Shown here: positions 1-64,000 of the stretch, one piece after another
How the letters are laid out: the number at the start of each line of letters is the position of its first letter
Position numbering within the stretch: the stretch's first letter is position 1
Assembly (NCBI GenBank): GCA_965227515.1
Contig: CBDDFZ010000001.1
Coordinates: 3,776,001 to 3,840,000 of the forward strand
Length of the DNA stretch: 64,000 nt
Direction: 5' to 3'
Source of the DNA: Alphaproteobacteria bacterium
GTDB lineage: Bacteria > Pseudomonadota > Alphaproteobacteria > CALKHQ01
Program-made: the position numbers and the translations under genes
Notes under the pieces: generated by a model
What the model was told of the DNA's origin: nothing
Database searches by the model: none
What the model saw: the letters and a program-made list of their open reading frames with translations, nothing else

Positions 1-2182
1 CCGCCATTCCGGCGTCCGCAACGTCGAACACCGCCATCCCGGCGCGCTCCTGCACGAAGTCGCCGGGCGCCGCGCCATTGCCCGCGGGTGCGGCAATAAC
101 CTGGGCGGACAGGCCCGCCGGTCGGCTCGCGTAGATCTCGGGCACGAGCTGGTAGGCATCGAGCCGGTGGGCCTGCATCTCCGCGATGATCCGGAATGTG
201 ACCAGCCGGGCCTCGTAGTCCCGGATGCTGCGCGCCAGCCGGGCGGCGCCGGGCAGATCGTCGCCTTCCGCCATGACCAGGGCGACATCCCCCCGGGCCC
301 GGTCGCGCAGGCCGTCGTCGTCAATCTCCTCGGTCGCGGCGATGGCCTCGCCATAGTCGCCGCGATCCGCCAGCACCCGGGCAATGGCGGCCTTGACCTG
401 ATCGACAGCCCCGCCCATCGCCCCGGATCCTTGCAGGCGTGCCGACAACGCTTCGAGCGCCGCCATGTCGCCGCGGTCGACGTGCACGTCGAGGATTGGC
501 TCGATGGCGAATTGCACCTGATCGGTGGACGCAATATCGATGACGGCGTCGGTCCGCTCTTCCAACAGCTCCTCGAATTCCGCGCCGCCCTGCACACGCC
601 CGATTTCCATCATGGCGCGGGCCCGCTCTTCCTCGTCGACGATCCGCTCCACGTAGGACGTCGCAGCCGCCACGTCGCCGCTGCGAGCCAGCCCGACGGC
701 AATCGTGCGCAGGGCCTGATCCAGGTAGGTGCCGGTGAGATCGGGCCTGAGGTCGATCAACGCGCGCGCGTCGTCCAGGCGATCCATTTCCGCCATGCGC
801 TTGGCGATGGGCCCCAAGGCACGGGTGCGGATCTCCGCATCGATGGCCGGGTCGTCGATCAGCAACGCCCATTCCAGGGCCTGGCTGACGTCGTCCAGTT
901 CGGCCAGCCGCTTCGCCAAGTCCGCGATGGCGCGAGGACGGCCTTCGGCCTCACTGATCTCGGTCAGAATCTCGGCGGCGCGGTCGGTCTGGTCGAGCTG
1001 GGCGGCGCGCCCGGTCACCAGCATCAGCGCGCTGCCGTCGTCCTCATCGAGCAGGCCGCGCGCGATCGCCTCGGCCCGGTCCAGCGCTTCGATCAATGCT
1101 TCCGGATATTCGGCATCGCGATAGGCGGCGGCAACGTCGAGCCACACATTGATGGTGTTGCGGGTCGGCTCCATCAGGCGGGCCGCGTATTCAGCGTCGG
1201 CCGGCAGGTCGGCGGACAGGGCCCGTTCGGCGGAATATTGGAGCCAGTCACTCCGCAGGGAAGAATCGGCGATGGCGCGCGCCACCAGCCGGGCGGTGGC
1301 ATGGTCGCCCATATCGGTCGAGAGGCGCGACACGGATTCCAGCAGCGGCGTGCGCAGGTCGGTCAGGCTGACCTCAATGGCGGCGGCATATTGGAATGCA
1401 CGCTCCATGTCCGCCTGCGACAGCGCTTCGGCGGACAGTTCGGCCAGGCGCTCGTTGTCGAATTCGGGGGCTTCGTATGCGCCCACGGCGGGCAACTCCG
1501 GCACCTCGCCCCACCGATGCAATGCCGAGATCGCCCACGCCCGCATGATGGTGGCTTCGTACGCGGGCGCATTGATGCCCTGGAGCAGCGCAAAGACCTC
1601 CTCGGGCGCCAGCATGTCGCTGAGCGCCGCGGCGTCGGCAATCCGTGCGCGAAGGGACGCCCCCTCCTCCGACGGATCGACCAGGACTGCGACGTCGACC
1701 GCCGCGCGAAACAGATCGCCGGCGGCCCAACTGTCGCCCTGGGCATTGAGGCACTGTGCGACGCCTATCAACGCTTCCAGGCGATAGGCCGCCGAGGCGG
1801 TGTCGTCCTGTACCGCACGGTCCGAAACGGCCTGCAGCCAGTCACCGTCCTCCGGCGTCACCAGCGCGGACCGCTCATCCCCCATGTTGCAGGCCGTCGC
1901 GGCAAAGCCGATGGTCCAGCGCAGCACATCGTCGTCGAGGGGAGCGTCGGCGCCGTTGGGCAGCGCGCCCGCGATCAGACCACGATACGCATCGGCACGT
2001 TCCGCATCGGACCCGTCCAGCAGAACGGCCATCGTTTCCGGCGAAACAGGTTCGGCCCCCTGGACGGCCCCGGCCGCGCCAATGGCGGCGGCCAGCATGA
2101 CCGGCAGGGCGAGCCGGTGCGCGGCGCCTCGGCCCGGGCCACGCCGCTCTGCTATTGCGCTCATTGAGTTGCTGAAGGTCAC
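1..2182 (-). CDS. Large secreted alpha-helical repeat (TPR-like) protein, 3' end outside window; candidate AlgK-analogous scaffold
   Basis: Missing from the ORF track because no stop lies in the window. GTG at 2182 overlaps the manC TGA and follows GGAGGT. Hand translation of both ends gives a signal-like segment (LALPVMLAAAIGAAGAVQG) and helical repeats (YGEAIATAEEIDDDGLRDRARGDVA). The + ORF 167..2167 is its antisense shadow. Confidence 0.75.
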   Translation of the reverse strand, partial: MTFSNSMSAIAERRGPGRGAAHRLALPVMLAAAIGAAGAVQGAEPVSPETMAVLLDGSDAERADAYRGLIAGALPNGADAPLDDDVLRWTIGFAATACNMGDERSALVTPEDGDWLQAVSDRAVQDDTASAAYRLEALIGVAQCLNAQGDSWAAGDLFRAAVDVAVLVDPSEEGASLRARIADAAALSDMLAPEEVFALLQGINAPAYEATIMRAWAISALHRWGEVPELPAVGAYEAPEFDNERLAELSAEALSQADMERAFQYAAAIEVSLTDLRTPLLESVSRLSTDMGDHATARLVARAIADSSLRSDWLQYSAERALSADLPADAEYAARLMEPTRNTINVWLDVAAAYRDAEYPEALIEALDRAEAIARGLLDEDDGSALMLVTGRAAQLDQTDRAAEILTEISEAEGRPRAIADLAKRLAELDDVSQALEWALLIDDPAIDAEIRTRALGPIAKRMAEMDRLDDARALIDLRPDLTGTYLDQALRTIAVGLARSGDVAAATSYVERIVDEEERARAMMEIGRVQGGAEFEELLEERTDAVIDIASTDQVQFAIEPILDVHVDRGDMAALEALSARLQGSGAMGGAVDQVKAAIARVLADRGDYGEAIAATEEIDDDGLRDRARGDVALVMAEGDDLPGAARLARSIRDYEARLVTFRIIAEMQAHRLDAYQLVPEIYASRPAGLSAQVIAAPAGNGAAPGDFVQERAGMAVFDVADAGMA

Positions 2183-3360
2183 GAGAAGTTACCTCCGACC
2201 GATGAATGGGATTGCAATATCGCCTCCACGCCCTGGTTCTCGGGCGCAGGGTCCTGGGCCGGTCTCGCAGCCGCCGGTGGCGGCGCTGCCGACCGCCCGT
2301 CGCGCTCTTTCAGCAACGCTTGGACCTGCTTCACGTTCTCCGACTGGTGCCGGTCGCAGATCAGCAGCGCGCCATTGGCTTCGACGACCACGATGTCGCT
2401 GACGCCGACCACGGCCACGGTCATGTCGCTGCGGACAAGATTGTTTCGGGCCTCGACGAACAGGCTGTCCGCCCCGCCATGATTGCCCTCGCCGGACTTT
2501 TCGCTGATCTCCCAGATCGAGCCCCAGGACCCGATGTCGGACCAATCGGCCGAGAGCGGCACCACCACCGCGTTGCGCGTCGGCTCCATCACCGCATAGT
2601 CGATGGAGATGGCCGGGCACTCCTCGAACCTGGCCGACGGGTAGAACCTGCCGGAGTGATAGCGGCCGGTCTTGAAGCTTCGATGCGTGTTGTCGAACAC
2701 GTCCTCGGCGTACTGGCCGAGCTCGTTCAGATAGGTATCGGCGGCAAACAGGAACATGCCGCTGTTCCAGTAGTACTGACCGGACTCCACATAGGCCGTC
2801 GCGTTCTCCAGCGCGGGCTTCTCGCGGAAGCCCGCCACCCGATACATCTTGGAGTAGCCGTCAACCTGCACGCCGCGGCGAATGTAGCCGTAGCCCGTGT
2901 GCGGCGTGGTCGGCTCTATACCGAACGTCACCAGGCTGCCTTCGGCGGCCGCGTGCGCCGCATCGCGCACCGCGATGATCAGCGGCTCCAGCTCGCCGAT
3001 ATGATGGTCGGACGGCAACACCCACATCAGGCTGTTGCCCCGGTCCCGCCGCAGCCAGCGCGCGGCAAGTGCGATGCCGGGAGCGGTATTGCGGCCTGTG
3101 GGCTCCGCGATGATGCAAGCCGGCTCGATGTTGACTTCCGCCAGCTGTTCGGCGACCCGCGCCACATGTTCGGCATTGGTGACCAGTACCGGCGCGCTGC
3201 CGGTCACCGCCATCGCGCGCAGCACCGTCATCTGAAGCAGCGAGTGCTTGCTGTGCAGCCGGTGAAACTGCTTGGGCATGGCGTCGGTGGACAGGGGCCA
3301 CAGGCGCTTGCCTCCCCCCCCGCATAGGATCACCGGACAGATATTGTTCAATGGCAGCAT
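2179..3360 (-). CDS. manC: Mannose-1-phosphate guanylyltransferase (ManC/AlgA GMP domain only)
   Basis: Motifs PVILCGGGGKRLWPLS, PKQF, EPTGRNTAP, YGYI, FREKP, WNSGMF, SIDYAVME, WSDIGSW. Start may be 3414. Confidence 0.92.
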   Translation of the reverse strand: MLPLNNICPVILCGGGGKRLWPLSTDAMPKQFHRLHSKHSLLQMTVLRAMAVTGSAPVLVTNAEHVARVAEQLAEVNIEPACIIAEPTGRNTAPGIALAARWLRRDRGNSLMWVLPSDHHIGELEPLIIAVRDAAHAAAEGSLVTFGIEPTTPHTGYGYIRRGVQVDGYSKMYRVAGFREKPALENATAYVESGQYYWNSGMFLFAADTYLNELGQYAEDVFDNTHRSFKTGRYHSGRFYPSARFEECPAISIDYAVMEPTRNAVVVPLSADWSDIGSWGSIWEISEKSGEGNHGGADSLFVEARNNLVRSDMTVAVVGVSDIVVVEANGALLICDRHQSENVKQVQALLKERDGRSAAPPPAAARPAQDPAPENQGVEAILQSHSSVGGNFS

Positions 3361-3433
3361 CAGGTTTCTCGCAAGTGCTCGGTCATAGGTACTGTCGGGC
3401 AAGCGCGCCGGCACGTCGCCGGCACGGCATCCG

Positions 3434-4552
3434 CTATGACTGGTCCCCGCCGGCGAAGATCTGGCCGAGCCAACTCTCGCCGAACGTATCGATGGTTATG
3501 GCGACCGGCCGGCCGATCCATTCCAGCGGAATGTCCTCGGCGGTGCGCACTGTCACCTCGGCCGACACCACGGCCTTCGGGTCCAGGATCGGCTGGCCGA
3601 TTTCGGAAAGCTGGCGACGCATGTCGACCTTGGCGACCAAGCCCCACATGTTCTGGCCCGTGGCCGGGAATGTGAGCAGCACCTCCATCCCCTCCTGCAG
3701 TCGCAGCGCGCTGTCGTAGGGCACCAGGGCCGAGACCCGGGTTGCGGCGTCCAGCGGCGCCAGCAGGAACAGATTGGCGTCCACCCCGACCTGGCTGTCA
3801 TCGGTGACAAGCACATCGACGATACGGCAGGCGCAGGGGCTTTCCACGAAGTATGCCGAACCGCCCGGGGTGGTGACGGTGGCCAGCAGGTCGCCCGGCG
3901 CGACCGTTTCCTCGCCGGCGGCCTGGCTGAAGACCACGCGCCCGCCTTGGGGAGCCGCGATCTGAATGAGGTCGGACGTCACCACCGCGCTGTGCGCGGA
4001 GATGAGAAACGAGCGTTCGTAGATGCTCATCGCCACCAGCGCCAGGATGGCCAGCGCCGCGACCGAGAGCACCACCGGCATCAGGCGGCGGCTGCGCTTC
4101 TGGCGCGCGCTTTCCCGGGCGGTGGGTGCCGGCACGTCGAGCTTGGCCCCGGAATCCGCCCTCTGCATGAGGTTGAGCACGTCGTTGACGTGAACGATCT
4201 CGCCAGCCACGTGGGCGCGGACCATGTACTGCAGGATTGAGGCCTGGCTGGCCGACTGGTCCACCAGCCGGCATCCCATGCGGCCGGTCTCGGGCGACCG
4301 GTAGCAGACCTCGAACCTGACCTTGACGTCCATGTCGAAGTCGTCGAAAGGCAGGATCAGCCGGCCCGAATAACTGTTGCCGACCGACAGTGTCAGGCTC
4401 TCGGCCTGCACCGCGAAACCGCCGACAGACCAGTCGAGGATGTGATACCTCTGGCCGCCGATATCTATCGAGAGCGGAATCTGCAGCCGCGCGAACTGAC
4501 GCTGGCGCTCAGACTCATGAACAATGGCGGGTGTTTTCGTTACAGCATTCAC
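3434..4552 (-). CDS. alg44: Alg44-like c-di-GMP-binding PilZ / membrane-fusion co-polymerase
   Basis: IVHESERQRQFAR (RxxxR) and DWSVGG (DxSxxG) PilZ motifs, one TM helix, HlyD-like SPCAC segment; directly downstream of alg8. Confidence 0.88.
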   Translation of the reverse strand: MNAVTKTPAIVHESERQRQFARLQIPLSIDIGGQRYHILDWSVGGFAVQAESLTLSVGNSYSGRLILPFDDFDMDVKVRFEVCYRSPETGRMGCRLVDQSASQASILQYMVRAHVAGEIVHVNDVLNLMQRADSGAKLDVPAPTARESARQKRSRRLMPVVLSVAALAILALVAMSIYERSFLISAHSAVVTSDLIQIAAPQGGRVVFSQAAGEETVAPGDLLATVTTPGGSAYFVESPCACRIVDVLVTDDSQVGVDANLFLLAPLDAATRVSALVPYDSALRLQEGMEVLLTFPATGQNMWGLVAKVDMRRQLSEIGQPILDPKAVVSAEVTVRTAEDIPLEWIGRPVAITIDTFGESWLGQIFAGGDQS

Positions 4553-4555
4553 GAT

Positions 4556-6085
4556 TCATGATCCCAGCTTGGCGGTCCAGAACCCGAGATCGGGCAGTTC
4601 CAGGACGTTGATGAAAATTGCGACGGCGATGATGAGGCAGGCGAACGACATGGCCTGCAGGGCGACGGCCGACTGGCGCAGCCGACGTTCCCGGCTGCTC
4701 GACAGGCCTCGATTGAGCGTCGTTTTCTGTCGGGTCCATTTCTGGCGATCGAGCTGGAAGATGACGCTCGACTTCACGAGAGAGCCGACGATCTGGTTGT
4801 AGTAGAGGAGGAAGGGATAGGTGGCCGATACGTGCCGGCGCGCCGTCAGCAAGCTGAGGGTGAGCACGTATCGGGTCAGCCCGATCCAGCAGAGGTAATA
4901 GATCCAGGCGTACGGTGTGATGAACAACGTGGCCAGGATCGCGCCGATTGGCCCGACCATGGTGGTCCAGATCGACACGCGCTGGTCGACGATGCACCAC
5001 CAGGTGAACAGCCCCATCCGCCGCGGGCCCAGCGCAATGGCGCGCGCGTTGGTGCGCAGCATGTTGCCGAACCAGCGCCGCATCAGCATGACCGAAGCCT
5101 TGGTGAACTTCGGGTGCGGCGGCGATTCCACCGTCAGCACCTGGGCGTCCGGGATGTAGAGCATCTCGTAGCCGTTCTTCAGCATCCAGTACCACGACGA
5201 TTTGTCGTCGCCGGTCAGGAACCGGAAGCGCCCCAGGCGCCAGTGATCGATCCAGTCCAGCTCGACCTGGGAGATGAACGACGGATCGGTCAGCAGCTCG
5301 CCGCGGAACATCGACATGCGGCCGGTCAGCGTGAGCACGCGCCTGGAGAGCCCCACCGACGACATGGCGATGTGGCGCTGCGCGAACCGCATCGAGTACC
5401 AGTTGCGGAATATTCCAGCGCCCTCGACCGAGCAGAACTCGTCGGTCGTCAACGCGCCGACGTTCTTCCGCAACCGGAAGAACGGCACGCACTTCGACAG
5501 CAGACCGGGCATCAGCAGGCTGTCGCCATCGATGACGGCTGCAATGAAGCCGGCCGGCGGATTGTCGCGCGAGATCGCGCGGAAGGCGCAGGCCAGGCCG
5601 TCGCGCTTGCCTGAGCCCTTGATGCGAACCACCATCAGCTTGACGTGCTCCGGTGGATTGCAGGACTGGAAGAGCTGCTTGATGACGCGCTCGTCAGACA
5701 TTTCGACGATGGAGGCGACGATCGTGGTCGGCGCCCCGTATCGCGCGGCCTCCTCGATCACCGAGCGGTAGACGGCCAGCGTCGTGTCGGTGGAGATCCT
5801 GAAGCTGGTGACCAGTAGGTAGAGATGACTGGGCCGGGCGGCATCCCCCAACGCGTCGGCCTGGCGGCGCCAGCGCGGGAACACCACAAGCCGGTAGATC
5901 AGCGAGCGCACGAAGTGCACGCCGCCCCAGCCATAGCGCCAAACGCCGATGGCCCCGATGATGAACAGAAACTGCGCGGCATCGGGGTCCAGCAGCACTG
6001 GCGGAAGCTGCAGAATCGCAAGCGCCAGGACTGCCACGTAGAGAACGTGGCCCAGCAATGACGGTCGGCTACCTGCCTGTTCCAT
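4556..6085 (-). CDS. alg8: Alg8-like GT2 mannuronan synthase
   Basis: IGVWRYGWG, LVTSFRI, GKRDGLA, IDGDS, TLTGRMSMFR, HWRLGRFRFLTGDDKSSW and RRWFGNMLR match Alg8 motifs. Confidence 0.93.
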   Translation of the reverse strand: MEQAGSRPSLLGHVLYVAVLALAILQLPPVLLDPDAAQFLFIIGAIGVWRYGWGGVHFVRSLIYRLVVFPRWRRQADALGDAARPSHLYLLVTSFRISTDTTLAVYRSVIEEAARYGAPTTIVASIVEMSDERVIKQLFQSCNPPEHVKLMVVRIKGSGKRDGLACAFRAISRDNPPAGFIAAVIDGDSLLMPGLLSKCVPFFRLRKNVGALTTDEFCSVEGAGIFRNWYSMRFAQRHIAMSSVGLSRRVLTLTGRMSMFRGELLTDPSFISQVELDWIDHWRLGRFRFLTGDDKSSWYWMLKNGYEMLYIPDAQVLTVESPPHPKFTKASVMLMRRWFGNMLRTNARAIALGPRRMGLFTWWCIVDQRVSIWTTMVGPIGAILATLFITPYAWIYYLCWIGLTRYVLTLSLLTARRHVSATYPFLLYYNQIVGSLVKSSVIFQLDRQKWTRQKTTLNRGLSSSRERRLRQSAVALQAMSFACLIIAVAIFINVLELPDLGFWTAKLGS

Positions 6086-6130
6086 GTTTCGCCTCGCCCT
6101 GATGCGAACCTTCCTCGTCGCCTCGTCGCC

Positions 6131-7414
6131 CTACCAGCAAATCCCCTGGTAACGGTCGGAGCTCATCATCTGCGGGTCGATCCGCACCAGGTCGACCAAG
6201 TCGACGTTCTCCTCGGTGCGCGACAGCGCCGAGCGGAACGCCGGGGCGCCGTTGCCGATGATGATCAGTTCGGCGTGGTCGTAGATGTCCTCGATCTGAT
6301 CGGCCATGTAGCCGGCCAGCCCGTTCAAGCGCGTCTTGTCGGTCGAGTAGTACTCGTCGTAGATCTTGAGGTGGTAGCCGAGGCCGATCAGACGCTCCGC
6401 CAGTGTGACCAGCGGGCTTTCGCGAAGGTCGTCGGTGCCCGACTTGAAGGTCAGGCCCAGAAGGCCGACCCGATTGCGGCCGGAATCCTTGACCAGGTCG
6501 ACCGCGCGCTCGATCTGATGATCGTTCGCGCTCAAGAGCGCGTCGAAGACCGGGGTCTGCACGCCGTTGCGCCGCCCGAGCGCCACCAGAGCCCGCAGAT
6601 CCTTGGGCAGGCACGATCCGCCAAAGGCGAAACCGGGCTTCAGATACGCCGGCGAGATGTTCAGCCGATCGTCCTTGCACAGGATGTCCATGACCTGGTG
6701 GCTGTCGATGCCGACCGATCGACAGAGGTTCCCCATCTCGTTGGCGAACGTCACCTTGGTCGCATGCCAGGCATTGTTGGCGTACTTGACCGCCTCCGCG
6801 GTCTGGATGTCGGTCGTGACCTCCAGTGCCGAGAGTCGGCTGTTCAGCTCGTGCAGACGGTTGCGGGTGATCGCATCGCGCACTCCAAACAACGAGATCG
6901 CGGGATCGTAGAAATCCTTGATCGCCGTGCTCTCGCGGAGGAATTCGGGATAAAGCGCGATGCCAAACCCCTCGCCCGCAACCATGCCGGCTTCCTGCTC
7001 CAGCGCCGGGATGATCGTGCCGGCCATCGACCCCGGCAGCATCGTGCTACGGATCACGACCGAGTAGAACCGATTGAGCCCCTTCACCGCCGCGCCGATC
7101 TGGCGGGCGACCGTAGCGACATACTTCAGATCTACGTCGCCCTGCCCATCGCTGGGTGTGCCGACGCAGACAAAACACAGCTCAGTTGCCTTGATCGCCT
7201 CATCCGACGACATCGTTGCCGAAAGACGGCCGGCACGCACATTGTCGGCGACCAGTTCATCAAGACCGGCTTCGCCAATGGGTGCCCACCCGTCGTTGAT
7301 CGCATCGACCTTTCGCGAGTCGATGTCGACGAGCACCACCGTGTGGCCCTGATCGGCCAGGCAGGCCGCGCTGACCGTTCCCACATAACCGGCACCGAAT
7401 ATGGCTACCTGCAT
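6131..7414 (-). CDS. algD: GDP-mannose 6-dehydrogenase
   Basis: GAGYVG Rossmann motif, CVGTPS, PEFLRESTAIKDF, catalytic GGSCLPKD, FKSGTDDLRESP and C-terminal GICW typical of AlgD. Confidence 0.93.
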   Translation of the reverse strand: MQVAIFGAGYVGTVSAACLADQGHTVVLVDIDSRKVDAINDGWAPIGEAGLDELVADNVRAGRLSATMSSDEAIKATELCFVCVGTPSDGQGDVDLKYVATVARQIGAAVKGLNRFYSVVIRSTMLPGSMAGTIIPALEQEAGMVAGEGFGIALYPEFLRESTAIKDFYDPAISLFGVRDAITRNRLHELNSRLSALEVTTDIQTAEAVKYANNAWHATKVTFANEMGNLCRSVGIDSHQVMDILCKDDRLNISPAYLKPGFAFGGSCLPKDLRALVALGRRNGVQTPVFDALLSANDHQIERAVDLVKDSGRNRVGLLGLTFKSGTDDLRESPLVTLAERLIGLGYHLKIYDEYYSTDKTRLNGLAGYMADQIEDIYDHAELIIIGNGAPAFRSALSRTEENVDLVDLVRIDPQMMSSDRYQGICW

Positions 7415-8242
7415 ATTATCCCCCTTGAAGGATTCGTGACGTTCGGTTTGTCGACCCGGTGCGGCTGCCGAGCGCCGCTACGACGCTCTCCGACCAGATC
7501 GCTTCTGCCTGCAAAGCCAGTTCGGGCTTTCCGTTAAGCTGTTGGCCCGGCGGTTCCGTTTGCCCCGCTGCGCACCGACATCACACGCATTACGATAGTT
7601 TCATATCGAGCGGCCGGCGTGCCTGCACAGCGCTGGAATCTACTCTCACGGCCGTTGTGGAAGCCTGAGACTGGCGTATTTGTTCGCACGTGCACAAAAA
7701 AGCGGCGACACGTGCACGGGCCTGAACACCAGAGAAACAGAGGGTTTGAGTGCCTCCTGGCGTGTTAAGGAAAGGACATATTGCAAATTTTTTAACTTGA
7801 TCGGCGATCACACCGATTTGATCAACTTGATAACATAGGTTTATTTGGCTTTGACAAAGAGGCCCATCGCCCCACATACAAACATATGTTTGAGTAGTGT
7901 TACTCAGTTGAGTATTGCTGCGCTCATCGATAAAGTACCCAGTATATGGTCGGTCACCCGGATGGATGACCAATCCCGGCGCCGAGCGATTTCGCAGTTG
8001 CGAGAGGCGCCGGGCCATTGAGAGCCGACAGGGCGCGTATATGCGCCAGGGCCAAGGTCGGCCAAAATCGACGGGGAAATGAACAGGGGTGTGACGTAGG
8101 ACGAACACAATTAGCTGCCACTGAATGCGTACCATCATGCTGCACAGGACGGGTGCGGTAGGGGGTGCGAGCTTGTGTGCCTGGACTCTGCCCTGGCGTC
8201 ACAAGATCGGCTTGGCTAATTGGACCTTGGAACGGGGGAACA

Positions 8243-22854: not shown

Positions 22855-23333
22855 ACCACGACGCCTACCCCAACCGCTACCTGCGCGACATTCTGCAAAA
22901 GGTGCGCACCATCGCCATGGTGGGCGCCAGCCCGAACTGGAACCGGCCCAGCTATTTCGCCATGAAGTACCTGCAGCACAAGGGATTCCGGGTGATCCCG
23001 GTCAACCCGCGCGCGGCGGGCGAGGAGATCCTGGGCGAGAAGGTCTATGCCGACCTGGCCGACGTCCCCGGGCACATAGACATGGTCGACATCTTCCGCA
23101 ACTCGGAGGCGGCGGGCCCGATCACCGACGCGGCGATCGAAATAGGCGCCGACGTGGTGTGGATGCAGCTTGGCGTGCGCAACGACGCGGCGGCGGCGCG
23201 GGCCGAGGCCGCCGGCCTAGAAGTCGTGATGGACCGCTGCCCGAAGATCGAGTTCGCGCGCCTGCACGGTGAGCTGGGCTGGAACGGCATGAACTCGCGC
23301 GTCATTTCGTCGAAACGCCGCAAGCTGGTGTGA
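22851..23333 (+). CDS. CoA-binding protein (YccU-like)
   Basis: IAMVGAS..RPSY, IPVNP, DMVDIFR, VWMQLG, VMDRCPKIE. GTG overlaps the upstream stop. Confidence 0.9.
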   Translation: MNHDAYPNRYLRDILQKVRTIAMVGASPNWNRPSYFAMKYLQHKGFRVIPVNPRAAGEEILGEKVYADLADVPGHIDMVDIFRNSEAAGPITDAAIEIGADVVWMQLGVRNDAAAARAEAAGLEVVMDRCPKIEFARLHGELGWNGMNSRVISSKRRKLV

Positions 23334-23363
23334 GTTGATGCCATTTGCCAACTGCCTTTTTCT

Positions 23364-23482
23364 GTCATGCGCGGACTTGATCCGCGCATCCACGCGGTTG
23401 ATGACAATTGCTGGCATTGCCGTGTTCCTGCAATGCCCACGTGGATACCCGGGTCTCGGCTTTCAGCCGGCCCGGGCATGAC
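23364..23482. repeat. REP/RPE-like palindromic element
   Basis: gtcatgcgcggacttgatccgcgcatccac...gtggatacccggg...cccgggcatgac nested inverted repeats. Confidence 0.75.
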
Positions 23483-23544
23483 GTTCTAGTGGTTGTTTCG
23501 GCGAGCCTTGCCGGCTGGAGCCGAGTTGCCGACAGAGAGTGACC

Positions 23545-24858
23545 ATGACCGACAGCAAGAACCCCGGTTTCAACACACTGGCGCTGCACGCCGGGGCCGC
23601 GCCGGACCCGACCACGGGCGCGCGCAGTGTGCCGATCTACCAGTCGACCTCGTTCGTGTTCGACGACGTGGACCACGCTGCCTCGCTGTTCAACCTGCAG
23701 ACCGTGGGCTTCATCTATTCGCGGCTGACCAACCCCACGGTCGCGGCACTGGAGGAGCGAGTCGCGGCACTGGAGGACGGTCGCGGCGCCACCGCCACGT
23801 CGTCCGGCCACGCCGCCCAGATATTGGCGCTTTTCCCGCTGATGCACCCGGGCGACCACATCGTCGCCTCCAATAAGCTCTATGGCGGTTCGCTGAATCA
23901 GATGGGCCACAGCTACAAGAAGTTCGGCTGGTCGACCACGTTTGTGGACCCTGACAGCGCCGATAACTTCAAGGCCGCGATCGCCGACACCACCAAGGCG
24001 ATCTTCATCGAAAGCCTGGCCAACCCCGGCGGCGTGGTGGTCGACATCGAGGCGGTGGCCCAGGTGGCGCACGATGCCGGCATTCCGCTGATCGTGGACA
24101 ACACGCTGGCGACCCCTGCCCTTTGTCGTCCGTTCGAATGGGGCGCGGATGTGGTGGTGCACTCGACCACCAAATTCCTGTCCGGCAGCGGCACCGCGGT
24201 CGGCGGCGCGGTGGTCGACAGCGGCACATTCGACTGGGCGCAAAACGACAAGTTCCCCAGCCTGTCGACGCCGGCGCCGGAGTATCACGGCCTCACCTTC
24301 ACCGAGACGTTCGGGGACATGGCTTACACCATCTATGGGCATGCCATCGGGTTGCGCGACCTGGGGCCGAGCCAGGCGCCGATGAATGCGTGGCTGACCA
24401 TGCTGGGCATCGAGACCCTGTCACTGCGCATGGAGCGGCAGTGCGCCAACGCGCTGAAAGTGGCGGAATACCTGGAGGGGCACCCGGCGGTCGAGTGGGT
24501 GTTCTATGCCGGCTTGCCGTCCAACCCCTACCACGCGCTGGCGCAGAAGTACCTGAAGGGCGGCGCGGGCGCGGTCTTCACCTTCGGCCTGAAGGGCGGG
24601 TTCGACGCCGGCATCGCCATGGTGGAGAACTGCGAGTTGCTGTCCCACCTCGCCAACATCGGCGATTCGAAGTCGCTGATCATTCACCCGGCCTCGACCA
24701 CCCACCGCCAGCTCGACGAGGCGGCGCAGATCGCCTGCGGCGCCGGGCCGGATGTGGTGCGGCTGTCGATCGGCATCGAGGACGTCGCCGACATTATCGC
24801 CGACCTGGAACAGGCGCTGGCCGCGGCCCAGGAAACCACGCGCGCGGCAGCCGAATAA
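23545..24858 (+). CDS. metY: O-acetylhomoserine aminocarboxypropyltransferase (MetY family)
   Basis: [23 protein letters not shown] (PLP lysine), [17 protein letters not shown]. Confidence 0.9.
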
Positions 24859-25044
24859 CGTTCAGGCAATCAAGTTCCGCCTGGGGGCTGGCCTGCAACC
24901 GAGTACGCCCGCTAGCTGAACATTAATTTCGCCCCGCATTTTCAATTGATCTTGCCGGCGCATAGCTGACAGAATGCGTCGTTCGATTGCAGTGATTTTA
25001 TTCGCTCAGAAGTTCATTTTTCATTCATTTAAAGGAGGGCGGCG

Positions 25045-26220
25045 GTGTCAGAGCCCGACTCAAGCCTAACCGAGCGCACGCAGTCTCGGTCAAGTCTCGA
25101 ACTCCTCGGCGCATATGTCGATAACGCATCCAACCACACCCCGCGCTGGCTCAACTGGCTGTTTGTCCTCGTGCCCATCGCCACGATTGCGGGGGCCGCA
25201 TACGTTTTCAATGAGACAGTTGAAGTCGGCAGAATCGAACTTCGCTTTATTGGCGAGGTTTTCGGCACGATCGAGCCGACCGAAATTCCGCCCAAGGTCG
25301 TCCACGGAATCTACGGCTGGGGCCTGGCATTTGTCGCCATGTGCGTCGCCGGACTGGCCACCACTGCCATCTGCCTGCGCGTTATCTACTGTCAGGCAGA
25401 GGGACAACGCACCGCGATATTTGCTGTCGCCACTGTGCTGGGCTTGGCTGTCTTCGCGGCGGTCGTAAGCCTCGACTACTATCCAAAAAACGCTATCAGT
25501 GGCGCGCTGTTCGATGGAACCGTGGGGCATTTGCCGTCTTGCGGCCCGGACGATGAGACCGCCGACGACGTCCACGCATGTTTCAACGACGCGGGCGAGC
25601 GGGTCTCGATCGGCAACACCGGTTCCAGCATCAAGGACATCCTGCCCTGGGGCAGCGCAGTGCTGTGCATGGCCGCCGTGCTCGCATTCATCGCTGCCGC
25701 ATCGACCATCGCGACCGGCCGCCCACCCAAGCCACCGAGCACCGAGCACGACCAATCAAAGGTCGCCAGCGGTTGGAGCGACTTGCGCCTCATCGTCATG
25801 ATGACCGCGGCAACTTTGGTCCTGTCCTATCTGACATCCCATCTCCTGCTCAATCTGGGCGCCGAAACCGTGGCGGCCGCCGAAATTCCGGCGGACGACC
25901 CCAACGCGGTTACGGGCGATAGCGAAGATGCGGAGGGGGGCGAAGAACTGGAGGAAAACGCCTCGCCTTCGCCCCATGACCTGACGGTCGCGCGGTATGC
26001 CGAGTTGCAGAGCGCAGCGGAACTCTACTGGACAGTCATCACGACCGTCGCCCTTGCATCGATTTACTTTCCCGTGGCCGCAATACTGTGGATCAGGACC
26101 ACGCCGGATAAGCGAAAACCCGACCAGAACCCTTGGATGGCGGTCGCGAAGCAGATTCTTACCATCGTCAGTCCGCTGCTCGCTGGCCTCGTGGTCAATC
26201 TCTCAGAGTTGTTTGCCTGA
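25045..26220 (+). CDS. Hypothetical multi-pass membrane protein
   Basis: 391-aa ORF after AAGGAGG, about 7 hydrophobic segments and acidic loops. Confidence 0.75.
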   Translation: MSEPDSSLTERTQSRSSLELLGAYVDNASNHTPRWLNWLFVLVPIATIAGAAYVFNETVEVGRIELRFIGEVFGTIEPTEIPPKVVHGIYGWGLAFVAMCVAGLATTAICLRVIYCQAEGQRTAIFAVATVLGLAVFAAVVSLDYYPKNAISGALFDGTVGHLPSCGPDDETADDVHACFNDAGERVSIGNTGSSIKDILPWGSAVLCMAAVLAFIAAASTIATGRPPKPPSTEHDQSKVASGWSDLRLIVMMTAATLVLSYLTSHLLLNLGAETVAAAEIPADDPNAVTGDSEDAEGGEELEENASPSPHDLTVARYAELQSAAELYWTVITTVALASIYFPVAAILWIRTTPDKRKPDQNPWMAVAKQILTIVSPLLAGLVVNLSELFA

Positions 26221-26239
26221 CCGCCGGGCTGAAAAAGCG

Positions 26240-26698
26240 CTAGACGCTGCAGCTGTCGCCGGCGCTGATGGTGGCGTCCTCGGGGAAGCTGCCGGAGCCC
26301 TCGGCGTTGTAGATGGTCACCCGGCCGAGCGGCAGGAAGTCCATGGTCTTGCAGCCCTGGACACCCCCCAGCGTCTCGCAAACGAACTCGCCATTGACGT
26401 TCCAGGTGCCGCCCTCGGGCAGCGACCGGTCGACTTGGTGATAGAGCGAGCCGTCGGCGTTGTAATAGGTGCAATATCCGTCGCCCGCCACGTTGGTGCT
26501 GCGGATGGTGTGGCCGGCCAGGTTGTTGCGCAGCACGTCGCCGGTCGGCGCGCCGACGACATCGGGACCGGTCGATGCCGGTGAGATCGGCGTGAAGGTC
26601 TGGCCGGCACCGCCCGAACCGCCACTGGAATTGCAGGCCGCGAGCGCGAACGATGCCGCGACGGCCAGGACGAGGGAAAACGCGGTTCCGATACGCAT
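26240..26698 (-). CDS. Hypothetical lipoprotein
   Basis: Lipobox LAAC after a hydrophobic signal; GGAGG RBS; G-x-W..VC small beta domain. Confidence 0.75.
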   Translation of the reverse strand: MRIGTAFSLVLAVAASFALAACNSSGGSGGAGQTFTPISPASTGPDVVGAPTGDVLRNNLAGHTIRSTNVAGDGYCTYYNADGSLYHQVDRSLPEGGTWNVNGEFVCETLGGVQGCKTMDFLPLGRVTIYNAEGSGSFPEDATISAGDSCSV

Positions 26699-26795
26699 GG
26701 CGGTTGCCTCCAGAGCAATGTTCAAACCAGTTGTCTCAGACAGTTGCACACCGCGACAACCGCCGCAACGCCCCTGCCCGGCCCGTAAGTCCAGC

Positions 26796-28217
26796 CTACT
26801 TGCCGCGCACGCGTGGGCCGCTGTTGCTGTCCTGTTGCGGCGGTGCCGGCGCGTCGTCGTCCGGCGAGCGGAACAGCGAGCTGCCGGGGCTGTCGTCCTG
26901 ATTCGCATCTGGCCCCTGGTCTGGCCCCTGGCCGGCATCCACTAGATCGGGCAGATCGGGCCCGTCCGGCTCTTGCCCCGGTGGCGCGAAGCCCGGCAGC
27001 AATTCCAGCCCCGTCGGCGGCGGCGCCTCCGGATAGGCAGCAACCGCCTGGCCGTCATCGCCAAGTGCCGGTCCGTAATTCGGGCCGGCATAGAACGGCC
27101 CCCAGTCGCCCGGCCCGCCGCCCAGCTCGAACGTGTTGACCATGGCCAGCACGTTGGGCTGCATCACCGGGCCGTCGTCGCGGCGGAACGTGTAGATGAA
27201 CTGCACCACCCAGCCAGCGGCGGTCTCGGCGCGCGTATAGACGTAGCGCAGATCGTTGCGGCCTGAGAGCACGAACCAGTCGTCCCGGCTCGCCGCATAG
27301 GGCACCTCGTATTCGGCCGCCAGGTCCGCGGCCGTCGCCGCGTAGTCGTCCGCCAGTTGCGCCACGCCGCCGGTGTGCCACCGAAGCTCAAGCTCGGCAT
27401 CGAACCTACTGGAATAGAAGGCGATTCCGCCGCCCGGCAATGCCGACTGCTGGTCGAAGATGTTCTCCGGCACACCGATGCGGAACGGCGGCACGGCCAG
27501 GGTGTAGGGCGCGAAACCGGCCGCCGTGCGGCGCGCCGTCGCCTCGGTCAGCAGGTCCACCATCTGGCTGGCGGTCAGATAGCCGGTTTCCGCCGCCCCG
27601 ACCGATTCCTGATAGCTGCTGACGGCATCGCGCGTGCCTGGGCCGAACGCGCCGTCGATCAGGCCGTTGTAATGGAACGTCCACTGCAGGCCCCATTGGA
27701 TGTCGCGCCGCTCCTGCTCGCTCAACACGCCTTCCAGCGCCGCGCCGGCGGCCGCCGGATCCCGTGCACGTAGTTCGGCCAGCCCGGCATCGATTTGCCA
27801 GCGCGCGATCGCCTGCTCGGCCGCGACGCTCATCGGCTCCAAGCCCAATGCGCCGACCGGCGCCACCGCGCCCGCCGCGAGCCGCATGACCCGTACATTG
27901 CCCGTATCGGTGTCGACCGCCAGCAGGCTGCGGTCCGTGTCGCAAGACCGCGGGTTGCAGCCGGTGACCAGCAGCACCCGCTCGCCGATCAGCACGGCCG
28001 GCGCGGCGCGGACCATGGACTGCGACCACGGCCCGAGTTCGCCGCCAAGGCCCTGGCGCAGGGCGTCCAGCAGGGACGGATCGGCCAGGACCTGGGCGCC
28101 CTCGGCCCCGTGGAAATAGCGCAGATGCGCCAGGTCCTGCGCGAATGCCGGCACCGTGGCAATCGCGACCGCTGCTGCCATGGCGGCAGCACGAATCACC
28201 TCATTCACTGCATTCAT
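26796..28217 (-). CDS. Secreted peptidoglycan-binding domain protein
   Basis: Signal peptide (AFA-Q) and PG_binding_1 motif IQWGLQWTFHYNGLIDGAFGPGTRDAVSSYQ..TGYLT. Confidence 0.8.
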   Translation of the reverse strand: MNAVNEVIRAAAMAAAVAIATVPAFAQDLAHLRYFHGAEGAQVLADPSLLDALRQGLGGELGPWSQSMVRAAPAVLIGERVLLVTGCNPRSCDTDRSLLAVDTDTGNVRVMRLAAGAVAPVGALGLEPMSVAAEQAIARWQIDAGLAELRARDPAAAGAALEGVLSEQERRDIQWGLQWTFHYNGLIDGAFGPGTRDAVSSYQESVGAAETGYLTASQMVDLLTEATARRTAAGFAPYTLAVPPFRIGVPENIFDQQSALPGGGIAFYSSRFDAELELRWHTGGVAQLADDYAATAADLAAEYEVPYAASRDDWFVLSGRNDLRYVYTRAETAAGWVVQFIYTFRRDDGPVMQPNVLAMVNTFELGGGPGDWGPFYAGPNYGPALGDDGQAVAAYPEAPPPTGLELLPGFAPPGQEPDGPDLPDLVDAGQGPDQGPDANQDDSPGSSLFRSPDDDAPAPPQQDSNSGPRVRGK

Positions 28218-28272
28218 ATTCCACCCCAACATATTGAAGTGAATATGTTTTGAAGCGCTGTCGGCGGCGAAC

Positions 28273-29232
28273 CTACATCACCCCGTCGCGCTTCATCTGC
28301 TGCGTCAGCAGTTCGAGTTCCACGTCCAGATCCAGCCGATCCTGACGCTGCAGCTTGTGGTACTGCTCCTCAAAGACACGCTCCATCTCCTTGAGGGCAA
28401 TACTGAAATTCTCGTCCAGCACATCGTCGCTGAGGCCGGAGCGAATCTGCGTCTGCTCGAACTCAACCAGCACCTGGGCGCCGTGCGCGCCCTCCTCGCC
28501 GCCCGAGGCCGCATCGGTCACCGAGCTCGACGCGACGGCGGCGGAGTCCGTACCGCCCCAGCCGCCGGAAACCCCGCGCAGGCTGACGTACTTCTCGGTC
28601 ACCCGCTTGGCGCCGTCGAGATAGATGTTCAGGAACTGCCGCGCCCGGCGCAGCGAGGCCGGCACCGCGTCCTCGCGCAAATCGTCCAGGATGCGGTCGC
28701 CCCATTTCACCAGGTTGCGCACCCGCTCACGGTACTCGCGATGCCGGAGCTTGCTTTGCAGGCGCTTGAGTGTGCGCAGGGCCTCGCCGGCTTCCTCCAG
28801 CGTCTCGCGGACCAGGATCTGGGTCTCGTTGGCGTGCCGGCGCCCGAACGAATGGTCCAGGCCATAGGCCAGCACGTGGCCGGCCCATGCGCCGACACCG
28901 AACACGATAGAGGCGATGAAGCCGTGGCCGACCGCCAGCGAGGCGACGAAGAACGTCGCCACGCCGACGATGATGGACGCCGGCAGCTTCATCGGCAGCC
29001 ATTTCAGCGGGTCTTCGCGGCGCGGCCGCACTTCGCGCTGGATGCCGACCCGGGTGATCACGCCGGCCACCGCGTAGACCGCGTAGAGGATGGCCACGAT
29101 GGCCGCGCGCAGGCCCTCGCCGATGGCGAGCGACCAGATCGCATCCACGATCAGCGGACTCGGCAGGATGAACAGCCACAGGCCCGCGGTCTTGTACCGG
29201 GCGCGCGCCAATGTTTCGGCGGGGGATGCCAT
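28273..29232 (-). CDS. XpaC-like (5-bromo-4-chloroindolyl phosphate hydrolysis family) membrane protein
   Basis: N-terminal TMs ending LAYGLD, RARQFLNIYLDGAKRVTEKY, DRLDLDVELELL. Confidence 0.8.
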   Translation of the reverse strand: MASPAETLARARYKTAGLWLFILPSPLIVDAIWSLAIGEGLRAAIVAILYAVYAVAGVITRVGIQREVRPRREDPLKWLPMKLPASIIVGVATFFVASLAVGHGFIASIVFGVGAWAGHVLAYGLDHSFGRRHANETQILVRETLEEAGEALRTLKRLQSKLRHREYRERVRNLVKWGDRILDDLREDAVPASLRRARQFLNIYLDGAKRVTEKYVSLRGVSGGWGGTDSAAVASSSVTDAASGGEEGAHGAQVLVEFEQTQIRSGLSDDVLDENFSIALKEMERVFEEQYHKLQRQDRLDLDVELELLTQQMKRDGVM

Positions 29233-29235
29233 GGC

Positions 29236-29403
29236 TCAGCCCTCCCCGCCGCTGCCGTCAACCGGACCCTGCCCGGTCTCCGGATCGTCGCCCATGGGAT
29301 TCTCGTAGAGCCCCTGCTCGGTCAGCAGGGCCTGGCAGCTGCCAAGCCCGATGGTCGCGATCATCAGGACGATGCCGGCCAGCTTCAGAAACGTGTTGTC
29401 CAC
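29236..29403 (-). CDS. Small hypothetical membrane/lipoprotein
   Basis: 55 aa with hydrophobic N-terminus and LGSC; ends 3 nt before the xpaC-like start. Confidence 0.5.
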   Translation of the reverse strand: MDNTFLKLAGIVLMIATIGLGSCQALLTEQGLYENPMGDDPETGQGPVDGSGGEG

Positions 29404-29567
29404 CTGCCTACCTTCGCAGCGTTTGGCGCAACGAATGACACGCAGCGCCGTTGTTCGGGCGTGTATAGTCGAATTCGGCGCGCGTCGAAACCATGCCTGC
29501 GGCATTGCCATTGGCTGCCAAGGCCGGTATCGACGCGGCGAGACTGACCGGCAACGGAGGCCGCAAT

Positions 29568-30542
29568 ATGGCAGCCCACGGCTCCAAGATCGTCATCTAT
29601 GCGGCACTTGCCGGTAACGGACTGATCGCAATCACGAAATTCACGGCCGCTGGCATCACCGGCAGCTCGGCGATGTTCAGCGAGGCCGTGCACAGCCTGG
29701 TCGACACCGGCAACCAGGGCCTGCTGCTCTATGGGCTCAAGACATCGGCCAGGCCCGCCGACAAGAAGCACCCGTTCGGCTATGGCATGGAGCTCTACTT
29801 CTACGCCTTCCTGGTCGCGATCCTGATTTTCGGGCTCGGCGCCGGCATTTCGCTCTACGAAGGCATTCACAAGGTCATCGACCCGCATCCGGTCACCGAC
29901 ACCCTGATCAACTACATCGTCCTGGGGCTCGCCATCTGCTTCGAAGCGGTGGCCTGGTACTTCGCGTTTCGCGAGTTCCGCGCGACAAAGGGGTCGCGCG
30001 GCTGGGTGGAGGCGATCCGCCATACCAAGGACCCGACCGTACTGACCGTGCTGTTCGAGGACAGCGCCGCGATGCTGGGCCTGGTGGTTGCGCTGATCGG
30101 CGTGACCATCGTCGACCTGACCGGGATCTATTGGATCGATGGGCTGGCATCGATCGTCATCGGCTGCATCCTGGCGACGACCGCCGTCATCCTGGCCTTG
30201 GAGTGCAAGGGGCTGTTGATCGGCGAGGCCGCCGGCGCCGAGGTTATCGACGACATCCGCTCACGCGTGAAGCGTCACAGCTCCATCGAGCAGATCAACG
30301 AGTTGCGGACCATGCACATGGGCCCGAACGATGTTCTGGTCGCGATGTCGCTGGACTTCCGCAACGACATCAGCGTCGGCGCGGTCGAGAGCTCGATTAC
30401 GGCGATCGAGAAGGAGTTGCGCGAGGCGCACTCGGACATCAAACGCATATTTATTGAGGTCCAAAGCCGGCGCGATCACGACGCTCTGGTCAAGGCCGCG
30501 GACGCCGAGCGTCTCGCCGAGGCGGAAGCCAAGAAGCCGTAG
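29568..30542 (+). CDS. Cation diffusion facilitator family transporter
   Basis: SEAVHSLVDTGNQ, HPFGYG, VLFEDSAA, RTMHMGP. Confidence 0.92.
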   Translation: MAAHGSKIVIYAALAGNGLIAITKFTAAGITGSSAMFSEAVHSLVDTGNQGLLLYGLKTSARPADKKHPFGYGMELYFYAFLVAILIFGLGAGISLYEGIHKVIDPHPVTDTLINYIVLGLAICFEAVAWYFAFREFRATKGSRGWVEAIRHTKDPTVLTVLFEDSAAMLGLVVALIGVTIVDLTGIYWIDGLASIVIGCILATTAVILALECKGLLIGEAAGAEVIDDIRSRVKRHSSIEQINELRTMHMGPNDVLVAMSLDFRNDISVGAVESSITAIEKELREAHSDIKRIFIEVQSRRDHDALVKAADAERLAEAEAKKP

Positions 30543-30551
30543 GCGCGCGAC

Positions 30552-30902
30552 ATGAGGCTCACCGGCCTGGTACCGATGCTGCAGGTCGACGATATCGAGG
30601 CCACCGTCGCCTGGTACCAGGAAACCCTGGGCTTCACCTGCACCGGCAGGTTCGGGGAGGACTGGTCTCGGCTCGAGCGCGACGCCGTCTCGCTGATGTT
30701 CATGCGCAACGACCATATGGGCGCTCCACACGCCACCGCCACCCAGTACATCTATGTCGATGACGCGATGGCGTTGTGGGAGGCGATCAAGGACCGCTGT
30801 ACCGTCGAGTGGGGCCCGGAGCGCTACGAGTACGGCAACCTGGAATTCGCCATCAAGGATATCAACGAATACCTGATAAGTTTCGGCCAACCCGTTGATT
30901 AG
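30552..30902 (+). CDS. VOC/glyoxalase-bleomycin resistance family protein
   Basis: PMLQVDDIEATVAWYQETLGF...YGNLEFAIKDINEYLISFGQ. Confidence 0.88.
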   Translation: MRLTGLVPMLQVDDIEATVAWYQETLGFTCTGRFGEDWSRLERDAVSLMFMRNDHMGAPHATATQYIYVDDAMALWEAIKDRCTVEWGPERYEYGNLEFAIKDINEYLISFGQPVD

Positions 30903-30920
30903 GCGCGTTCTTTCGTCGCT

Positions 30921-32138
30921 CTACTCCGCCGGCTGAACCACCGGCTGGTGCGACGGGCTGCGGTCCGACGGCAGCGTCATCGCGGTCAGCGCCACAACGG
31001 CGGCGAAAATGGCCAGCGCGATGAACACGATGGTGAAGTCGCCGGTCCATTCGAACAGCACGCCGACCAGCAGCGGCGCCACGACGCCGGCCCCCATCGC
31101 AACCACGAACCGGAAAGCGAAGACCCGGCTGAGCCAGGACTCGGGCACCGAGCGGACGACCAGCAGGTCCTCCACCGCCTGGAAGCCCATCGACAGGCAG
31201 ACTGCCAGCAAGGCCAGGCCCAGCAGAGAGCCGCCAGACATATAACCGATGACCACCAGCAGCGGGATCTGAACCACGTAGGACGAGATGAACATCGCCC
31301 GCTTCGGCAGCCGGTCGGCCAGCACACCGATGCCGATCTGCACGCCGCCGGCCAGCAGGTACAGGATGGTGACGAAGATGCTGGTGTCGGCGCCTTCCGC
31401 GCCGAACAGGGCGGTCGCGATGTCGCCGGTCGACTGCTCGAACAGCTTCGGCATCGCCACGCTGGAGGTGTGGAAGACCAGGCCGGCGAAGAACGCGATG
31501 ACCATCAATGCCGCCAGCAGACGCATCATCGACGGCGTGCGCAGCAGGCCGGGCGCGCTGCCCATGCCGGCACTGATGCCGCGCTCGTCGTCGCGCACCA
31601 GCAGCAGTTGCAGCACGCCGCATGCCGTGATCAGGCCACCCGGGATGTAGAAGGCCGCCCGCCAGTCCACCGCCTCGATGCACACCACCGCCATCACCGG
31701 CGCGATGGCCACGCCGACCGCGCCGAAGAAGCCGTTGACGCCGATGGCAAAGCCCTTCTTCTCGCCGGCCTTTCGCAACAGCCACGGAATGCCGACCGGG
31801 TGATAGATCGACGCGAACAGGCCGATGGCCGCCAGGCCCAACAGAAGCTCGAACGTGGTATCGGCGAACCCGGTTGCGATCGACGACAGGCCGAGGCCGA
31901 AGAAGAACACCTGCATCATGCGCGCCGCACCGATGCGATCGGCCAGGAAGCCGGCCGGCAGGGCGCCGAGGCCGAACAGCAGCCAGCCTGTCGAGGCCAG
32001 CGCGATCAGCTCGCCGTAGCTGACCTGCCACACATCCTCCAGCGTGATCACGATGGTGGCGTAGATCAGCATCATCATGTGCGTGGCGGTATGGCCCGCA
32101 CTGGCGAATCCCAGAACGGCAAATCGGGTAGACGGCAT
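30921..32138 (-). CDS. MFS transporter
   Basis: About 12 TM helices, motif A GFLADRIG, ASIYHPVG. Confidence 0.9.
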   Translation of the reverse strand: MPSTRFAVLGFASAGHTATHMMMLIYATIVITLEDVWQVSYGELIALASTGWLLFGLGALPAGFLADRIGAARMMQVFFFGLGLSSIATGFADTTFELLLGLAAIGLFASIYHPVGIPWLLRKAGEKKGFAIGVNGFFGAVGVAIAPVMAVVCIEAVDWRAAFYIPGGLITACGVLQLLLVRDDERGISAGMGSAPGLLRTPSMMRLLAALMVIAFFAGLVFHTSSVAMPKLFEQSTGDIATALFGAEGADTSIFVTILYLLAGGVQIGIGVLADRLPKRAMFISSYVVQIPLLVVIGYMSGGSLLGLALLAVCLSMGFQAVEDLLVVRSVPESWLSRVFAFRFVVAMGAGVVAPLLVGVLFEWTGDFTIVFIALAIFAAVVALTAMTLPSDRSPSHQPVVQPAE

Positions 32139-32494
32139 CAGTCGGTCTCCGTGCCCGCCGCTTCGGCCGCCACCCAATCGAGATAGGCGGCATGGCCCCC
32201 GATCACCGGGACCACAACGATGGCGGGACACTCGTAATCATGTCGGGCTTTCAGGAAGCTGACCAACTGATCTACGCGCCCGGCCACCGTCTTGTAAATG
32301 ACCAACACCTCCTCGCCCGCCTGAACCGCGCCGTCCCACCAGTAGATGGAGCGCACGCCCGGCAGCATGTTGGCGCAGGCGGCCAGCCGCGCGGCGACCA
32401 CCTCGCGCGAGACCGCGCCGGCCGAATCCGCATTGCCAAACATGACATGGACTTCCCGGACGCCCGTGTCGTCGCCTTGTGCCATCGTGCTCAT
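32138..32494 (-). CDS. cutA: Divalent-cation tolerance protein CutA
   Basis: RLAACAN, SIYWWDG, HDYECPAI, YLDWV. Confidence 0.92.
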   Translation of the reverse strand: MSTMAQGDDTGVREVHVMFGNADSAGAVSREVVAARLAACANMLPGVRSIYWWDGAVQAGEEVLVIYKTVAGRVDQLVSFLKARHDYECPAIVVVPVIGGHAAYLDWVAAEAAGTETD

Positions 32495-32637
32495 CCCCTG
32501 CCGTGGCGTTGCCCGCTACCTTGCCCCCCGCACATTGCAACATCGGCCGTCTCGCGTTAACCAATAGGCAACCATGCGCGCCCACTGTCGGCCATCCGAA
32601 TACCGAACGCGTCCGTGCCACAAGCCATCCACGCCCC

Positions 32638-32925
32638 GTGCCCGCCCGCCCCACTCTTGCCCAAAAGAACTGGTTGAAACGCGGTTTGAGCCAGCCAGGC
32701 GGTAAGCTGCCCCTGTTCGACGGCAATGGCCGCAAGGTCAACGCACGCGTCATCCGCGCGTGCATCGAGCGAGGATGGGCGGCACCGTGGTTCACCAACC
32801 CGTTGAAGCCCGACTGGCTGGTTTGCAAACTCACCGCGGCGGGTGCTACCGTCGCGCGGGAACGCAGCCTGCACAACGTCGCAGAGATGGCCTCGGCAAC
32901 GCCGGCCGCGGATTGCGTTGACTAA
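32638..32925 (+). CDS. Small hypothetical protein
   Basis: Protein-like WLKRGLSQPGGKLPLFD..GWAAPWFTNPLKPDWLVCKLT; start uncertain. Confidence 0.6.
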   Translation: MPARPTLAQKNWLKRGLSQPGGKLPLFDGNGRKVNARVIRACIERGWAAPWFTNPLKPDWLVCKLTAAGATVARERSLHNVAEMASATPAADCVD

Positions 32926-33017
32926 CTCGTCATTTGCAATCGGCCCGCGGGCCGGTCTAGTTGGCCGTAATCGTCGGCTCAGATCGGCCGCCTCTGACAT
33001 CATCGGGATCCAGTGAC

Positions 33018-33767
33018 ATGATCGGACAATTCGGCATCAACAAGATCGGCGCTGTCTGCACGGCTGCCATCATCGGTTTCACCGCCGCGGTACCGGCGGT
33101 CGCGGAGGACTTCTCCCGCGATGAGATCGAGCAGATCGTCTACGAGTATCTGCTGGAGCACCCGGAAGTGATTCTGGAAGCCGTGTCGGTGCTGGAACAG
33201 CGCCAGGCGGCCGAAGAGGCCGAGCGCCAGTCCCAGGCCTTGGCCAGCCTGAGTGAGGACATCTTTGGCGGCGACTCCACCATGGTCGCCGGCAACCCGG
33301 ACGGCGACGTCACCATCGTCGAGTTCTTCGACTACCGCTGCAGCTACTGCAAGCGCGTCGCGCCCGCCGTTATGGCACTGGTTGAAGAAGACGCTGGCAT
33401 CCGCTTGGGAATGAAGGAATTTCCAATTCTCAGCGAAGATTCGATGTATGCCGCCCGCGCCGCGCTGGCCGCCGAGGAACAGGGTCTCTACTGGGAGATG
33501 CATGTCGCACTGATGGATCATCGCGGCGAGTACACCCAGGACGTGGTGGTCGCGATCGCGAACAGTGTTGGCTTGGACTCCGAGCGGATGCTGGCCGACA
33601 TGACCAGCCCCGAGATCGACGCCATCATCGCCAAGAACTACGAACTTGCTCAGCTTCTTGGCATCAGCGGAACGCCGGCGTTCGTCATCGGCGACACCGT
33701 GGTGCCGGGCGCCATCGACATCGACACCATGCGCGACCTGATTGCCGAGGCGCGCAGCGCAAGCTGA
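33018..33767 (+). CDS. DsbA family thiol-disulfide oxidoreductase
   Basis: EFFDYRCSYCK (CxxC), KEFPIL, GTPAFVIG, signal peptide. Confidence 0.92.
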   Translation: MIGQFGINKIGAVCTAAIIGFTAAVPAVAEDFSRDEIEQIVYEYLLEHPEVILEAVSVLEQRQAAEEAERQSQALASLSEDIFGGDSTMVAGNPDGDVTIVEFFDYRCSYCKRVAPAVMALVEEDAGIRLGMKEFPILSEDSMYAARAALAAEEQGLYWEMHVALMDHRGEYTQDVVVAIANSVGLDSERMLADMTSPEIDAIIAKNYELAQLLGISGTPAFVIGDTVVPGAIDIDTMRDLIAEARSAS

Positions 33768-33914
33768 TCCAAGCCAGGCCCCTGCCCGTTGCGCGGCGAC
33801 GCGCGACGGGCCGCGGCATGTCGCTCGATGGGGCCTGCAGCGGCCCAGCGCAGTTGACCCGACTGTGACTATTCGGCTACGGCTGAGCCGGTAACCCGTG
33901 CCGGTGCGAGTCCC

Positions 33915-34370
33915 TTGGCCAATCACTCCCCGATCAGCATTCTCAACGGTCCGAACCTCAACATGCTGGGGGTCCGCGAGCCTGAGACCTATGGGTCGCA
34001 GACCCTGGACGACATCGCGGAGCTGTGCCGGCGCAAGGCTGGCGAATTGGGCTTTGAGGTCGACTTCCGGCAGACCAACAGCGAGGGCGAACTGGTGACA
34101 TGGGTGCAGCAGGGTCGCGGCACGACCAGCGGGCTGGTGCTCAATGCCGGGGCCTACACGCACACGTCGGTCGCCCTGTACGACGCGCTGGCGATGTACG
34201 ACATGCCGATCGTGGAGGTACACCTGTCCAATATCCATAAGCGCGAGCCGTTCCGGCACCGCTCCTATGTCTCCCCACAGGCGGCAGGGGTAATCTGCGG
34301 CTTTGGCAGTGCCGGCTACCTGATGGCCCTGGACGGGCTTGCCGGCATGCTGGCGAAACAGGCGGCCTGA
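33915..34370 (+). CDS. aroQ: Type II 3-dehydroquinate dehydratase
   Basis: LNGPNLNMLGVREP, AYTHTS, EVHLSNIHKREPFRH. Confidence 0.96.
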   Translation: MANHSPISILNGPNLNMLGVREPETYGSQTLDDIAELCRRKAGELGFEVDFRQTNSEGELVTWVQQGRGTTSGLVLNAGAYTHTSVALYDALAMYDMPIVEVHLSNIHKREPFRHRSYVSPQAAGVICGFGSAGYLMALDGLAGMLAKQAA

Positions 34371-34373
34371 CCC

Positions 34374-34820
34374 ATGGCAAAGTTCGACATCGACCCTGAA
34401 CTGGTCCGCAAGCTCTCCGATCTGCTGAACGAAACCGGGCTCAGCGAGATCGAATACGCTGCCGGCGAGCAACGGATTCGCGTCACCCGGGCGATGGCCG
34501 CGGCCGAGACCAGGTTTGTCGCGGCACCGCCCGCCGCCGCGACAGCCCAGCAGGCGCCCGCGCCGGAAACCAACGACGCCGCTCATCCAGGCGCGATCAC
34601 CGCACCGATGGTGGGCACGGCATACCTGACGCCCGATCCGGACTCCGAGCCGTTCGTGCGGGTGGGCGACACTGTACGCGAGGGGCAAACGCTGCTGATT
34701 ATCGAGGCCATGAAGGTCATGAACCCCATCCGCGCGCCGCGCGGCGGCACCGTCGCCAAGATCCTGATCGAAACGGCGACGCCCGTGGAGTTCGGTGAAC
34801 CGCTGATGATCCTCGAATAG
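34374..34820 (+). CDS. accB: Biotin carboxyl carrier protein
   Basis: EAMKVMN biotinylation motif. Confidence 0.96.
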   Translation: MAKFDIDPELVRKLSDLLNETGLSEIEYAAGEQRIRVTRAMAAAETRFVAAPPAAATAQQAPAPETNDAAHPGAITAPMVGTAYLTPDPDSEPFVRVGDTVREGQTLLIIEAMKVMNPIRAPRGGTVAKILIETATPVEFGEPLMILE

Positions 34821-34834
34821 CGGTCGCGCGACCG

Positions 34835-36178
34835 ATGATCGAGAAGGTCCTCATTGCCAACCGCGGCGAGATCGCGCTGCGGATCAACCGTGCCTGCAAG
34901 GAGATGGGGCTGGCCACCGTTGCGGCCCACTCCACCGCCGACGCCAACGCCATGCACGTGCGGCTGGCCGACGAGAGCGTGTGCATCGGTCCGGCGCCGG
35001 CAGCGCAGAGCTACCTGAACATCCCGGCCATCCTGTCGGCGGCCACCATCACCGGCGCCGATGCCATCCACCCCGGCTACGGCTTCCTGTCGGAAAACGC
35101 CAAGTTCGCCCACATCGTCGAAGAGCACGGCCTGGTCTTCATCGGCCCGTCGCCGAAGCACATCGAGATGATGGGCGACAAGATCACCGCCAAGGAGACC
35201 ATGCGCCGGCTGGGCGTACCGGTGGTGCCGGGGTCCGACGGTGCGGTGCACGATCTGGACGAACTGAACGCGCTGGTCGAGACCACCGGTTTCCCGGTGC
35301 TGATCAAGGCGGCCGGCGGCGGTGGCGGCAAGGGCATGCGCGTCGCGCGCGACCGGTCCGAGCTGGCCGAGGCGTTCACCCTGGCCAAGCGCGAGGCGCA
35401 GCTGTTCTTCGGCAACGATGCCCTCTACGTCGAGCGCTACCTGGAGCGGCCGCGCCACATCGAACTCCAGATCATCGCCGACAACCACGGCAACGTGGTG
35501 CACCTTGGCGAGCGCGACTGCTCGCTGCAGCGCAGTCACCAGAAGGTGCTGGAGGAGGCCCCCTCGCCGGCGCTGAACGTGCAGGCGCGCCAAAACATCG
35601 GCGCCCGCGTGGTGGAGGCGATCTCCGAGCTGGGCTACCGCAATGCCGGCACCATCGAGTTCCTGTACGAGGATGGCGAGTTCTTCTTCCTGGAGATGAA
35701 CACCCGCCTGCAAGTGGAACATCCGGTTACGGAAATGGTCACCGGACTGGACCTGGTTCGCGAGCAGGTGCGCATCGCCACCGAGGCGCCGCTGTCGGTC
35801 ACCCAGCAGGACGTGCGCATCTCGGGCCACGCCATCGAATGCCGCATCAATGCCGAGAACCCGCGCACCTTCGCGCCGTCGCCGGGCCGCATTGCCGAGT
35901 ATCACCCGCCGGGCGGATTCGGCGTGCGCGTCGACAGCGCGCTCTACTCCGGCTACCAAGTGCCATCGAACTACGACAGCATGGTCGGCAAGCTGATCGT
36001 CCACGGCAACACCCGCAACGAGTGCCTTATGCGCCTGCGCCGCGCCCTGGACGAGTATGTGATCGAGGGCATCGAGACCACGATCGAGTTGCACCGGCAC
36101 CTGGCCACGCATCCGGACTTCGTGAACGGCACTTACGATATCCACTGGCTTGAGCGGCATCTGGCCAGCCTGAACTGA
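34835..36178 (+). CDS. accC: Biotin carboxylase
   Basis: ANRGEIA, HPGYGFLSEN, GGGGKGM, EMNTRLQVEH. Confidence 0.97.
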   Translation: MIEKVLIANRGEIALRINRACKEMGLATVAAHSTADANAMHVRLADESVCIGPAPAAQSYLNIPAILSAATITGADAIHPGYGFLSENAKFAHIVEEHGLVFIGPSPKHIEMMGDKITAKETMRRLGVPVVPGSDGAVHDLDELNALVETTGFPVLIKAAGGGGGKGMRVARDRSELAEAFTLAKREAQLFFGNDALYVERYLERPRHIELQIIADNHGNVVHLGERDCSLQRSHQKVLEEAPSPALNVQARQNIGARVVEAISELGYRNAGTIEFLYEDGEFFFLEMNTRLQVEHPVTEMVTGLDLVREQVRIATEAPLSVTQQDVRISGHAIECRINAENPRTFAPSPGRIAEYHPPGGFGVRVDSALYSGYQVPSNYDSMVGKLIVHGNTRNECLMRLRRALDEYVIEGIETTIELHRHLATHPDFVNGTYDIHWLERHLASLN

Positions 36179-36301
36179 CAGAACCCAAGTATTTTTCGCC
36201 AAAGTTACTTATGTTGGTGAACGCAGCCTCGTATTAGGCTGAAACCTAGCAGGACTGTTTGGCCCACTGGTTTGGGCCGATGCCCAATGACGGAGCGGCG
36301 C

Positions 36302-36907
36302 ATGCACGGCATGCCGGAGCTGACTGTCGACCTTCTGCTGGCGGCTTATGCAAGCGGCATCTTCCCGATGGCGGAGTCCGCGGACGATGAGGATGTCTTC
36401 TGGGTCGATCCCGAGCAGCGCGGGATCATTCCGCTCGACCGCCTGCACATCCCGCGCCGGCTGGCCCGGACCATCAAGCAGGGCCGCTACGAGGTCAGCA
36501 TGGACCGCGATTTCGCCGGCGTCATCGATGCCTGTGCCGCCGCGACGACAGACCGGCCTTCGACCTGGATCAATGGCACCATCCGCGATCTCTACGTGCA
36601 GATGCACGAGCGCGGCCACGCCCACAGCGTCGAGACCTGGCAGGACGGAACGCTGGTGGGCGGCCTCTATGGCATTGCCATCAACGGGGCCTTCTTCGGC
36701 GAAAGCATGTTCTCGCGCGCGCCGGATGCCAGCAAGGTGGCCCTGGTGCACCTGGTGAACCATCTGCGCGCCCGGGGCTTCGTGCTGCTGGATACCCAGT
36801 TCGTCACCGAGCACCTGCGCCAGTTCGGCGCCATCGAGATCCCGCGCACCGAATACCGGCGCCGGCTGCAGGCGGCACTCGCCAAGGACGTTTCCTTCAA
36901 CGACTGA
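36302..36907 (+). CDS. aat: Leucyl/phenylalanyl-tRNA-protein transferase
   Basis: [38 protein letters not shown]. Confidence 0.95.
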
Positions 36908-37049
36908 AGCGGCTTGGGGCACGCTCAGGTGCCATGGCCGGCCATGAAGCGCAGCCTGACCGCGCGTCACTAGCCCGGTTTGACGCTGCTATGGTAGACT
37001 GAACCATGTGGTTAACTTGTGATGGCCTGTCGCCTCCGGGAGTGGCACC

Positions 37050-37466
37050 ATGAGAGCGCTGTGCGGCGGTATCTTGGCGGCTTGCCTGATGGCTGTGCCT
37101 GCCGCCGCGCAGGACACGGGCGGCGGGGAAGACGAACTGCGCGCCGCCCTGGTGGGCGAATGGTCGCTTTCGGAAGACGCATGCGGCAGTTGGCGGGTCG
37201 TCTTCACCCACACCGGAACCACGGAAACGCGCAGTATCGCTGAGGATGGCTGGATGTCGGAGGGTGTCGGCACCTTTGCCATAGACGGCTCTTCGGTCAC
37301 CATTCTGCGCGCCAGCAACAGCCAGGTCTTCGCGGTGAAGGACGTCCAGTCGGACCGGCTGGTGGTGTCGGAGGCTTCCGGGCCGGATACCGACCTGGTT
37401 CGGTGCAGCTGGGCCGGCCACGATACCAGCGGATTGTTGCCCCGGCCGGGTTCCTACGGGTTTTGA
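37050..37466 (+). CDS. Hypothetical secreted protein
   Basis: Signal peptide (AAA-Q), LVGEW, beta-rich. Confidence 0.7.
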   Translation: MRALCGGILAACLMAVPAAAQDTGGGEDELRAALVGEWSLSEDACGSWRVVFTHTGTTETRSIAEDGWMSEGVGTFAIDGSSVTILRASNSQVFAVKDVQSDRLVVSEASGPDTDLVRCSWAGHDTSGLLPRPGSYGF

Positions 37467-37537
37467 CCGATCGGGCATCCATTGCCGCGGCCGCGCCGCA
37501 AGACGCTACGTCCGACACCACCGATCAGACCGGTCAG

Positions 37538-38293
37538 GTGACAAGCGTCGGCCGGCGCCGGCGGCTTTATGCCGTCGACTTCGCGCGCGCCATCGCCGTC
37601 GTGCTGATGATCGTCTACCACTTCTGTTGGGACCTGGAGAGCTTCGGCCTGGTCTATTTCGGCCTGCTGGAGGCGCCGTTCTGGCTCGTCGCGCGCACCG
37701 TCATCGCCGGCCTGTTCCTCGGCCTGGTCGGATTCAGCATGGTCATCGCCGCCCAGGGCGGCCTGCATTGGGGGCGATACGGGCGACGCCTGGCGATGGT
37801 GGCGGCCGGTGCGGTCGCCATCAGCGCCGTGACCTACTGGATGTTTGCCGATGCCTGGGTCTTCTTCGGCATCCTGCACAACATCACCCTCGGCAGCCTC
37901 ATCGCTCTCGGCTTCCTGCGCGCGCCGTGGTGGGTGGCGCTGTTGGGCGGGGTGGCGGCGCTCGCGGTGAGCTGGCTGCTCGCCGATACCAATATCGACG
38001 GCTGGCTGCTCTGGCTGGTGCAAGGCGGCACCGAGGTGTCGGCGGTCGACTACGTGCCGCTCATCCCCTGGTTCTCGGCCACCCTGTTCGGCATGGCGCT
38101 CGCCAAGCTGACCATCGAGCGCCGCGTCCTGCCATTTCCGCATACATGGTCGCCAACCGGCCGGGCCGCGCGCGCCTTCGGCTTCGTCGGCCGCCACACC
38201 CTGGCGGTCTACCTGATCCACCAGCCGATCCTGTTCGGCCTGTTGTACCTCTACGTGATGATCGTACCGCCGGGACCGGTACGGCCCGGCTAG
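37538..38293 (+). CDS. DUF1624 / heparan-alpha-glucosaminide N-acetyltransferase-like membrane protein
   Basis: VDFARAIAVVLMIVYHF, FFGILH, DYVPLIPW, GRHTLAVYLIHQP. Confidence 0.85.
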   Translation: MTSVGRRRRLYAVDFARAIAVVLMIVYHFCWDLESFGLVYFGLLEAPFWLVARTVIAGLFLGLVGFSMVIAAQGGLHWGRYGRRLAMVAAGAVAISAVTYWMFADAWVFFGILHNITLGSLIALGFLRAPWWVALLGGVAALAVSWLLADTNIDGWLLWLVQGGTEVSAVDYVPLIPWFSATLFGMALAKLTIERRVLPFPHTWSPTGRAARAFGFVGRHTLAVYLIHQPILFGLLYLYVMIVPPGPVRPG

Positions 38294-38302
38294 GGTGTCC
38301 GG

Positions 38303-39478
38303 TCAGCCGCCGTCCTCGTTGCGGTATGGCGAGTGGTGCGCGGTCATGTAGGCCATTTCTTCCTCGATCGCCTGCTGCTCGCGGCGGGTGAAGTCGGCCA
38401 CCGCCTGCGCGAAGCCATCGCTGTTGAACCAGTGCGCGCTGAACGTGCGCACCGGCAGATAGCCGCGCTGCACCTTGTGCGGTCCCTGCGTCCCCGCCTC
38501 CACCCGCGCCAGTCCGTGGGTAATGGCGTACTCGATCGCCTGGTAGTAGCAGCACTCGAAGTGCAGGAAGTCGTGGTCCTCCACGCAGCCCCAGTTGCGG
38601 CCGAACAGGGCGTCGCTGCCGCGGAAGTTCAGCGCGCCGGCAATCCGCCGCCCCTCGCGCCATGCCATCACCAGCACCACCCGCTCCTGCAGCCGTTCGG
38701 TGATGGTCTCGAAGAAGTCGCGGGTCAGGTACGGCGCGCCCCATTTGCGGTCATAGGTGTCGACATAGAACTGGTAGAACGCATCCCAGTCGTCGCCGGT
38801 GATTTCGGCGCCCGTCAGCGCGCGCACGGTGATGCCGTTCTCGGCCAGCACCCGCCGTTCCTTGCGGATCGACTTGCGCTTGCGCGACGTCAGCGTGCCC
38901 AGGAAATCGTCGAATGTTTCGTAGCCGCGATTGTGCCAATGGAACTGCTGGCCGACACGCTGCACCAGCCCGGCGGCGCCCATGCGCTCCCAGTCGGCCT
39001 GATGGCAGAAGGTGACATGCAGCGACGATACCTCCATCCGGCTGGCGAAGGTGATCGCGGCCTCGATCAGGCCGGCGGCGGCGCGCTCCGCCTGCGGCCC
39101 TTCCGATGCGTCGACCAGCAGGCGCGGCCCCGGCACCGGCGTGAACGGCACCGCGCATTGCAGCTTCGGATAGTAGCGCCCGCCCGACTGTTCGTAGGCA
39201 TGGGCCCAGGAATGGTCGAACATATACTCGCCGTACGAATTGCCCTTCAGGTAGAGCGGCATGGCGCCAACCATGCGGCCCGCCCCGTCGTTCAGCACCA
39301 GGTGCTGCGGCCACCAGCCGGTGCGGTCGCCGACGCTGCCGCTGTCCTCCAGCGCGCTGAGGAAGGCATAGGAGACGAAGGGATTGTCGGAACCGGCGCA
39401 CGCGTCCCAATCGGCTTGCGCGACAGCGGCGATATCCCCGACAATACGCCCCGTGAATGTGGGCGCGTCGTCAGGCAT
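38303..39478 (-). CDS. FemAB-like GNAT family protein
   Basis: NPFVSYAFLSALE, SYGEYMFDHSWA, YYPKL, PFTPVPG, GRNWG, LHFECCYYQ. Confidence 0.9.
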   Translation of the reverse strand: MPDDAPTFTGRIVGDIAAVAQADWDACAGSDNPFVSYAFLSALEDSGSVGDRTGWWPQHLVLNDGAGRMVGAMPLYLKGNSYGEYMFDHSWAHAYEQSGGRYYPKLQCAVPFTPVPGPRLLVDASEGPQAERAAAGLIEAAITFASRMEVSSLHVTFCHQADWERMGAAGLVQRVGQQFHWHNRGYETFDDFLGTLTSRKRKSIRKERRVLAENGITVRALTGAEITGDDWDAFYQFYVDTYDRKWGAPYLTRDFFETITERLQERVVLVMAWREGRRIAGALNFRGSDALFGRNWGCVEDHDFLHFECCYYQAIEYAITHGLARVEAGTQGPHKVQRGYLPVRTFSAHWFNSDGFAQAVADFTRREQQAIEEEMAYMTAHHSPYRNEDGG

Positions 39479-39597
39479 CGTGCGCCCCGTCAACATCGAA
39501 CACCGGGTCGCGCGCCGCGGCCGGCCTTCGCGAGGGCGCGTTCCACCATGCAGTCGACCTTGCAGCAGCAAGACACCAGCCTCTTGGCCGCAGCGTC

Positions 39598-40416
39598 ATG
39601 AAGACATCCATCTACAGTGCCATCGCCATGGCGGTGGCAATGGTGTTCGGCCTGCCCATCTTCTGGCTGCTGGCGTCCAGCCTGCGCCCGCCCGGCATGC
39701 GCTTTTCGGTCGAGGGGATGGGCATTCCCGGCATTGACTTCCCGCCGACGGCGGCGAGTTGGGTGAACCAGTTCAGCAGCCCCCTGGTGCTGGAAGGACT
39801 AGGACGGTCGGCAGTCATCGCACTGACCGCGACGCTGCTCGCGCTCCTGCTCGGCGTGCCTGCGGCGCTGGCGCTCGCCCGGCGCAACGCCCCGCACCAG
39901 CGGCGGCAAGGCGAGATCATCCTGGCCCTGATGCTAATGGTGCGCATCCTGCCGCCCATCGTGCTGGCGATGCCGTTGACCGTCATCATGCACGCGTTCG
40001 GCCTTCTGGACACCACGCTGGCCCTCATCCTGGTCAATGCAATGATGGTGCTGCCGTTCGTCGTCATCATTCTACGCCAGACGTTCGTGGAAATCCCGGC
40101 CGAACTGGAACATGCCGCGGCTCTGGACGGTGCCAATACGTTGCATATTGTGTGCCGGATCACGCTGCCGCTGGCGGCCCCCGCCATCGTGGCAACCGGC
40201 CTGATCGCGTTTGCGTTCGCCTGGAACGACTACATCTTCGCGATCGCGTTCTTCCGGCTGGAAATGCGCACCCTGCCGCTGCTGATCGCGAGTGGAGCCG
40301 GCGGCGGCGACATGATGGTGCGCGCCTTCGTCGCCCTGATGGTGCCGGTGCTGCTGGCGCTGTTCGCCCAGCGCTACATCATCCAGGGCATGACCATGGG
40401 CGCCCTGGTGAGATAG
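39598..40416 (+). CDS. Carbohydrate ABC transporter permease (orphan)
   Basis: EAA loop IPAELEHAAALDGA, FAWNDY, 6 TMs. Confidence 0.85.
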   Translation: MKTSIYSAIAMAVAMVFGLPIFWLLASSLRPPGMRFSVEGMGIPGIDFPPTAASWVNQFSSPLVLEGLGRSAVIALTATLLALLLGVPAALALARRNAPHQRRQGEIILALMLMVRILPPIVLAMPLTVIMHAFGLLDTTLALILVNAMMVLPFVVIILRQTFVEIPAELEHAAALDGANTLHIVCRITLPLAAPAIVATGLIAFAFAWNDYIFAIAFFRLEMRTLPLLIASGAGGGDMMVRAFVALMVPVLLALFAQRYIIQGMTMGALVR

Positions 40417-40457
40417 GGCGCATCCATACCAGCGGCATGAAGCCCTGACCTCTCATT

Positions 40458-40585
40458 CGTCATTGCGAGGAGCGGCGACCCCTATTTGCCAGGGGTCGGC
40501 GCGACGCGGCAATCCAGAGCATCGTTGCCACCCTCACATCAATCGCCTGGATCGCCACGCCCGCTGCAGCGGGCTCGCGATGACG
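40458..40585. repeat. RPE/REP-like palindromic element
   Basis: cgtcattgcgag...gcaatccag...ctggatcgc...ctcgcgatgacg inverted ends, between convergent genes. Confidence 0.75.
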
Positions 40586-40625
40586 CCTCAAGGGACGGAT
40601 AGGTCAACGAAAAATGCCCTTGATC

Positions 40626-41093
40626 TTACTTCACCTCGAACAGCGCCTCGACCTCCACCGCGGCGCCCAGCGGCAGGCTGGCCACGCCCACCGCGGCGCG
40701 GGCATGGCGGCCAGCATCGCCCAGAACCTCGACAGCCAGGTCGGAGGCGCCGTTTATCACTTTCGGCTGGTCGACATAGTCGTCGGTGCAATTGACGAAC
40801 CCGCCCAGGCGCACACAGCGCGCGATCCGGTCCAGATCGCCATCGCAGGCCGCCTTGGCCTGGGCCAGGATGTTGATCATGCACAGCCGGGCCGCAGCCA
40901 CGCCGTCTTCCAGCGACACGCCCTGCCCGATCTTGCCGGTATAGGCCACCGCGCCGTCCCGCATCGGCAACTGGCCGGAGATCACCAACAGTTTGCCGGC
41001 CCACTGATACGGCACATAGTTCGCCGCCGGGGCCGGTGCCGCCGGCAGACTGATGCCGAGTTCCTGAAGGCGCGCGTCGATGCTGCCGGGCAT
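40626..41093 (-). CDS. RidA family protein
   Basis: PAANYVP, ISGQLP, NGASDL, GRHARAAVGV, VEVEA. Confidence 0.92.
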   Translation of the reverse strand: MPGSIDARLQELGISLPAAPAPAANYVPYQWAGKLLVISGQLPMRDGAVAYTGKIGQGVSLEDGVAAARLCMINILAQAKAACDGDLDRIARCVRLGGFVNCTDDYVDQPKVINGASDLAVEVLGDAGRHARAAVGVASLPLGAAVEVEALFEVK

Positions 41094-41349
41094 TGTTTCC
41101 TCCCCTGATCGTGCGGTGGCCGCTTGGGCCCGTGATTACCGTGCCCCAGGCGCCCCACCAACAAAAGATTGGCACCCAGAAAAAGATAGGGGTGCACGGC
41201 GTTAGCGCGCACCCCAGGGGGTCAGGGAGGACATGTTTTCGTCCATTCACCCAATGAACGGCCGCCGCTGCCTGCGTGCGGTCTCTCCCAACCTCCCACC
41301 CGAGCGGGTCCGGCCACGGCCGTAGCGCCCAATTGCAATGTCGGAACGG

Positions 41350-43230
41350 TTAAGCGGAGTTGCCGGCCCAACGGGGCACCGGCAACAACTCCTCGATGAG
41401 ATCGGGCTGGCGGATGCCACCCTCCGTGTTCTGCGGCTGACCCTGGCGGGACGGCCGCAGGCTGGGGAACGAGACAACCCGGTCCAGCATATCCGCCATC
41501 GCATGCACGCTCGCCGGATCGGCGGCGTCCTGGGGAATGCCGTCCAGGGCGGCGGCGTCCGCCGCGCTGATCCCCGGACAACCCGCCAGGGACCCATGGC
41601 CGCAGCAATAGCGGTCCGCGGCTTCGATCTCGTCGTCGCTGAACCCCAGCGCGGCCAGCATGTCGAAGCCGTAGTCGTCGATCTGCACCGGATCCAGGCC
41701 CAGGTTCTCGGTGCATTCCTGCCGCCCGAGGACCCATTGGTTGAAGATGTGGCGCAGGGTTGTCGTCTCCGGGATCGCCGCTTCCAGCCGCTGGCGGCCA
41801 TCGGCGCTCAGGCCACGGGCGCGCAGTTGCTGTGGGTCGAGCGCCGGCGCGCCGCGCAAGGTGCCGTGCCCGACCAGGTGATCGACCGCGCCGGACAGCG
41901 CCGCCGGGCCATAGCCCAGGGCACTCAGTCCATCCAACAGGGCCGGCGCCACCATGCGCACGAAGCGCTCGTCGGTCACCTGATCCTGCACCACCAGGTC
42001 GCGTACGGGGTCGATGCCTGCCGAGCGCGCGTCCAACAGCGGCGCCAGCGGCCCCAGCGCCACGACGCCGGTGAAGGTGGAGTTGCGGAAGCCCGACCGC
42101 GCGCCCAGGCCCAGCGCACGCCGCCACGTCGCGGCATGGGCTGCTGCCAACACCGCGGCGAGATCGCTTGCCAAGGCCGGCCTGACCACGTCGGCCAGCG
42201 TTGCGATGGCGGCATCGCCGGCGCTGCGCTGCTCCGAGAGCTGGCGCAACACGCCCCGGCGGGCGCCGGCGAACGAGGGGCAAGTGCCCGCCTCCGCCGC
42301 CATTTCCGCCGATGCCGCGGCAACCCCGCCGGTGACCAGGCTCATGATGGCGGTGGCAAACGCACGCCCGCCCGCGCTGTCGTAGGGCAGGCCATGCGCC
42401 ATCAGCACCGTCGCCAGATTGGCCACGTTCACCAGCAGCGGCCGCTGGTTGTAGGTCGCCGCCGCCACATCGGCATTCCGATAGAGCCTGGAGGCCAGGA
42501 TGATCTCGGCCGCGACCGCCGCCACATGAACCGCCCGGCGCAGGCGATCCGGCTCCAGCACCCGGTCGGCGTTGAGGAACGCGGCAAGGTTCAGCGTGAC
42601 CACGGTGGGCTCGGCCTCGGCCGAGACGCTGCCGGCCCCGCCATTGCGACGCTGCAGGCTGACGACATTGCCGTCGCTGTTCAGGTCGTCGACCGGCATC
42701 GCCAGCGGCGCGATGAAATCGGGCGCGTCAGCGCCGCGCACGGCCTGCCCGGTACGGAAGTCCACGCCGACGGCGGTGTTCAGGGACCTGTCCGCCAGGG
42801 CATATGCACGCCGCAGCCCCGCCTTGGCCCACACATCCACCGAAGGCGACAGCGCCCGGGCCTCGAGCAACGCCTGCAGGTCGGCCAGGAAGGCATCGGC
42901 ATCCTCGGCCTGGTCGAACAGGCCAAGCTGCCAGCCCCAATAGGCGACGTGGCGCGCCACCCGTCCGCAGGCGCGGCGCGCATCGAAGTCGTCGCACGGC
43001 TGCGGGTCGGCGGGGCGCCACAGCGATGCCGGCACCTCGTCGTCGGGGGAAAGCACGTCATGGGTGTAGCGGTCGACCGCGCCGGTCAGCCGGGCCAGTG
43101 CCGCGGCCGCTGCCTCGGGCCAGCAATGGGGCACGACGACGGCAACCTCGGTATCCTCCACCATGGCCGACGTCACGCGCACGTCGGCTGCATGATCATC
43201 CAGATTGGCGGCGGTCGGCTTGAATCTCAT
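41350..43230 (-). CDS. Degenerate class II ribonucleotide reductase (NrdJ)-like protein
   Basis: NrdJ-like blocks YWGWQLGLF, ANLATVLMAHGLPYDS, GFRNS, HLVGHG, HIFNQWVLG, LGFSDDEIEAA..CG. The NPCxE catalytic loop is absent. Divergent from NDUFA12, where nrdJ is usually found. Confidence 0.75.
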   Translation of the reverse strand: MRFKPTAANLDDHAADVRVTSAMVEDTEVAVVVPHCWPEAAAAALARLTGAVDRYTHDVLSPDDEVPASLWRPADPQPCDDFDARRACGRVARHVAYWGWQLGLFDQAEDADAFLADLQALLEARALSPSVDVWAKAGLRRAYALADRSLNTAVGVDFRTGQAVRGADAPDFIAPLAMPVDDLNSDGNVVSLQRRNGGAGSVSAEAEPTVVTLNLAAFLNADRVLEPDRLRRAVHVAAVAAEIILASRLYRNADVAAATYNQRPLLVNVANLATVLMAHGLPYDSAGGRAFATAIMSLVTGGVAAASAEMAAEAGTCPSFAGARRGVLRQLSEQRSAGDAAIATLADVVRPALASDLAAVLAAAHAATWRRALGLGARSGFRNSTFTGVVALGPLAPLLDARSAGIDPVRDLVVQDQVTDERFVRMVAPALLDGLSALGYGPAALSGAVDHLVGHGTLRGAPALDPQQLRARGLSADGRQRLEAAIPETTTLRHIFNQWVLGRQECTENLGLDPVQIDDYGFDMLAALGFSDDEIEAADRYCCGHGSLAGCPGISAADAAALDGIPQDAADPASVHAMADMLDRVVSFPSLRPSRQGQPQNTEGGIRQPDLIEELLPVPRWAGNSA

Positions 43231-43291
43231 AGGCGTCCTTGAAGGGGCGTCCTTGAAATGGGGTGACCAAGGATCGGCACCCCGACGATGG

Positions 43292-43388
43292 GCACAATAT
43301 ATGCCCTGTCAGATGCAATGTCGCGCAATATGTCGTTAAGATATGTAGATTTTGTGGTCGCCGGGGCGACGATGCCCATATCTGGCGT
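43292..43388. promoter_or_regulatory. NrdR-box-like sites
   Basis: gcaCAATATATgccct (43292) and gcgCAATATgTcGtta (43323), 31 bp apart, plus tgcCcATATcTgGcgt (43373). Confidence 0.6.
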
Positions 43389-43510
43389 TGCGAGGTTTGT
43401 GGCGCCGGACGCCCCAAGATGCGCGGGGTGCTTCCCGCATCCACCCGTGATGCACTATAGTCCGCCGCGCCGGCACCCATTGGGTGGCGGCCCCAATTCC
43501 GGAGGCTCAG

Positions 43511-43873
43511 GTGACATTCGGCTTCAATCTTTTCTCCAGGTGGCGCGGCGAGCGCGTGGGCGCCGACGAGTACGGCAACGAGTATTTTCAGGCCCGGCGC
43601 GCGCGCAAGGGCGAACGGCGCCGGCGCTGGGTCATGTATGACGGCGCGCCGGAGGCATCGAAGGTGCCGCCGGAATGGCATGCCTGGCTGCACTACACCA
43701 TCGACGAGCCGCCGGCCGACGGCGGCAAGCTGAAATACGCGTGGCAGAAGCCGCACCAGCCGAACCTCACCGGCACCGCGGCGGCCTATCGTCCGCCGGG
43801 GCACACATTGGCGGGCGGCCACCGCGCGCGCGCCACTGGCGACTATGAGCCATGGACGCCTGGCCAGGATTAA
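43511..43873 (+). CDS. NADH:ubiquinone oxidoreductase subunit NDUFA12 family
   Basis: VGADEYGNEYF, RRWVMY, VPPEWHAWLH, WQKPHQPNLTGT, DYEPW. Confidence 0.93.
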   Translation: MTFGFNLFSRWRGERVGADEYGNEYFQARRARKGERRRRWVMYDGAPEASKVPPEWHAWLHYTIDEPPADGGKLKYAWQKPHQPNLTGTAAAYRPPGHTLAGGHRARATGDYEPWTPGQD

Positions 43874-43979
43874 TGTCGTTCTGGACTGACACGACAAGAC
43901 GCAGCGGCACGCGGGCGCGCTGAAATTCTGCCACTATCCTGCGATCGGCTGAGGGGCGGGGACGACTCGGAGTGAAGGC

Positions 43980-44438
43980 ATGGGACGAAATTTGATCGAG
44001 ACGGTGATGGGGGCCGTGGTGCTGGCGGTGGCCGTGGTGTTTGTCGCCTTCGCGTATTCCAGCGCCGGCGTGCAAACCGTCGACGGCTATGCCGTGAAGG
44101 CGGCATTCAACCGTGTCGACGGCCTGAACGTCGGCAGCGACGTGCGCCTGGGCGGCATCAAGATCGGCACCGTCTCGGCGCTTGAGCTGGACCCAGCGAG
44201 CTTCCGCGCCCAGGCCACCCTGGCCGTGGCGGAACAGATCGAACTGCCGACCGACAGCTCCGCGCGCATCCTCTCCGAAGGCCTGCTCGGCGGGTCATAT
44301 ATCGACATCCAGCCCGGCGGCGAACTGGATGTGCTCGCCGACGGCGGCAACATTCAATACACCCAGGATCCGATCAATTTGGTCGACCTGCTGGGACGCT
44401 TCGTGTTCAGCGTCGCCGAGGAAGGGTCGCAGGAATAG
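43980..44438 (+). CDS. mlaD: MlaD/MCE family protein
   Basis: DGLNVGSDVRLGGIKIGTV, LPTDSSARI, GLLGGSYI. Confidence 0.9.
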   Translation: MGRNLIETVMGAVVLAVAVVFVAFAYSSAGVQTVDGYAVKAAFNRVDGLNVGSDVRLGGIKIGTVSALELDPASFRAQATLAVAEQIELPTDSSARILSEGLLGGSYIDIQPGGELDVLADGGNIQYTQDPINLVDLLGRFVFSVAEEGSQE

Positions 44439-44512
44439 CCCTGCCGAGCCCGTACTCGGCGGCATGGCCCCGGCGGCATGGCACAAGCGGCTTGACACAG
44501 CCAGGCAAGGCA

Positions 44513-44953
44513 ATGACCGACCACCGCAAATTTCGTGACCGACTGAGGCAGGGTTTCGGCATCTCGGCGCTCATACTAGGCGCTGCCCTGCCCGGCATCG
44601 CCCATGCGCAAGGTGCTGGCGAGATCGTACAAAGCCAGACCGCCCTGCTGGGCGCCCTGGACAAGATCACCGCGCGCCTGACCGAGGTTCCGATCGACGT
44701 CGGCACGTCGGCCGCGTTCGAGCGGCTGGAGATCGAGGTCTATGCCTGCCAGCAACGCACGGTGGAGGCGCGGCTGGACACGGCGGCCTTCCTGCGCATT
44801 CTGGAAACCCGGCCCGATGGCGAGGTCGTGCCCGTGTTCAGCGGCTGGATGTTCGCCAACTCGCCGGGCCTGTCGGCGATGGACCACGCGGTCTACGACG
44901 TTTGGTTGGTCAACTGCCTGGCCACCGACACCGGTGGCGAGGGCGACGGCTAG
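44513..44953 (+). CDS. DUF2155 domain protein
   Basis: LDKITAR, VFSGWMFANSPGLSAMDHAVYDVW. Confidence 0.88.
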   Translation: MTDHRKFRDRLRQGFGISALILGAALPGIAHAQGAGEIVQSQTALLGALDKITARLTEVPIDVGTSAAFERLEIEVYACQQRTVEARLDTAAFLRILETRPDGEVVPVFSGWMFANSPGLSAMDHAVYDVWLVNCLATDTGGEGDG

Positions 44954-44982
44954 AGACCGCCGCCGCACGCCGCCGGCTCGTT

Positions 44983-45420
44983 CTAGGCGGCGGGTGCCAC
45001 CTCGCGCGATCCGAGCCGCAGCAACGGCGCCACGAACGCAGCCAGGAACACCAGGTTCAGGAGCACATTGAGCGGTGCGCCGGCGGCGACCGATCCGGCG
45101 CAGTCCGCCACGAACCAGATGCTGACATTCGTCAGGATCAGGCGCCGAGCCAAGGCCGGGTCGCGCGGCATCAGCCGGGTCGTGATCTGCCACAGCATCA
45201 CGCCCCAGCCGATCAGAATACCGCCGCCGATGCCGGCAAGCAGGCGCGCGCCCGGCACCGCCAGACCCTCCCCGCCATCGACCGGCCAGAACACCAGATC
45301 GAGCAGAAACTCGGCCGGCCATGCGGTTGCCGGCAGGGCACCCAGGCCAACCAGGACGCCGGAGGCAACGACGGCACCGGAGGCGCACTTGAGCGCGGCG
45401 ACGCGCGATTTCATTTCCAT
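44983..45420 (-). CDS. Hypothetical 4-TM membrane protein
   Basis: DLVFWPVDG, GWG, WFVADCAGS; divergent from an XRE regulator. Confidence 0.75.
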   Translation of the reverse strand: MEMKSRVAALKCASGAVVASGVLVGLGALPATAWPAEFLLDLVFWPVDGGEGLAVPGARLLAGIGGGILIGWGVMLWQITTRLMPRDPALARRLILTNVSIWFVADCAGSVAAGAPLNVLLNLVFLAAFVAPLLRLGSREVAPAA

Positions 45421-45555
45421 GTCGGTTCTCCCTTGCAGTTCATGCGGCGGGAGACTGGCCGGCTCCATGTCGCTCCGCAATTACCCCGCAGGTAAGCGAC
45501 CGCGCCCACGAATGCGCCTATGCTGCCGGCTTCTCCACAAGAAGCGGCTGCACAC

Positions 45556-46347
45556 ATGGATTCGGCATTCGGAACCGTCTTGAAGGAATGGCGCGGCCGG
45601 CGGCGCATGAGCCAGCTCGACCTGGGCCTGACCGCCGACGTCTCGGCACGCCATATCTCGTTTCTGGAAACCGGGCGCGCGCGCCCCAGCCGCGCGATGG
45701 TGGCATCCCTGTGCGAAGCATTGGAGGTGCCGCGCGCCGAGCGGAACTCGGTGCTGCATGCCGCGGGCTTCGCACCTGCCTACCGCCGTCGCGACCTGGA
45801 CGCGGCCGAGATGGCACACGTGCGCGCCGCGGTCGATTGGACGCTGGACCGGCACGCCCCCTACCCCGCCATGGCGCTGGACCGGCACTGGCACGTGGTG
45901 CGGGCCAATGCGCCAATGCAGGCGATGCTGGCCGGGCTCGGCGTCGGTGAAGGCGACAGCCTGCTCCACGCCACGCTGGACGTGGCGCGGATGCGGCAGA
46001 TCATCGAGAACTGGGAGGATGTCGGCCGGCACCTGGTCGCGCGATTGCGGACCGAGAGCGCCCACCTGGGCGGCGACCAGGTGCTGGACGAGGCCGCGGC
46101 GGCACTGAGTGCCACACTCGGCCCGGCACAGGCCCCGGCACACACGAAAACCGAAGGCGCGCTGGGCGCGGTGCTGCCGACCCGATATCGCACGCCGGAT
46201 GGCTGCGTGCTGTCGCTCATGTCGACGATGGCGCAGTTCGGCACGGCCGAGGACATCGCGCTGTCGGAACTCAGAATCGAGATGATGTTTCCCGCCGACG
46301 ACGCCACCCGCGCCGCGCTGCACGCCCTGGCGGCCGGCGGGCCATGA
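45556..46347 (+). CDS. XRE-family (MmyB-like) transcriptional regulator
   Basis: MSQLDL..VSARHISFLETGRARPS HTH, PYPAMALDRHW, ELRIEMMFPAD. Confidence 0.9.
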   Translation: MDSAFGTVLKEWRGRRRMSQLDLGLTADVSARHISFLETGRARPSRAMVASLCEALEVPRAERNSVLHAAGFAPAYRRRDLDAAEMAHVRAAVDWTLDRHAPYPAMALDRHWHVVRANAPMQAMLAGLGVGEGDSLLHATLDVARMRQIIENWEDVGRHLVARLRTESAHLGGDQVLDEAAAALSATLGPAQAPAHTKTEGALGAVLPTRYRTPDGCVLSLMSTMAQFGTAEDIALSELRIEMMFPADDATRAALHALAAGGP

Positions 46348-46862
46348 CGAAGCCCGTCGCGCTGAGGGGCCTTGCCGAGTGCGATCTTGCGATGCTGCAT
46401 GGCTGGCTCAACGCGGGTCACTTGTACCCGTTCTACACCTCCGGGCCGGTGGCACGGTCCGAGGTCGAGGATGAGTTCTCACCGCGACTGGGCAGCGGGC
46501 ACGCCGTTCGCGGCCTCATTGCCGAAACCGACGGCGAACCGTTCGGCTACATCCAATGGTATCTGAATGCCGCCTATCCGACCTATGGCGCGGCCATGGC
46601 GGGTCACACGAACGGTGTCAGCTTCGACTACTTCATCGGCAGTGCGGCACATTTGGGCAAGGGTCTGGGCACAGCCATGCTGCGCGCGACGGTCGCCCAT
46701 GTCGCCCCACACGTGTCGGCGCCGGACCGCAGGTTCTACGTCTGGCACGACGACCGCAACATCGCGGCGATACGGTGCACGACTTCAGCCGGTTTTCAGC
46801 AGTGCGCCGAGCTGGAGGCCAATGGGCAGGCCGGTTGGCTGTATACCCGAGGCCCGGCATAG
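46344..46862 (+). CDS. GNAT acetyltransferase
   Basis: PFGYIQWY, IG..HLGKGLGT, NIAAIRC...GF. Confidence 0.8.
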   Translation: MTKPVALRGLAECDLAMLHGWLNAGHLYPFYTSGPVARSEVEDEFSPRLGSGHAVRGLIAETDGEPFGYIQWYLNAAYPTYGAAMAGHTNGVSFDYFIGSAAHLGKGLGTAMLRATVAHVAPHVSAPDRRFYVWHDDRNIAAIRCTTSAGFQQCAELEANGQAGWLYTRGPA

Positions 46863-46878
46863 CCGGGCGGGCGACAAC

Positions 46879-49278
46879 TCAGTCCGCCAGCACCTTTTCC
46901 TTCTTTGGCCCACCGCCGGACTTCGGCCCGCCGGAGCGCTTGCGCTTGCCGGACGGCTTGTTGCCGGGGCCCTTCTTCGGCGAAGACGATCCGCCTGACC
47001 CGCCGCCACCGGAACCGCTGGGCGCGGCTGGCTTGTGCTCGAACACCAGCTCGTCGCCGTCCAGGTCGACCATCGCCACGCCGCCCTTGGCGAGCTTGCC
47101 GAACAGCAGCTCCTCGGCCAGCGGCTTCTTGATCTTCTCCTGGATCAGGCGGCTGAGCGGACGCGCGCCATAGGTGCGGTCGTAACCCTGCCCGGCCAGC
47201 CAGTCGCGTGCGGCGTCGCTCAGCTCGATGGTCACGTTGCGGTCCAGCAACTGCTCCTCAAGCTGCATGATGAACTTGTCGACCACGCGCTTGATGATGC
47301 TGGGCGTCAAGTGACCGAACGGAATGATCGCGTCCAGCCGGTTGCGGAACTCCGGCGAGAACATGCGGTCGATGGCTTCCTTGTCGTCGCCCTCGCGCAC
47401 CTGGCGCTCGAAGCCGATGGCCGGCTTGGCGAGGTCGGCGGCGCCCGCGTTGGTGGTCATGATCAGGATGACGTTGCGGAAGTCGACGGTCTTGCCGTTG
47501 TGGTCGGTCAGCTTGCCGTGGTCCATCACCTGCAACAGGATGTTGAACAGGTCCGGGTGCGCCTTCTCGATCTCGTCCAGCAGCAGCACACAGAACGGGT
47601 GCTGGTCGACCGCATCGGTCAGCAGCCCGCCCTGGTCGAACCCGACATAGCCGGGCGGCGCACCGATCAGGCGGCTGACCGAATGCCGCTCCATGTACTC
47701 CGACATATCGAAACGCTTCAGCTCGACGCCCAGCGTCGATGCGAGCTGGCGCGCCACTTCCGTCTTGCCGACGCCGGTGGGGCCGGAGAACAGGTAGTTG
47801 CCGATGGGCTTCTCCGGCTCGCGCAGGCCGGCCCGCGACAGCTTGATGGCGCTGGCCAGCGCGTCGATAGCCTTGTCCTGGCCATAGACCATGCGCTTCA
47901 GGTCGCGCTCCAGGTTCTGCAGTACTTCCTTGTCGTCGCGGGTGACGTTCTTCGGCGGGATGCGCGCGATCTTGGCGACAATCGCCTCCACGTCCTTCAC
48001 GCCCACCGTCTTGCGCCGCTTGGAGGGCGCCACCAGCATCTGCGCCGCGCCCACCTCGTCGATCACGTCGATCGCCTTGTCCGGCAGCTTGCGGTCGTTG
48101 ATGTAGCGCGATGCCAGCTCCGCGGCGGTGCGGATCGCATCCTCGGTGTAGCGGATCTTGTGGTGCTCTTCGTAATACGGCTTGAGCCCACGCAGAATCT
48201 TGATCGTATCGTCCAGGCTTGGCTCGTTGACGTCGATCTTCTGGAACCGCCGCACCAGCGCGCGGTCCTTCTCGAAGTAGTTGCGGTATTCCTTGTAGGT
48301 GGTCGACCCGATGCAGCGCAGTGTGCCGCTGGCCAGCGCGGGCTTCAACAGGTTGGAGGCGTCCATCGCCCCGCCGGACGTGGCGCCGGCACCGATCACC
48401 GTATGGATCTCGTCGATGAACAGGATCGCATGCGGCATCTCCTCCAATTCGGAGACCACCGCCTTCAAACGCTCCTCGAAGTCGCCGCGATAGCGCGTGC
48501 CGGCCAACAGCGCGCCCATGTCGAGCTGGAAGATCACCGCCGGCAGCAGCACCTCCGGCACTTCCTTGTTGACGATGCGCCGCGCCAGCCCCTCGGCGAT
48601 GGCGGTCTTACCGACGCCCGGCTCGCCGACATAGAGCGGATTGTTCTTCTGGCGGCGGCAGAGGATCTGGATCGTGCGCTCCACCTCCGCCTCGCGGCCG
48701 ATCAGCGGGTCGATGCGGCCCTGCCCGGCCTTCTCGTTCAGGTTGACGCAATAGGCGCCCAGCGCCTCCTCGCCCTTCTTCTCGCCCTTCTCCTCGCGGG
48801 ACTCCTCGTCGGCGCCACCGACCCGGCGGGTCTCGCTCTGGCCGGGCACCTTGGCAATGCCGTGGGAGATGTAGTTCACCGCGTCCAGCCGCGACATATC
48901 CTGCTCCTGCAGGTAGTAGACGGCGTGGCTCTCGCGCTCGGAGAACATGGCCACCAGCACATTGGCGCCGGTGACCTCTTCCCGGCCGGAGGACTGGACG
49001 TGGATCGCGGCGCGCTGCAACACGCGCTGGAAGCTGGAGGTGGGCTTGGCGTTGTCGGTGCGATTGACGACCAGGTAGGTGAGGTCGGCATCGACATAGC
49101 CGACCAGGTCGTTCCTGAGTTTCTCGATCTCCACCCCGCAGGCCCGCAGCACGGCGACCGCGTCCTGGTCTTCGGTCAGGGCGAGCAGCAGATGCTCAAG
49201 GGTGGCGTATTCGTGTTGTCGTTCGTTGGCTTGGGCGATCGCGCGGTGCAGTGTCTGTTCCAGATTGCGTGACAACAT
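46879..49278 (-). CDS. clpA: ATP-dependent Clp protease ATP-binding subunit ClpA
   Basis: Two AAA modules ([16 protein letters not shown]), IGF loop, downstream of clpS. Confidence 0.97.
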
Positions 49279-49285
49279 CCGCGGA

Positions 49286-49609
49286 TCACTCCTTTTCAAG
49301 CGTGCACTGCAGTGGGTGCTGGTGCTGGCGGGCGAACTCGATGACCTGGGTCACCTTGGTCTCCGCCACCTCGTAGGTGTAGACGCCACAAATCCCCACC
49401 CCGCGCCTGTGCACATGCATCATGATGGCCGTGGCCTCCTCGCGGTTCTTGTTGAAGAACCGCTCCAGGATGTGCACGACGAACTCCATGGGGGTGTAGT
49501 CGTCGTTCAGCATCAGCACCTTGTACATCGACGGCTTTTTCGTCTTCGGCTTGATCCGAACGACGACGCCGGTGCCTGAGTCGCCGTCTTGACGATCGAT
49601 ATCGCTCAT
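49286..49609 (-). CDS. clpS: Clp adaptor ClpS
   Basis: [27 protein letters not shown]. Confidence 0.97.
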
Positions 49610-49880
49610 CAGAAAGACGCCCCAACGGTGCGGTTACCGGTCCCCAAACATGCGCGCCATGTCTGCCGATGGCGCGCGCGGTCGTCGGTCCGGTCACGAT
49701 CTCGCAGGTCGATCATATGAGAAGCCGGACCGCGCTGGGAAGTGTTCAATTGCTGCATCTACGCGGAAGTGTACCGGGTCGTTGTCTGGAGACGCAATCA
49801 CCTGCTGGCCGCCCGAGATCCGGCGCACCGCAGCGTGAACTGCGATGATGTACTTAGGGCGTAAAACACCGGATTCAACG

Positions 49881-49913
49881 AAAAGTGCCCGCCGGGGGGC
49901 CGACGGGCACTTT
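49881..49913 (-). terminator. Terminator after the phasin gene
   Basis: aaaagtgcccg...cgggcacttt hairpin. Confidence 0.65.
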
Positions 49914-50032
49914 CCTTGCCTATGTCCGAAACATCCTGCTCGGTCGCGCTGCCGCAGACGCGGCCCGCTTCAGGCTATGTCTTGCCGCGCACGCGCCGGT
50001 CATCGGACCGGGGTGCCGGGCAATCGCCGGTG

Positions 50033-50581
50033 TCAGGCGATCGGGCGGCTCATGCGCTCGACATTGGCGTTGAAGCGGCTGCCCAGCGGCTCGAAAGCCT
50101 GGGTCATCACGCGGGAGGTCAGCTCGCTCAGCTTGTTGCCCTCGGCAACGGCGGTGTCGAACGCCGACTTCACGTTGTTGGCCTGGATGTCGATGGCTTC
50201 CTGCAGGGTGGAGCAGCTAAACAGCTGGCGGGTCCAGGCAACGTTGCTGTCCATGCTGGACTGCGCATAGCGCATAAACTCGTTGCCGACCTCCTCGATG
50301 CCCTTCACGAGCACGTTGCCGGAATGCATCACGGTGTCGAAGGTCTCGCGGCCCATGGTCGACATCTCTTCATAGCCCTTGAAAGCCATCGCGCTGGCCT
50401 TCTCGCCATTCTCCTTGCTGAAGGCCATCGCCTTCTCAAGGCCGCTGGCGGCGGCGTCCGTGCTGGCCTGCACGATCTTCTCAAAGCTTTCCTTGCCGGC
50501 AGCCATCGCTTCCTCGGCGGCAGCGGTGGCGTCCTTCGCGGTATTGGCGGCGGTATTGGCCTTGGACTTGGCGGCGGTCAT
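50033..50581 (-). CDS. Phasin family protein
   Basis: Ala/Lys-rich N-terminus, TLQEAIDIQ..FD..VAEGNKLSEL..AFEPL. Confidence 0.85.
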   Translation of the reverse strand: MTAAKSKANTAANTAKDATAAAEEAMAAGKESFEKIVQASTDAAASGLEKAMAFSKENGEKASAMAFKGYEEMSTMGRETFDTVMHSGNVLVKGIEEVGNEFMRYAQSSMDSNVAWTRQLFSCSTLQEAIDIQANNVKSAFDTAVAEGNKLSELTSRVMTQAFEPLGSRFNANVERMSRPIA

Positions 50582-50640
50582 GTCAGGTCTCCTGAATCGC
50601 ACACACAGTGTTCGTTAAGCGCAGCGTTGCACCACGCGCT

Positions 50641-50717
50641 ATGTTGCAGTGCAACATGACTATGGTTATGGGGATCGACAGGCCAGCCGTCAAGGGACTT
50701 TTGTGCAATGCACAAAA
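50641..50717. promoter_or_regulatory. Two palindromes, PhaR-like operators
   Basis: ATGTTGCA-G-TGCAACAT and TTTTGTGCA-A-TGCACAAAA upstream of the phasin. Confidence 0.65.
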
Positions 50718-50824
50718 TTTTTGGCGGGCGCGAGATGCGGTGTGGATAGCCTGCCACGCCAACGCAAGACGCCCCCGCCGCCGTCGATTGAGTATAGCCT
50801 TCAGCCATCCGCGGACTGCCTCAA

Positions 50825-51057
50825 CCTCCCCTCTCCCAGCGGCACGCGCGGGAGAGGGAGGGGCCCGCAAACCGCAGGTTTGTGGGAGGGTGAGGGCCGG
50901 TGGCTCAGTGGTTGATCATTCGGGGGAGTGGGAACAAGAGCATCAATCTCTTGCCCATGGACGGTGCGCTGTAGTCGCTTGCGCCGTGCCCCTCACCTTC
51001 CCAGCCTGCGGCTGGGCCCCTTCCTCTCCCGCACCGCTACGCGGCGGGGAGAGGAGG
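50825..51057. repeat. REPIN-like inverted repeat element
   Basis: cctcccctctccc...gggagagggagggg...gggagggtgaggg paired with ccctcaccttccc...ctctccc...gggagaggagg. Confidence 0.7.
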
Positions 51058-51106
51058 TTTGGAACGCGCTCCGCCAAATGGGCGAGGACAACGAATCGTT
51101 GGGAGG

Positions 51107-54100
51107 TTACTCCGCAGCCTCAGGCACCTGGTCCGGGTGCCAGGGCTCGTCGGACTTGCGCTCTTCGGCGGCCTTGGCCTCTCGGGCCTCCGCCTTGGCC
51201 TGCTTGCGTTCGCGCCGGCGGTCGCGCCAGCCGCGCAGATTGGCGCGGAACATCAGCGCCGACGGCGTGACCAGCAGGGTCAACACGGTGGCGAAGGTCA
51301 GGCCGAAGGCAATGGCGGTGGCCAACTGCACCCACCACTGGGTCGACGGCGCGCCAACGCTGACGGTGCGCGAGAAGAAGTCGATGTTGATCTGCAGCAC
51401 CATCGGCATCAGGCCCAGGATGGTGGTCACCGTCGTCAATAGCACCGGGCGCAGCCGCTGCGCGCCGGTCAGCAGGATCGCCTGCCGCGGGTCCTTCACC
51501 GTCTTTTTCAGGCGGTCGTACGTGTCGATCAGCACGATGTTGTTGTTGACCACGATGCCGGCCAGCGCGATCACGCCCACCCCGCTCATCACGATGCCGA
51601 ACGGCTGGTTGGTCAGCAACAGGCCCAGCATGACGCCGATGGTCGACATGATCACCGCCGACAGGATCAGCACCGCCGAATAGAAGCTGTTGAACTGGGT
51701 CACCAGGATGATCGCCATGATGAACAGGGCGACGATGAAGGCGTTCGACAAGAATTCCTGCGCCTCGGCCTGTTCCTCGTCCTCGCCGCCGAAGGCGATC
51801 TGCACCCGCGGGTCTATCTCCGCATCGGCCAGCCAGGCCCGCATCTCCTGCACCAGGTCAGCGGCAAGCAGCGGGTTGCCCTGGTCGTCCCTCATGTCCG
51901 GGTTGATGTCGGCCTTCACCGTCATCAGGCGCATGCCGTCGGTGCGGGTCAGATTGCCGACCCGCGGCTCCGCCACCCGGGTCACGAAATTGGAGATCGG
52001 CACCAGCCCGACATCGGTCATGATGCGGATATTGTCCAGCATCGACAGGTCGCGGTACTCGGCCTCGTAGCGCGCGACGATATCGATCTCCTCGTCGGCA
52101 TCGTCCGGGCGGTACTCGCTGAACTTCAGCCCGTTGGTGACCAGCCGGATCAGGCTGCCGACCGAAGCAATGTCAGCACCGAACTTGGCGGCCTGGGCGC
52201 GGTCGACCTCGATCTCCCACTCCACGCCGGGCAGCGGGCGCGAATCCTCGATATCGACAAACGCGCCATGGTCCTCCAGCGCCGCGCGGAGCTGGGCAAT
52301 CACCGGCGGGATCGCCTCGGGATACTGCGACGAGACCTCGAGCTGGATCGGCTTGCCGACCGGCGGGCCGGCCTCCTGCTCGCGCACCTCGACGCGGATA
52401 CCGGCCAGTTCCGCCGCGCGTTCCAGGATCTCGTGCTCGATCTCCTTCGCGGAGCGCCGTTGGTCCCACTCGACGAACTCGATCTGAATGGTGCCGATCA
52501 CGTCCTCGGCCGCATCGTTGCCTTGCGCCTGACCGGCAGCGCGGGTGTAGACCGACTTCAGCTCACGATGCTGGTTGCCGACGTCGAGCACGATGTCCTC
52601 GACCTGGCTGACCAGGAAGTTCTGTTCCGCCACCGACAGGTTGCCGCGGGCGAACACCTGGAAGCTCACCTGTTCCGGCTCGACCTCGGGGAAGAACTCG
52701 ACGCCGCGGCCGAACGCGCCATAGGCCATCTGGGCCGCGATCAGGCTGGCGAACGCGATCAGGATGACCTTGCCGGGGTGGCGCAGCGCAAACCCCAGCA
52801 TGCCGAGGTACACGCGCGTGACTCCTCCGGTCTGCTTCAGCGCCGCCTCGGTGTCGACTGACGGGTCCTCGCCCGACAGCAGGCGCATGCGCTCCACCTT
52901 GGCCGGGTCCATCTTCGGCTGCTTGCGCCCGATGACACTGCCCAGCACCGGCACGAAGATGAGCGCCATCAGCAGCGAGGCCGACAACGTCGCAATCAGG
53001 GTTATCGGCAGGTACTGCATGAACTTGCCGACCAGGCCGGGCCAGAACAGCAGCGGCAGGAAGGCGGCCAGCGTGGTCGCGGTCGACGCGATGATCGGCC
53101 ACGACATCCGCTTGGCGGCGGCTCCATAGGCCTCCCGCCGGGTCTTGCCCTCGGCGAGTTTTCGGTCGGCGTACTCGGTGACGACGATGGCGCCGTCCAC
53201 CAGCATGCCGACCGCCAGGATCAGCGCGAACAGCACCACGATATTGATGGTCAGGCCCATCAGCGACAGCACCAGGATGCCGGTCAGGAACGAGCCCGGA
53301 ATGGCGACGCCGACCAGGCCGCCGGACTTCAAGCCCAGCGCGCCGACGATGACGATCATCACCAGCAGGACCGCGCTGATGACGTTGTTCTGCAGGTCGC
53401 CCAGCATGCGCCGGATGTCCTGGCTGCGGTCGCCCGAATAGGTGATCTCCACCGCGGCCGGGATGAACTCGCGGTACTGCTCGACCACCGCCTTCACCGC
53501 CTCGATGGTGTCGATCAGGTTCTCGCCGCTGCGCTTGACCACTTCCAGCGACACCGCGGCCTCGCCATTGATGCGCGCATAGGCTTCGCGGTCCTTGAAC
53601 GCACGGCGCACGACGGCGATGTCGCGCAACAGCACCGTGTTGTCGCCATCCACAACCAGCGGCAGGTTCAACAGGTCGTTCAGGCTTTCGAACAGGCCCG
53701 GCACGCGGATCGCGAACCGGCCGTCGCCGGTGTCCAGCTCGCCCGCCGCCACCAGGCGGTTCGACCGGTCGACCACGGACGCCAGTTCCGATGGCGACAG
53801 GCCGTAGCTTTCGATCAGCAGCGGGTCGACCAGCAGCTCGACCACTTCTTCCCGGTCGCCGGCGATATCGACGCTGAGCACGGAGCCGACCTGCTCGATG
53901 GCATCCTCCAGCCGCCGGCCGACCGCCAGCAGCGAGCGCTCCGGCACCTCGCCATGCAAGCTGACCGTGATCACCGGGAACAGGCTGAAATTAACCTCGT
54001 TGACGGTCGGGTCGTCGGCCTCGTCAGGCAAGTTCGGCTTGGCGCGGTCCACCTCCTCGCGCACGTCCTCCAGCGCCTGGTCGGCGTCGAACCCGGCCTC

Positions 54101-54388
54101 GAACTCCAGCGTCACGTTGGCGCCGCCCAGATAGGCGGTCGAGGTCATCTCCTTGATGCCCTCGACGTTTACCACTTCCTGCTCGACCGGGCGGATCAGC
54201 AGGCGCTCGGCATCCTCGGGCGAGATGCCCTCCAGCGACATCGACACATAGATGATCGGAATGTTGATGTCGGGCTCGCTCTCCTTCGGGATGGTGACAT
54301 AGGCGAAGGCGCCCGCGATCAGCAGCAGGACCAGGATCAGGATGACCGAGCGCGTGCGATGCAGCGCGGCTTCGATCAGGGTGATCAT
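51107..54388 (-). CDS. RND efflux permease (AcrB family)
   Basis: VGMLVDGAIVVTE, GIVVNNNIVLID, RLRPVLLT. Confidence 0.94.
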   Translation of the reverse strand: MITLIEAALHRTRSVILILVLLLIAGAFAYVTIPKESEPDINIPIIYVSMSLEGISPEDAERLLIRPVEQEVVNVEGIKEMTSTAYLGGANVTLEFEAGFDADQALEDVREEVDRAKPNLPDEADDPTVNEVNFSLFPVITVSLHGEVPERSLLAVGRRLEDAIEQVGSVLSVDIAGDREEVVELLVDPLLIESYGLSPSELASVVDRSNRLVAAGELDTGDGRFAIRVPGLFESLNDLLNLPLVVDGDNTVLLRDIAVVRRAFKDREAYARINGEAAVSLEVVKRSGENLIDTIEAVKAVVEQYREFIPAAVEITYSGDRSQDIRRMLGDLQNNVISAVLLVMIVIVGALGLKSGGLVGVAIPGSFLTGILVLSLMGLTINIVVLFALILAVGMLVDGAIVVTEYADRKLAEGKTRREAYGAAAKRMSWPIIASTATTLAAFLPLLFWPGLVGKFMQYLPITLIATLSASLLMALIFVPVLGSVIGRKQPKMDPAKVERMRLLSGEDPSVDTEAALKQTGGVTRVYLGMLGFALRHPGKVILIAFASLIAAQMAYGAFGRGVEFFPEVEPEQVSFQVFARGNLSVAEQNFLVSQVEDIVLDVGNQHRELKSVYTRAAGQAQGNDAAEDVIGTIQIEFVEWDQRRSAKEIEHEILERAAELAGIRVEVREQEAGPPVGKPIQLEVSSQYPEAIPPVIAQLRAALEDHGAFVDIEDSRPLPGVEWEIEVDRAQAAKFGADIASVGSLIRLVTNGLKFSEYRPDDADEEIDIVARYEAEYRDLSMLDNIRIMTDVGLVPISNFVTRVAEPRVGNLTRTDGMRLMTVKADINPDMRDDQGNPLLAADLVQEMRAWLADAEIDPRVQIAFGGEDEEQAEAQEFLSNAFIVALFIMAIILVTQFNSFYSAVLILSAVIMSTIGVMLGLLLTNQPFGIVMSGVGVIALAGIVVNNNIVLIDTYDRLKKTVKDPRQAILLTGAQRLRPVLLTTVTTILGLMPMVLQINIDFFSRTVSVGAPSTQWWVQLATAIAFGLTFATVLTLLVTPSALMFRANLRGWRDRRRERKQAKAEAREAKAAEERKSDEPWHPDQVPEAAE

Positions 54389-55506
54389 GACGCAGCTCCG
54401 TCCTGGGCCGGCACGATGGGCCCGGAATCCTGGAACACCGGCTCGACCAGCGCGCCGTCGCCGACGAACTCCTGCCCGACGGTGATGATGGTGGCGCGCT
54501 CCGGCAGCCCGGCGACCCACATGCCGTCAGGGGTGTCGGCCAGGATATCCACCTCGGCGAACCGCACGATGTTGCCGTCGACGACGATGCGCACGCCGAT
54601 GGCGCCATCGTCCGCCAGCGCGATCACGGAGGGGCTGATCAGGTGGGCCATCGACTGCTCGGCCGGAATATGCAGCTCCGCGGTCATGCCGTCGGCAATA
54701 CTGGCGTTCGGGTTCTCGACCTCGATCTCGACCCTGAACGTGCGGGTCGCCGGATCGGCGGTGCGCGACACGTAACGAATGATGCCCTCGATGGGCTGGC
54801 CGCCCGCAAGACGGCCCATTGCCGGCGCGCCGACCTGCACCAGCGACACGTCCTGCTCGGTGACGCCGCCGACCATCAGCATCGGCTGCAGGTCGATCAA
54901 CATCGCCACCACATCGCCGCCGCGCACATATTGGCCCATCTCCACCGGGCGGGAATTGACCACGCCAGCGAACGGCGCGGTGATCGTGGTGTCGGCGATT
55001 TCCTCGGCGATGGCGGCGCGCTGGGCCCGCGCGGCATCCAGGTTGGCGCGCGCCGTGGCAAGCTGAGTACGCGCCGAATAGCCGTTCTGGGCAAGCTGGG
55101 CCGCGGCGGAATACTCGATCTCGCGCTGCTGGATCAGGGCGTCGGCCTGGGCCAGTCGCGCCTCGCGGTCGGCCATCGAAAGCTGCACCAGCGGGTCGCC
55201 GGCATTCACATAGGCGCCTTCCTCGACCAGGATCTGGGCGACCGTGGCGTCAATCTCCGCCGCGATGGCGACCTCGCGCGAGGCCTCGGTATGGCCGCGC
55301 AGCACGATGTCGCGTTGGAACGGCTCCGCGACGAATTCGGCCACACGCACACGGAATGCGGCCTCCTCCTGCGCGCCGTTCTCCACGGTGGCACCGGTCT
55401 CGCCGTCGCCGGTCCCGCTGTCCGGGTCGCCCATGATCACGCCGGACATGATCCAGGCGGCGGCCCCGATGGCGATGACGAGTGCGATGATGATCGACGT
55501 GCGCAT
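54385..55506 (-). CDS. RND periplasmic adaptor (MFP)
   Basis: ITAPFAGVV, ADPATRTFRVE, IITVGQEFV. Confidence 0.92.
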   Translation of the reverse strand: MRTSIIIALVIAIGAAAWIMSGVIMGDPDSGTGDGETGATVENGAQEEAAFRVRVAEFVAEPFQRDIVLRGHTEASREVAIAAEIDATVAQILVEEGAYVNAGDPLVQLSMADREARLAQADALIQQREIEYSAAAQLAQNGYSARTQLATARANLDAARAQRAAIAEEIADTTITAPFAGVVNSRPVEMGQYVRGGDVVAMLIDLQPMLMVGGVTEQDVSLVQVGAPAMGRLAGGQPIEGIIRYVSRTADPATRTFRVEIEVENPNASIADGMTAELHIPAEQSMAHLISPSVIALADDGAIGVRIVVDGNIVRFAEVDILADTPDGMWVAGLPERATIITVGQEFVGDGALVEPVFQDSGPIVPAQDGAAS

Positions 55507-55532
55507 GGCGCTATTCCAATTCTGAGGAAAGA

Positions 55533-56150
55533 CTATTCGGCGGCTTGCGGCGGCGCCGTGACATCGTGGGCCGTGGCATCGTGGTCGGACATGCGATCGA
55601 CCGCCGGCCGGCTGTCGATCTCGCCGGCCACCGCGATGTTGGCCAGCAGCTCGTGACGGTGGCCATCCAGGTAGTCGACGGCGGCGGTGCACATGGCGCG
55701 CGCGAAACCGCGCACGAAGTCGACGCCGGGCGACACGCCGGCGCACTCAGGCTTGCTGTTCAGGTGGTCCAGCTTGGCGCGATAGCGGTCGGCATGGGTG
55801 TCGATCATCGCCTCGACGAAGCGCACCGGTAGCAAATGCGCGAAGCACATGCGGAACAGGAATTCCGACCGCAGACGGTCCTCGCCCGGCGCGCTGGCCA
55901 GTTCGTCCAGCAACGCCAGCTTGCCGCGCTGGGTGATGCGATAGACCTTCTTGTCCGGCCTGTTGTCCTGGGCCTGCTCACGACACTCGACCAGGCCCTC
56001 GGCATCCAGCTTGCGCAGGGCCGGGTAGACGGAGCCGAAGCTCGCCTGGGTCATGTTCGAGAACGGCCCCTCCACGATGTTCTTGCGGATTTCATAGCCG
56101 CTGGCGTCACCCTTGGTGAGCACCGCCAGACAGACGGAACGGGCATCCAT
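55533..56150 (-). CDS. PadR family regulator
   Basis: SGYEI, ASFGSVYPALRKL, RPDKKVYRIT. Confidence 0.92.
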   Translation of the reverse strand: MDARSVCLAVLTKGDASGYEIRKNIVEGPFSNMTQASFGSVYPALRKLDAEGLVECREQAQDNRPDKKVYRITQRGKLALLDELASAPGEDRLRSEFLFRMCFAHLLPVRFVEAMIDTHADRYRAKLDHLNSKPECAGVSPGVDFVRGFARAMCTAAVDYLDGHRHELLANIAVAGEIDSRPAVDRMSDHDATAHDVTAPPQAAE

Positions 56151-56234
56151 GCCTCTGGTCTCCAGACACTGATGTGCGATGTTTCTTGGTTATCTTGCCA
56201 TGATATATGCTGTATCAGCCTATGTTGGCAATGC

Positions 56235-56253
56235 ATATATCAAACTGATATAT
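56235..56253. promoter_or_regulatory. Palindromic operator upstream of padR
   Basis: ATATATCA-AAC-TGATATAT perfect inverted repeat. Confidence 0.6.
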
Positions 56254-56416
56254 TGTCACAGCCACTATCACCGATATGTACGCGCGGCGCTGTGCGCGGG
56301 ATCACAGCGCGCGCAGCACTCATGCGTCGCCGCCCTGGATTCTAGGCGCGCCGGCCGGCTGCCGCGCCCTCCGCAGGCGCGGCTGTACTCAGTCCAACAA
56401 TGCTAGATCGAATGTG

Positions 56417-56887
56417 TTACAGGCAGTCGGGCTGCGACGATGTTCCGCGCTCGAACGCGCAGATCGCGTCCCCTTCGACAGAGCAGCGCAGGAAATCCAG
56501 CTCCTCGCGGCAGTCGCAGACAAAGCCGGCGCCGTCGAACTGCGTGTCCGCGGTCAGGTTGCGGATCGACGCGTCATAGCCGAACTGCTGCTCGCAAACC
56601 TCCAACGACCGGTTGCGAAGCTGGTTCTTCAACTGGTCGCACGCCAGGTATTCCCCAACCAGCAGCGACCGCTCGGACGTGGAATGGCGGACCCGCACCG
56701 TCTCGGGCACCCAATTGTCGATGCAATCCTTGACGGCAACCGTATTGGTGGCGATGGGTGTCGGGCCGCTGCCGGCGCTCTGGCCGCCACCGCCGGCAAC
56801 GCAGGAGCCCAGGGCCACAAACAGCGCGGCACCGACCGACAGCTCGATCAACCGGCGTACCGCCATTCGGGGTGCAAAATCCGTCAT
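56417..56887 (-). CDS. Hypothetical Cys-rich lipoprotein
   Basis: Lipobox-like LGSC and 8 further Cys residues. Confidence 0.6.
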   Translation of the reverse strand: MTDFAPRMAVRRLIELSVGAALFVALGSCVAGGGGQSAGSGPTPIATNTVAVKDCIDNWVPETVRVRHSTSERSLLVGEYLACDQLKNQLRNRSLEVCEQQFGYDASIRNLTADTQFDGAGFVCDCREELDFLRCSVEGDAICAFERGTSSQPDCL

Positions 56888-57030
56888 CGTCGCAACTCCT
56901 CGGCCCGGGTCGTCCCGCGGCAGCGCGGCGCCGCCAGCTTTGCAAGAGTAGCGACCGAAACCCGGACGGCACAAGGCAGTTGGTTCCCAATCGCGCCGCG
57001 TTGTAGACTTGGCCGCGGGAGGCGAAGGCG

Positions 57031-57720
57031 TTGCGTGAACAATCATTGGCCGGGCTGGCAATTCTGGCCGGGCTGCCCGAAGAAGATCTGAACGATCTGG
57101 AGGCGAAGTGTACCTGGCGACGGTACGCGGGCAATCAGATCATTCTCGACCAGCATGCGACCACGAACGAAGTCTGCTTCGTCGTGACCGGCGCGGTGCG
57201 GATTGTCAGCTACGCGCCGAGCGGGCGCGAGATATCGTTCAGCGACGTGCCGGCCGGCGGCTATTTCGGCGAACTGGCCGCCATCGACGGGGACCCGCGC
57301 TCGGCATCGGTGATTGCCCTGGAGCCGACCAATATCGCGGCAATGGCCGCCGACCCATTCATCGACCTGTTGGTGGAGTATCCGTCGGTGGCGCTGGCCG
57401 TCATGCGCGACCTGACCCGCATCATCCGCTCATCGACCGCACGGATCATGGACCTCAGCGTCCTCGGTGCGAACAACCGGGTGCAGGCCGAAATCCTGCG
57501 CCTGGCGCGCGAGGCATCGAAGGACGGGCAGACGGCGCGGATCTGGCCGATTCCGGTGCACAGCGACATCGCGGCACGGGTCAGCACGACGCGCGAAACC
57601 GTGGCGCGCGTGCTGAGCGACCTGTCGCGCCACGAATTGGTCGCGCGCGAGGGCCACGTTCTGGTGGTGCGCGACATCAACCGGCTGTCCGCGATGGTGG
57701 AGGCCGTCCACGAAGCCTGA
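57031..57720 (+). CDS. CRP/FNR family regulator (CRP-like)
   Basis: cNMP pocket YFGELA...PRSA; recognition helix TRETVAR. Confidence 0.92.
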   Translation: MREQSLAGLAILAGLPEEDLNDLEAKCTWRRYAGNQIILDQHATTNEVCFVVTGAVRIVSYAPSGREISFSDVPAGGYFGELAAIDGDPRSASVIALEPTNIAAMAADPFIDLLVEYPSVALAVMRDLTRIIRSSTARIMDLSVLGANNRVQAEILRLAREASKDGQTARIWPIPVHSDIAARVSTTRETVARVLSDLSRHELVAREGHVLVVRDINRLSAMVEAVHEA

Positions 57721-57837
57721 CCTACCCCGCTTCGGCCCGCAAAGGGGTTGCCAATTGGGGTTACTAAATGGGGTTACCCTGGGGCCGAAACATTTCTAGA
57801 TTGACGCATTCCCTGTTCAAAAGGAGGCCAACCTACA

Positions 57838-58434
57838 ATGAGTCTGCAGGACCTGTTGAACCGGCGCACCGCCGCCGGTGTTGCGGTGGCGGTGAGCATG
57901 ATCGCGCTTACCGCGTGCAGCCAACGTGGCGCTGTCACCGCCGACGCCAGCGCCGACGCGACCGTCACCGCTGACGCCACTGCCGATGTCACCGCCGACG
58001 CGACGGCCGATGTCAGCGCGCCCAGCGGCGACCTGGTCGACACCGCCGCCGCGGCGGGCAGCTTCTCGACCCTGATCGCGGCGGTGCAAGCCGCCGGTCT
58101 GGAAAGCGTGTTGCGCGGCCCCGGCCCCTACACCGTGTTCGCCCCCACCGACGAGGCGTTTGCCAGTTCCCTGCCGGAAGGCACGGTCGAGTTGTTGATG
58201 CAGCCATCCAACAACGCGCGCCTGGTGCAGATCCTGCAGTACCACATCATCTCCGGCGAACTGATGTCGGCGGACGTGGCCGGGTCCTCGGTCGCCCGCG
58301 CGACACTGGAGGGCCGCGAAGTCGAGATCGACGGGACCAGCGGTTTCGAAGTCGACGGTGTGACCATCACGTCGGCCGATGTGGAGGCCTCCAACGGCGT
58401 CATCCACGTGATCAACGAGGTCCTGCTGCCATAG
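57838..58434 (+). CDS. Fasciclin (FAS1) domain lipoprotein
   Basis: LTAC lipobox, YTVFAPTDEAF, ILQYH, ASNGVIHVI. Confidence 0.93.
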   Translation: MSLQDLLNRRTAAGVAVAVSMIALTACSQRGAVTADASADATVTADATADVTADATADVSAPSGDLVDTAAAAGSFSTLIAAVQAAGLESVLRGPGPYTVFAPTDEAFASSLPEGTVELLMQPSNNARLVQILQYHIISGELMSADVAGSSVARATLEGREVEIDGTSGFEVDGVTITSADVEASNGVIHVINEVLLP

Positions 58435-58479
58435 GGCACGCCAGACAAAACAGCGGGATTGGCGCGGATCGTTTCGACG

Positions 58480-58495
58480 TGTGACTGAGGTCACA
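58480..58495 (+). promoter_or_regulatory. CRP-type box for sRNA copy 1
   Basis: TGTGA-CTGAGG-TCACA, perfect consensus, centred 41.5 bp before the repeat start. Confidence 0.75.
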
Positions 58496-58528
58496 TGCAA
58501 ATTGACTTGGTGCGCTTAAGTATGGAGC

Positions 58529-58591
58529 ACCTTCAGATCCCCTCCTGATGAACGCTGCCTCAAACGCCCGGCCCCGTGCCGGGCGTTTTTT
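58529..58591 (+). ncRNA. Putative anti-SD sRNA, copy 1
   Basis: ACCTTCAGATCCCCTCCTGATG head, GC hairpin and T tract. Confidence 0.7.
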
Positions 58592-58655
58592 CTTGTCTGC
58601 TTTTCTTGTCAGCGCAGCGCTGGGAAACCGCCGTCATTTTGCCGGCCGACCGGCC

Positions 58656-58697
58656 AGTGACCGCCGTCACATGGCGTTCCGGACGCTGCCCCCATAT
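58656..58697 (+). promoter_or_regulatory. CRP-type box and -10 for copy 2
   Basis: aGTGA-CCGCCG-TCACA at -41.5; CCCCATAT -10-like element. Confidence 0.7.
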
Positions 58698-58704
58698 CCC
58701 GAAG

Positions 58705-58769
58705 ACCTTCAGATCCCCTCCTGATGAACACTGCCTCAAACGCCCGGCCTCGCGCCGGGCGCTTTTTTT
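58705..58769 (+). ncRNA. Putative anti-SD sRNA, copy 2
   Basis: Same 22-nt head and terminator. Confidence 0.7.
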
Positions 58770-58818
58770 GGCGCGACGGCAAGGCCGCGACCGGCGCCAT
58801 TCGCCCGCCGGACCGGCC

Positions 58819-58860
58819 AGTGACCGCCGTCACATGGAATGCGGGCCCCTGCCCCCATAT
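58819..58860 (+). promoter_or_regulatory. CRP-type box and -10 for copy 3
   Basis: aGTGA-CCGCCG-TCACA at -41.5; CCCCATAT. Confidence 0.7.
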
Positions 58861-58867
58861 CCCGAAG

Positions 58868-58933
58868 ACCTTCAGATCCCCTCCTGATGCGTACAGCCTC
58901 AAACGCCCGGCCTTGTGCCGGGCGTCTTTTTTT
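58868..58933 (+). ncRNA. Putative anti-SD sRNA, copy 3
   Basis: Same 22-nt head and terminator. Confidence 0.7.
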
Positions 58934-58981
58934 GCTCCGGTGGCGCGCGAACCAAAAAATTTCAACCGGAAGGTCGACTTG

Positions 58982-59626
58982 ATGAACAGAACAGGGCTGG
59001 CCATCGCCGCGAGCGTGCTGCTGTCGCCGGCAGCAGCCTGGGCTCAGGATCCCGTTCACTTCGCGCTGCCCGACGTCGGAACCGAAATCGAGTGGTCGGG
59101 GGGACTGGTCGCAGAGGTGACGGAGGTCGAGCCCGAGGATCGCGCCTACAAGATGGCGCTCTCCTATCCCAACAACTACCGCCAAGTGCAGAACGTGGTC
59201 GAAGGCCTGCAGACGAATGCGTTGTGGCTCTATAATGACAACGGCGACCTGATTTCCGAGAACAACACCATCTTCGACCGGGCGGCGCTGACCGGCTTCT
59301 GGCCGCTGACCCTGGATGCGCAGATTACATTCACCGGCACGGAGTTCACGGATGGCGGGCCCATGTCAGCCTGGGAGGCCACGCTGACGGTGGAAGCGTT
59401 CGAGACCGTGTTGACGCCGCTTGGCCTGGTCGATGCCGTGCGCGTGCGCCGCATCGACGAGCTGACCGCCCAGGCCAACGACGACCTGCCGATCGACAGT
59501 GTCGAGGCGGTGATTTGGTACGCACCGTCTGTCGGCATGACGGTCAGGGCCGAGGTCACCCACTACGATGGCGACCAGGTTGTGCAATCGATCAGCTTCG
59601 TGCCCGAGAGCATCACCCTGCCCTGA
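58982..59626 (+). CDS. Hypothetical secreted protein
   Basis: Signal peptide (AWA-Q), acidic beta-rich body, ETVLTPLG..A and WYAPSVG motifs. Confidence 0.8.
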   Translation: MNRTGLAIAASVLLSPAAAWAQDPVHFALPDVGTEIEWSGGLVAEVTEVEPEDRAYKMALSYPNNYRQVQNVVEGLQTNALWLYNDNGDLISENNTIFDRAALTGFWPLTLDAQITFTGTEFTDGGPMSAWEATLTVEAFETVLTPLGLVDAVRVRRIDELTAQANDDLPIDSVEAVIWYAPSVGMTVRAEVTHYDGDQVVQSISFVPESITLP

Positions 59627-59650
59627 CGCCGCGACGGTAAATTTTAGGTG

Positions 59651-59692
59651 GGTGACAGCCGTCACAGCGGTTTCAGGCGAGCTGCCCTATAT
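59651..59692 (+). promoter_or_regulatory. CRP-type box and -10 for copy 4
   Basis: gGTGA-CAGCCG-TCACA at -42.5; CCCTATAT. Confidence 0.7.
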
Positions 59693-59700
59693 TCAAGCTC

Positions 59701-59762
59701 ACCTTCAGATCCCCTCCTGATGCACAGTCCCTCAACGCCCGGCCCCGCGCCGGGCGTTTTTT
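59701..59762 (+). ncRNA. Putative anti-SD sRNA, copy 4
   Basis: Same 22-nt head and terminator. Confidence 0.7.
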
Positions 59763-59772
59763 CTTGGATGTC

Positions 59773-60210
59773 TCAAAGGCCAGACAACCCCGGATCGACC
59801 ATGCGGTGCAGGCGGCTGGCGGCCGCCAAGCCATAGCGCAGCATCACCGCGCGGCGCCGCGACGGCGCCACCTTCTGCACGGCGGCCGGGCGCACCACAT
59901 CGGCGCCGTGACCGTCTGCCACCAGAATGCCGGTGTCGTCCGGGAGCAGCGCGGTATCGAACGCCGCCGGCACGGCAAAGAAGAACAGATCGCAATAGGG
60001 CAGGTACTCGGGCCACTTCCGGTCCGCCCGCAGGTCGGCCACGCTGGTCTTGATCTCCACGATGGCGATCGTCCCGCGGTCGTCGATGCCGACCACATCG
60101 GCTCGGCGTCCGTTGCGCAGCACGAACTCGGGCAAGGGCTGGTACCCGCCGGCCGCAAGCCAGCGGCTCACCCCCCGGCAGACTTCCAGTGCCGGCGCCC
60201 GGCCGTCCAC
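59773..60210 (-). CDS. mmcB: MmcB family DNA repair protein
   Basis: RGV.R, NGRRADV, IVEIKTS.ADLRADRKWPEY..YCD.FFFAVP, GILVAD. Start placed at GTG 60210; the track start is 60258. Confidence 0.88.
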   Translation of the reverse strand: MDGRAPALEVCRGVSRWLAAGGYQPLPEFVLRNGRRADVVGIDDRGTIAIVEIKTSVADLRADRKWPEYLPYCDLFFFAVPAAFDTALLPDDTGILVADGHGADVVRPAAVQKVAPSRRRAVMLRYGLAAASRLHRMVDPGLSGL

Positions 60211-60241
60211 GACCGGCTCGCCGGCATCGGCACCGATAAAT

Positions 60242-60256
60242 GTTTTGGTTATGTTC
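60242..60256 (-). promoter_or_regulatory. Alphaproteobacterial LexA (SOS) box
   Basis: GAAC-ATAACCA-AAAC (consensus GAAC-N7-GAAC) just after TTGACC-N17-CCTAAT. Confidence 0.65.
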
Positions 60257-60315
60257 ATGGCCGCATTAGGCCATGCCCGACCCGGCAGGTCAACGCACCG
60301 CTGGATGAAACGAGA

Positions 60316-61731
60316 TCAGCGCTCGCCGAACGCGGAGTTCAGCGCGTTGTAGACCGGCTTCACCATGTAGGAGAGCAGCGAGTGCTCGCCGATGTTGATC
60401 GAGACCTGGGCCTGCATGCCGGGCACGATCTCGTGGCGGTCGACGCCTTCGCCCACGCCGGTCTCGTCCAGCGCGATGATGGCCTTGTAGTAACTCTGGC
60501 CTTCCTCATCGACGAAGGTGGATGCCGAGACCCGCACCACCCTGCCCGGCACCATGCCGTAACGCGAGACGTCGAAGCCTTCGATAATGATCTCGGCGGT
60601 CTGGCCAACCGTAACGTAGCCAACGTCGCTCGGCTTCAGGCGCGCCTCGACCTCGAGCACGCCGTCGACCGGCACGATCTCGGCCACCGTCGCGCCCGGG
60701 GCCAGCACGCCGCCACCGCCGCCGATGGCGACCAGATTGATCACGCCGCGCACCGGTGCGCGGATGGCCAAGCGTTCGACGCGATCCTCGAAGCGGCGAA
60801 TGGACTCGTCGAGTTCCGCCAGTTCCGTGGCCACACGGCCAAGCTCATTGGCCGACTGGTTGCGCTGCGTCAGTTCCAGCTCGGTCTGCTGCTGACGGAT
60901 CTCTTCCACCCCCTGCATGGCGCTCAGGATGTTGCCGCGTGCCTCTTCCAACTCGCCGACGGTGCGGACATAGGCGCTTTCGACCTCGAGCCGGCGCGCG
61001 CGCGACCCCCAGCCCTGCGCTTCCAGTTGCTGCTGCATGGCCAATTGCCGGCCGACAACGTTGACCTGCTGTTCCAGGCTCTCGACGCGGCCTTCCAGTG
61101 TCTGGACCTCCAGTTCCCTTTGCGCCAGTTGGCTGTCCAGGATCGCGCTTTGACCATTCAGGCTGTCCACCCACAGCTCGTAGATGGCGATCTGGTCGAA
61201 CGCGATCTCCGGGTAGTCATGGATGAACGCGTCGAAGTCGGGCTCCAGCCCCATGCTCTGGGCACGCAGCCGCTCGACCTCCACCGAAAGTGCTGCGTGG
61301 CGCACCATCATCTGGTCCAGGTCGGCATTGTTGGCAACGGGGTTGAGCTGGGCCAGTGGCTGGCCGACCTCGACAAGGTCGCCCTCCTGCACCAGCACCG
61401 ACTGTACGATGCCGCCCTCCAGGTGCTGAACCGTCTGCACCTGGCCGGCCGGCACGACCGAGCCTGCGGCCACCGAGGTGGTCACGACGGGAACCACCGC
61501 CGACCACAGGGCACCGCCGATGATGAACAGGAAGATCGCCAGCACGGCGTAGAACCCGGCGCGAGGCGGCCCGGACTCCTCCAGCATGGTGGCGCTGGAC
61601 AGAAGCGTGAGCTGGCGGCGATTGCCGTCGCCGCCCTTGGTCATGGCCGCAGCCAGAATGTCGCCGCGGCGGCCGGTGTCCTGGCCGGCGGCGCGCAGGG
61701 CCAGTCCCGCTGCGTTGCTGTGCGCGGTCAT
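60316..61731 (-). CDS. HlyD-family type I secretion membrane fusion protein
   Basis: VQHLEGGIV, IRAPVRG, EIVP, PGMQAQVSI..G, YMVKP..AFGER. Confidence 0.93.
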   Translation of the reverse strand: MTAHSNAAGLALRAAGQDTGRRGDILAAAMTKGGDGNRRQLTLLSSATMLEESGPPRAGFYAVLAIFLFIIGGALWSAVVPVVTTSVAAGSVVPAGQVQTVQHLEGGIVQSVLVQEGDLVEVGQPLAQLNPVANNADLDQMMVRHAALSVEVERLRAQSMGLEPDFDAFIHDYPEIAFDQIAIYELWVDSLNGQSAILDSQLAQRELEVQTLEGRVESLEQQVNVVGRQLAMQQQLEAQGWGSRARRLEVESAYVRTVGELEEARGNILSAMQGVEEIRQQQTELELTQRNQSANELGRVATELAELDESIRRFEDRVERLAIRAPVRGVINLVAIGGGGGVLAPGATVAEIVPVDGVLEVEARLKPSDVGYVTVGQTAEIIIEGFDVSRYGMVPGRVVRVSASTFVDEEGQSYYKAIIALDETGVGEGVDRHEIVPGMQAQVSINIGEHSLLSYMVKPVYNALNSAFGER

Positions 61732-63893
61732 GACTTCTGACCCATCAGCTTCGGCACGATGACGTCCGGTGCCGCGTCCGCTACCAACATGCCGCGATGG
61801 AACACCACCACCCGGTCAGCCAGTTTCATGTGGCTGGGGCGGTGGGTCACGTAGATCACGGTCGCACGGCCGCGCACCGCCGTGAGCGCGGTCATGAACG
61901 ACGAGTCGCCGGCGTTGTCGAGTGCCGCCGATGCCTCGTCCAACAGCAGGATCGCCGGGCGGCGCACATAGGCGCGCGCTAGCGCCAAACGCTGCATGAA
62001 GCCGGCAGGGAAGCCCGCATTGCGATGGTCGCCGATGCGGGTCGCAAACCCTTCGGGCAATGCCTCAATTTCCTTCAGGACCGCCGCGAGCCGGCACGCC
62101 TCGGCCAGATCCTCATCGGACGCCGCCGGGTTCGACATGCGCAGGTTCTGGCCGATGGTGCCGTAGAAGCTGACCGGCACCTGGGGCACGTAGCCGATGG
62201 ACTGGCGGAGCTCGATGGGGTCGAGCTGGCGGGTGTCGATGCCGTCGATCTCCACCACGCCGGCGCTCTGGCGATAGAGGCCCAGCACGATCTTCAACAG
62301 CGTGGACTTGCCCGAGCCGCTGGCGCCGGTGACGGCGATCAATTGCCCCGGCTGGATATTGAGGCTGACACCCTGCAGCGCCGGATCGTTGCCCCCGGCA
62401 TAGCGGTGGCTGACGTTGGTGAGCTGGATGTGACCGCGGTAGAGGATGCGCTGCGACGACCGCGAGGTGGAGCGCTTCTCGCCCTGGAACCGCATCAACT
62501 GGTTGAGCTGACGCACCGACTGAATGATCTGCTCCAGGCGGTTGATCAGCATGAAGCCGGACTGGATCGGCGCCAGAACCCGCCAGATCAGGGTGGTGGT
62601 CGCGATCAGCGCGCCCACGGTCATCAGGCCGTCCATCACCCGCACGATGCCGAAGCCCAGGGTCGCGATGCCGGCCACCATCATGATCGAGATCGTGACG
62701 TTCTGGATGGTGGCGGTCTGCGCCGCGACCTTGAAGTTGGCCATGGCGACGTCGGCCGACAGGTCGCGGAAGCGTTCGGCCCACACCCGCTCGCCGGAGA
62801 GCTGCTTGATGGAGCGCATGTTGGCCAGCGCCTCGACCGCCAGGATGTGGCGCTCGGAGCGAACCTTGCCCGACTCCTTCACCTGCCGCTTCAACGCCGG
62901 CAGCGCGAAGATGCCGAGCACGATGAAGGCGAGGATCAGGACCAGCGGGATCGCGACCAGCGGCCCGGCGACCAGCCAGATCACCGCCAGGAAGACCACC
63001 ATGAACGGCAGGTCCATGGCCAGATTGGCCAGCGGCGAGGAGAAGAAATCGCGCAGGGACTCAAACTCCTTCAGGCGCGAGATCTGGCCGCCGACGGGCG
63101 CGCTGGCGGTGTAGCCGATGGGCAGCGACAGCACCTGCTCGAAGGCGGCCGTGCCGATCAGGAACTCCATCCGGGCCGCGATGTGCGACTGGATGCGCGC
63201 GCGCAGCGCCCGCATGCACAGCTCGATGCCCAGCGCGCCGAACACGCCGACCACCAGATAGACCAGCGTGTGCGGCGCCTGGGCGCCGATCACCCGGTCG
63301 AAGATGGTCATGATGGTCAGCGGCACGATGATCATCATGATGTTGGCGAAGAAGGTCAGCGCCAGCGCCCACGCCACCAGCCGGCGGAACCGCGAGGCGA
63401 TGCCGGCGAACCAGTTCTCCGGCGGCCGATCCTCGTTCTGGTGCGGAATGTCGATCGCCTCGATGACGTAGGCCGTACCTTCCGGCAGGTCCTTCGCAAG
63501 CTGGCGCTCTTGGCCCGTTTCAACGTCTAAGACGGTCGGTTGCCGCCCGCCGCTCAGCGCCACGAAGGGCACCCCGCGGTCGGAGACGAACAGCATCGGG
63601 AACATGCGCTCATCCAGGCGGGACAGGCGACCGCGGATCGGGGACGTGCGATACCCCAGCCGCACAAGGACGTTGCGCAGTTCGCCGAGGTCCAGGTCCT
63701 GCGCGAAGTGCGGCAGCGCCTCGGTCAGGTCGCGGGCATCGCCGCGCCAGCCGAGCACGTTCAAGAGCGGCATCAGGCAAGCCGAGAACGCGCTCAGCTC
63801 GGTCTGCCCGCCCGGTCCGATATTGTGCAGCGCGGCCTTCAGGGCTTCGGCCTGCTCTCCCGCGGTTTGCGCGGTGGCGAGCTGGATGCTCAT
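61728..63893 (-). CDS. Type I secretion ABC transporter with C39-like N-terminal domain
   Basis: Walker A GASGSGKST, LLLDE, THRPS, 6 TMs; signature degenerate (FPAGFMQ). Confidence 0.9.
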   Translation of the reverse strand: MSIQLATAQTAGEQAEALKAALHNIGPGGQTELSAFSACLMPLLNVLGWRGDARDLTEALPHFAQDLDLGELRNVLVRLGYRTSPIRGRLSRLDERMFPMLFVSDRGVPFVALSGGRQPTVLDVETGQERQLAKDLPEGTAYVIEAIDIPHQNEDRPPENWFAGIASRFRRLVAWALALTFFANIMMIIVPLTIMTIFDRVIGAQAPHTLVYLVVGVFGALGIELCMRALRARIQSHIAARMEFLIGTAAFEQVLSLPIGYTASAPVGGQISRLKEFESLRDFFSSPLANLAMDLPFMVVFLAVIWLVAGPLVAIPLVLILAFIVLGIFALPALKRQVKESGKVRSERHILAVEALANMRSIKQLSGERVWAERFRDLSADVAMANFKVAAQTATIQNVTISIMMVAGIATLGFGIVRVMDGLMTVGALIATTTLIWRVLAPIQSGFMLINRLEQIIQSVRQLNQLMRFQGEKRSTSRSSQRILYRGHIQLTNVSHRYAGGNDPALQGVSLNIQPGQLIAVTGASGSGKSTLLKIVLGLYRQSAGVVEIDGIDTRQLDPIELRQSIGYVPQVPVSFYGTIGQNLRMSNPAASDEDLAEACRLAAVLKEIEALPEGFATRIGDHRNAGFPAGFMQRLALARAYVRRPAILLLDEASAALDNAGDSSFMTALTAVRGRATVIYVTHRPSHMKLADRVVVFHRGMLVADAAPDVIVPKLMGQKS

Positions 63894-64000
63894 GACGCCG
63901 CCTGCACGGTCGGCGACGGCTGAACCGTCGCAGGCACCTGGCCGCTTTTCGCGGCCGGCCGCGGGGGCCCATCGGCTGCCGTCACCAGCTGGCCATTCAC
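63890..64000 (-). CDS. C-terminal fragment of the upstream gene, probably a second ABC transporter
   Basis: Open frame VNGQLVTAADG...VQAAS* with ATGA overlap onto the next start. Confidence 0.55.
   Translation of the reverse strand: MNGQLVTAADGPPRPAAKSGQVPATVQPSPTVQAAS

Follow-up and report, generated by a model that had tools for sequence, protein, structure and literature searches.

A probable alginate biosynthesis operon in an alphaproteobacterium, with an AlgG-type epimerase domain joined to a TPR-like extension

The window (the whole 64,000-nucleotide stretch of contig CBDDFZ010000001.1 analysed here) opens on five co-oriented minus-strand ORFs, identified as algD, alg8, alg44, manC and an epimerase-fusion gene that is open at the window start, and these are bordered by genes for a candidate regulator and a putative lyase:

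1-2182, minus strand: first 727 codons of a gene of 1251, cut off by the window start, encoding a signal peptide, a TPR-like solenoid and then, beyond the window start, a predicted AlgG-type C5-epimerase beta-helix
2179-3414, minus strand: manC, mannose-1-phosphate guanylyltransferase without isomerase (PMI) domain, 411 aa
3434-4552, minus strand: alg44, co-polymerase with PilZ (c-di-GMP receptor) domain, hydrophobic stretch and periplasmic membrane-fusion-like domain, 372 aa
4556-6085, minus strand: alg8, family-2 glycosyltransferase, mannuronan synthase catalytic subunit, 509 aa
6131-7414, minus strand: algD, GDP-mannose 6-dehydrogenase, first operon gene, 427 aa
7415-8243, no strand: spacer separating algD from the divergently oriented regulator gene, AT-rich around 7760-7930; likely promoter region
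8244-10522, plus strand: candidate regulator with PAS, histidine-kinase-like H-box region, receiver and LuxR/GerE helix-turn-helix (Pfam, NCBIfam)
10907-13180, minus strand: secreted-type alginate lyase with RTX repeats, PL7 domain and RTX repeats again (Pfam, structure matches)

Spacing between the five ORFs is tight (45 nt for algD/alg8, 3 nt for alg8/alg44, 19 nt for alg44/manC), manC and the fifth gene overlap by 4 nt, and third-position GC is 0.83–0.88, against 0.84–0.91 in housekeeping genes of the window. A first-pass annotation, made from the sequence alone, had proposed co-oriented, tightly spaced algD-alg8-alg44 followed by manC, with intact motifs, and this was borne out both by the ORFs and by the domains and motifs described below.

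The best solved relative of AlgD is the GDP-mannose 6-dehydrogenase of P. aeruginosa (1mfz; 403.3 bits, E 1.1e-119, aa 1-427 versus 1-436), compared with 231 bits for the best UDP-glucose dehydrogenase; three UDPG_MGDP_dh Pfam domains were detected, and NCBIfam model TIGR03026 scored 367 bits. AlgD shared 59% identity with the gene upstream of alg8 in the closest locus (L001, from an alphaproteobacterial MAG) and 42–45% with that in Pseudomonas loci. Alg8 contains a Glyco_tranf_2_3 domain (Pfam, 132.8 bits) and, over about aa 12-495, is 51–55% identical to Alg8 from loci of P. putida, P. fluorescens, P. nitroreducens and M. resinovorans; no PDB sequence match and no NCBIfam model was found for it, and alignment showed the GT2 strings AVIDGD, FLTGDDKSSW, VExPP and LMxRWxGNxLR to be common to the window protein and that of P. 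putida.

Alg8 and Alg44 are a textbook binding pair. In Alg44, Pfam identified PilZ (aa 17-110) and HlyD_3 (aa 236-309) domains, between which a hydrophobic stretch at about aa 157-178, read by eye in the translation, is a putative membrane helix. The only structures matched by the PilZ region (aa 15-118) were Alg44 PilZ crystal structures (4rt0, 4xrn and 4rt1; E 6e-13 to 4e-12), and both c-di-GMP motifs (RxxxR and D/NxSxxG) are kept, as RQFAR and DWSVGG, predicting that the nucleotide is bound; the motifs are likewise kept in 39/43 alphaproteobacterial Alg44 homologues. Alignment with P. putida Alg44 was full-length (aa 30-389, 25% identity, 80 bits). ManC exceeded the cut-off of TIGR01479 (386.8 bits; cut-off 372.95) while covering only profile positions 1-349 of 467; it has NTP_transferase and ManC_GMP_beta-helix domains and no PMI cupin family in the Pfam search, so that the guanylyltransferase half is present and the protein does not qualify as a bifunctional PMI-GMP (AlgA). 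Its C-terminal 40 aa are Ala/Pro-rich. A manC directly after alg44 was also seen in the closest locus, in Zavarzinia, in Microvirga and in others.

The fifth gene, described in the first-pass annotation as a large helical-repeat gene, is modelled as helical in the part lying within the window; however, that part makes up no more than the N-terminal 58% of the 1251-aa product, an AlgG-type epimerase fusion. The full-length protein, P0125, is encoded on the same contig and matches the 727-aa window fragment over its whole length at 100% identity. Its aa 821-1146 match the AlgG structures 4nk6 and 4ozy (203 bits, E 8e-59), with DPHD kept, and the alignment retains the strings Y-R-x-N-x-x-Y-G-x-DPHD and KKHG-x-I-x-SREV; the histidine of DPHD is named as the likely base in a review (PMC4444821). 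By homology, the C-terminal part of the protein is an AlgG-type mannuronan C5-epimerase domain located beyond the window start, where the first-pass annotation had suggested that an algG equivalent be sought. Its description of the downstream machinery as non-canonical was overstated, since the downstream gene is homologous to canonical AlgG and carries a TPR-like N-terminal extension in addition.

The extension amounts to some 800 residues, versus about 105–135 extra N-terminal residues on AlgG of Pseudomonas and Marinobacter, and begins with a signal peptide read by eye in the translation. No Pfam or NCBIfam family, and no TPR/Sel1 sequence-family match, was found for aa 1-727, and a feature search of the window fragment returned TPR clusters at 0.93 but with a weak recognition value (1668, below 2300); sub-threshold TPR_12 and TPR_7 matches were found in the counterpart from Rhizobium sp. 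BG6. An AlphaFold model of aa 1-727 (pLDDT 83.4, pTM 0.70) has 36 helices, and in Foldseek it matched TPR/PPR solenoids with low TM-scores (0.1–0.35). The N-terminal ~650 aa thus model as a TPR-like solenoid, the resemblance being one of fold. A specific match to the AlgK fold was considered and rejected, only generic TPR/PPR solenoids having been recovered at those scores, and AlgK was absent among the matches listed (ranks 1–50, with gaps). Phmmer, run with the window fragment against 1.84 billion representatives, gave 46 matches at E ≤ 0.001, of which just 3 reached E ≤ 1e-30, suggesting that the extension evolves fast and has few close relatives.

Upstream of algD, the divergent regulator ORF begins at 8165 in its longest version, the ATG at 8244 being the likelier start. 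Its product has PAS_10 (aa 61-165), Response_reg (aa 581-691) and GerE (aa 724-778) domains in Pfam, together with an NahK/ErcS-like region (aa 317-469) and a FixJ-type match (166 bits, under the cut-off of that model) in NCBIfam. In the closest locus, too, algD is preceded by a divergent gene for a PAS_10/receiver/GerE protein, and the position of the window protein makes it likely to be the transcriptional regulator of the alg genes. A promoter scan of positions 1-14000 found no sigma-70-like site in the algD upstream region; it was uninformative overall, giving 5 promoter-like sites where 2.9 ± 1.5 were expected and 7 terminator-like sites where the expectation was 7.7 ± 3.2. A 182-aa ORF at 7590-8138 (minus strand) was rejected as a gene, having low GC3 and no family.

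Beyond the regulator, the putative lyase contains an Alginate_lyase2 domain (186 bits, aa 285-512) and HemolysinCabind repeats in 8 stretches. The PL7 domain is, on sequence comparison, homologous to characterised alginate lyases, with structure matches to 5zu5 (E 4e-30), 4ozx, 2cws, 1uai and 1vav, and aa 597-753 resemble the AlgE6 R-modules 2ml3 and 2ml1. No AlgE-type secreted epimerase was found within the window.

How common such loci are was gauged from Alg8, of which there were at least 581 relatives in one-genome-per-species contigs; the counts given here use the best 80 loci, among which the window's own genome does not figure and the top match is 71% identical. Alphaproteobacteria supplied 48 of these 80, including cultured Rhizobium, Microvirga, Devosia and Zavarzinia, and the order algD-alg8-alg44-manC, judged by coordinates, recurred in at least 23 of the 80. 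A long AlgG was present in 38/48 alphaproteobacterial loci and a PL7 homologue lay within 10 kb of alg8 in 13/48. The cluster type is therefore, as far as homology and gene order tell, conserved across several alphaproteobacterial orders, such sets being common in the group, and the first-pass remark that the lineage was unexpected went too far.

By homology, ManC converts mannose-1-phosphate to GDP-mannose, AlgD oxidises this to GDP-mannuronate, and Alg8 with the co-polymerase Alg44 polymerises the latter to polymannuronate and passes it across the inner membrane. Binding of c-di-GMP to the Alg44 PilZ domain presumably switches polymerisation on. In the periplasm, the 1251-aa protein may turn some mannuronate into guluronate via its AlgG-type beta-helix, with the ~650-aa solenoid as a possible built-in scaffold holding the modifying enzyme on the export path, by analogy with separate TPR/Sel1 proteins such as AlgK in Pseudomonas. 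The RTX-PL7 lyase, if secreted, might trim or release polymer outside the cell, as AlyA3 does in Azotobacter, and the divergent PAS/receiver/LuxR protein would be the likely transcriptional regulator. We consider it probable that an alphaproteobacterial operon for alginate biosynthesis is represented in the window by its 5′ two-thirds; the core of the original proposal, that an alphaproteobacterium here carries a mannuronan/alginate synthase operon of the c-di-GMP (PilZ) type, is supported by homology of AlgD, Alg8, Alg44 and the AlgG part.

An unlikely alternative, though the best placed of those weighed, is that the product is a different, though related, polyuronide, such as an unepimerised or otherwise modified polymannuronate, with the AlgG-like domain being chiefly structural, or a lyase, rather than an epimerase. 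In Pseudomonas, AlgG has a structural function as well, which counts for this reading, and the N-terminal extension, together with the lack of AlgE, AlgX, AlgI, AlgJ and AlgF in the closest locus, points to a differing periplasmic apparatus. Furthermore, epimerases and lyases have active-site features in common, and AlgE7 performs both reactions (PMC4444821). However, DPHD and its flanking strings are kept, a PL7 alginate lyase gene is adjacent and the substrate-supply enzymes are those for GDP-mannuronate, all of which counts against this reading.

It is in the export and modification parts that the alphaproteobacterial gene sets mainly differ from the Pseudomonas version. Neither AlgK nor AlgE was found within the window, and AlgE is also missing from the closest locus; AlgI, AlgJ, AlgF and AlgX were found neither within the window nor within 10 kb in that locus. 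Among the best 80 loci, an AlgE-type porin gene lay nearby in 2/48 alphaproteobacterial loci versus 27/29 gammaproteobacterial ones, while Sel1 proteins occurred in 37/48, AlgI in 14/48 and AlgX in 14/48 of the alphaproteobacterial loci. The O-acetylation genes are dispensable for polymer synthesis in Pseudomonas. Relatives encode large Sel1 proteins downstream; a protein search with that of the closest locus returned 15 matches, 0/15 of them from the window's contig. The idea that a beta-barrel porin lies hidden in this Sel1 protein was rejected for that locus, the model being all-helical (pLDDT 85.8), as was a specific match of the protein to the AlgK fold, only generic Sel1 or TPR/PPR solenoids with low TM-scores having been recovered.

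On these grounds the cluster might be silent or an incomplete remnant, exporting no polymer for want of an encoded outer-membrane channel. In keeping with this, an AlgE-type porin is lacking from 46/48 alphaproteobacterial loci, the all-helical Sel1 protein offers no barrel, and no alphaproteobacterial alginate, whether as an alginate study or as product chemistry, was found in the literature searched (for Phaeobacter, only algC is mentioned in PMC12363192). Yet all five reading frames are uninterrupted, their codon bias is native and their spacing coupled, catalytic and PilZ motifs are intact (PilZ also in those 39/43 homologues), and the porin could be encoded elsewhere in the genome; moreover, conservation of the cluster type across several orders argues for selection. 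We judge a silent or incomplete remnant to be quite improbable.

Compared with the Pseudomonas operon algD-8-44-K-E-G-X-L-I-J-F-A (P. aeruginosa and P. putida; loci L060, L080, L024 and L064), the window has homologous AlgD, Alg8, Alg44 and AlgG domain, an identical algD-alg8-alg44 order and the same PilZ c-di-GMP motifs. As the first-pass annotation had held, the order is otherwise rearranged: a guanylyltransferase-only manC follows alg44, whereas the bifunctional algA ends the Pseudomonas operon, and a PL7 RTX lyase gene adjoins the operon, whereas the PL5 lyase AlgL is encoded inside that of Pseudomonas. An AlgE porin is usually lacking in alphaproteobacterial relatives, where large Sel1 proteins take the place of the ~490-aa AlgK. 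PelB, BcsC, PgaA and AlgK are TPR export scaffolds whose TPR part is joined to a beta-barrel porin or cooperates with one. The fusion protein is like these in setting a long, probably periplasmic helical-repeat solenoid beside a polymer-modifying activity, a functional analogy only, but the solenoid here has the epimerase domain as its fusion partner, and neither a sequence match nor a specific fold match to these scaffolds came up. A further likeness is to AlyA3 of Azotobacter vinelandii, an alg-operon organism, in which a PL7 module is joined to RTX-type Ca-binding modules (PMC4444821), although in the window protein RTX repeats flank the lyase domain on either side and the cyst-opening role of AlyA3 is not transferable.

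Pseudomonas and Azotobacter are the only sources from which alginate has been isolated, according to passages of the same review (PMC4444821), and putative or atypical clusters outside Pseudomonas were already recorded in a 2015 review and a 2020 survey (PMC7112194). The latter describes ‘atypical’ alginate operons of environmental bacteria, rearranged and without algKE or modification (algGXLIJF) loci (Bundalovic-Torma et al. 2020), a description that fits the alphaproteobacterial type; the available portion of its text contains zero mentions of Alphaproteobacteria and no TPR-AlgG fusion, taxa being given in its S5 Fig. The locus is a variant of the known alginate system, apparently representing a conserved, intact-looking operon type across many Alphaproteobacteria, and nothing at it departs from known chemistry; because such clusters have been noted before, our claim is only a moderate one.

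More tentatively, and with doubt outweighing confidence, Alphaproteobacteria may have their own old, widespread alginate machine, in which periplasmic scaffold and C5-epimerase are covalently joined and giant Sel1 proteins with another outer-membrane channel replace the lipoprotein AlgK and the porin AlgE. If so, true alginate production would occur in the window organism, outside Pseudomonas and Azotobacter, together with a new solution to export, and alginate-like polymers of soil, rhizosphere and marine Alphaproteobacteria would be far commoner than assumed; should the clusters be functional, the range of producers would extend to plant-associated and marine bacteria. With its scaffold–epimerase fusion and no AlgE-type porin in sight, the locus would then also be a natural test case for the architecture of synthase-dependent systems, bearing on the coupling of modification to export and on possible porin substitutes.

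In a quick-search tree of Alg8, drawn without a non-Alg8 outgroup, the window GT2 grouped with Alg8, as sister to the closest locus (SH-aLRT 100) and within a group of alphaproteobacterial rows, while 28/29 gammaproteobacterial rows formed a clade of their own (SH-aLRT 100). The outcome that the first-pass annotation had named as refuting its reading, a GT2 lying outside the Alg8 clade, was not seen in this tree. Recent acquisition of the operon from a gammaproteobacterial alginate producer, suggested by the system being best known in Pseudomonas and Azotobacter and by some Rhizobium and roseobacter copies lying on plasmids or chromids (14 such records carried Alg8 homologues), is highly improbable, given these separate placements, GC3 as in host genes, and a gene order and long AlgG of alphaproteobacterial type.

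The left end of the window carries five minus-strand genes, all in the same orientation, called from open reading frame length and third-position GC (GC3):

2-2182, minus strand, front part of a fifth gene (727 aa, continuing past the window start)
2179-3414, minus strand, manC (411 aa)
3434-4552, minus strand, alg44 (372 aa)
4556-6085, minus strand, alg8 (509 aa)
6131-7414, minus strand, algD (427 aa)

Gaps of 45, 3 and 19 nt, with a 4-nt overlap in the final pair, form the pattern expected of a single transcription unit, and this tight, co-oriented spacing together with AlgD, Alg8, Alg44 and ManC homologies confirms the alginate-type operon claimed here in the first-pass annotation. GC3 of the five genes (0.83–0.88) lies in the same range as in genes to the right for ribosomal protein L13 and for ClpA/B-type and AccC-type proteins, and recent import is therefore unsupported by composition.

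Matches of AlgD, Alg8 and Alg44 to Pseudomonas proteins uphold the core interpretation of an alginate-type system. AlgD contains three UDP-glucose/GDP-mannose dehydrogenase domains (Pfam), and its top match among solved structures, end to end, is P. aeruginosa GDP-mannose 6-dehydrogenase (1mfz; 403 bits, E 1e-119), against 231 bits for the best-scoring UDP-glucose dehydrogenase. Alg8 is a GT2 glycosyltransferase (Pfam) for which the NCBIfam search gave no model and the sequence search no solved relative; its top 120 relatives in the protein database share 54–76% identity, several being named ‘mannuronan synthase’ or ‘glycosyltransferase Alg8’ by IMG, and in species-representative genomes it is 51–55% identical to Alg8 of P. 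putida, P. fluorescens, P. nitroreducens and Metapseudomonas resinovorans. Strings common to the Alg8 alignment are VTSFRI, GTGKRD, AVIDGD, LTGRMS, FLTGDDKSSW, VExPP, LMxRWxGNxLR and DQRxSxWT, among which the catalytic DxD and QxxRW-type motifs of GT2 synthases probably lie. Alg44 combines PilZ and HlyD-type domains (Pfam); its sole matches among solved sequences were three PilZ entries of Alg44 (E between 6e-13 and 4e-12), with which its RxxxR (RQFAR) and DxSxxG (DWSVGG) motifs align, and the alignment of P. putida Alg44 to it spans aa 30–389. Against the bifunctional GMP/PMI model, ManC scores above the equivalog cut-off, with coverage limited to profile positions 1–349 of 467, and the Pfam search found no isomerase domain; the protein is a guanylyltransferase only.

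The fifth gene had been described as a large helical-repeat gene. Pfam and NCBIfam searches with the 727-aa fragment gave no family, but the protein database contains P0125, a protein of 1251 aa from the same 4,070,151-bp contig, which is 100% identical across the entire fragment. P0125 has Beta_helix and NosD domains, and its residues 821–1146 match the solved AlgG mannuronan C5-epimerases 4nk6, 4ozy and 4ozz (approximately 200 bits, E 1e-58), with the DPHD motif and flanking strings aligned; the histidine of this motif is the probable catalytic base (PMC4444821). The window thus covers the 5′ portion of a gene for an AlgG homologue. A structure model of the fragment, built on an alignment of 23 sequences (mean pLDDT 83.4, pTM 0.70), has a disordered, signal-peptide-like start followed by 36 helices arranged as hairpins over aa 43–690. 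Foldseek against the PDB matched it to TPR/PPR-type superhelices (e.g. SKI3, Ctr9, TTC7B, IFT-A and designed PPR), with low TM-scores of 0.1–0.35 on the query, and AlgK was absent among the matches listed (ranks 1–50, with gaps). A language-model feature search likewise indicated TPR proteins, yet under the tool's recognition threshold.

The window also contains a complete rRNA operon (14340-20099, minus strand), ordered 16S-tRNAIle-tRNAAla-23S-5S-tRNAMet:

14651-14765, minus strand, 5S rRNA, followed by tRNA-Met(CAT)
14913-17730, minus strand, 23S rRNA
18600-20099, minus strand, 16S rRNA

In the plasmid and chromid collection the 16S matched 654 records, one of them in the 95–99% band, and the best full-length matches among those listed were Azospirillum chromids (89.7–90.4%). 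In a quick IQ-TREE phylogeny built from 81 Alg8 rows, rooted at the midpoint and lacking an outgroup, the window and its closest related locus (L001) were sisters (SH-aLRT 100) within a group of alphaproteobacterial MAGs; Hyphomicrobiales formed a clade (SH-aLRT 100), as did 28 of the 29 gammaproteobacterial rows (SH-aLRT 100), the remaining one lying on a long branch. The 16S matches and Alg8 neighbours thus support an alphaproteobacterial host, probably one without a close cultured relative within the collections searched.

That such a system sits in an unexpected lineage, as first proposed, is now less of a surprise. Scanning one-genome-per-species contigs with the Alg8 alignment matched at least 590 stretches, at least 581 of which were confirmed, and by record title the best 80 loci kept were 48 Alphaproteobacteria, 29 Gammaproteobacteria, two Bdellovibrionia and one unclassified. 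The alphaproteobacterial loci include Microvirga (many species), Rhizobium, Allorhizobium, Devosia, Pseudochelatococcus, Chthonobacter, Zavarzinia, Asticcacaulis, Phenylobacterium, Sphingobium and Novosphingobium. Plasmids, searched with tblastn, yielded 14 further records: nine Rhizobium chromids (e.g. R. etli 8C-3, R. gallicum, R. grahamii), two from Loktanella and one each from Tateyamaria, Jannaschia and Salipiger; those with an annotation name the Alg8 gene only ‘glycosyltransferase’. The window cluster is one example of a putative variant of the alginate system that is widespread in Alphaproteobacteria and annotated in generic terms. ‘Atypical’ alginate operons, rearranged and with algKE or algGXLIJF lost, are described in environmental and deep-sea bacteria (PMC7112194), and a Halomonas genome with alg8 and alg44 is noted in a marine lyase study (PMC11890756); no experimental study of alginate in Alphaproteobacteria was found in the accessible text of open-access papers and bioRxiv.

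On a Loktanella salsilacus plasmid (plas1, 9639-25278), the row comprises a response regulator, sugar dehydrogenase, GT2, Alg44-like protein, nucleotidyltransferase, 491-aa beta-helix protein, MBOAT, three hypotheticals, AlgF and a large hypothetical, AlgF being the sole gene named alginate-related. A single 1,257,160-bp contig of a related genome (proteins P0011, P0012, P0127 and P0131) apparently encodes Alg8 twice (73% and 71% identity to the window protein), with an AlgG carrying a long N-terminal extension and a Sel1 protein, which suggests a duplicated cluster or synthase.

Gene content around alg8 differed between the two classes.

Gene content within approximately 10 kb of alg8 (not every locus extends that far, and absences are therefore upper bounds): Alphaproteobacteria; Gammaproteobacteria
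AlgG-type domain: 41/48; 27/29
More than 400 residues ahead of AlgG domain: 38/48; 1/29 (L025, which shares an identical Alg8 with a Pseudomonas row)
Short AlgG form: 3/48; 26/29
Homologue of L001 Sel1 protein: 37/48; 5/29
AlgK (P. putida type): 7/48; 26/29
AlgE porin: 2/48; 27/29
AlgX: 14/48; 26/29
AlgI: 14/48; 25/29
AlgF: 8/48; 4/29
PL5 lyase (Rhizobium L036 query): 33/48; 0/29
AlgL (P. putida query): 10/48; 21/29
PL7 lyase: 13/48; 0/29
manC: 28/48; 1/29

Counted from the first in-frame start, approximately 750–840 residues (up to 1138) precede the AlgG domain in most alphaproteobacterial loci, compared with approximately 105–135 in Pseudomonas and Marinobacter. An extension profile built from four sequences matched 33 of 41 long forms, including one seed sequence (E 1e-38 to 3e-7, with large compositional bias), and a full phmmer search of 1.84 billion representatives returned 46 proteins at E ≤ 0.001, the three at E ≤ 1e-30 each being 1209–1240 aa and collinear. 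The extension is an old yet fast-changing part of the protein. Across the 80 loci, counted by locus, short AlgG accompanies AlgE and long AlgG occurs without it. A few non-gammaproteobacterial loci (L012, L021, L072, L078 and L073) have a short AlgG (approximately 105–130 residues before the domain), four of the five with an AlgE-type porin match. In Rhizobium sp. BG6 the row reads algD-alg8-alg44-long AlgG (1246 aa)-PL5 lyase-Sel1 (992 aa)-106 aa-Sel1 (968 aa)-Sel1 (426 aa), and no porin family was found in it. The L001 Sel1 protein (752 aa) was modelled with 40 helices (pLDDT 85.8) and no barrel, resembling generic Sel1 proteins. Both PilZ motifs were present in 39/43 alphaproteobacterial and 28/28 gammaproteobacterial Alg44 homologues, the RxxxR pattern being permissive.

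Upstream of algD, beyond an AT-rich spacer of 830 bp, a divergent gene encodes PAS, H-box-like kinase, receiver and LuxR-type helix-turn-helix regions in one protein. L001 has a PAS/receiver/GerE protein at the equivalent position, one found in no other locus among the best 80 of at least 581; from its position, we infer that the regulator is linked to the operon. Within the 5′ part of its gene, a terminator scan picked out a perfect inverted repeat (10-bp arms, 3-nt loop; 8359-8381, plus strand; codons ‘...YSIDDAIL...’), which may be chance. Convergent with the regulator is a 757-aa protein whose PL7 alginate lyase domain (186 bits in Pfam, many solved PL7 lyases matched) is flanked on both sides by RTX repeats, the C-terminal ones resembling AlgE6 R-modules; A. 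vinelandii AlyA3 is of the same build (PMC4444821). The RTX-PL7 lyase gene of the window lies approximately 1.2 kb from the rRNA operon. The lyase could be exported by a type I secretion pair encoded 47 kb away, at the right-hand edge of the window:

60316-61731, minus strand, HlyD-family membrane fusion protein
61728-63998, minus strand, ABC transporter, at the window edge

Homology shows that the cluster encodes all the enzymes needed to make GDP-mannose and GDP-mannuronate and to polymerise and epimerise the product. Synthesis would be gated by c-di-GMP binding to Alg44 and transcription controlled by the PAS/receiver/LuxR protein; the solenoid would tether the epimerase to the export path, replacing the scaffold role held in Pseudomonas by separate TPR/Sel1 proteins, and the RTX-PL7 lyase would work outside the cell. 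Points deserving specialist attention are the joining of a TPR-like solenoid to the epimerase, the usual lack of an AlgE-type porin, a ManC within the operon that is a guanylyltransferase only, and the RTX-PL7 lyase encoded nearby.

Elsewhere in the window, two well-biased open reading frames (25045-26220, plus strand, 391 aa; 58724-59626, plus strand, 300 aa) matched no Pfam family at E ≤ 1e-5, and a 626-aa protein (41350-43230, minus strand) with a partial ribonucleotide reductase barrel match (profile 232–444 of 523, 75 bits) may be a reductase-like protein, either short or divergent.

Follow-up and report, generated by a model that had tools for sequence, protein, structure and literature searches.

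A cluster of four short units in an alphaproteobacterial genome probably encodes sibling trans-acting small RNAs (sRNAs) with an anti-Shine-Dalgarno (anti-SD) seed, activated by a CRP-type regulator. The cluster lies in a 64,000-nt stretch of DNA (contig CBDDFZ010000001.1, positions 3,776,001 to 3,840,000, assembly GCA_965227515.1), here called the window, and all coordinates are positions in it. We infer the identity of the regulator, activation rather than repression, transcription, the start site, the targets, and the outcome.

In the proposed pathway, four sibling RNAs of ~63 to 65 nt would each be made from a transcription unit of their own. A CRP-family cyclic-nucleotide-binding regulator would occupy TGTGAC-N4-GTCACA, centered ~41.5 bases upstream of the start, and activate a promoter equipped with a -10 element and lacking a -35 element (class II activation), with transcription running from the A of ACCUUC to the intrinsic terminator. 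The invariant 5' head would present AUCCCCUC(CU) in the loop of a weak hairpin, with a second CCUC in the single-stranded linker. These C-rich stretches would pair with purine-rich SD regions of target mRNAs, preferably those of the GGAGGGG(AU) type, and the pairing would block ribosome binding, probably aided by Hfq. Four copies would raise the output of one signal, and the 7 variable linker bases may give the siblings a slightly different reach.

Four units share an invariant head at a single locus

The preliminary description of this DNA had proposed an array of four units with a common head and a common downstream layout, and both were recovered. Exact copies of the 22-mer ACCTTCAGATCCCCTCCTGATG lie at 58529, 58705, 58868, and 59701, always on the + strand and within 1.3 kb, where chance predicts none (mean of 0.00 in 100 shuffles). 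In 4/4 units, 7 variable bases come next, and then CCTCAA(A), a stem of the form CGCCCGGCC-loop-GGCCGGGCG, and a T tract; unit 4 has one A fewer than the other units in the CCTCAA(A) run. Read from its upstream end, every unit consists of a palindrome, (T)GTGAC-N4-GTCACA, a -10-like hexamer, the invariant head, 7 variable bases, CCUCAA, and a GC-rich terminator with a U tract (Table 1). Each unit combines a promoter element, a block that is conserved and would be transcribed, and an intrinsic terminator, which gives it the look of a self-contained gene, as had been suggested.

Conservation is sharply partitioned along the units. Among-unit identity is 31% over the 40 bases that precede the site and 83% within its 16 bases, where none of the specified GTGAC/GTCACA bases is lost. 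It falls to 36% in the spacer, recovers to 58% at the -10 hexamer, and reaches 100% across the head; the stems and T tracts are invariant. The onset of identity is abrupt, at an A located 7 to 8 bases past the -10 hexamer. Units 2 and 3 share 85% identity over 146 bases, and gene conversion could explain part of the identity of the four copies. No further match to the 22-mer appears at up to 3 mismatches, and the 5.5-Mb genome holds no copy besides these four. Dispersed REP-like copies had been raised as the contrary case; with only four copies, all at one locus, the units are not REP-like.

Could the array nevertheless be a local tandem duplication of nonfunctional or decaying DNA, for instance what is left of a small mobile or repeat element, with no consequential RNA? 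Such an origin would suit a family confined to one lineage and the likeness of units 2 and 3, which is consistent with recent duplication, but we judge it very unlikely. The copies number only four, all in one orientation at one locus, neither a GC anomaly nor terminal repeats are present, and the palindrome is a genome-wide intergenic element. Units 1 and 4 are random-like in their spacers (31 to 36%), yet their site, head, and stems are intact, a pattern that requires selection or very targeted conversion.

Table 1. Features of the array and its surroundings. z, folding relative to shuffles; R1, score of model R1; ".", no strand assigned.
Feature	Coordinates	Strand	Details
CRP-family regulator gene, 229 aa	57031..57720	+	Pfam cNMP_binding, 64.4 bits; HTH_Crp_2, 40.6 bits; candidate activator
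Fasciclin-domain protein gene	57838..58434	+	Pfam Fasciclin, 114.2 bits; directly upstream of unit 1; context
CRP-type palindrome, unit 1	58480..58495	.	TGTGACtgagGTCACA; 0 mismatches to TGTGACNNNNGTCACA; center 41.5 bases before 58529
-10-like hexamer, unit 1	58517..58522	+	TAAGTA; assigned by position
Predicted sRNA 1 (~64 nt)	58529..58592	+	22-nt head, linker AACGCUG, CCUCAAA, terminator 58562-58588 and U tract; z, -4.02; R1, 95.7 bits
CRP-type palindrome, unit 2	58656..58671	.	AGTGACcgccGTCACA; 1 mismatch to TGTGACNNNNGTCACA; center 41.5 bases before 58705
-10-like hexamer, unit 2	58693..58698	+	CATATC; assigned by position
Predicted sRNA 2 (~65 nt)	58705..58769	+	Terminator 58741-58761; z, -3.51; R1, 96.1 bits
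CRP-type palindrome, unit 3	58819..58834	.	AGTGACcgccGTCACA; 1 mismatch to TGTGACNNNNGTCACA; center 41.5 bases before 58868
-10-like hexamer, unit 3	58856..58861	+	CATATC; assigned by position
Predicted sRNA 3 (~65 nt)	58868..58932	+	Terminator 58903-58925; z, -3.85; R1, 92.5 bits
ORF, 213 aa, signal-peptide-like N terminus	58985..59626	+	Between units 3 and 4
CRP-type palindrome, unit 4	59651..59666	.	GGTGACagccGTCACA; 1 mismatch to TGTGACNNNNGTCACA; center 42.5 bases before 59701, 41.5 before 59700
-10-like hexamer, unit 4	59688..59693	+	TATATT; assigned by position
Predicted sRNA 4 (~63 nt)	59701..59763	+	Terminator 59734-59758; z, -4.18; R1, 89 bits
MmcB-like gene	59773-60258	-	Convergent with unit 4

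A CRP-type site precedes each unit

In the class II arrangement of CRP-dependent promoters, the activator site is centered near -41.5 and takes the place of the -35 element. The own upstream box and -10-like element that had been ascribed to every unit are present in 4/4 cases, and the box turns out to be a palindrome of the TGTGA-N6-TCACA type that marks a CRP/FNR site. The -10-like hexamer starts 29.5 bases past the palindrome center in 4/4 units, and no sigma-70-type -35/-10 promoter was found in 58400-59900. On sequence grounds, the upstream box is a CRP-type site in what would be class II activator geometry, with the start position taken from the onset of identity, so that the -41.5 figure depends on the same onset. 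Given its overlap with the -35 region, such a site could act in repression too.

The palindrome is a genuine genome-wide cis element. The genome contains 30 instances of GTGAC-N4-GTCAC, compared to 3 of the reversed control and 2 to 8 for every other spacer length from 0 to 10, and 25/30 palindromes are intergenic, although crude gene calls span 80% of the genome. The same excess is found in three genomes of the sister genus (G001 to G003), with 21, 13, and 19 palindromes versus 3, 4, and 3 control matches.

Candidate regulator and neighboring genes

The CRP-family gene located 760 bases upstream of the array is the most economical candidate for the activator of the four promoters. Its product has a CAP-like recognition helix, RETVAR, and a cNMP motif, FGELA...RSAS. 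The best solved relatives are 7pza, the GlxR-type 4cyd/4byy, mycobacterial CRP, and Escherichia coli CAP, and the closest are Clr/GlxR-type CRPs. In the CAP helix RETVGR, R180, E181, and R185 are described as reading the TGTGA half-site (PMC10187061), and by comparison RETVAR of the adjacent regulator would be a TGTGA-reading helix too. Three Crp-family paralogues, the adjacent regulator and two others, have an R-E-x-x-x-R helix, so this feature does not single out the adjacent regulator. Orthologues that are 68 to 70% identical exist in G001 to G003, with no CRP-type site or sRNA-like unit alongside. Class III cyclase domains number 23 in the genome.

The open reading frame (ORF) between units 3 and 4 has a weak DUF3108_like match (21.9 bits, under the cutoff of 27), and its product found no match in G001 to G003 with the query used. 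The 53 bases that separate its start from the unit 3 terminator contain no promoter-like site, so the ORF may be transcribed by read-through from the sRNA promoters. Since the ORF has no promoter-like site of its own and units 1 to 3 all point toward it, these three units might be viewed as tandem promoter-plus-attenuator modules for a secreted-protein gene, the short RNAs being termination by-products and unit 4 a stray duplicate. We find this quite unlikely. Unit 4 is equally conserved (head 22/22, site and -10 kept) yet faces a convergent gene, and with the following gene on the opposite strand it cannot be a leader. Three complete promoters with a strong terminator after each would make an odd attenuator, the minimum-energy structures include no alternative antiterminator fold, and the conservation of the head exceeds the need of any leader function.

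Predicted RNA folds and coding potential

A terminator scan placed stems at all four units (6 matches in the region versus 1.2 expected), and the four units fold better than shuffles (z, -3.5 to -4.2). The UCAG/CUGA head hairpin that the preliminary description had drawn around the loop AUCCCCUC is predicted in 4/4 units as the minimum-energy or centroid fold, though it is weak, with 4 bp and -2.1 kcal/mol alone. Its pair probabilities are 0.61 to 0.99, and the unpaired probability of the loop is 0.99. All modeled pairs (12/12) are invariant among the four copies, so covariation speaks neither for nor against the fold.

The units had been described as covered by no credible ORF; mechanical ORFs do cross them on both strands. 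Those on the + strand read through the terminators and, owing to a 1-base indel in unit 4, are not in the same frame in all copies; those on the - strand show no consistent frame either. It is extremely improbable that the AUG at head positions 20 to 22 serves as the start codon of small proteins, whether the units are taken as dual-function RNAs or as plain small ORFs. That AUG is conserved in 4/4 heads, and units 1 to 3 would start M-N/R-A/T-A-S-N-A-R-P, but no SD sequence lies ahead of it, the bases before it being the anti-SD itself, and in unit 4 a 1-base deletion throws the reading frame off after 5 codons. All of these ORFs also cross an intrinsic terminator, meaning that the transcript would end without a stop codon.

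Complementarity of the head to translation start regions

Start regions are enriched for the complement of the head, which bears out the proposed SD complementarity: 62/4060 have at least 8 contiguous complementary bases, compared to 17/4060 intragenic windows. By the same measure, the sense-strand control gives 11/4060 and the real 16S tail gives 56/4060, similar to the head. The reversed-string control outscored the true complement (93/4060 versus 62/4060), the reversed string itself being SD-like. Head positions 12 to 17, CCCUCC, are paired most often.

Target prediction, which the preliminary description had suggested as a check, is unspecific. In an 800-gene subset, duplex energies of the head with start regions are no better than those of 8 mononucleotide shuffles: for the real head, 267, 148, and 72 regions reach -14, -16, and -18 kcal/mol, respectively, and for the eight shuffles 181 to 427, 74 to 273, and 30 to 147 do. 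The phasin leader, put forward as a possible target, lost its appeal, as the 8-mer TTCAGGAG occurs in the window at chance frequency (2 found versus 1.08 expected). The ten start regions with the longest contiguous complement show no clear theme by Pfam; they belong to genes for an ABC ATPase, two solute-binding proteins, an SDR, a GFO/IDH/MocA oxidoreductase, an aldo-keto reductase, a DegP-like protease, an HPPD, an OmpA-like protein, and a hydrolase. Candidate start regions with CATCAGGAGGG, CAGGAGGGGA, or GGAGGGGAU are located at C1:2230893 (minus), C1:939421 (plus), C1:373813 (plus), and C2:1136197 (plus). The neighboring genes rank 604, 2765, and 3215 of 4060 as targets. Feedback on the regulator's own start region was considered and set aside, as the pairing is weak (-16.6 kcal/mol, rank 604 of 4060). 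Full-length duplex folding was also discarded as a way to find targets, since it gave long spurious GC duplexes.

A further question is whether the RNAs repress specific mRNAs at all. They might be CRP controlled and serve instead as a sponge for a G-rich sRNA or an RNA-binding protein, or else, as abundant mimics of the 16S 3' tail, compete for strong SDs on a global scale. This is unlikely. In its favor, head bases 8 to 19 (GAUCCCCUCCUG) match the 16S 3' tail GAUCACCUCCUU at 10/12 positions, beyond the CCUCC core, four gene copies suggest high dosage, and no specific target stands out. On the other hand, the additional GAUC identity could be chance, GGAGGGG is present in just 46/4060 start regions, and anti-SD seeds are described as common in ordinary target-specific sRNAs (PMC4615179). 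A bolder form of the idea, which appears decidedly unlikely, is that a cyclic-nucleotide signal would produce bulk 16S-tail-like RNA (GAUCCCCUCCUG versus GAUCACCUCCUU) that, rather than silencing a small set of mRNAs, competes with ribosomes for strong G-rich SDs transcriptome-wide. Translation would then shift to weak-SD messages during a lifestyle change that also induces RTX proteins, Hcp, and small secreted proteins with the same CRP-type site.

Rfam comparison and phylogenetic distribution

No Rfam family reaches its gathering score for the four units. The best is SorX (RF02784), with 19.4 to 22.1 bits over the four units versus a gathering score of 46.6, followed by suhB/MmgR (RF00519), with 15.1 to 20.9 bits for units 1 to 3 versus 41 and no row for unit 4, and ar14 (RF02344), with 17.3 bits for unit 4 only versus 58.8. 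These three alignments rest mainly on the terminator. AbcR, CyaR, FnrS, and Spot 42 are absent from the 29 Rfam rows with E up to 10 and from the 6 rows of the gathering-score search. The family had been called undescribed, and this part is upheld by the lack of an Rfam family at threshold and of a homologue beyond its own genome and a 97 to 98% identical organism.

The order is very small and little studied, with 4 species genomes in the collection, and the head motif is absent from the other genomes of the family and order (n = 3). In the sister genus, 52/53 palindromes were examined, one at a contig end being left out, and none has a short terminated unit behind it, one of the 52 having a weak terminator; the pattern site-N(20-32)-ACCTT is found in 0/3 genomes. 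Across a class sample of 401 genomes searched at up to 3 mismatches to the head, 91 genomes matched, a tally that includes the own genome and the unpublished G242, a genome that no other result draws on. Outside the own genome, there are only matches with 2 to 3 mismatches, at most 2 per genome and on either strand.

Wider searches gave the same picture. The exact 17-mer has 25 single matches in 185,579 species genomes, in unrelated phyla, with R1 scores of 16.4 to 27.4 bits and no terminator, and the exact 18-mer has 4 matches in metagenome contigs, at 17.7 to 29.5 bits. Over 151 genomes, the best foreign match of model R1 reaches 34.9 bits versus 89 to 96.1 for the four units. The foreign alignments consist mostly of the terminator; two of them, in L148 and L150, extend to a loose pairing with the 5' part that is rich in CU, and none keeps the head. 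A blastn search against plasmids returned terminator-only matches. None of the collections searched yielded a homologue outside the lineage, so comparison lends the family no support.

Public runs that match the stretch comprise two from DNA and none from RNA. The 97 to 98% identical organism, seen in one public run (X2), is the only other organism found to share the locus, parts of which are present in its contigs. In these contigs, no difference is seen at site 1, at promoter 1, in the head as far as 58553, or anywhere in unit 4 and its site (59647-59762), and changes are present in the flanking DNA; the power of this comparison is weak, with ~2 changes expected across the 116 unchanged bases.

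Relation to known sRNAs

The RNAs predicted here look like bacterial gene silencers of a conventional kind that happens to be undescribed, and the array opens no new principle. If expressed, it would be a clean, sequence-defined case of a CRP/cyclic-nucleotide regulon extended by sibling sRNAs in an alphaproteobacterium. A nonexhaustive full-text literature search found no CRP-family-driven sRNA from alphaproteobacteria, and the words "sRNA" and "small RNA" do not occur in a CRP review (PMC10187061). A search of main texts for the seed string returned unrelated papers only. The array also illustrates that sRNA families of this sort can be confined to one genus and invisible to Rfam and comparative sRNA finders. 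The architecture is readable, with its site, -10, sharp onset of identity, and terminator, and hence the array would make an easy system for the study of class II activation, sibling redundancy, and seed evolution.

Among alphaproteobacterial sRNAs, the cuckoo RNAs are comparable in being small and multicopy (four paralogues in Rhodobacter sphaeroides), with C-rich anti-SD-like loop motifs. They comprise CcsR1-4/RSs0680a-d of R. sphaeroides and SmelA075 and SmelC397 of Sinorhizobium, and are described as 2 to 4 adjacent hairpins of 24 to 50 nt, each with CCUCCUCCC in a 9- to 27-nt loop; RSs0680a is Hfq bound (PMC4615179). In contrast, an array unit is one 16-nt hairpin plus a terminator, with the 8-nt loop AUCCCCUC and no CCUCCUCCC, and the cuckoo string CCTCCTCCC is absent from 58529-59763. 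The genomic context differs as well. CcsR has a cotranscribed small upstream ORF and a single stress-sigma promoter, whereas each array unit has its own palindrome, -10, and terminator, and the gene upstream of the array encodes a fasciclin-domain protein. SorX, suhB/MmgR, and ar14 resemble the predicted RNAs as alphaproteobacterial sRNAs of ~70 to 120 nt in which CU-rich stretches are single stranded and the terminator is GC rich.

In its proposed mode of control, the array resembles CyaR and FnrS, sRNAs driven by CRP and FNR, with Spot 42 as the repressed case: there, a short Hfq-type sRNA driven directly by a Crp/Fnr-family factor extends the regulon of that factor posttranscriptionally (PMC6166021). 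The array sites centered near -41.5 from the inferred start likewise recall class II promoters. However, there is no sequence similarity to CyaR, FnrS, or Spot 42, which are single-copy genes as opposed to four siblings here, and the host of the array is not an enterobacterium but a cyclase-rich alphaproteobacterium whose regulator is closest to Clr/GlxR-type CRPs.

In gene organization, the array would parallel sibling sRNA sets driven by one activator, in which several near-identical sRNAs have the same activator site before each gene and an invariant seed block. This is the case for Qrr1-4/5 of Vibrio, in which each sRNA stands behind its own copy of the activator site, the seed block is common to all, the activator is sigma-54/LuxO, and the genes are dispersed. 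The array differs from Qrr in activator class and seed, and its units are clustered. As in Hfq-type sRNAs, all four units have a Rho-independent terminator with a U tail, and an Hfq gene is encoded in the genome (108.8 bits).

Four units at a single locus

A scan of the window found the exact 22-mer ACCTTCAGATCCCCTCCTGATG, the invariant head of each unit, at the four positions listed in the table, with no further copy at up to 3 mismatches; 100 shuffles yielded none. Across the 5.52-Mb genome (2 contigs, 99.67% complete), neither strand carries another copy at up to 3 mismatches, and R1, the covariance model made from these four units, returns exactly four matches (89 to 96.1 bits). A genome count of four at one locus means that the array is not a dispersed repeat, the REP-like case that the preliminary description had raised against itself.

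Features of the array and its surroundings
Feature	Position	Strand	Details
Local CRP-family regulator	57031-57720		229 aa; cNMP-binding domain and Crp-type HTH
Four-unit array	58440-59770	+	window region
Site, unit 1	58480-58495		palindrome TGTGACtgagGTCACA
Unit 1, head start	58529	+	variable bases AACGCTG; -10-like TAAGTA
Sites, units 2 and 3	58656-58671 and 58819-58834		palindrome AGTGACcgccGTCACA
Unit 2, head start	58705	+	variable bases AACACTG; -10-like CATATC
Unit 3, head start	58868	+	variable bases CGTACAG; -10-like CATATC
Site, unit 4	59651-59666		palindrome GGTGACagccGTCACA
Unit 4, head start	59701	+	variable bases CACAGTC; -10-like TATATT

After the head come 7 variable bases, CCTCAA(A), the invariant stem CGCCCGGCC/GGCCGGGCG around a variable 5-base loop, and 6 or 7 T. 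A terminator scan called intrinsic terminators on the + strand at all four stems; since TTTGAGG, which follows the stem on the - strand, makes a poor U tract, the + strand is predicted to be the transcribed one. The units, about 64 nt each, fold better than their own shuffles (z of -3.5 to -4.2). As proposed earlier, the head is predicted to fold as UCAG/CUGA (4 bp) around the loop AUCCCCUC, though weakly (-2.1 kcal/mol alone; pair probabilities of 0.61 to 0.99), with unpaired probabilities of 0.99 for the loop and 0.74 to 0.90 for bases 23 to 35. No covariation was found among the four copies because every modelled pair is invariant.

Mechanical + strand ORFs across the units begin at the AUG in the head, and minus-strand ORFs show no consistent frame. 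That the units are small-protein genes is barely plausible: the head AUG has no Shine-Dalgarno (SD) sequence, the ORFs run through the terminators, and the frame is shifted in unit 4 owing to a 1-base deletion, in agreement with the earlier view that no credible ORF covers them.

A CRP-type site upstream of each unit

Only four places in the 64-kb window lie within 2 mismatches of TGTGACNNNNGTCACA, and each precedes a unit. From the site center to the first invariant base there are 41.5 bases in units 1 to 3 and 42.5 in unit 4, which has one extra base between -10 and head; the -10-like hexamer starts 29.5 bases past the site center in all four, bearing out the claim that every unit has its own upstream box and -10-like element. 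No sigma-70-type -35/-10 pair was found in the array region. Class II CRP-family activators are described as using a site near -41.5 in place of the -35 element (PMC6166021), and with the transcription start placed at the head by prediction, the CRP-type upstream box would occupy the class II position. Units built in this way could also be tandem promoter-attenuator modules for a downstream ORF, a distinctly unlikely reading, against which argues the orientation of unit 4 toward a convergent gene.

Mean pairwise identity among the units is 31% in the 40 bases upstream of the site, 83% in the 16-base site (all GTGAC/GTCACA letters retained), 36% in the spacer, 58% in the -10 hexamer, and 100% in the head. 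Such mosaic conservation would be expected if selection had acted on binding site, promoter element, and transcribed seed; a recent wholesale duplication would leave no such pattern, and a functionless local repeat is very improbable. Units 2 and 3, with 85% identity over 146 bases, are by sequence clearly the youngest pair.

Candidate regulator

The best solved relatives of the local regulator are a rhizobial "cAMP-binding protein-catabolite gene activator" (7pza), GlxR-type and mycobacterial CRPs, and Escherichia coli CAP. FGELA...RSAS is retained in its nucleotide pocket, and its recognition helix is RETVAR; in the CAP helix RETVGR, R180 and R185 touch G2 and G4 of TGTGA, and E181 touches the C paired with G4 (PMC10187061). 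Adjacency and the helix motif favor this gene as the putative regulator of the array, short of proof because two paralogues among the about 6 to 7 Crp/Fnr-family proteins of the genome also carry R-E-x-x-x-R (REAVTR and RESINR; others have FNR-like E..SR helices). The genome encodes 23 class III cyclase domains and Hfq. Orthologues of the regulator in the sister genus are 68 to 70% identical, and no CRP-type site or sRNA-like unit was found beside them. In the fasciclin-domain protein encoded past the regulator gene, the signal peptide is followed by a short, repetitive stretch rich in Ala, Asp, Thr, and Val (57936-58016), which 12-base DNA repeats encode.

Anti-SD character of the head

The window contains a complete rRNA operon (14343-20099, minus strand) in the order 16S, two tRNAs, 23S, 5S, and one more tRNA. 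Its 16S rRNA ends in ...GGAUCACCUCCUUUCUAAGGA, and head bases 8 to 19, GAUCCCCUCCUG, are identical to GAUCACCUCCUU of this tail at 10 of 12 positions. Counting 35-base windows with at least 8 contiguous bases of the query (n = 4060), the complement of the head occurs in 62 predicted start regions versus 17 intragenic windows, as proposed for a head complementary to SD sequences; start regions also gave 11 for the head itself (sense strand) and 56 for the complement of the true 16S tail. The reversed string (93) is no useful control because it is itself SD-like. Pairing with start regions falls mostly on head positions 12 to 17.

By head/start-region duplex energy, no specific target can be named, the energies lying within the range of shuffled heads. 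Neighboring genes are not favored in the ranking, and the phasin leader, put forward earlier as a weak candidate target, matches only at chance level. Ranked by length of contiguous complement, the top ten start regions belong to a mixed set of genes, for three ABC-transport components, several oxidoreductases, a DegP-like protease, and an OmpA-like protein, among others. The start regions of at least five genes (C1:1316643, C1:1152671, C1:409669, C1:173636, and C2:281437) are nearly identical, reading ...GTTGGGYGGCCGGGAGGGGG(T)GTG, and seem to mark the beginning of an IS-like, repeated gene family; the G-rich SD that they contain ranks with the best partners for pairing with the head.

Our preferred reading, held with moderate confidence, is that the array encodes four sibling trans-acting sRNAs: a CRP-family cNMP receptor would activate each from a class II promoter, and the C-rich single-stranded stretches of each would mask SD regions. 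That the RNAs act noncanonically, as a sponge or as a mimic of the 16S tail with global effect, is unlikely. As sibling sRNAs, they may be likened in function to CyaR and FnrS, which are CRP/FNR-driven; in sibling logic and anti-SD seeds they would resemble the cuckoo/CcsR RNAs.

Relatives

In line with the suggestion of an undescribed family, no Rfam family reached its gathering score. The best permissive matches, SorX (19.4 to 22.1 bits; gathering 46.6), suhB/MmgR (up to 20.9; 41), and ar14 (17.3; 58.8), rest mainly on the terminator. The array also lacks all of the defining cuckoo-family features that were tested (PMC4615179), so it would be a new sequence family of an already known kind of RNA.

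No homologue was found in the three sister-genus genomes, which are the sole other members of the family and order in the collection; in a 401-genome sample of the class at up to 3 mismatches (scattered 2- to 3-mismatch matches, at most two per genome), which takes in one unpublished genome (G242) that no other result depends on; in plasmids; or by R1 over 151 genomes (top foreign score, 34.9 bits). Exact-word scans, which miss diverged homologues, gave none among 185,579 species genomes (17-mer; 25 chance matches without terminator) or metagenome contigs (18-mer; 4 chance matches). In the sister genus, none of 52 palindromes examined (53 exist) precedes a short terminated unit, and the ORF that separates units 3 and 4 likewise gave no match. 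By these searches, the four-unit family seems limited to this lineage.

Contigs of a public run (X2) from a 97 to 98% identical organism cover site 1 to 58553 and 59168-59762, including the whole of unit 4; all differences fall outside sites, promoters, and RNAs, a comparison of low power because only about two changes are expected there. Two weak R1 matches in other orders, L148 (G009 C1:2066463-2066528, minus) and L150 (G037 C14:240892-240958, plus), seem to be unrelated RNAs, about 65 nt long, in which a CU-rich 5' part is combined with a similar terminator; one contains CCUCCCUGUU, as does the SorX consensus. Terminated small RNAs rich in CU would thus appear to be common throughout the class.

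The palindrome across the genome

The genome contains 30 copies of GTGAC-N4-GTCAC, compared to 2 to 8 for each other spacer from 0 to 10 and 3 for a reversed control; 25 of the 30 are intergenic by crude gene calls (ORFs of at least 80 aa with high GC3, covering 80% of the genome). With 21, 13, and 19 sites in the sister-genus genomes versus 3, 4, and 3 for the control, the palindrome stands out as a genome-wide cis element. Genes next to its other sites in this genome form a mixed set, largely for secreted or surface proteins, which includes those for two RTX-repeat proteins, Hcp, a Peptidase_C58-like protein, a pentapeptide-repeat protein, a fatty-acid desaturase, MotA/ExbB-like and nSTAND-TPR proteins, and several small secreted or membrane proteins without family. 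An HlyD/ABC exporter pair lies just past the array.

Palindromes paired 30 to 42 bases apart recur in this genome (C1:966433/C1:966463) and two sister-genus genomes (G002 C6:22487/22529 and G003 C196:727/758), which suggests a conserved two-site promoter. Those at C1:2076157 and C1:2078557, 2400 bases apart with identical 60-base contexts, lie in one open frame (C1:2073202-2082363; about 3050 codons) whose very large product contains long internal repeats; both sites are probably coding coincidences. Plus-side palindromes at C1:1566929 and C1:1559572 stand immediately 5' of tiny ORFs (about 45 to 125 aa) whose products have signal-peptide-like N termini and no Pfam family. Outside the window, on the minus side at C1:3082213, a palindrome is followed by CAATAT at the spacing seen in the array and, about 45 bases on, by a 13-bp GC-rich hairpin that lacks a clean U tract. 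Either a leader or a short CRP-driven transcript of a second kind may lie here. A few kilobases away, a cyclase-domain gene (C1:3088017) immediately precedes a CRP paralogue (C1:3089074), an arrangement resembling the cyclase-CRP operon known from Rhodospirillum centenum (PMC10187061).
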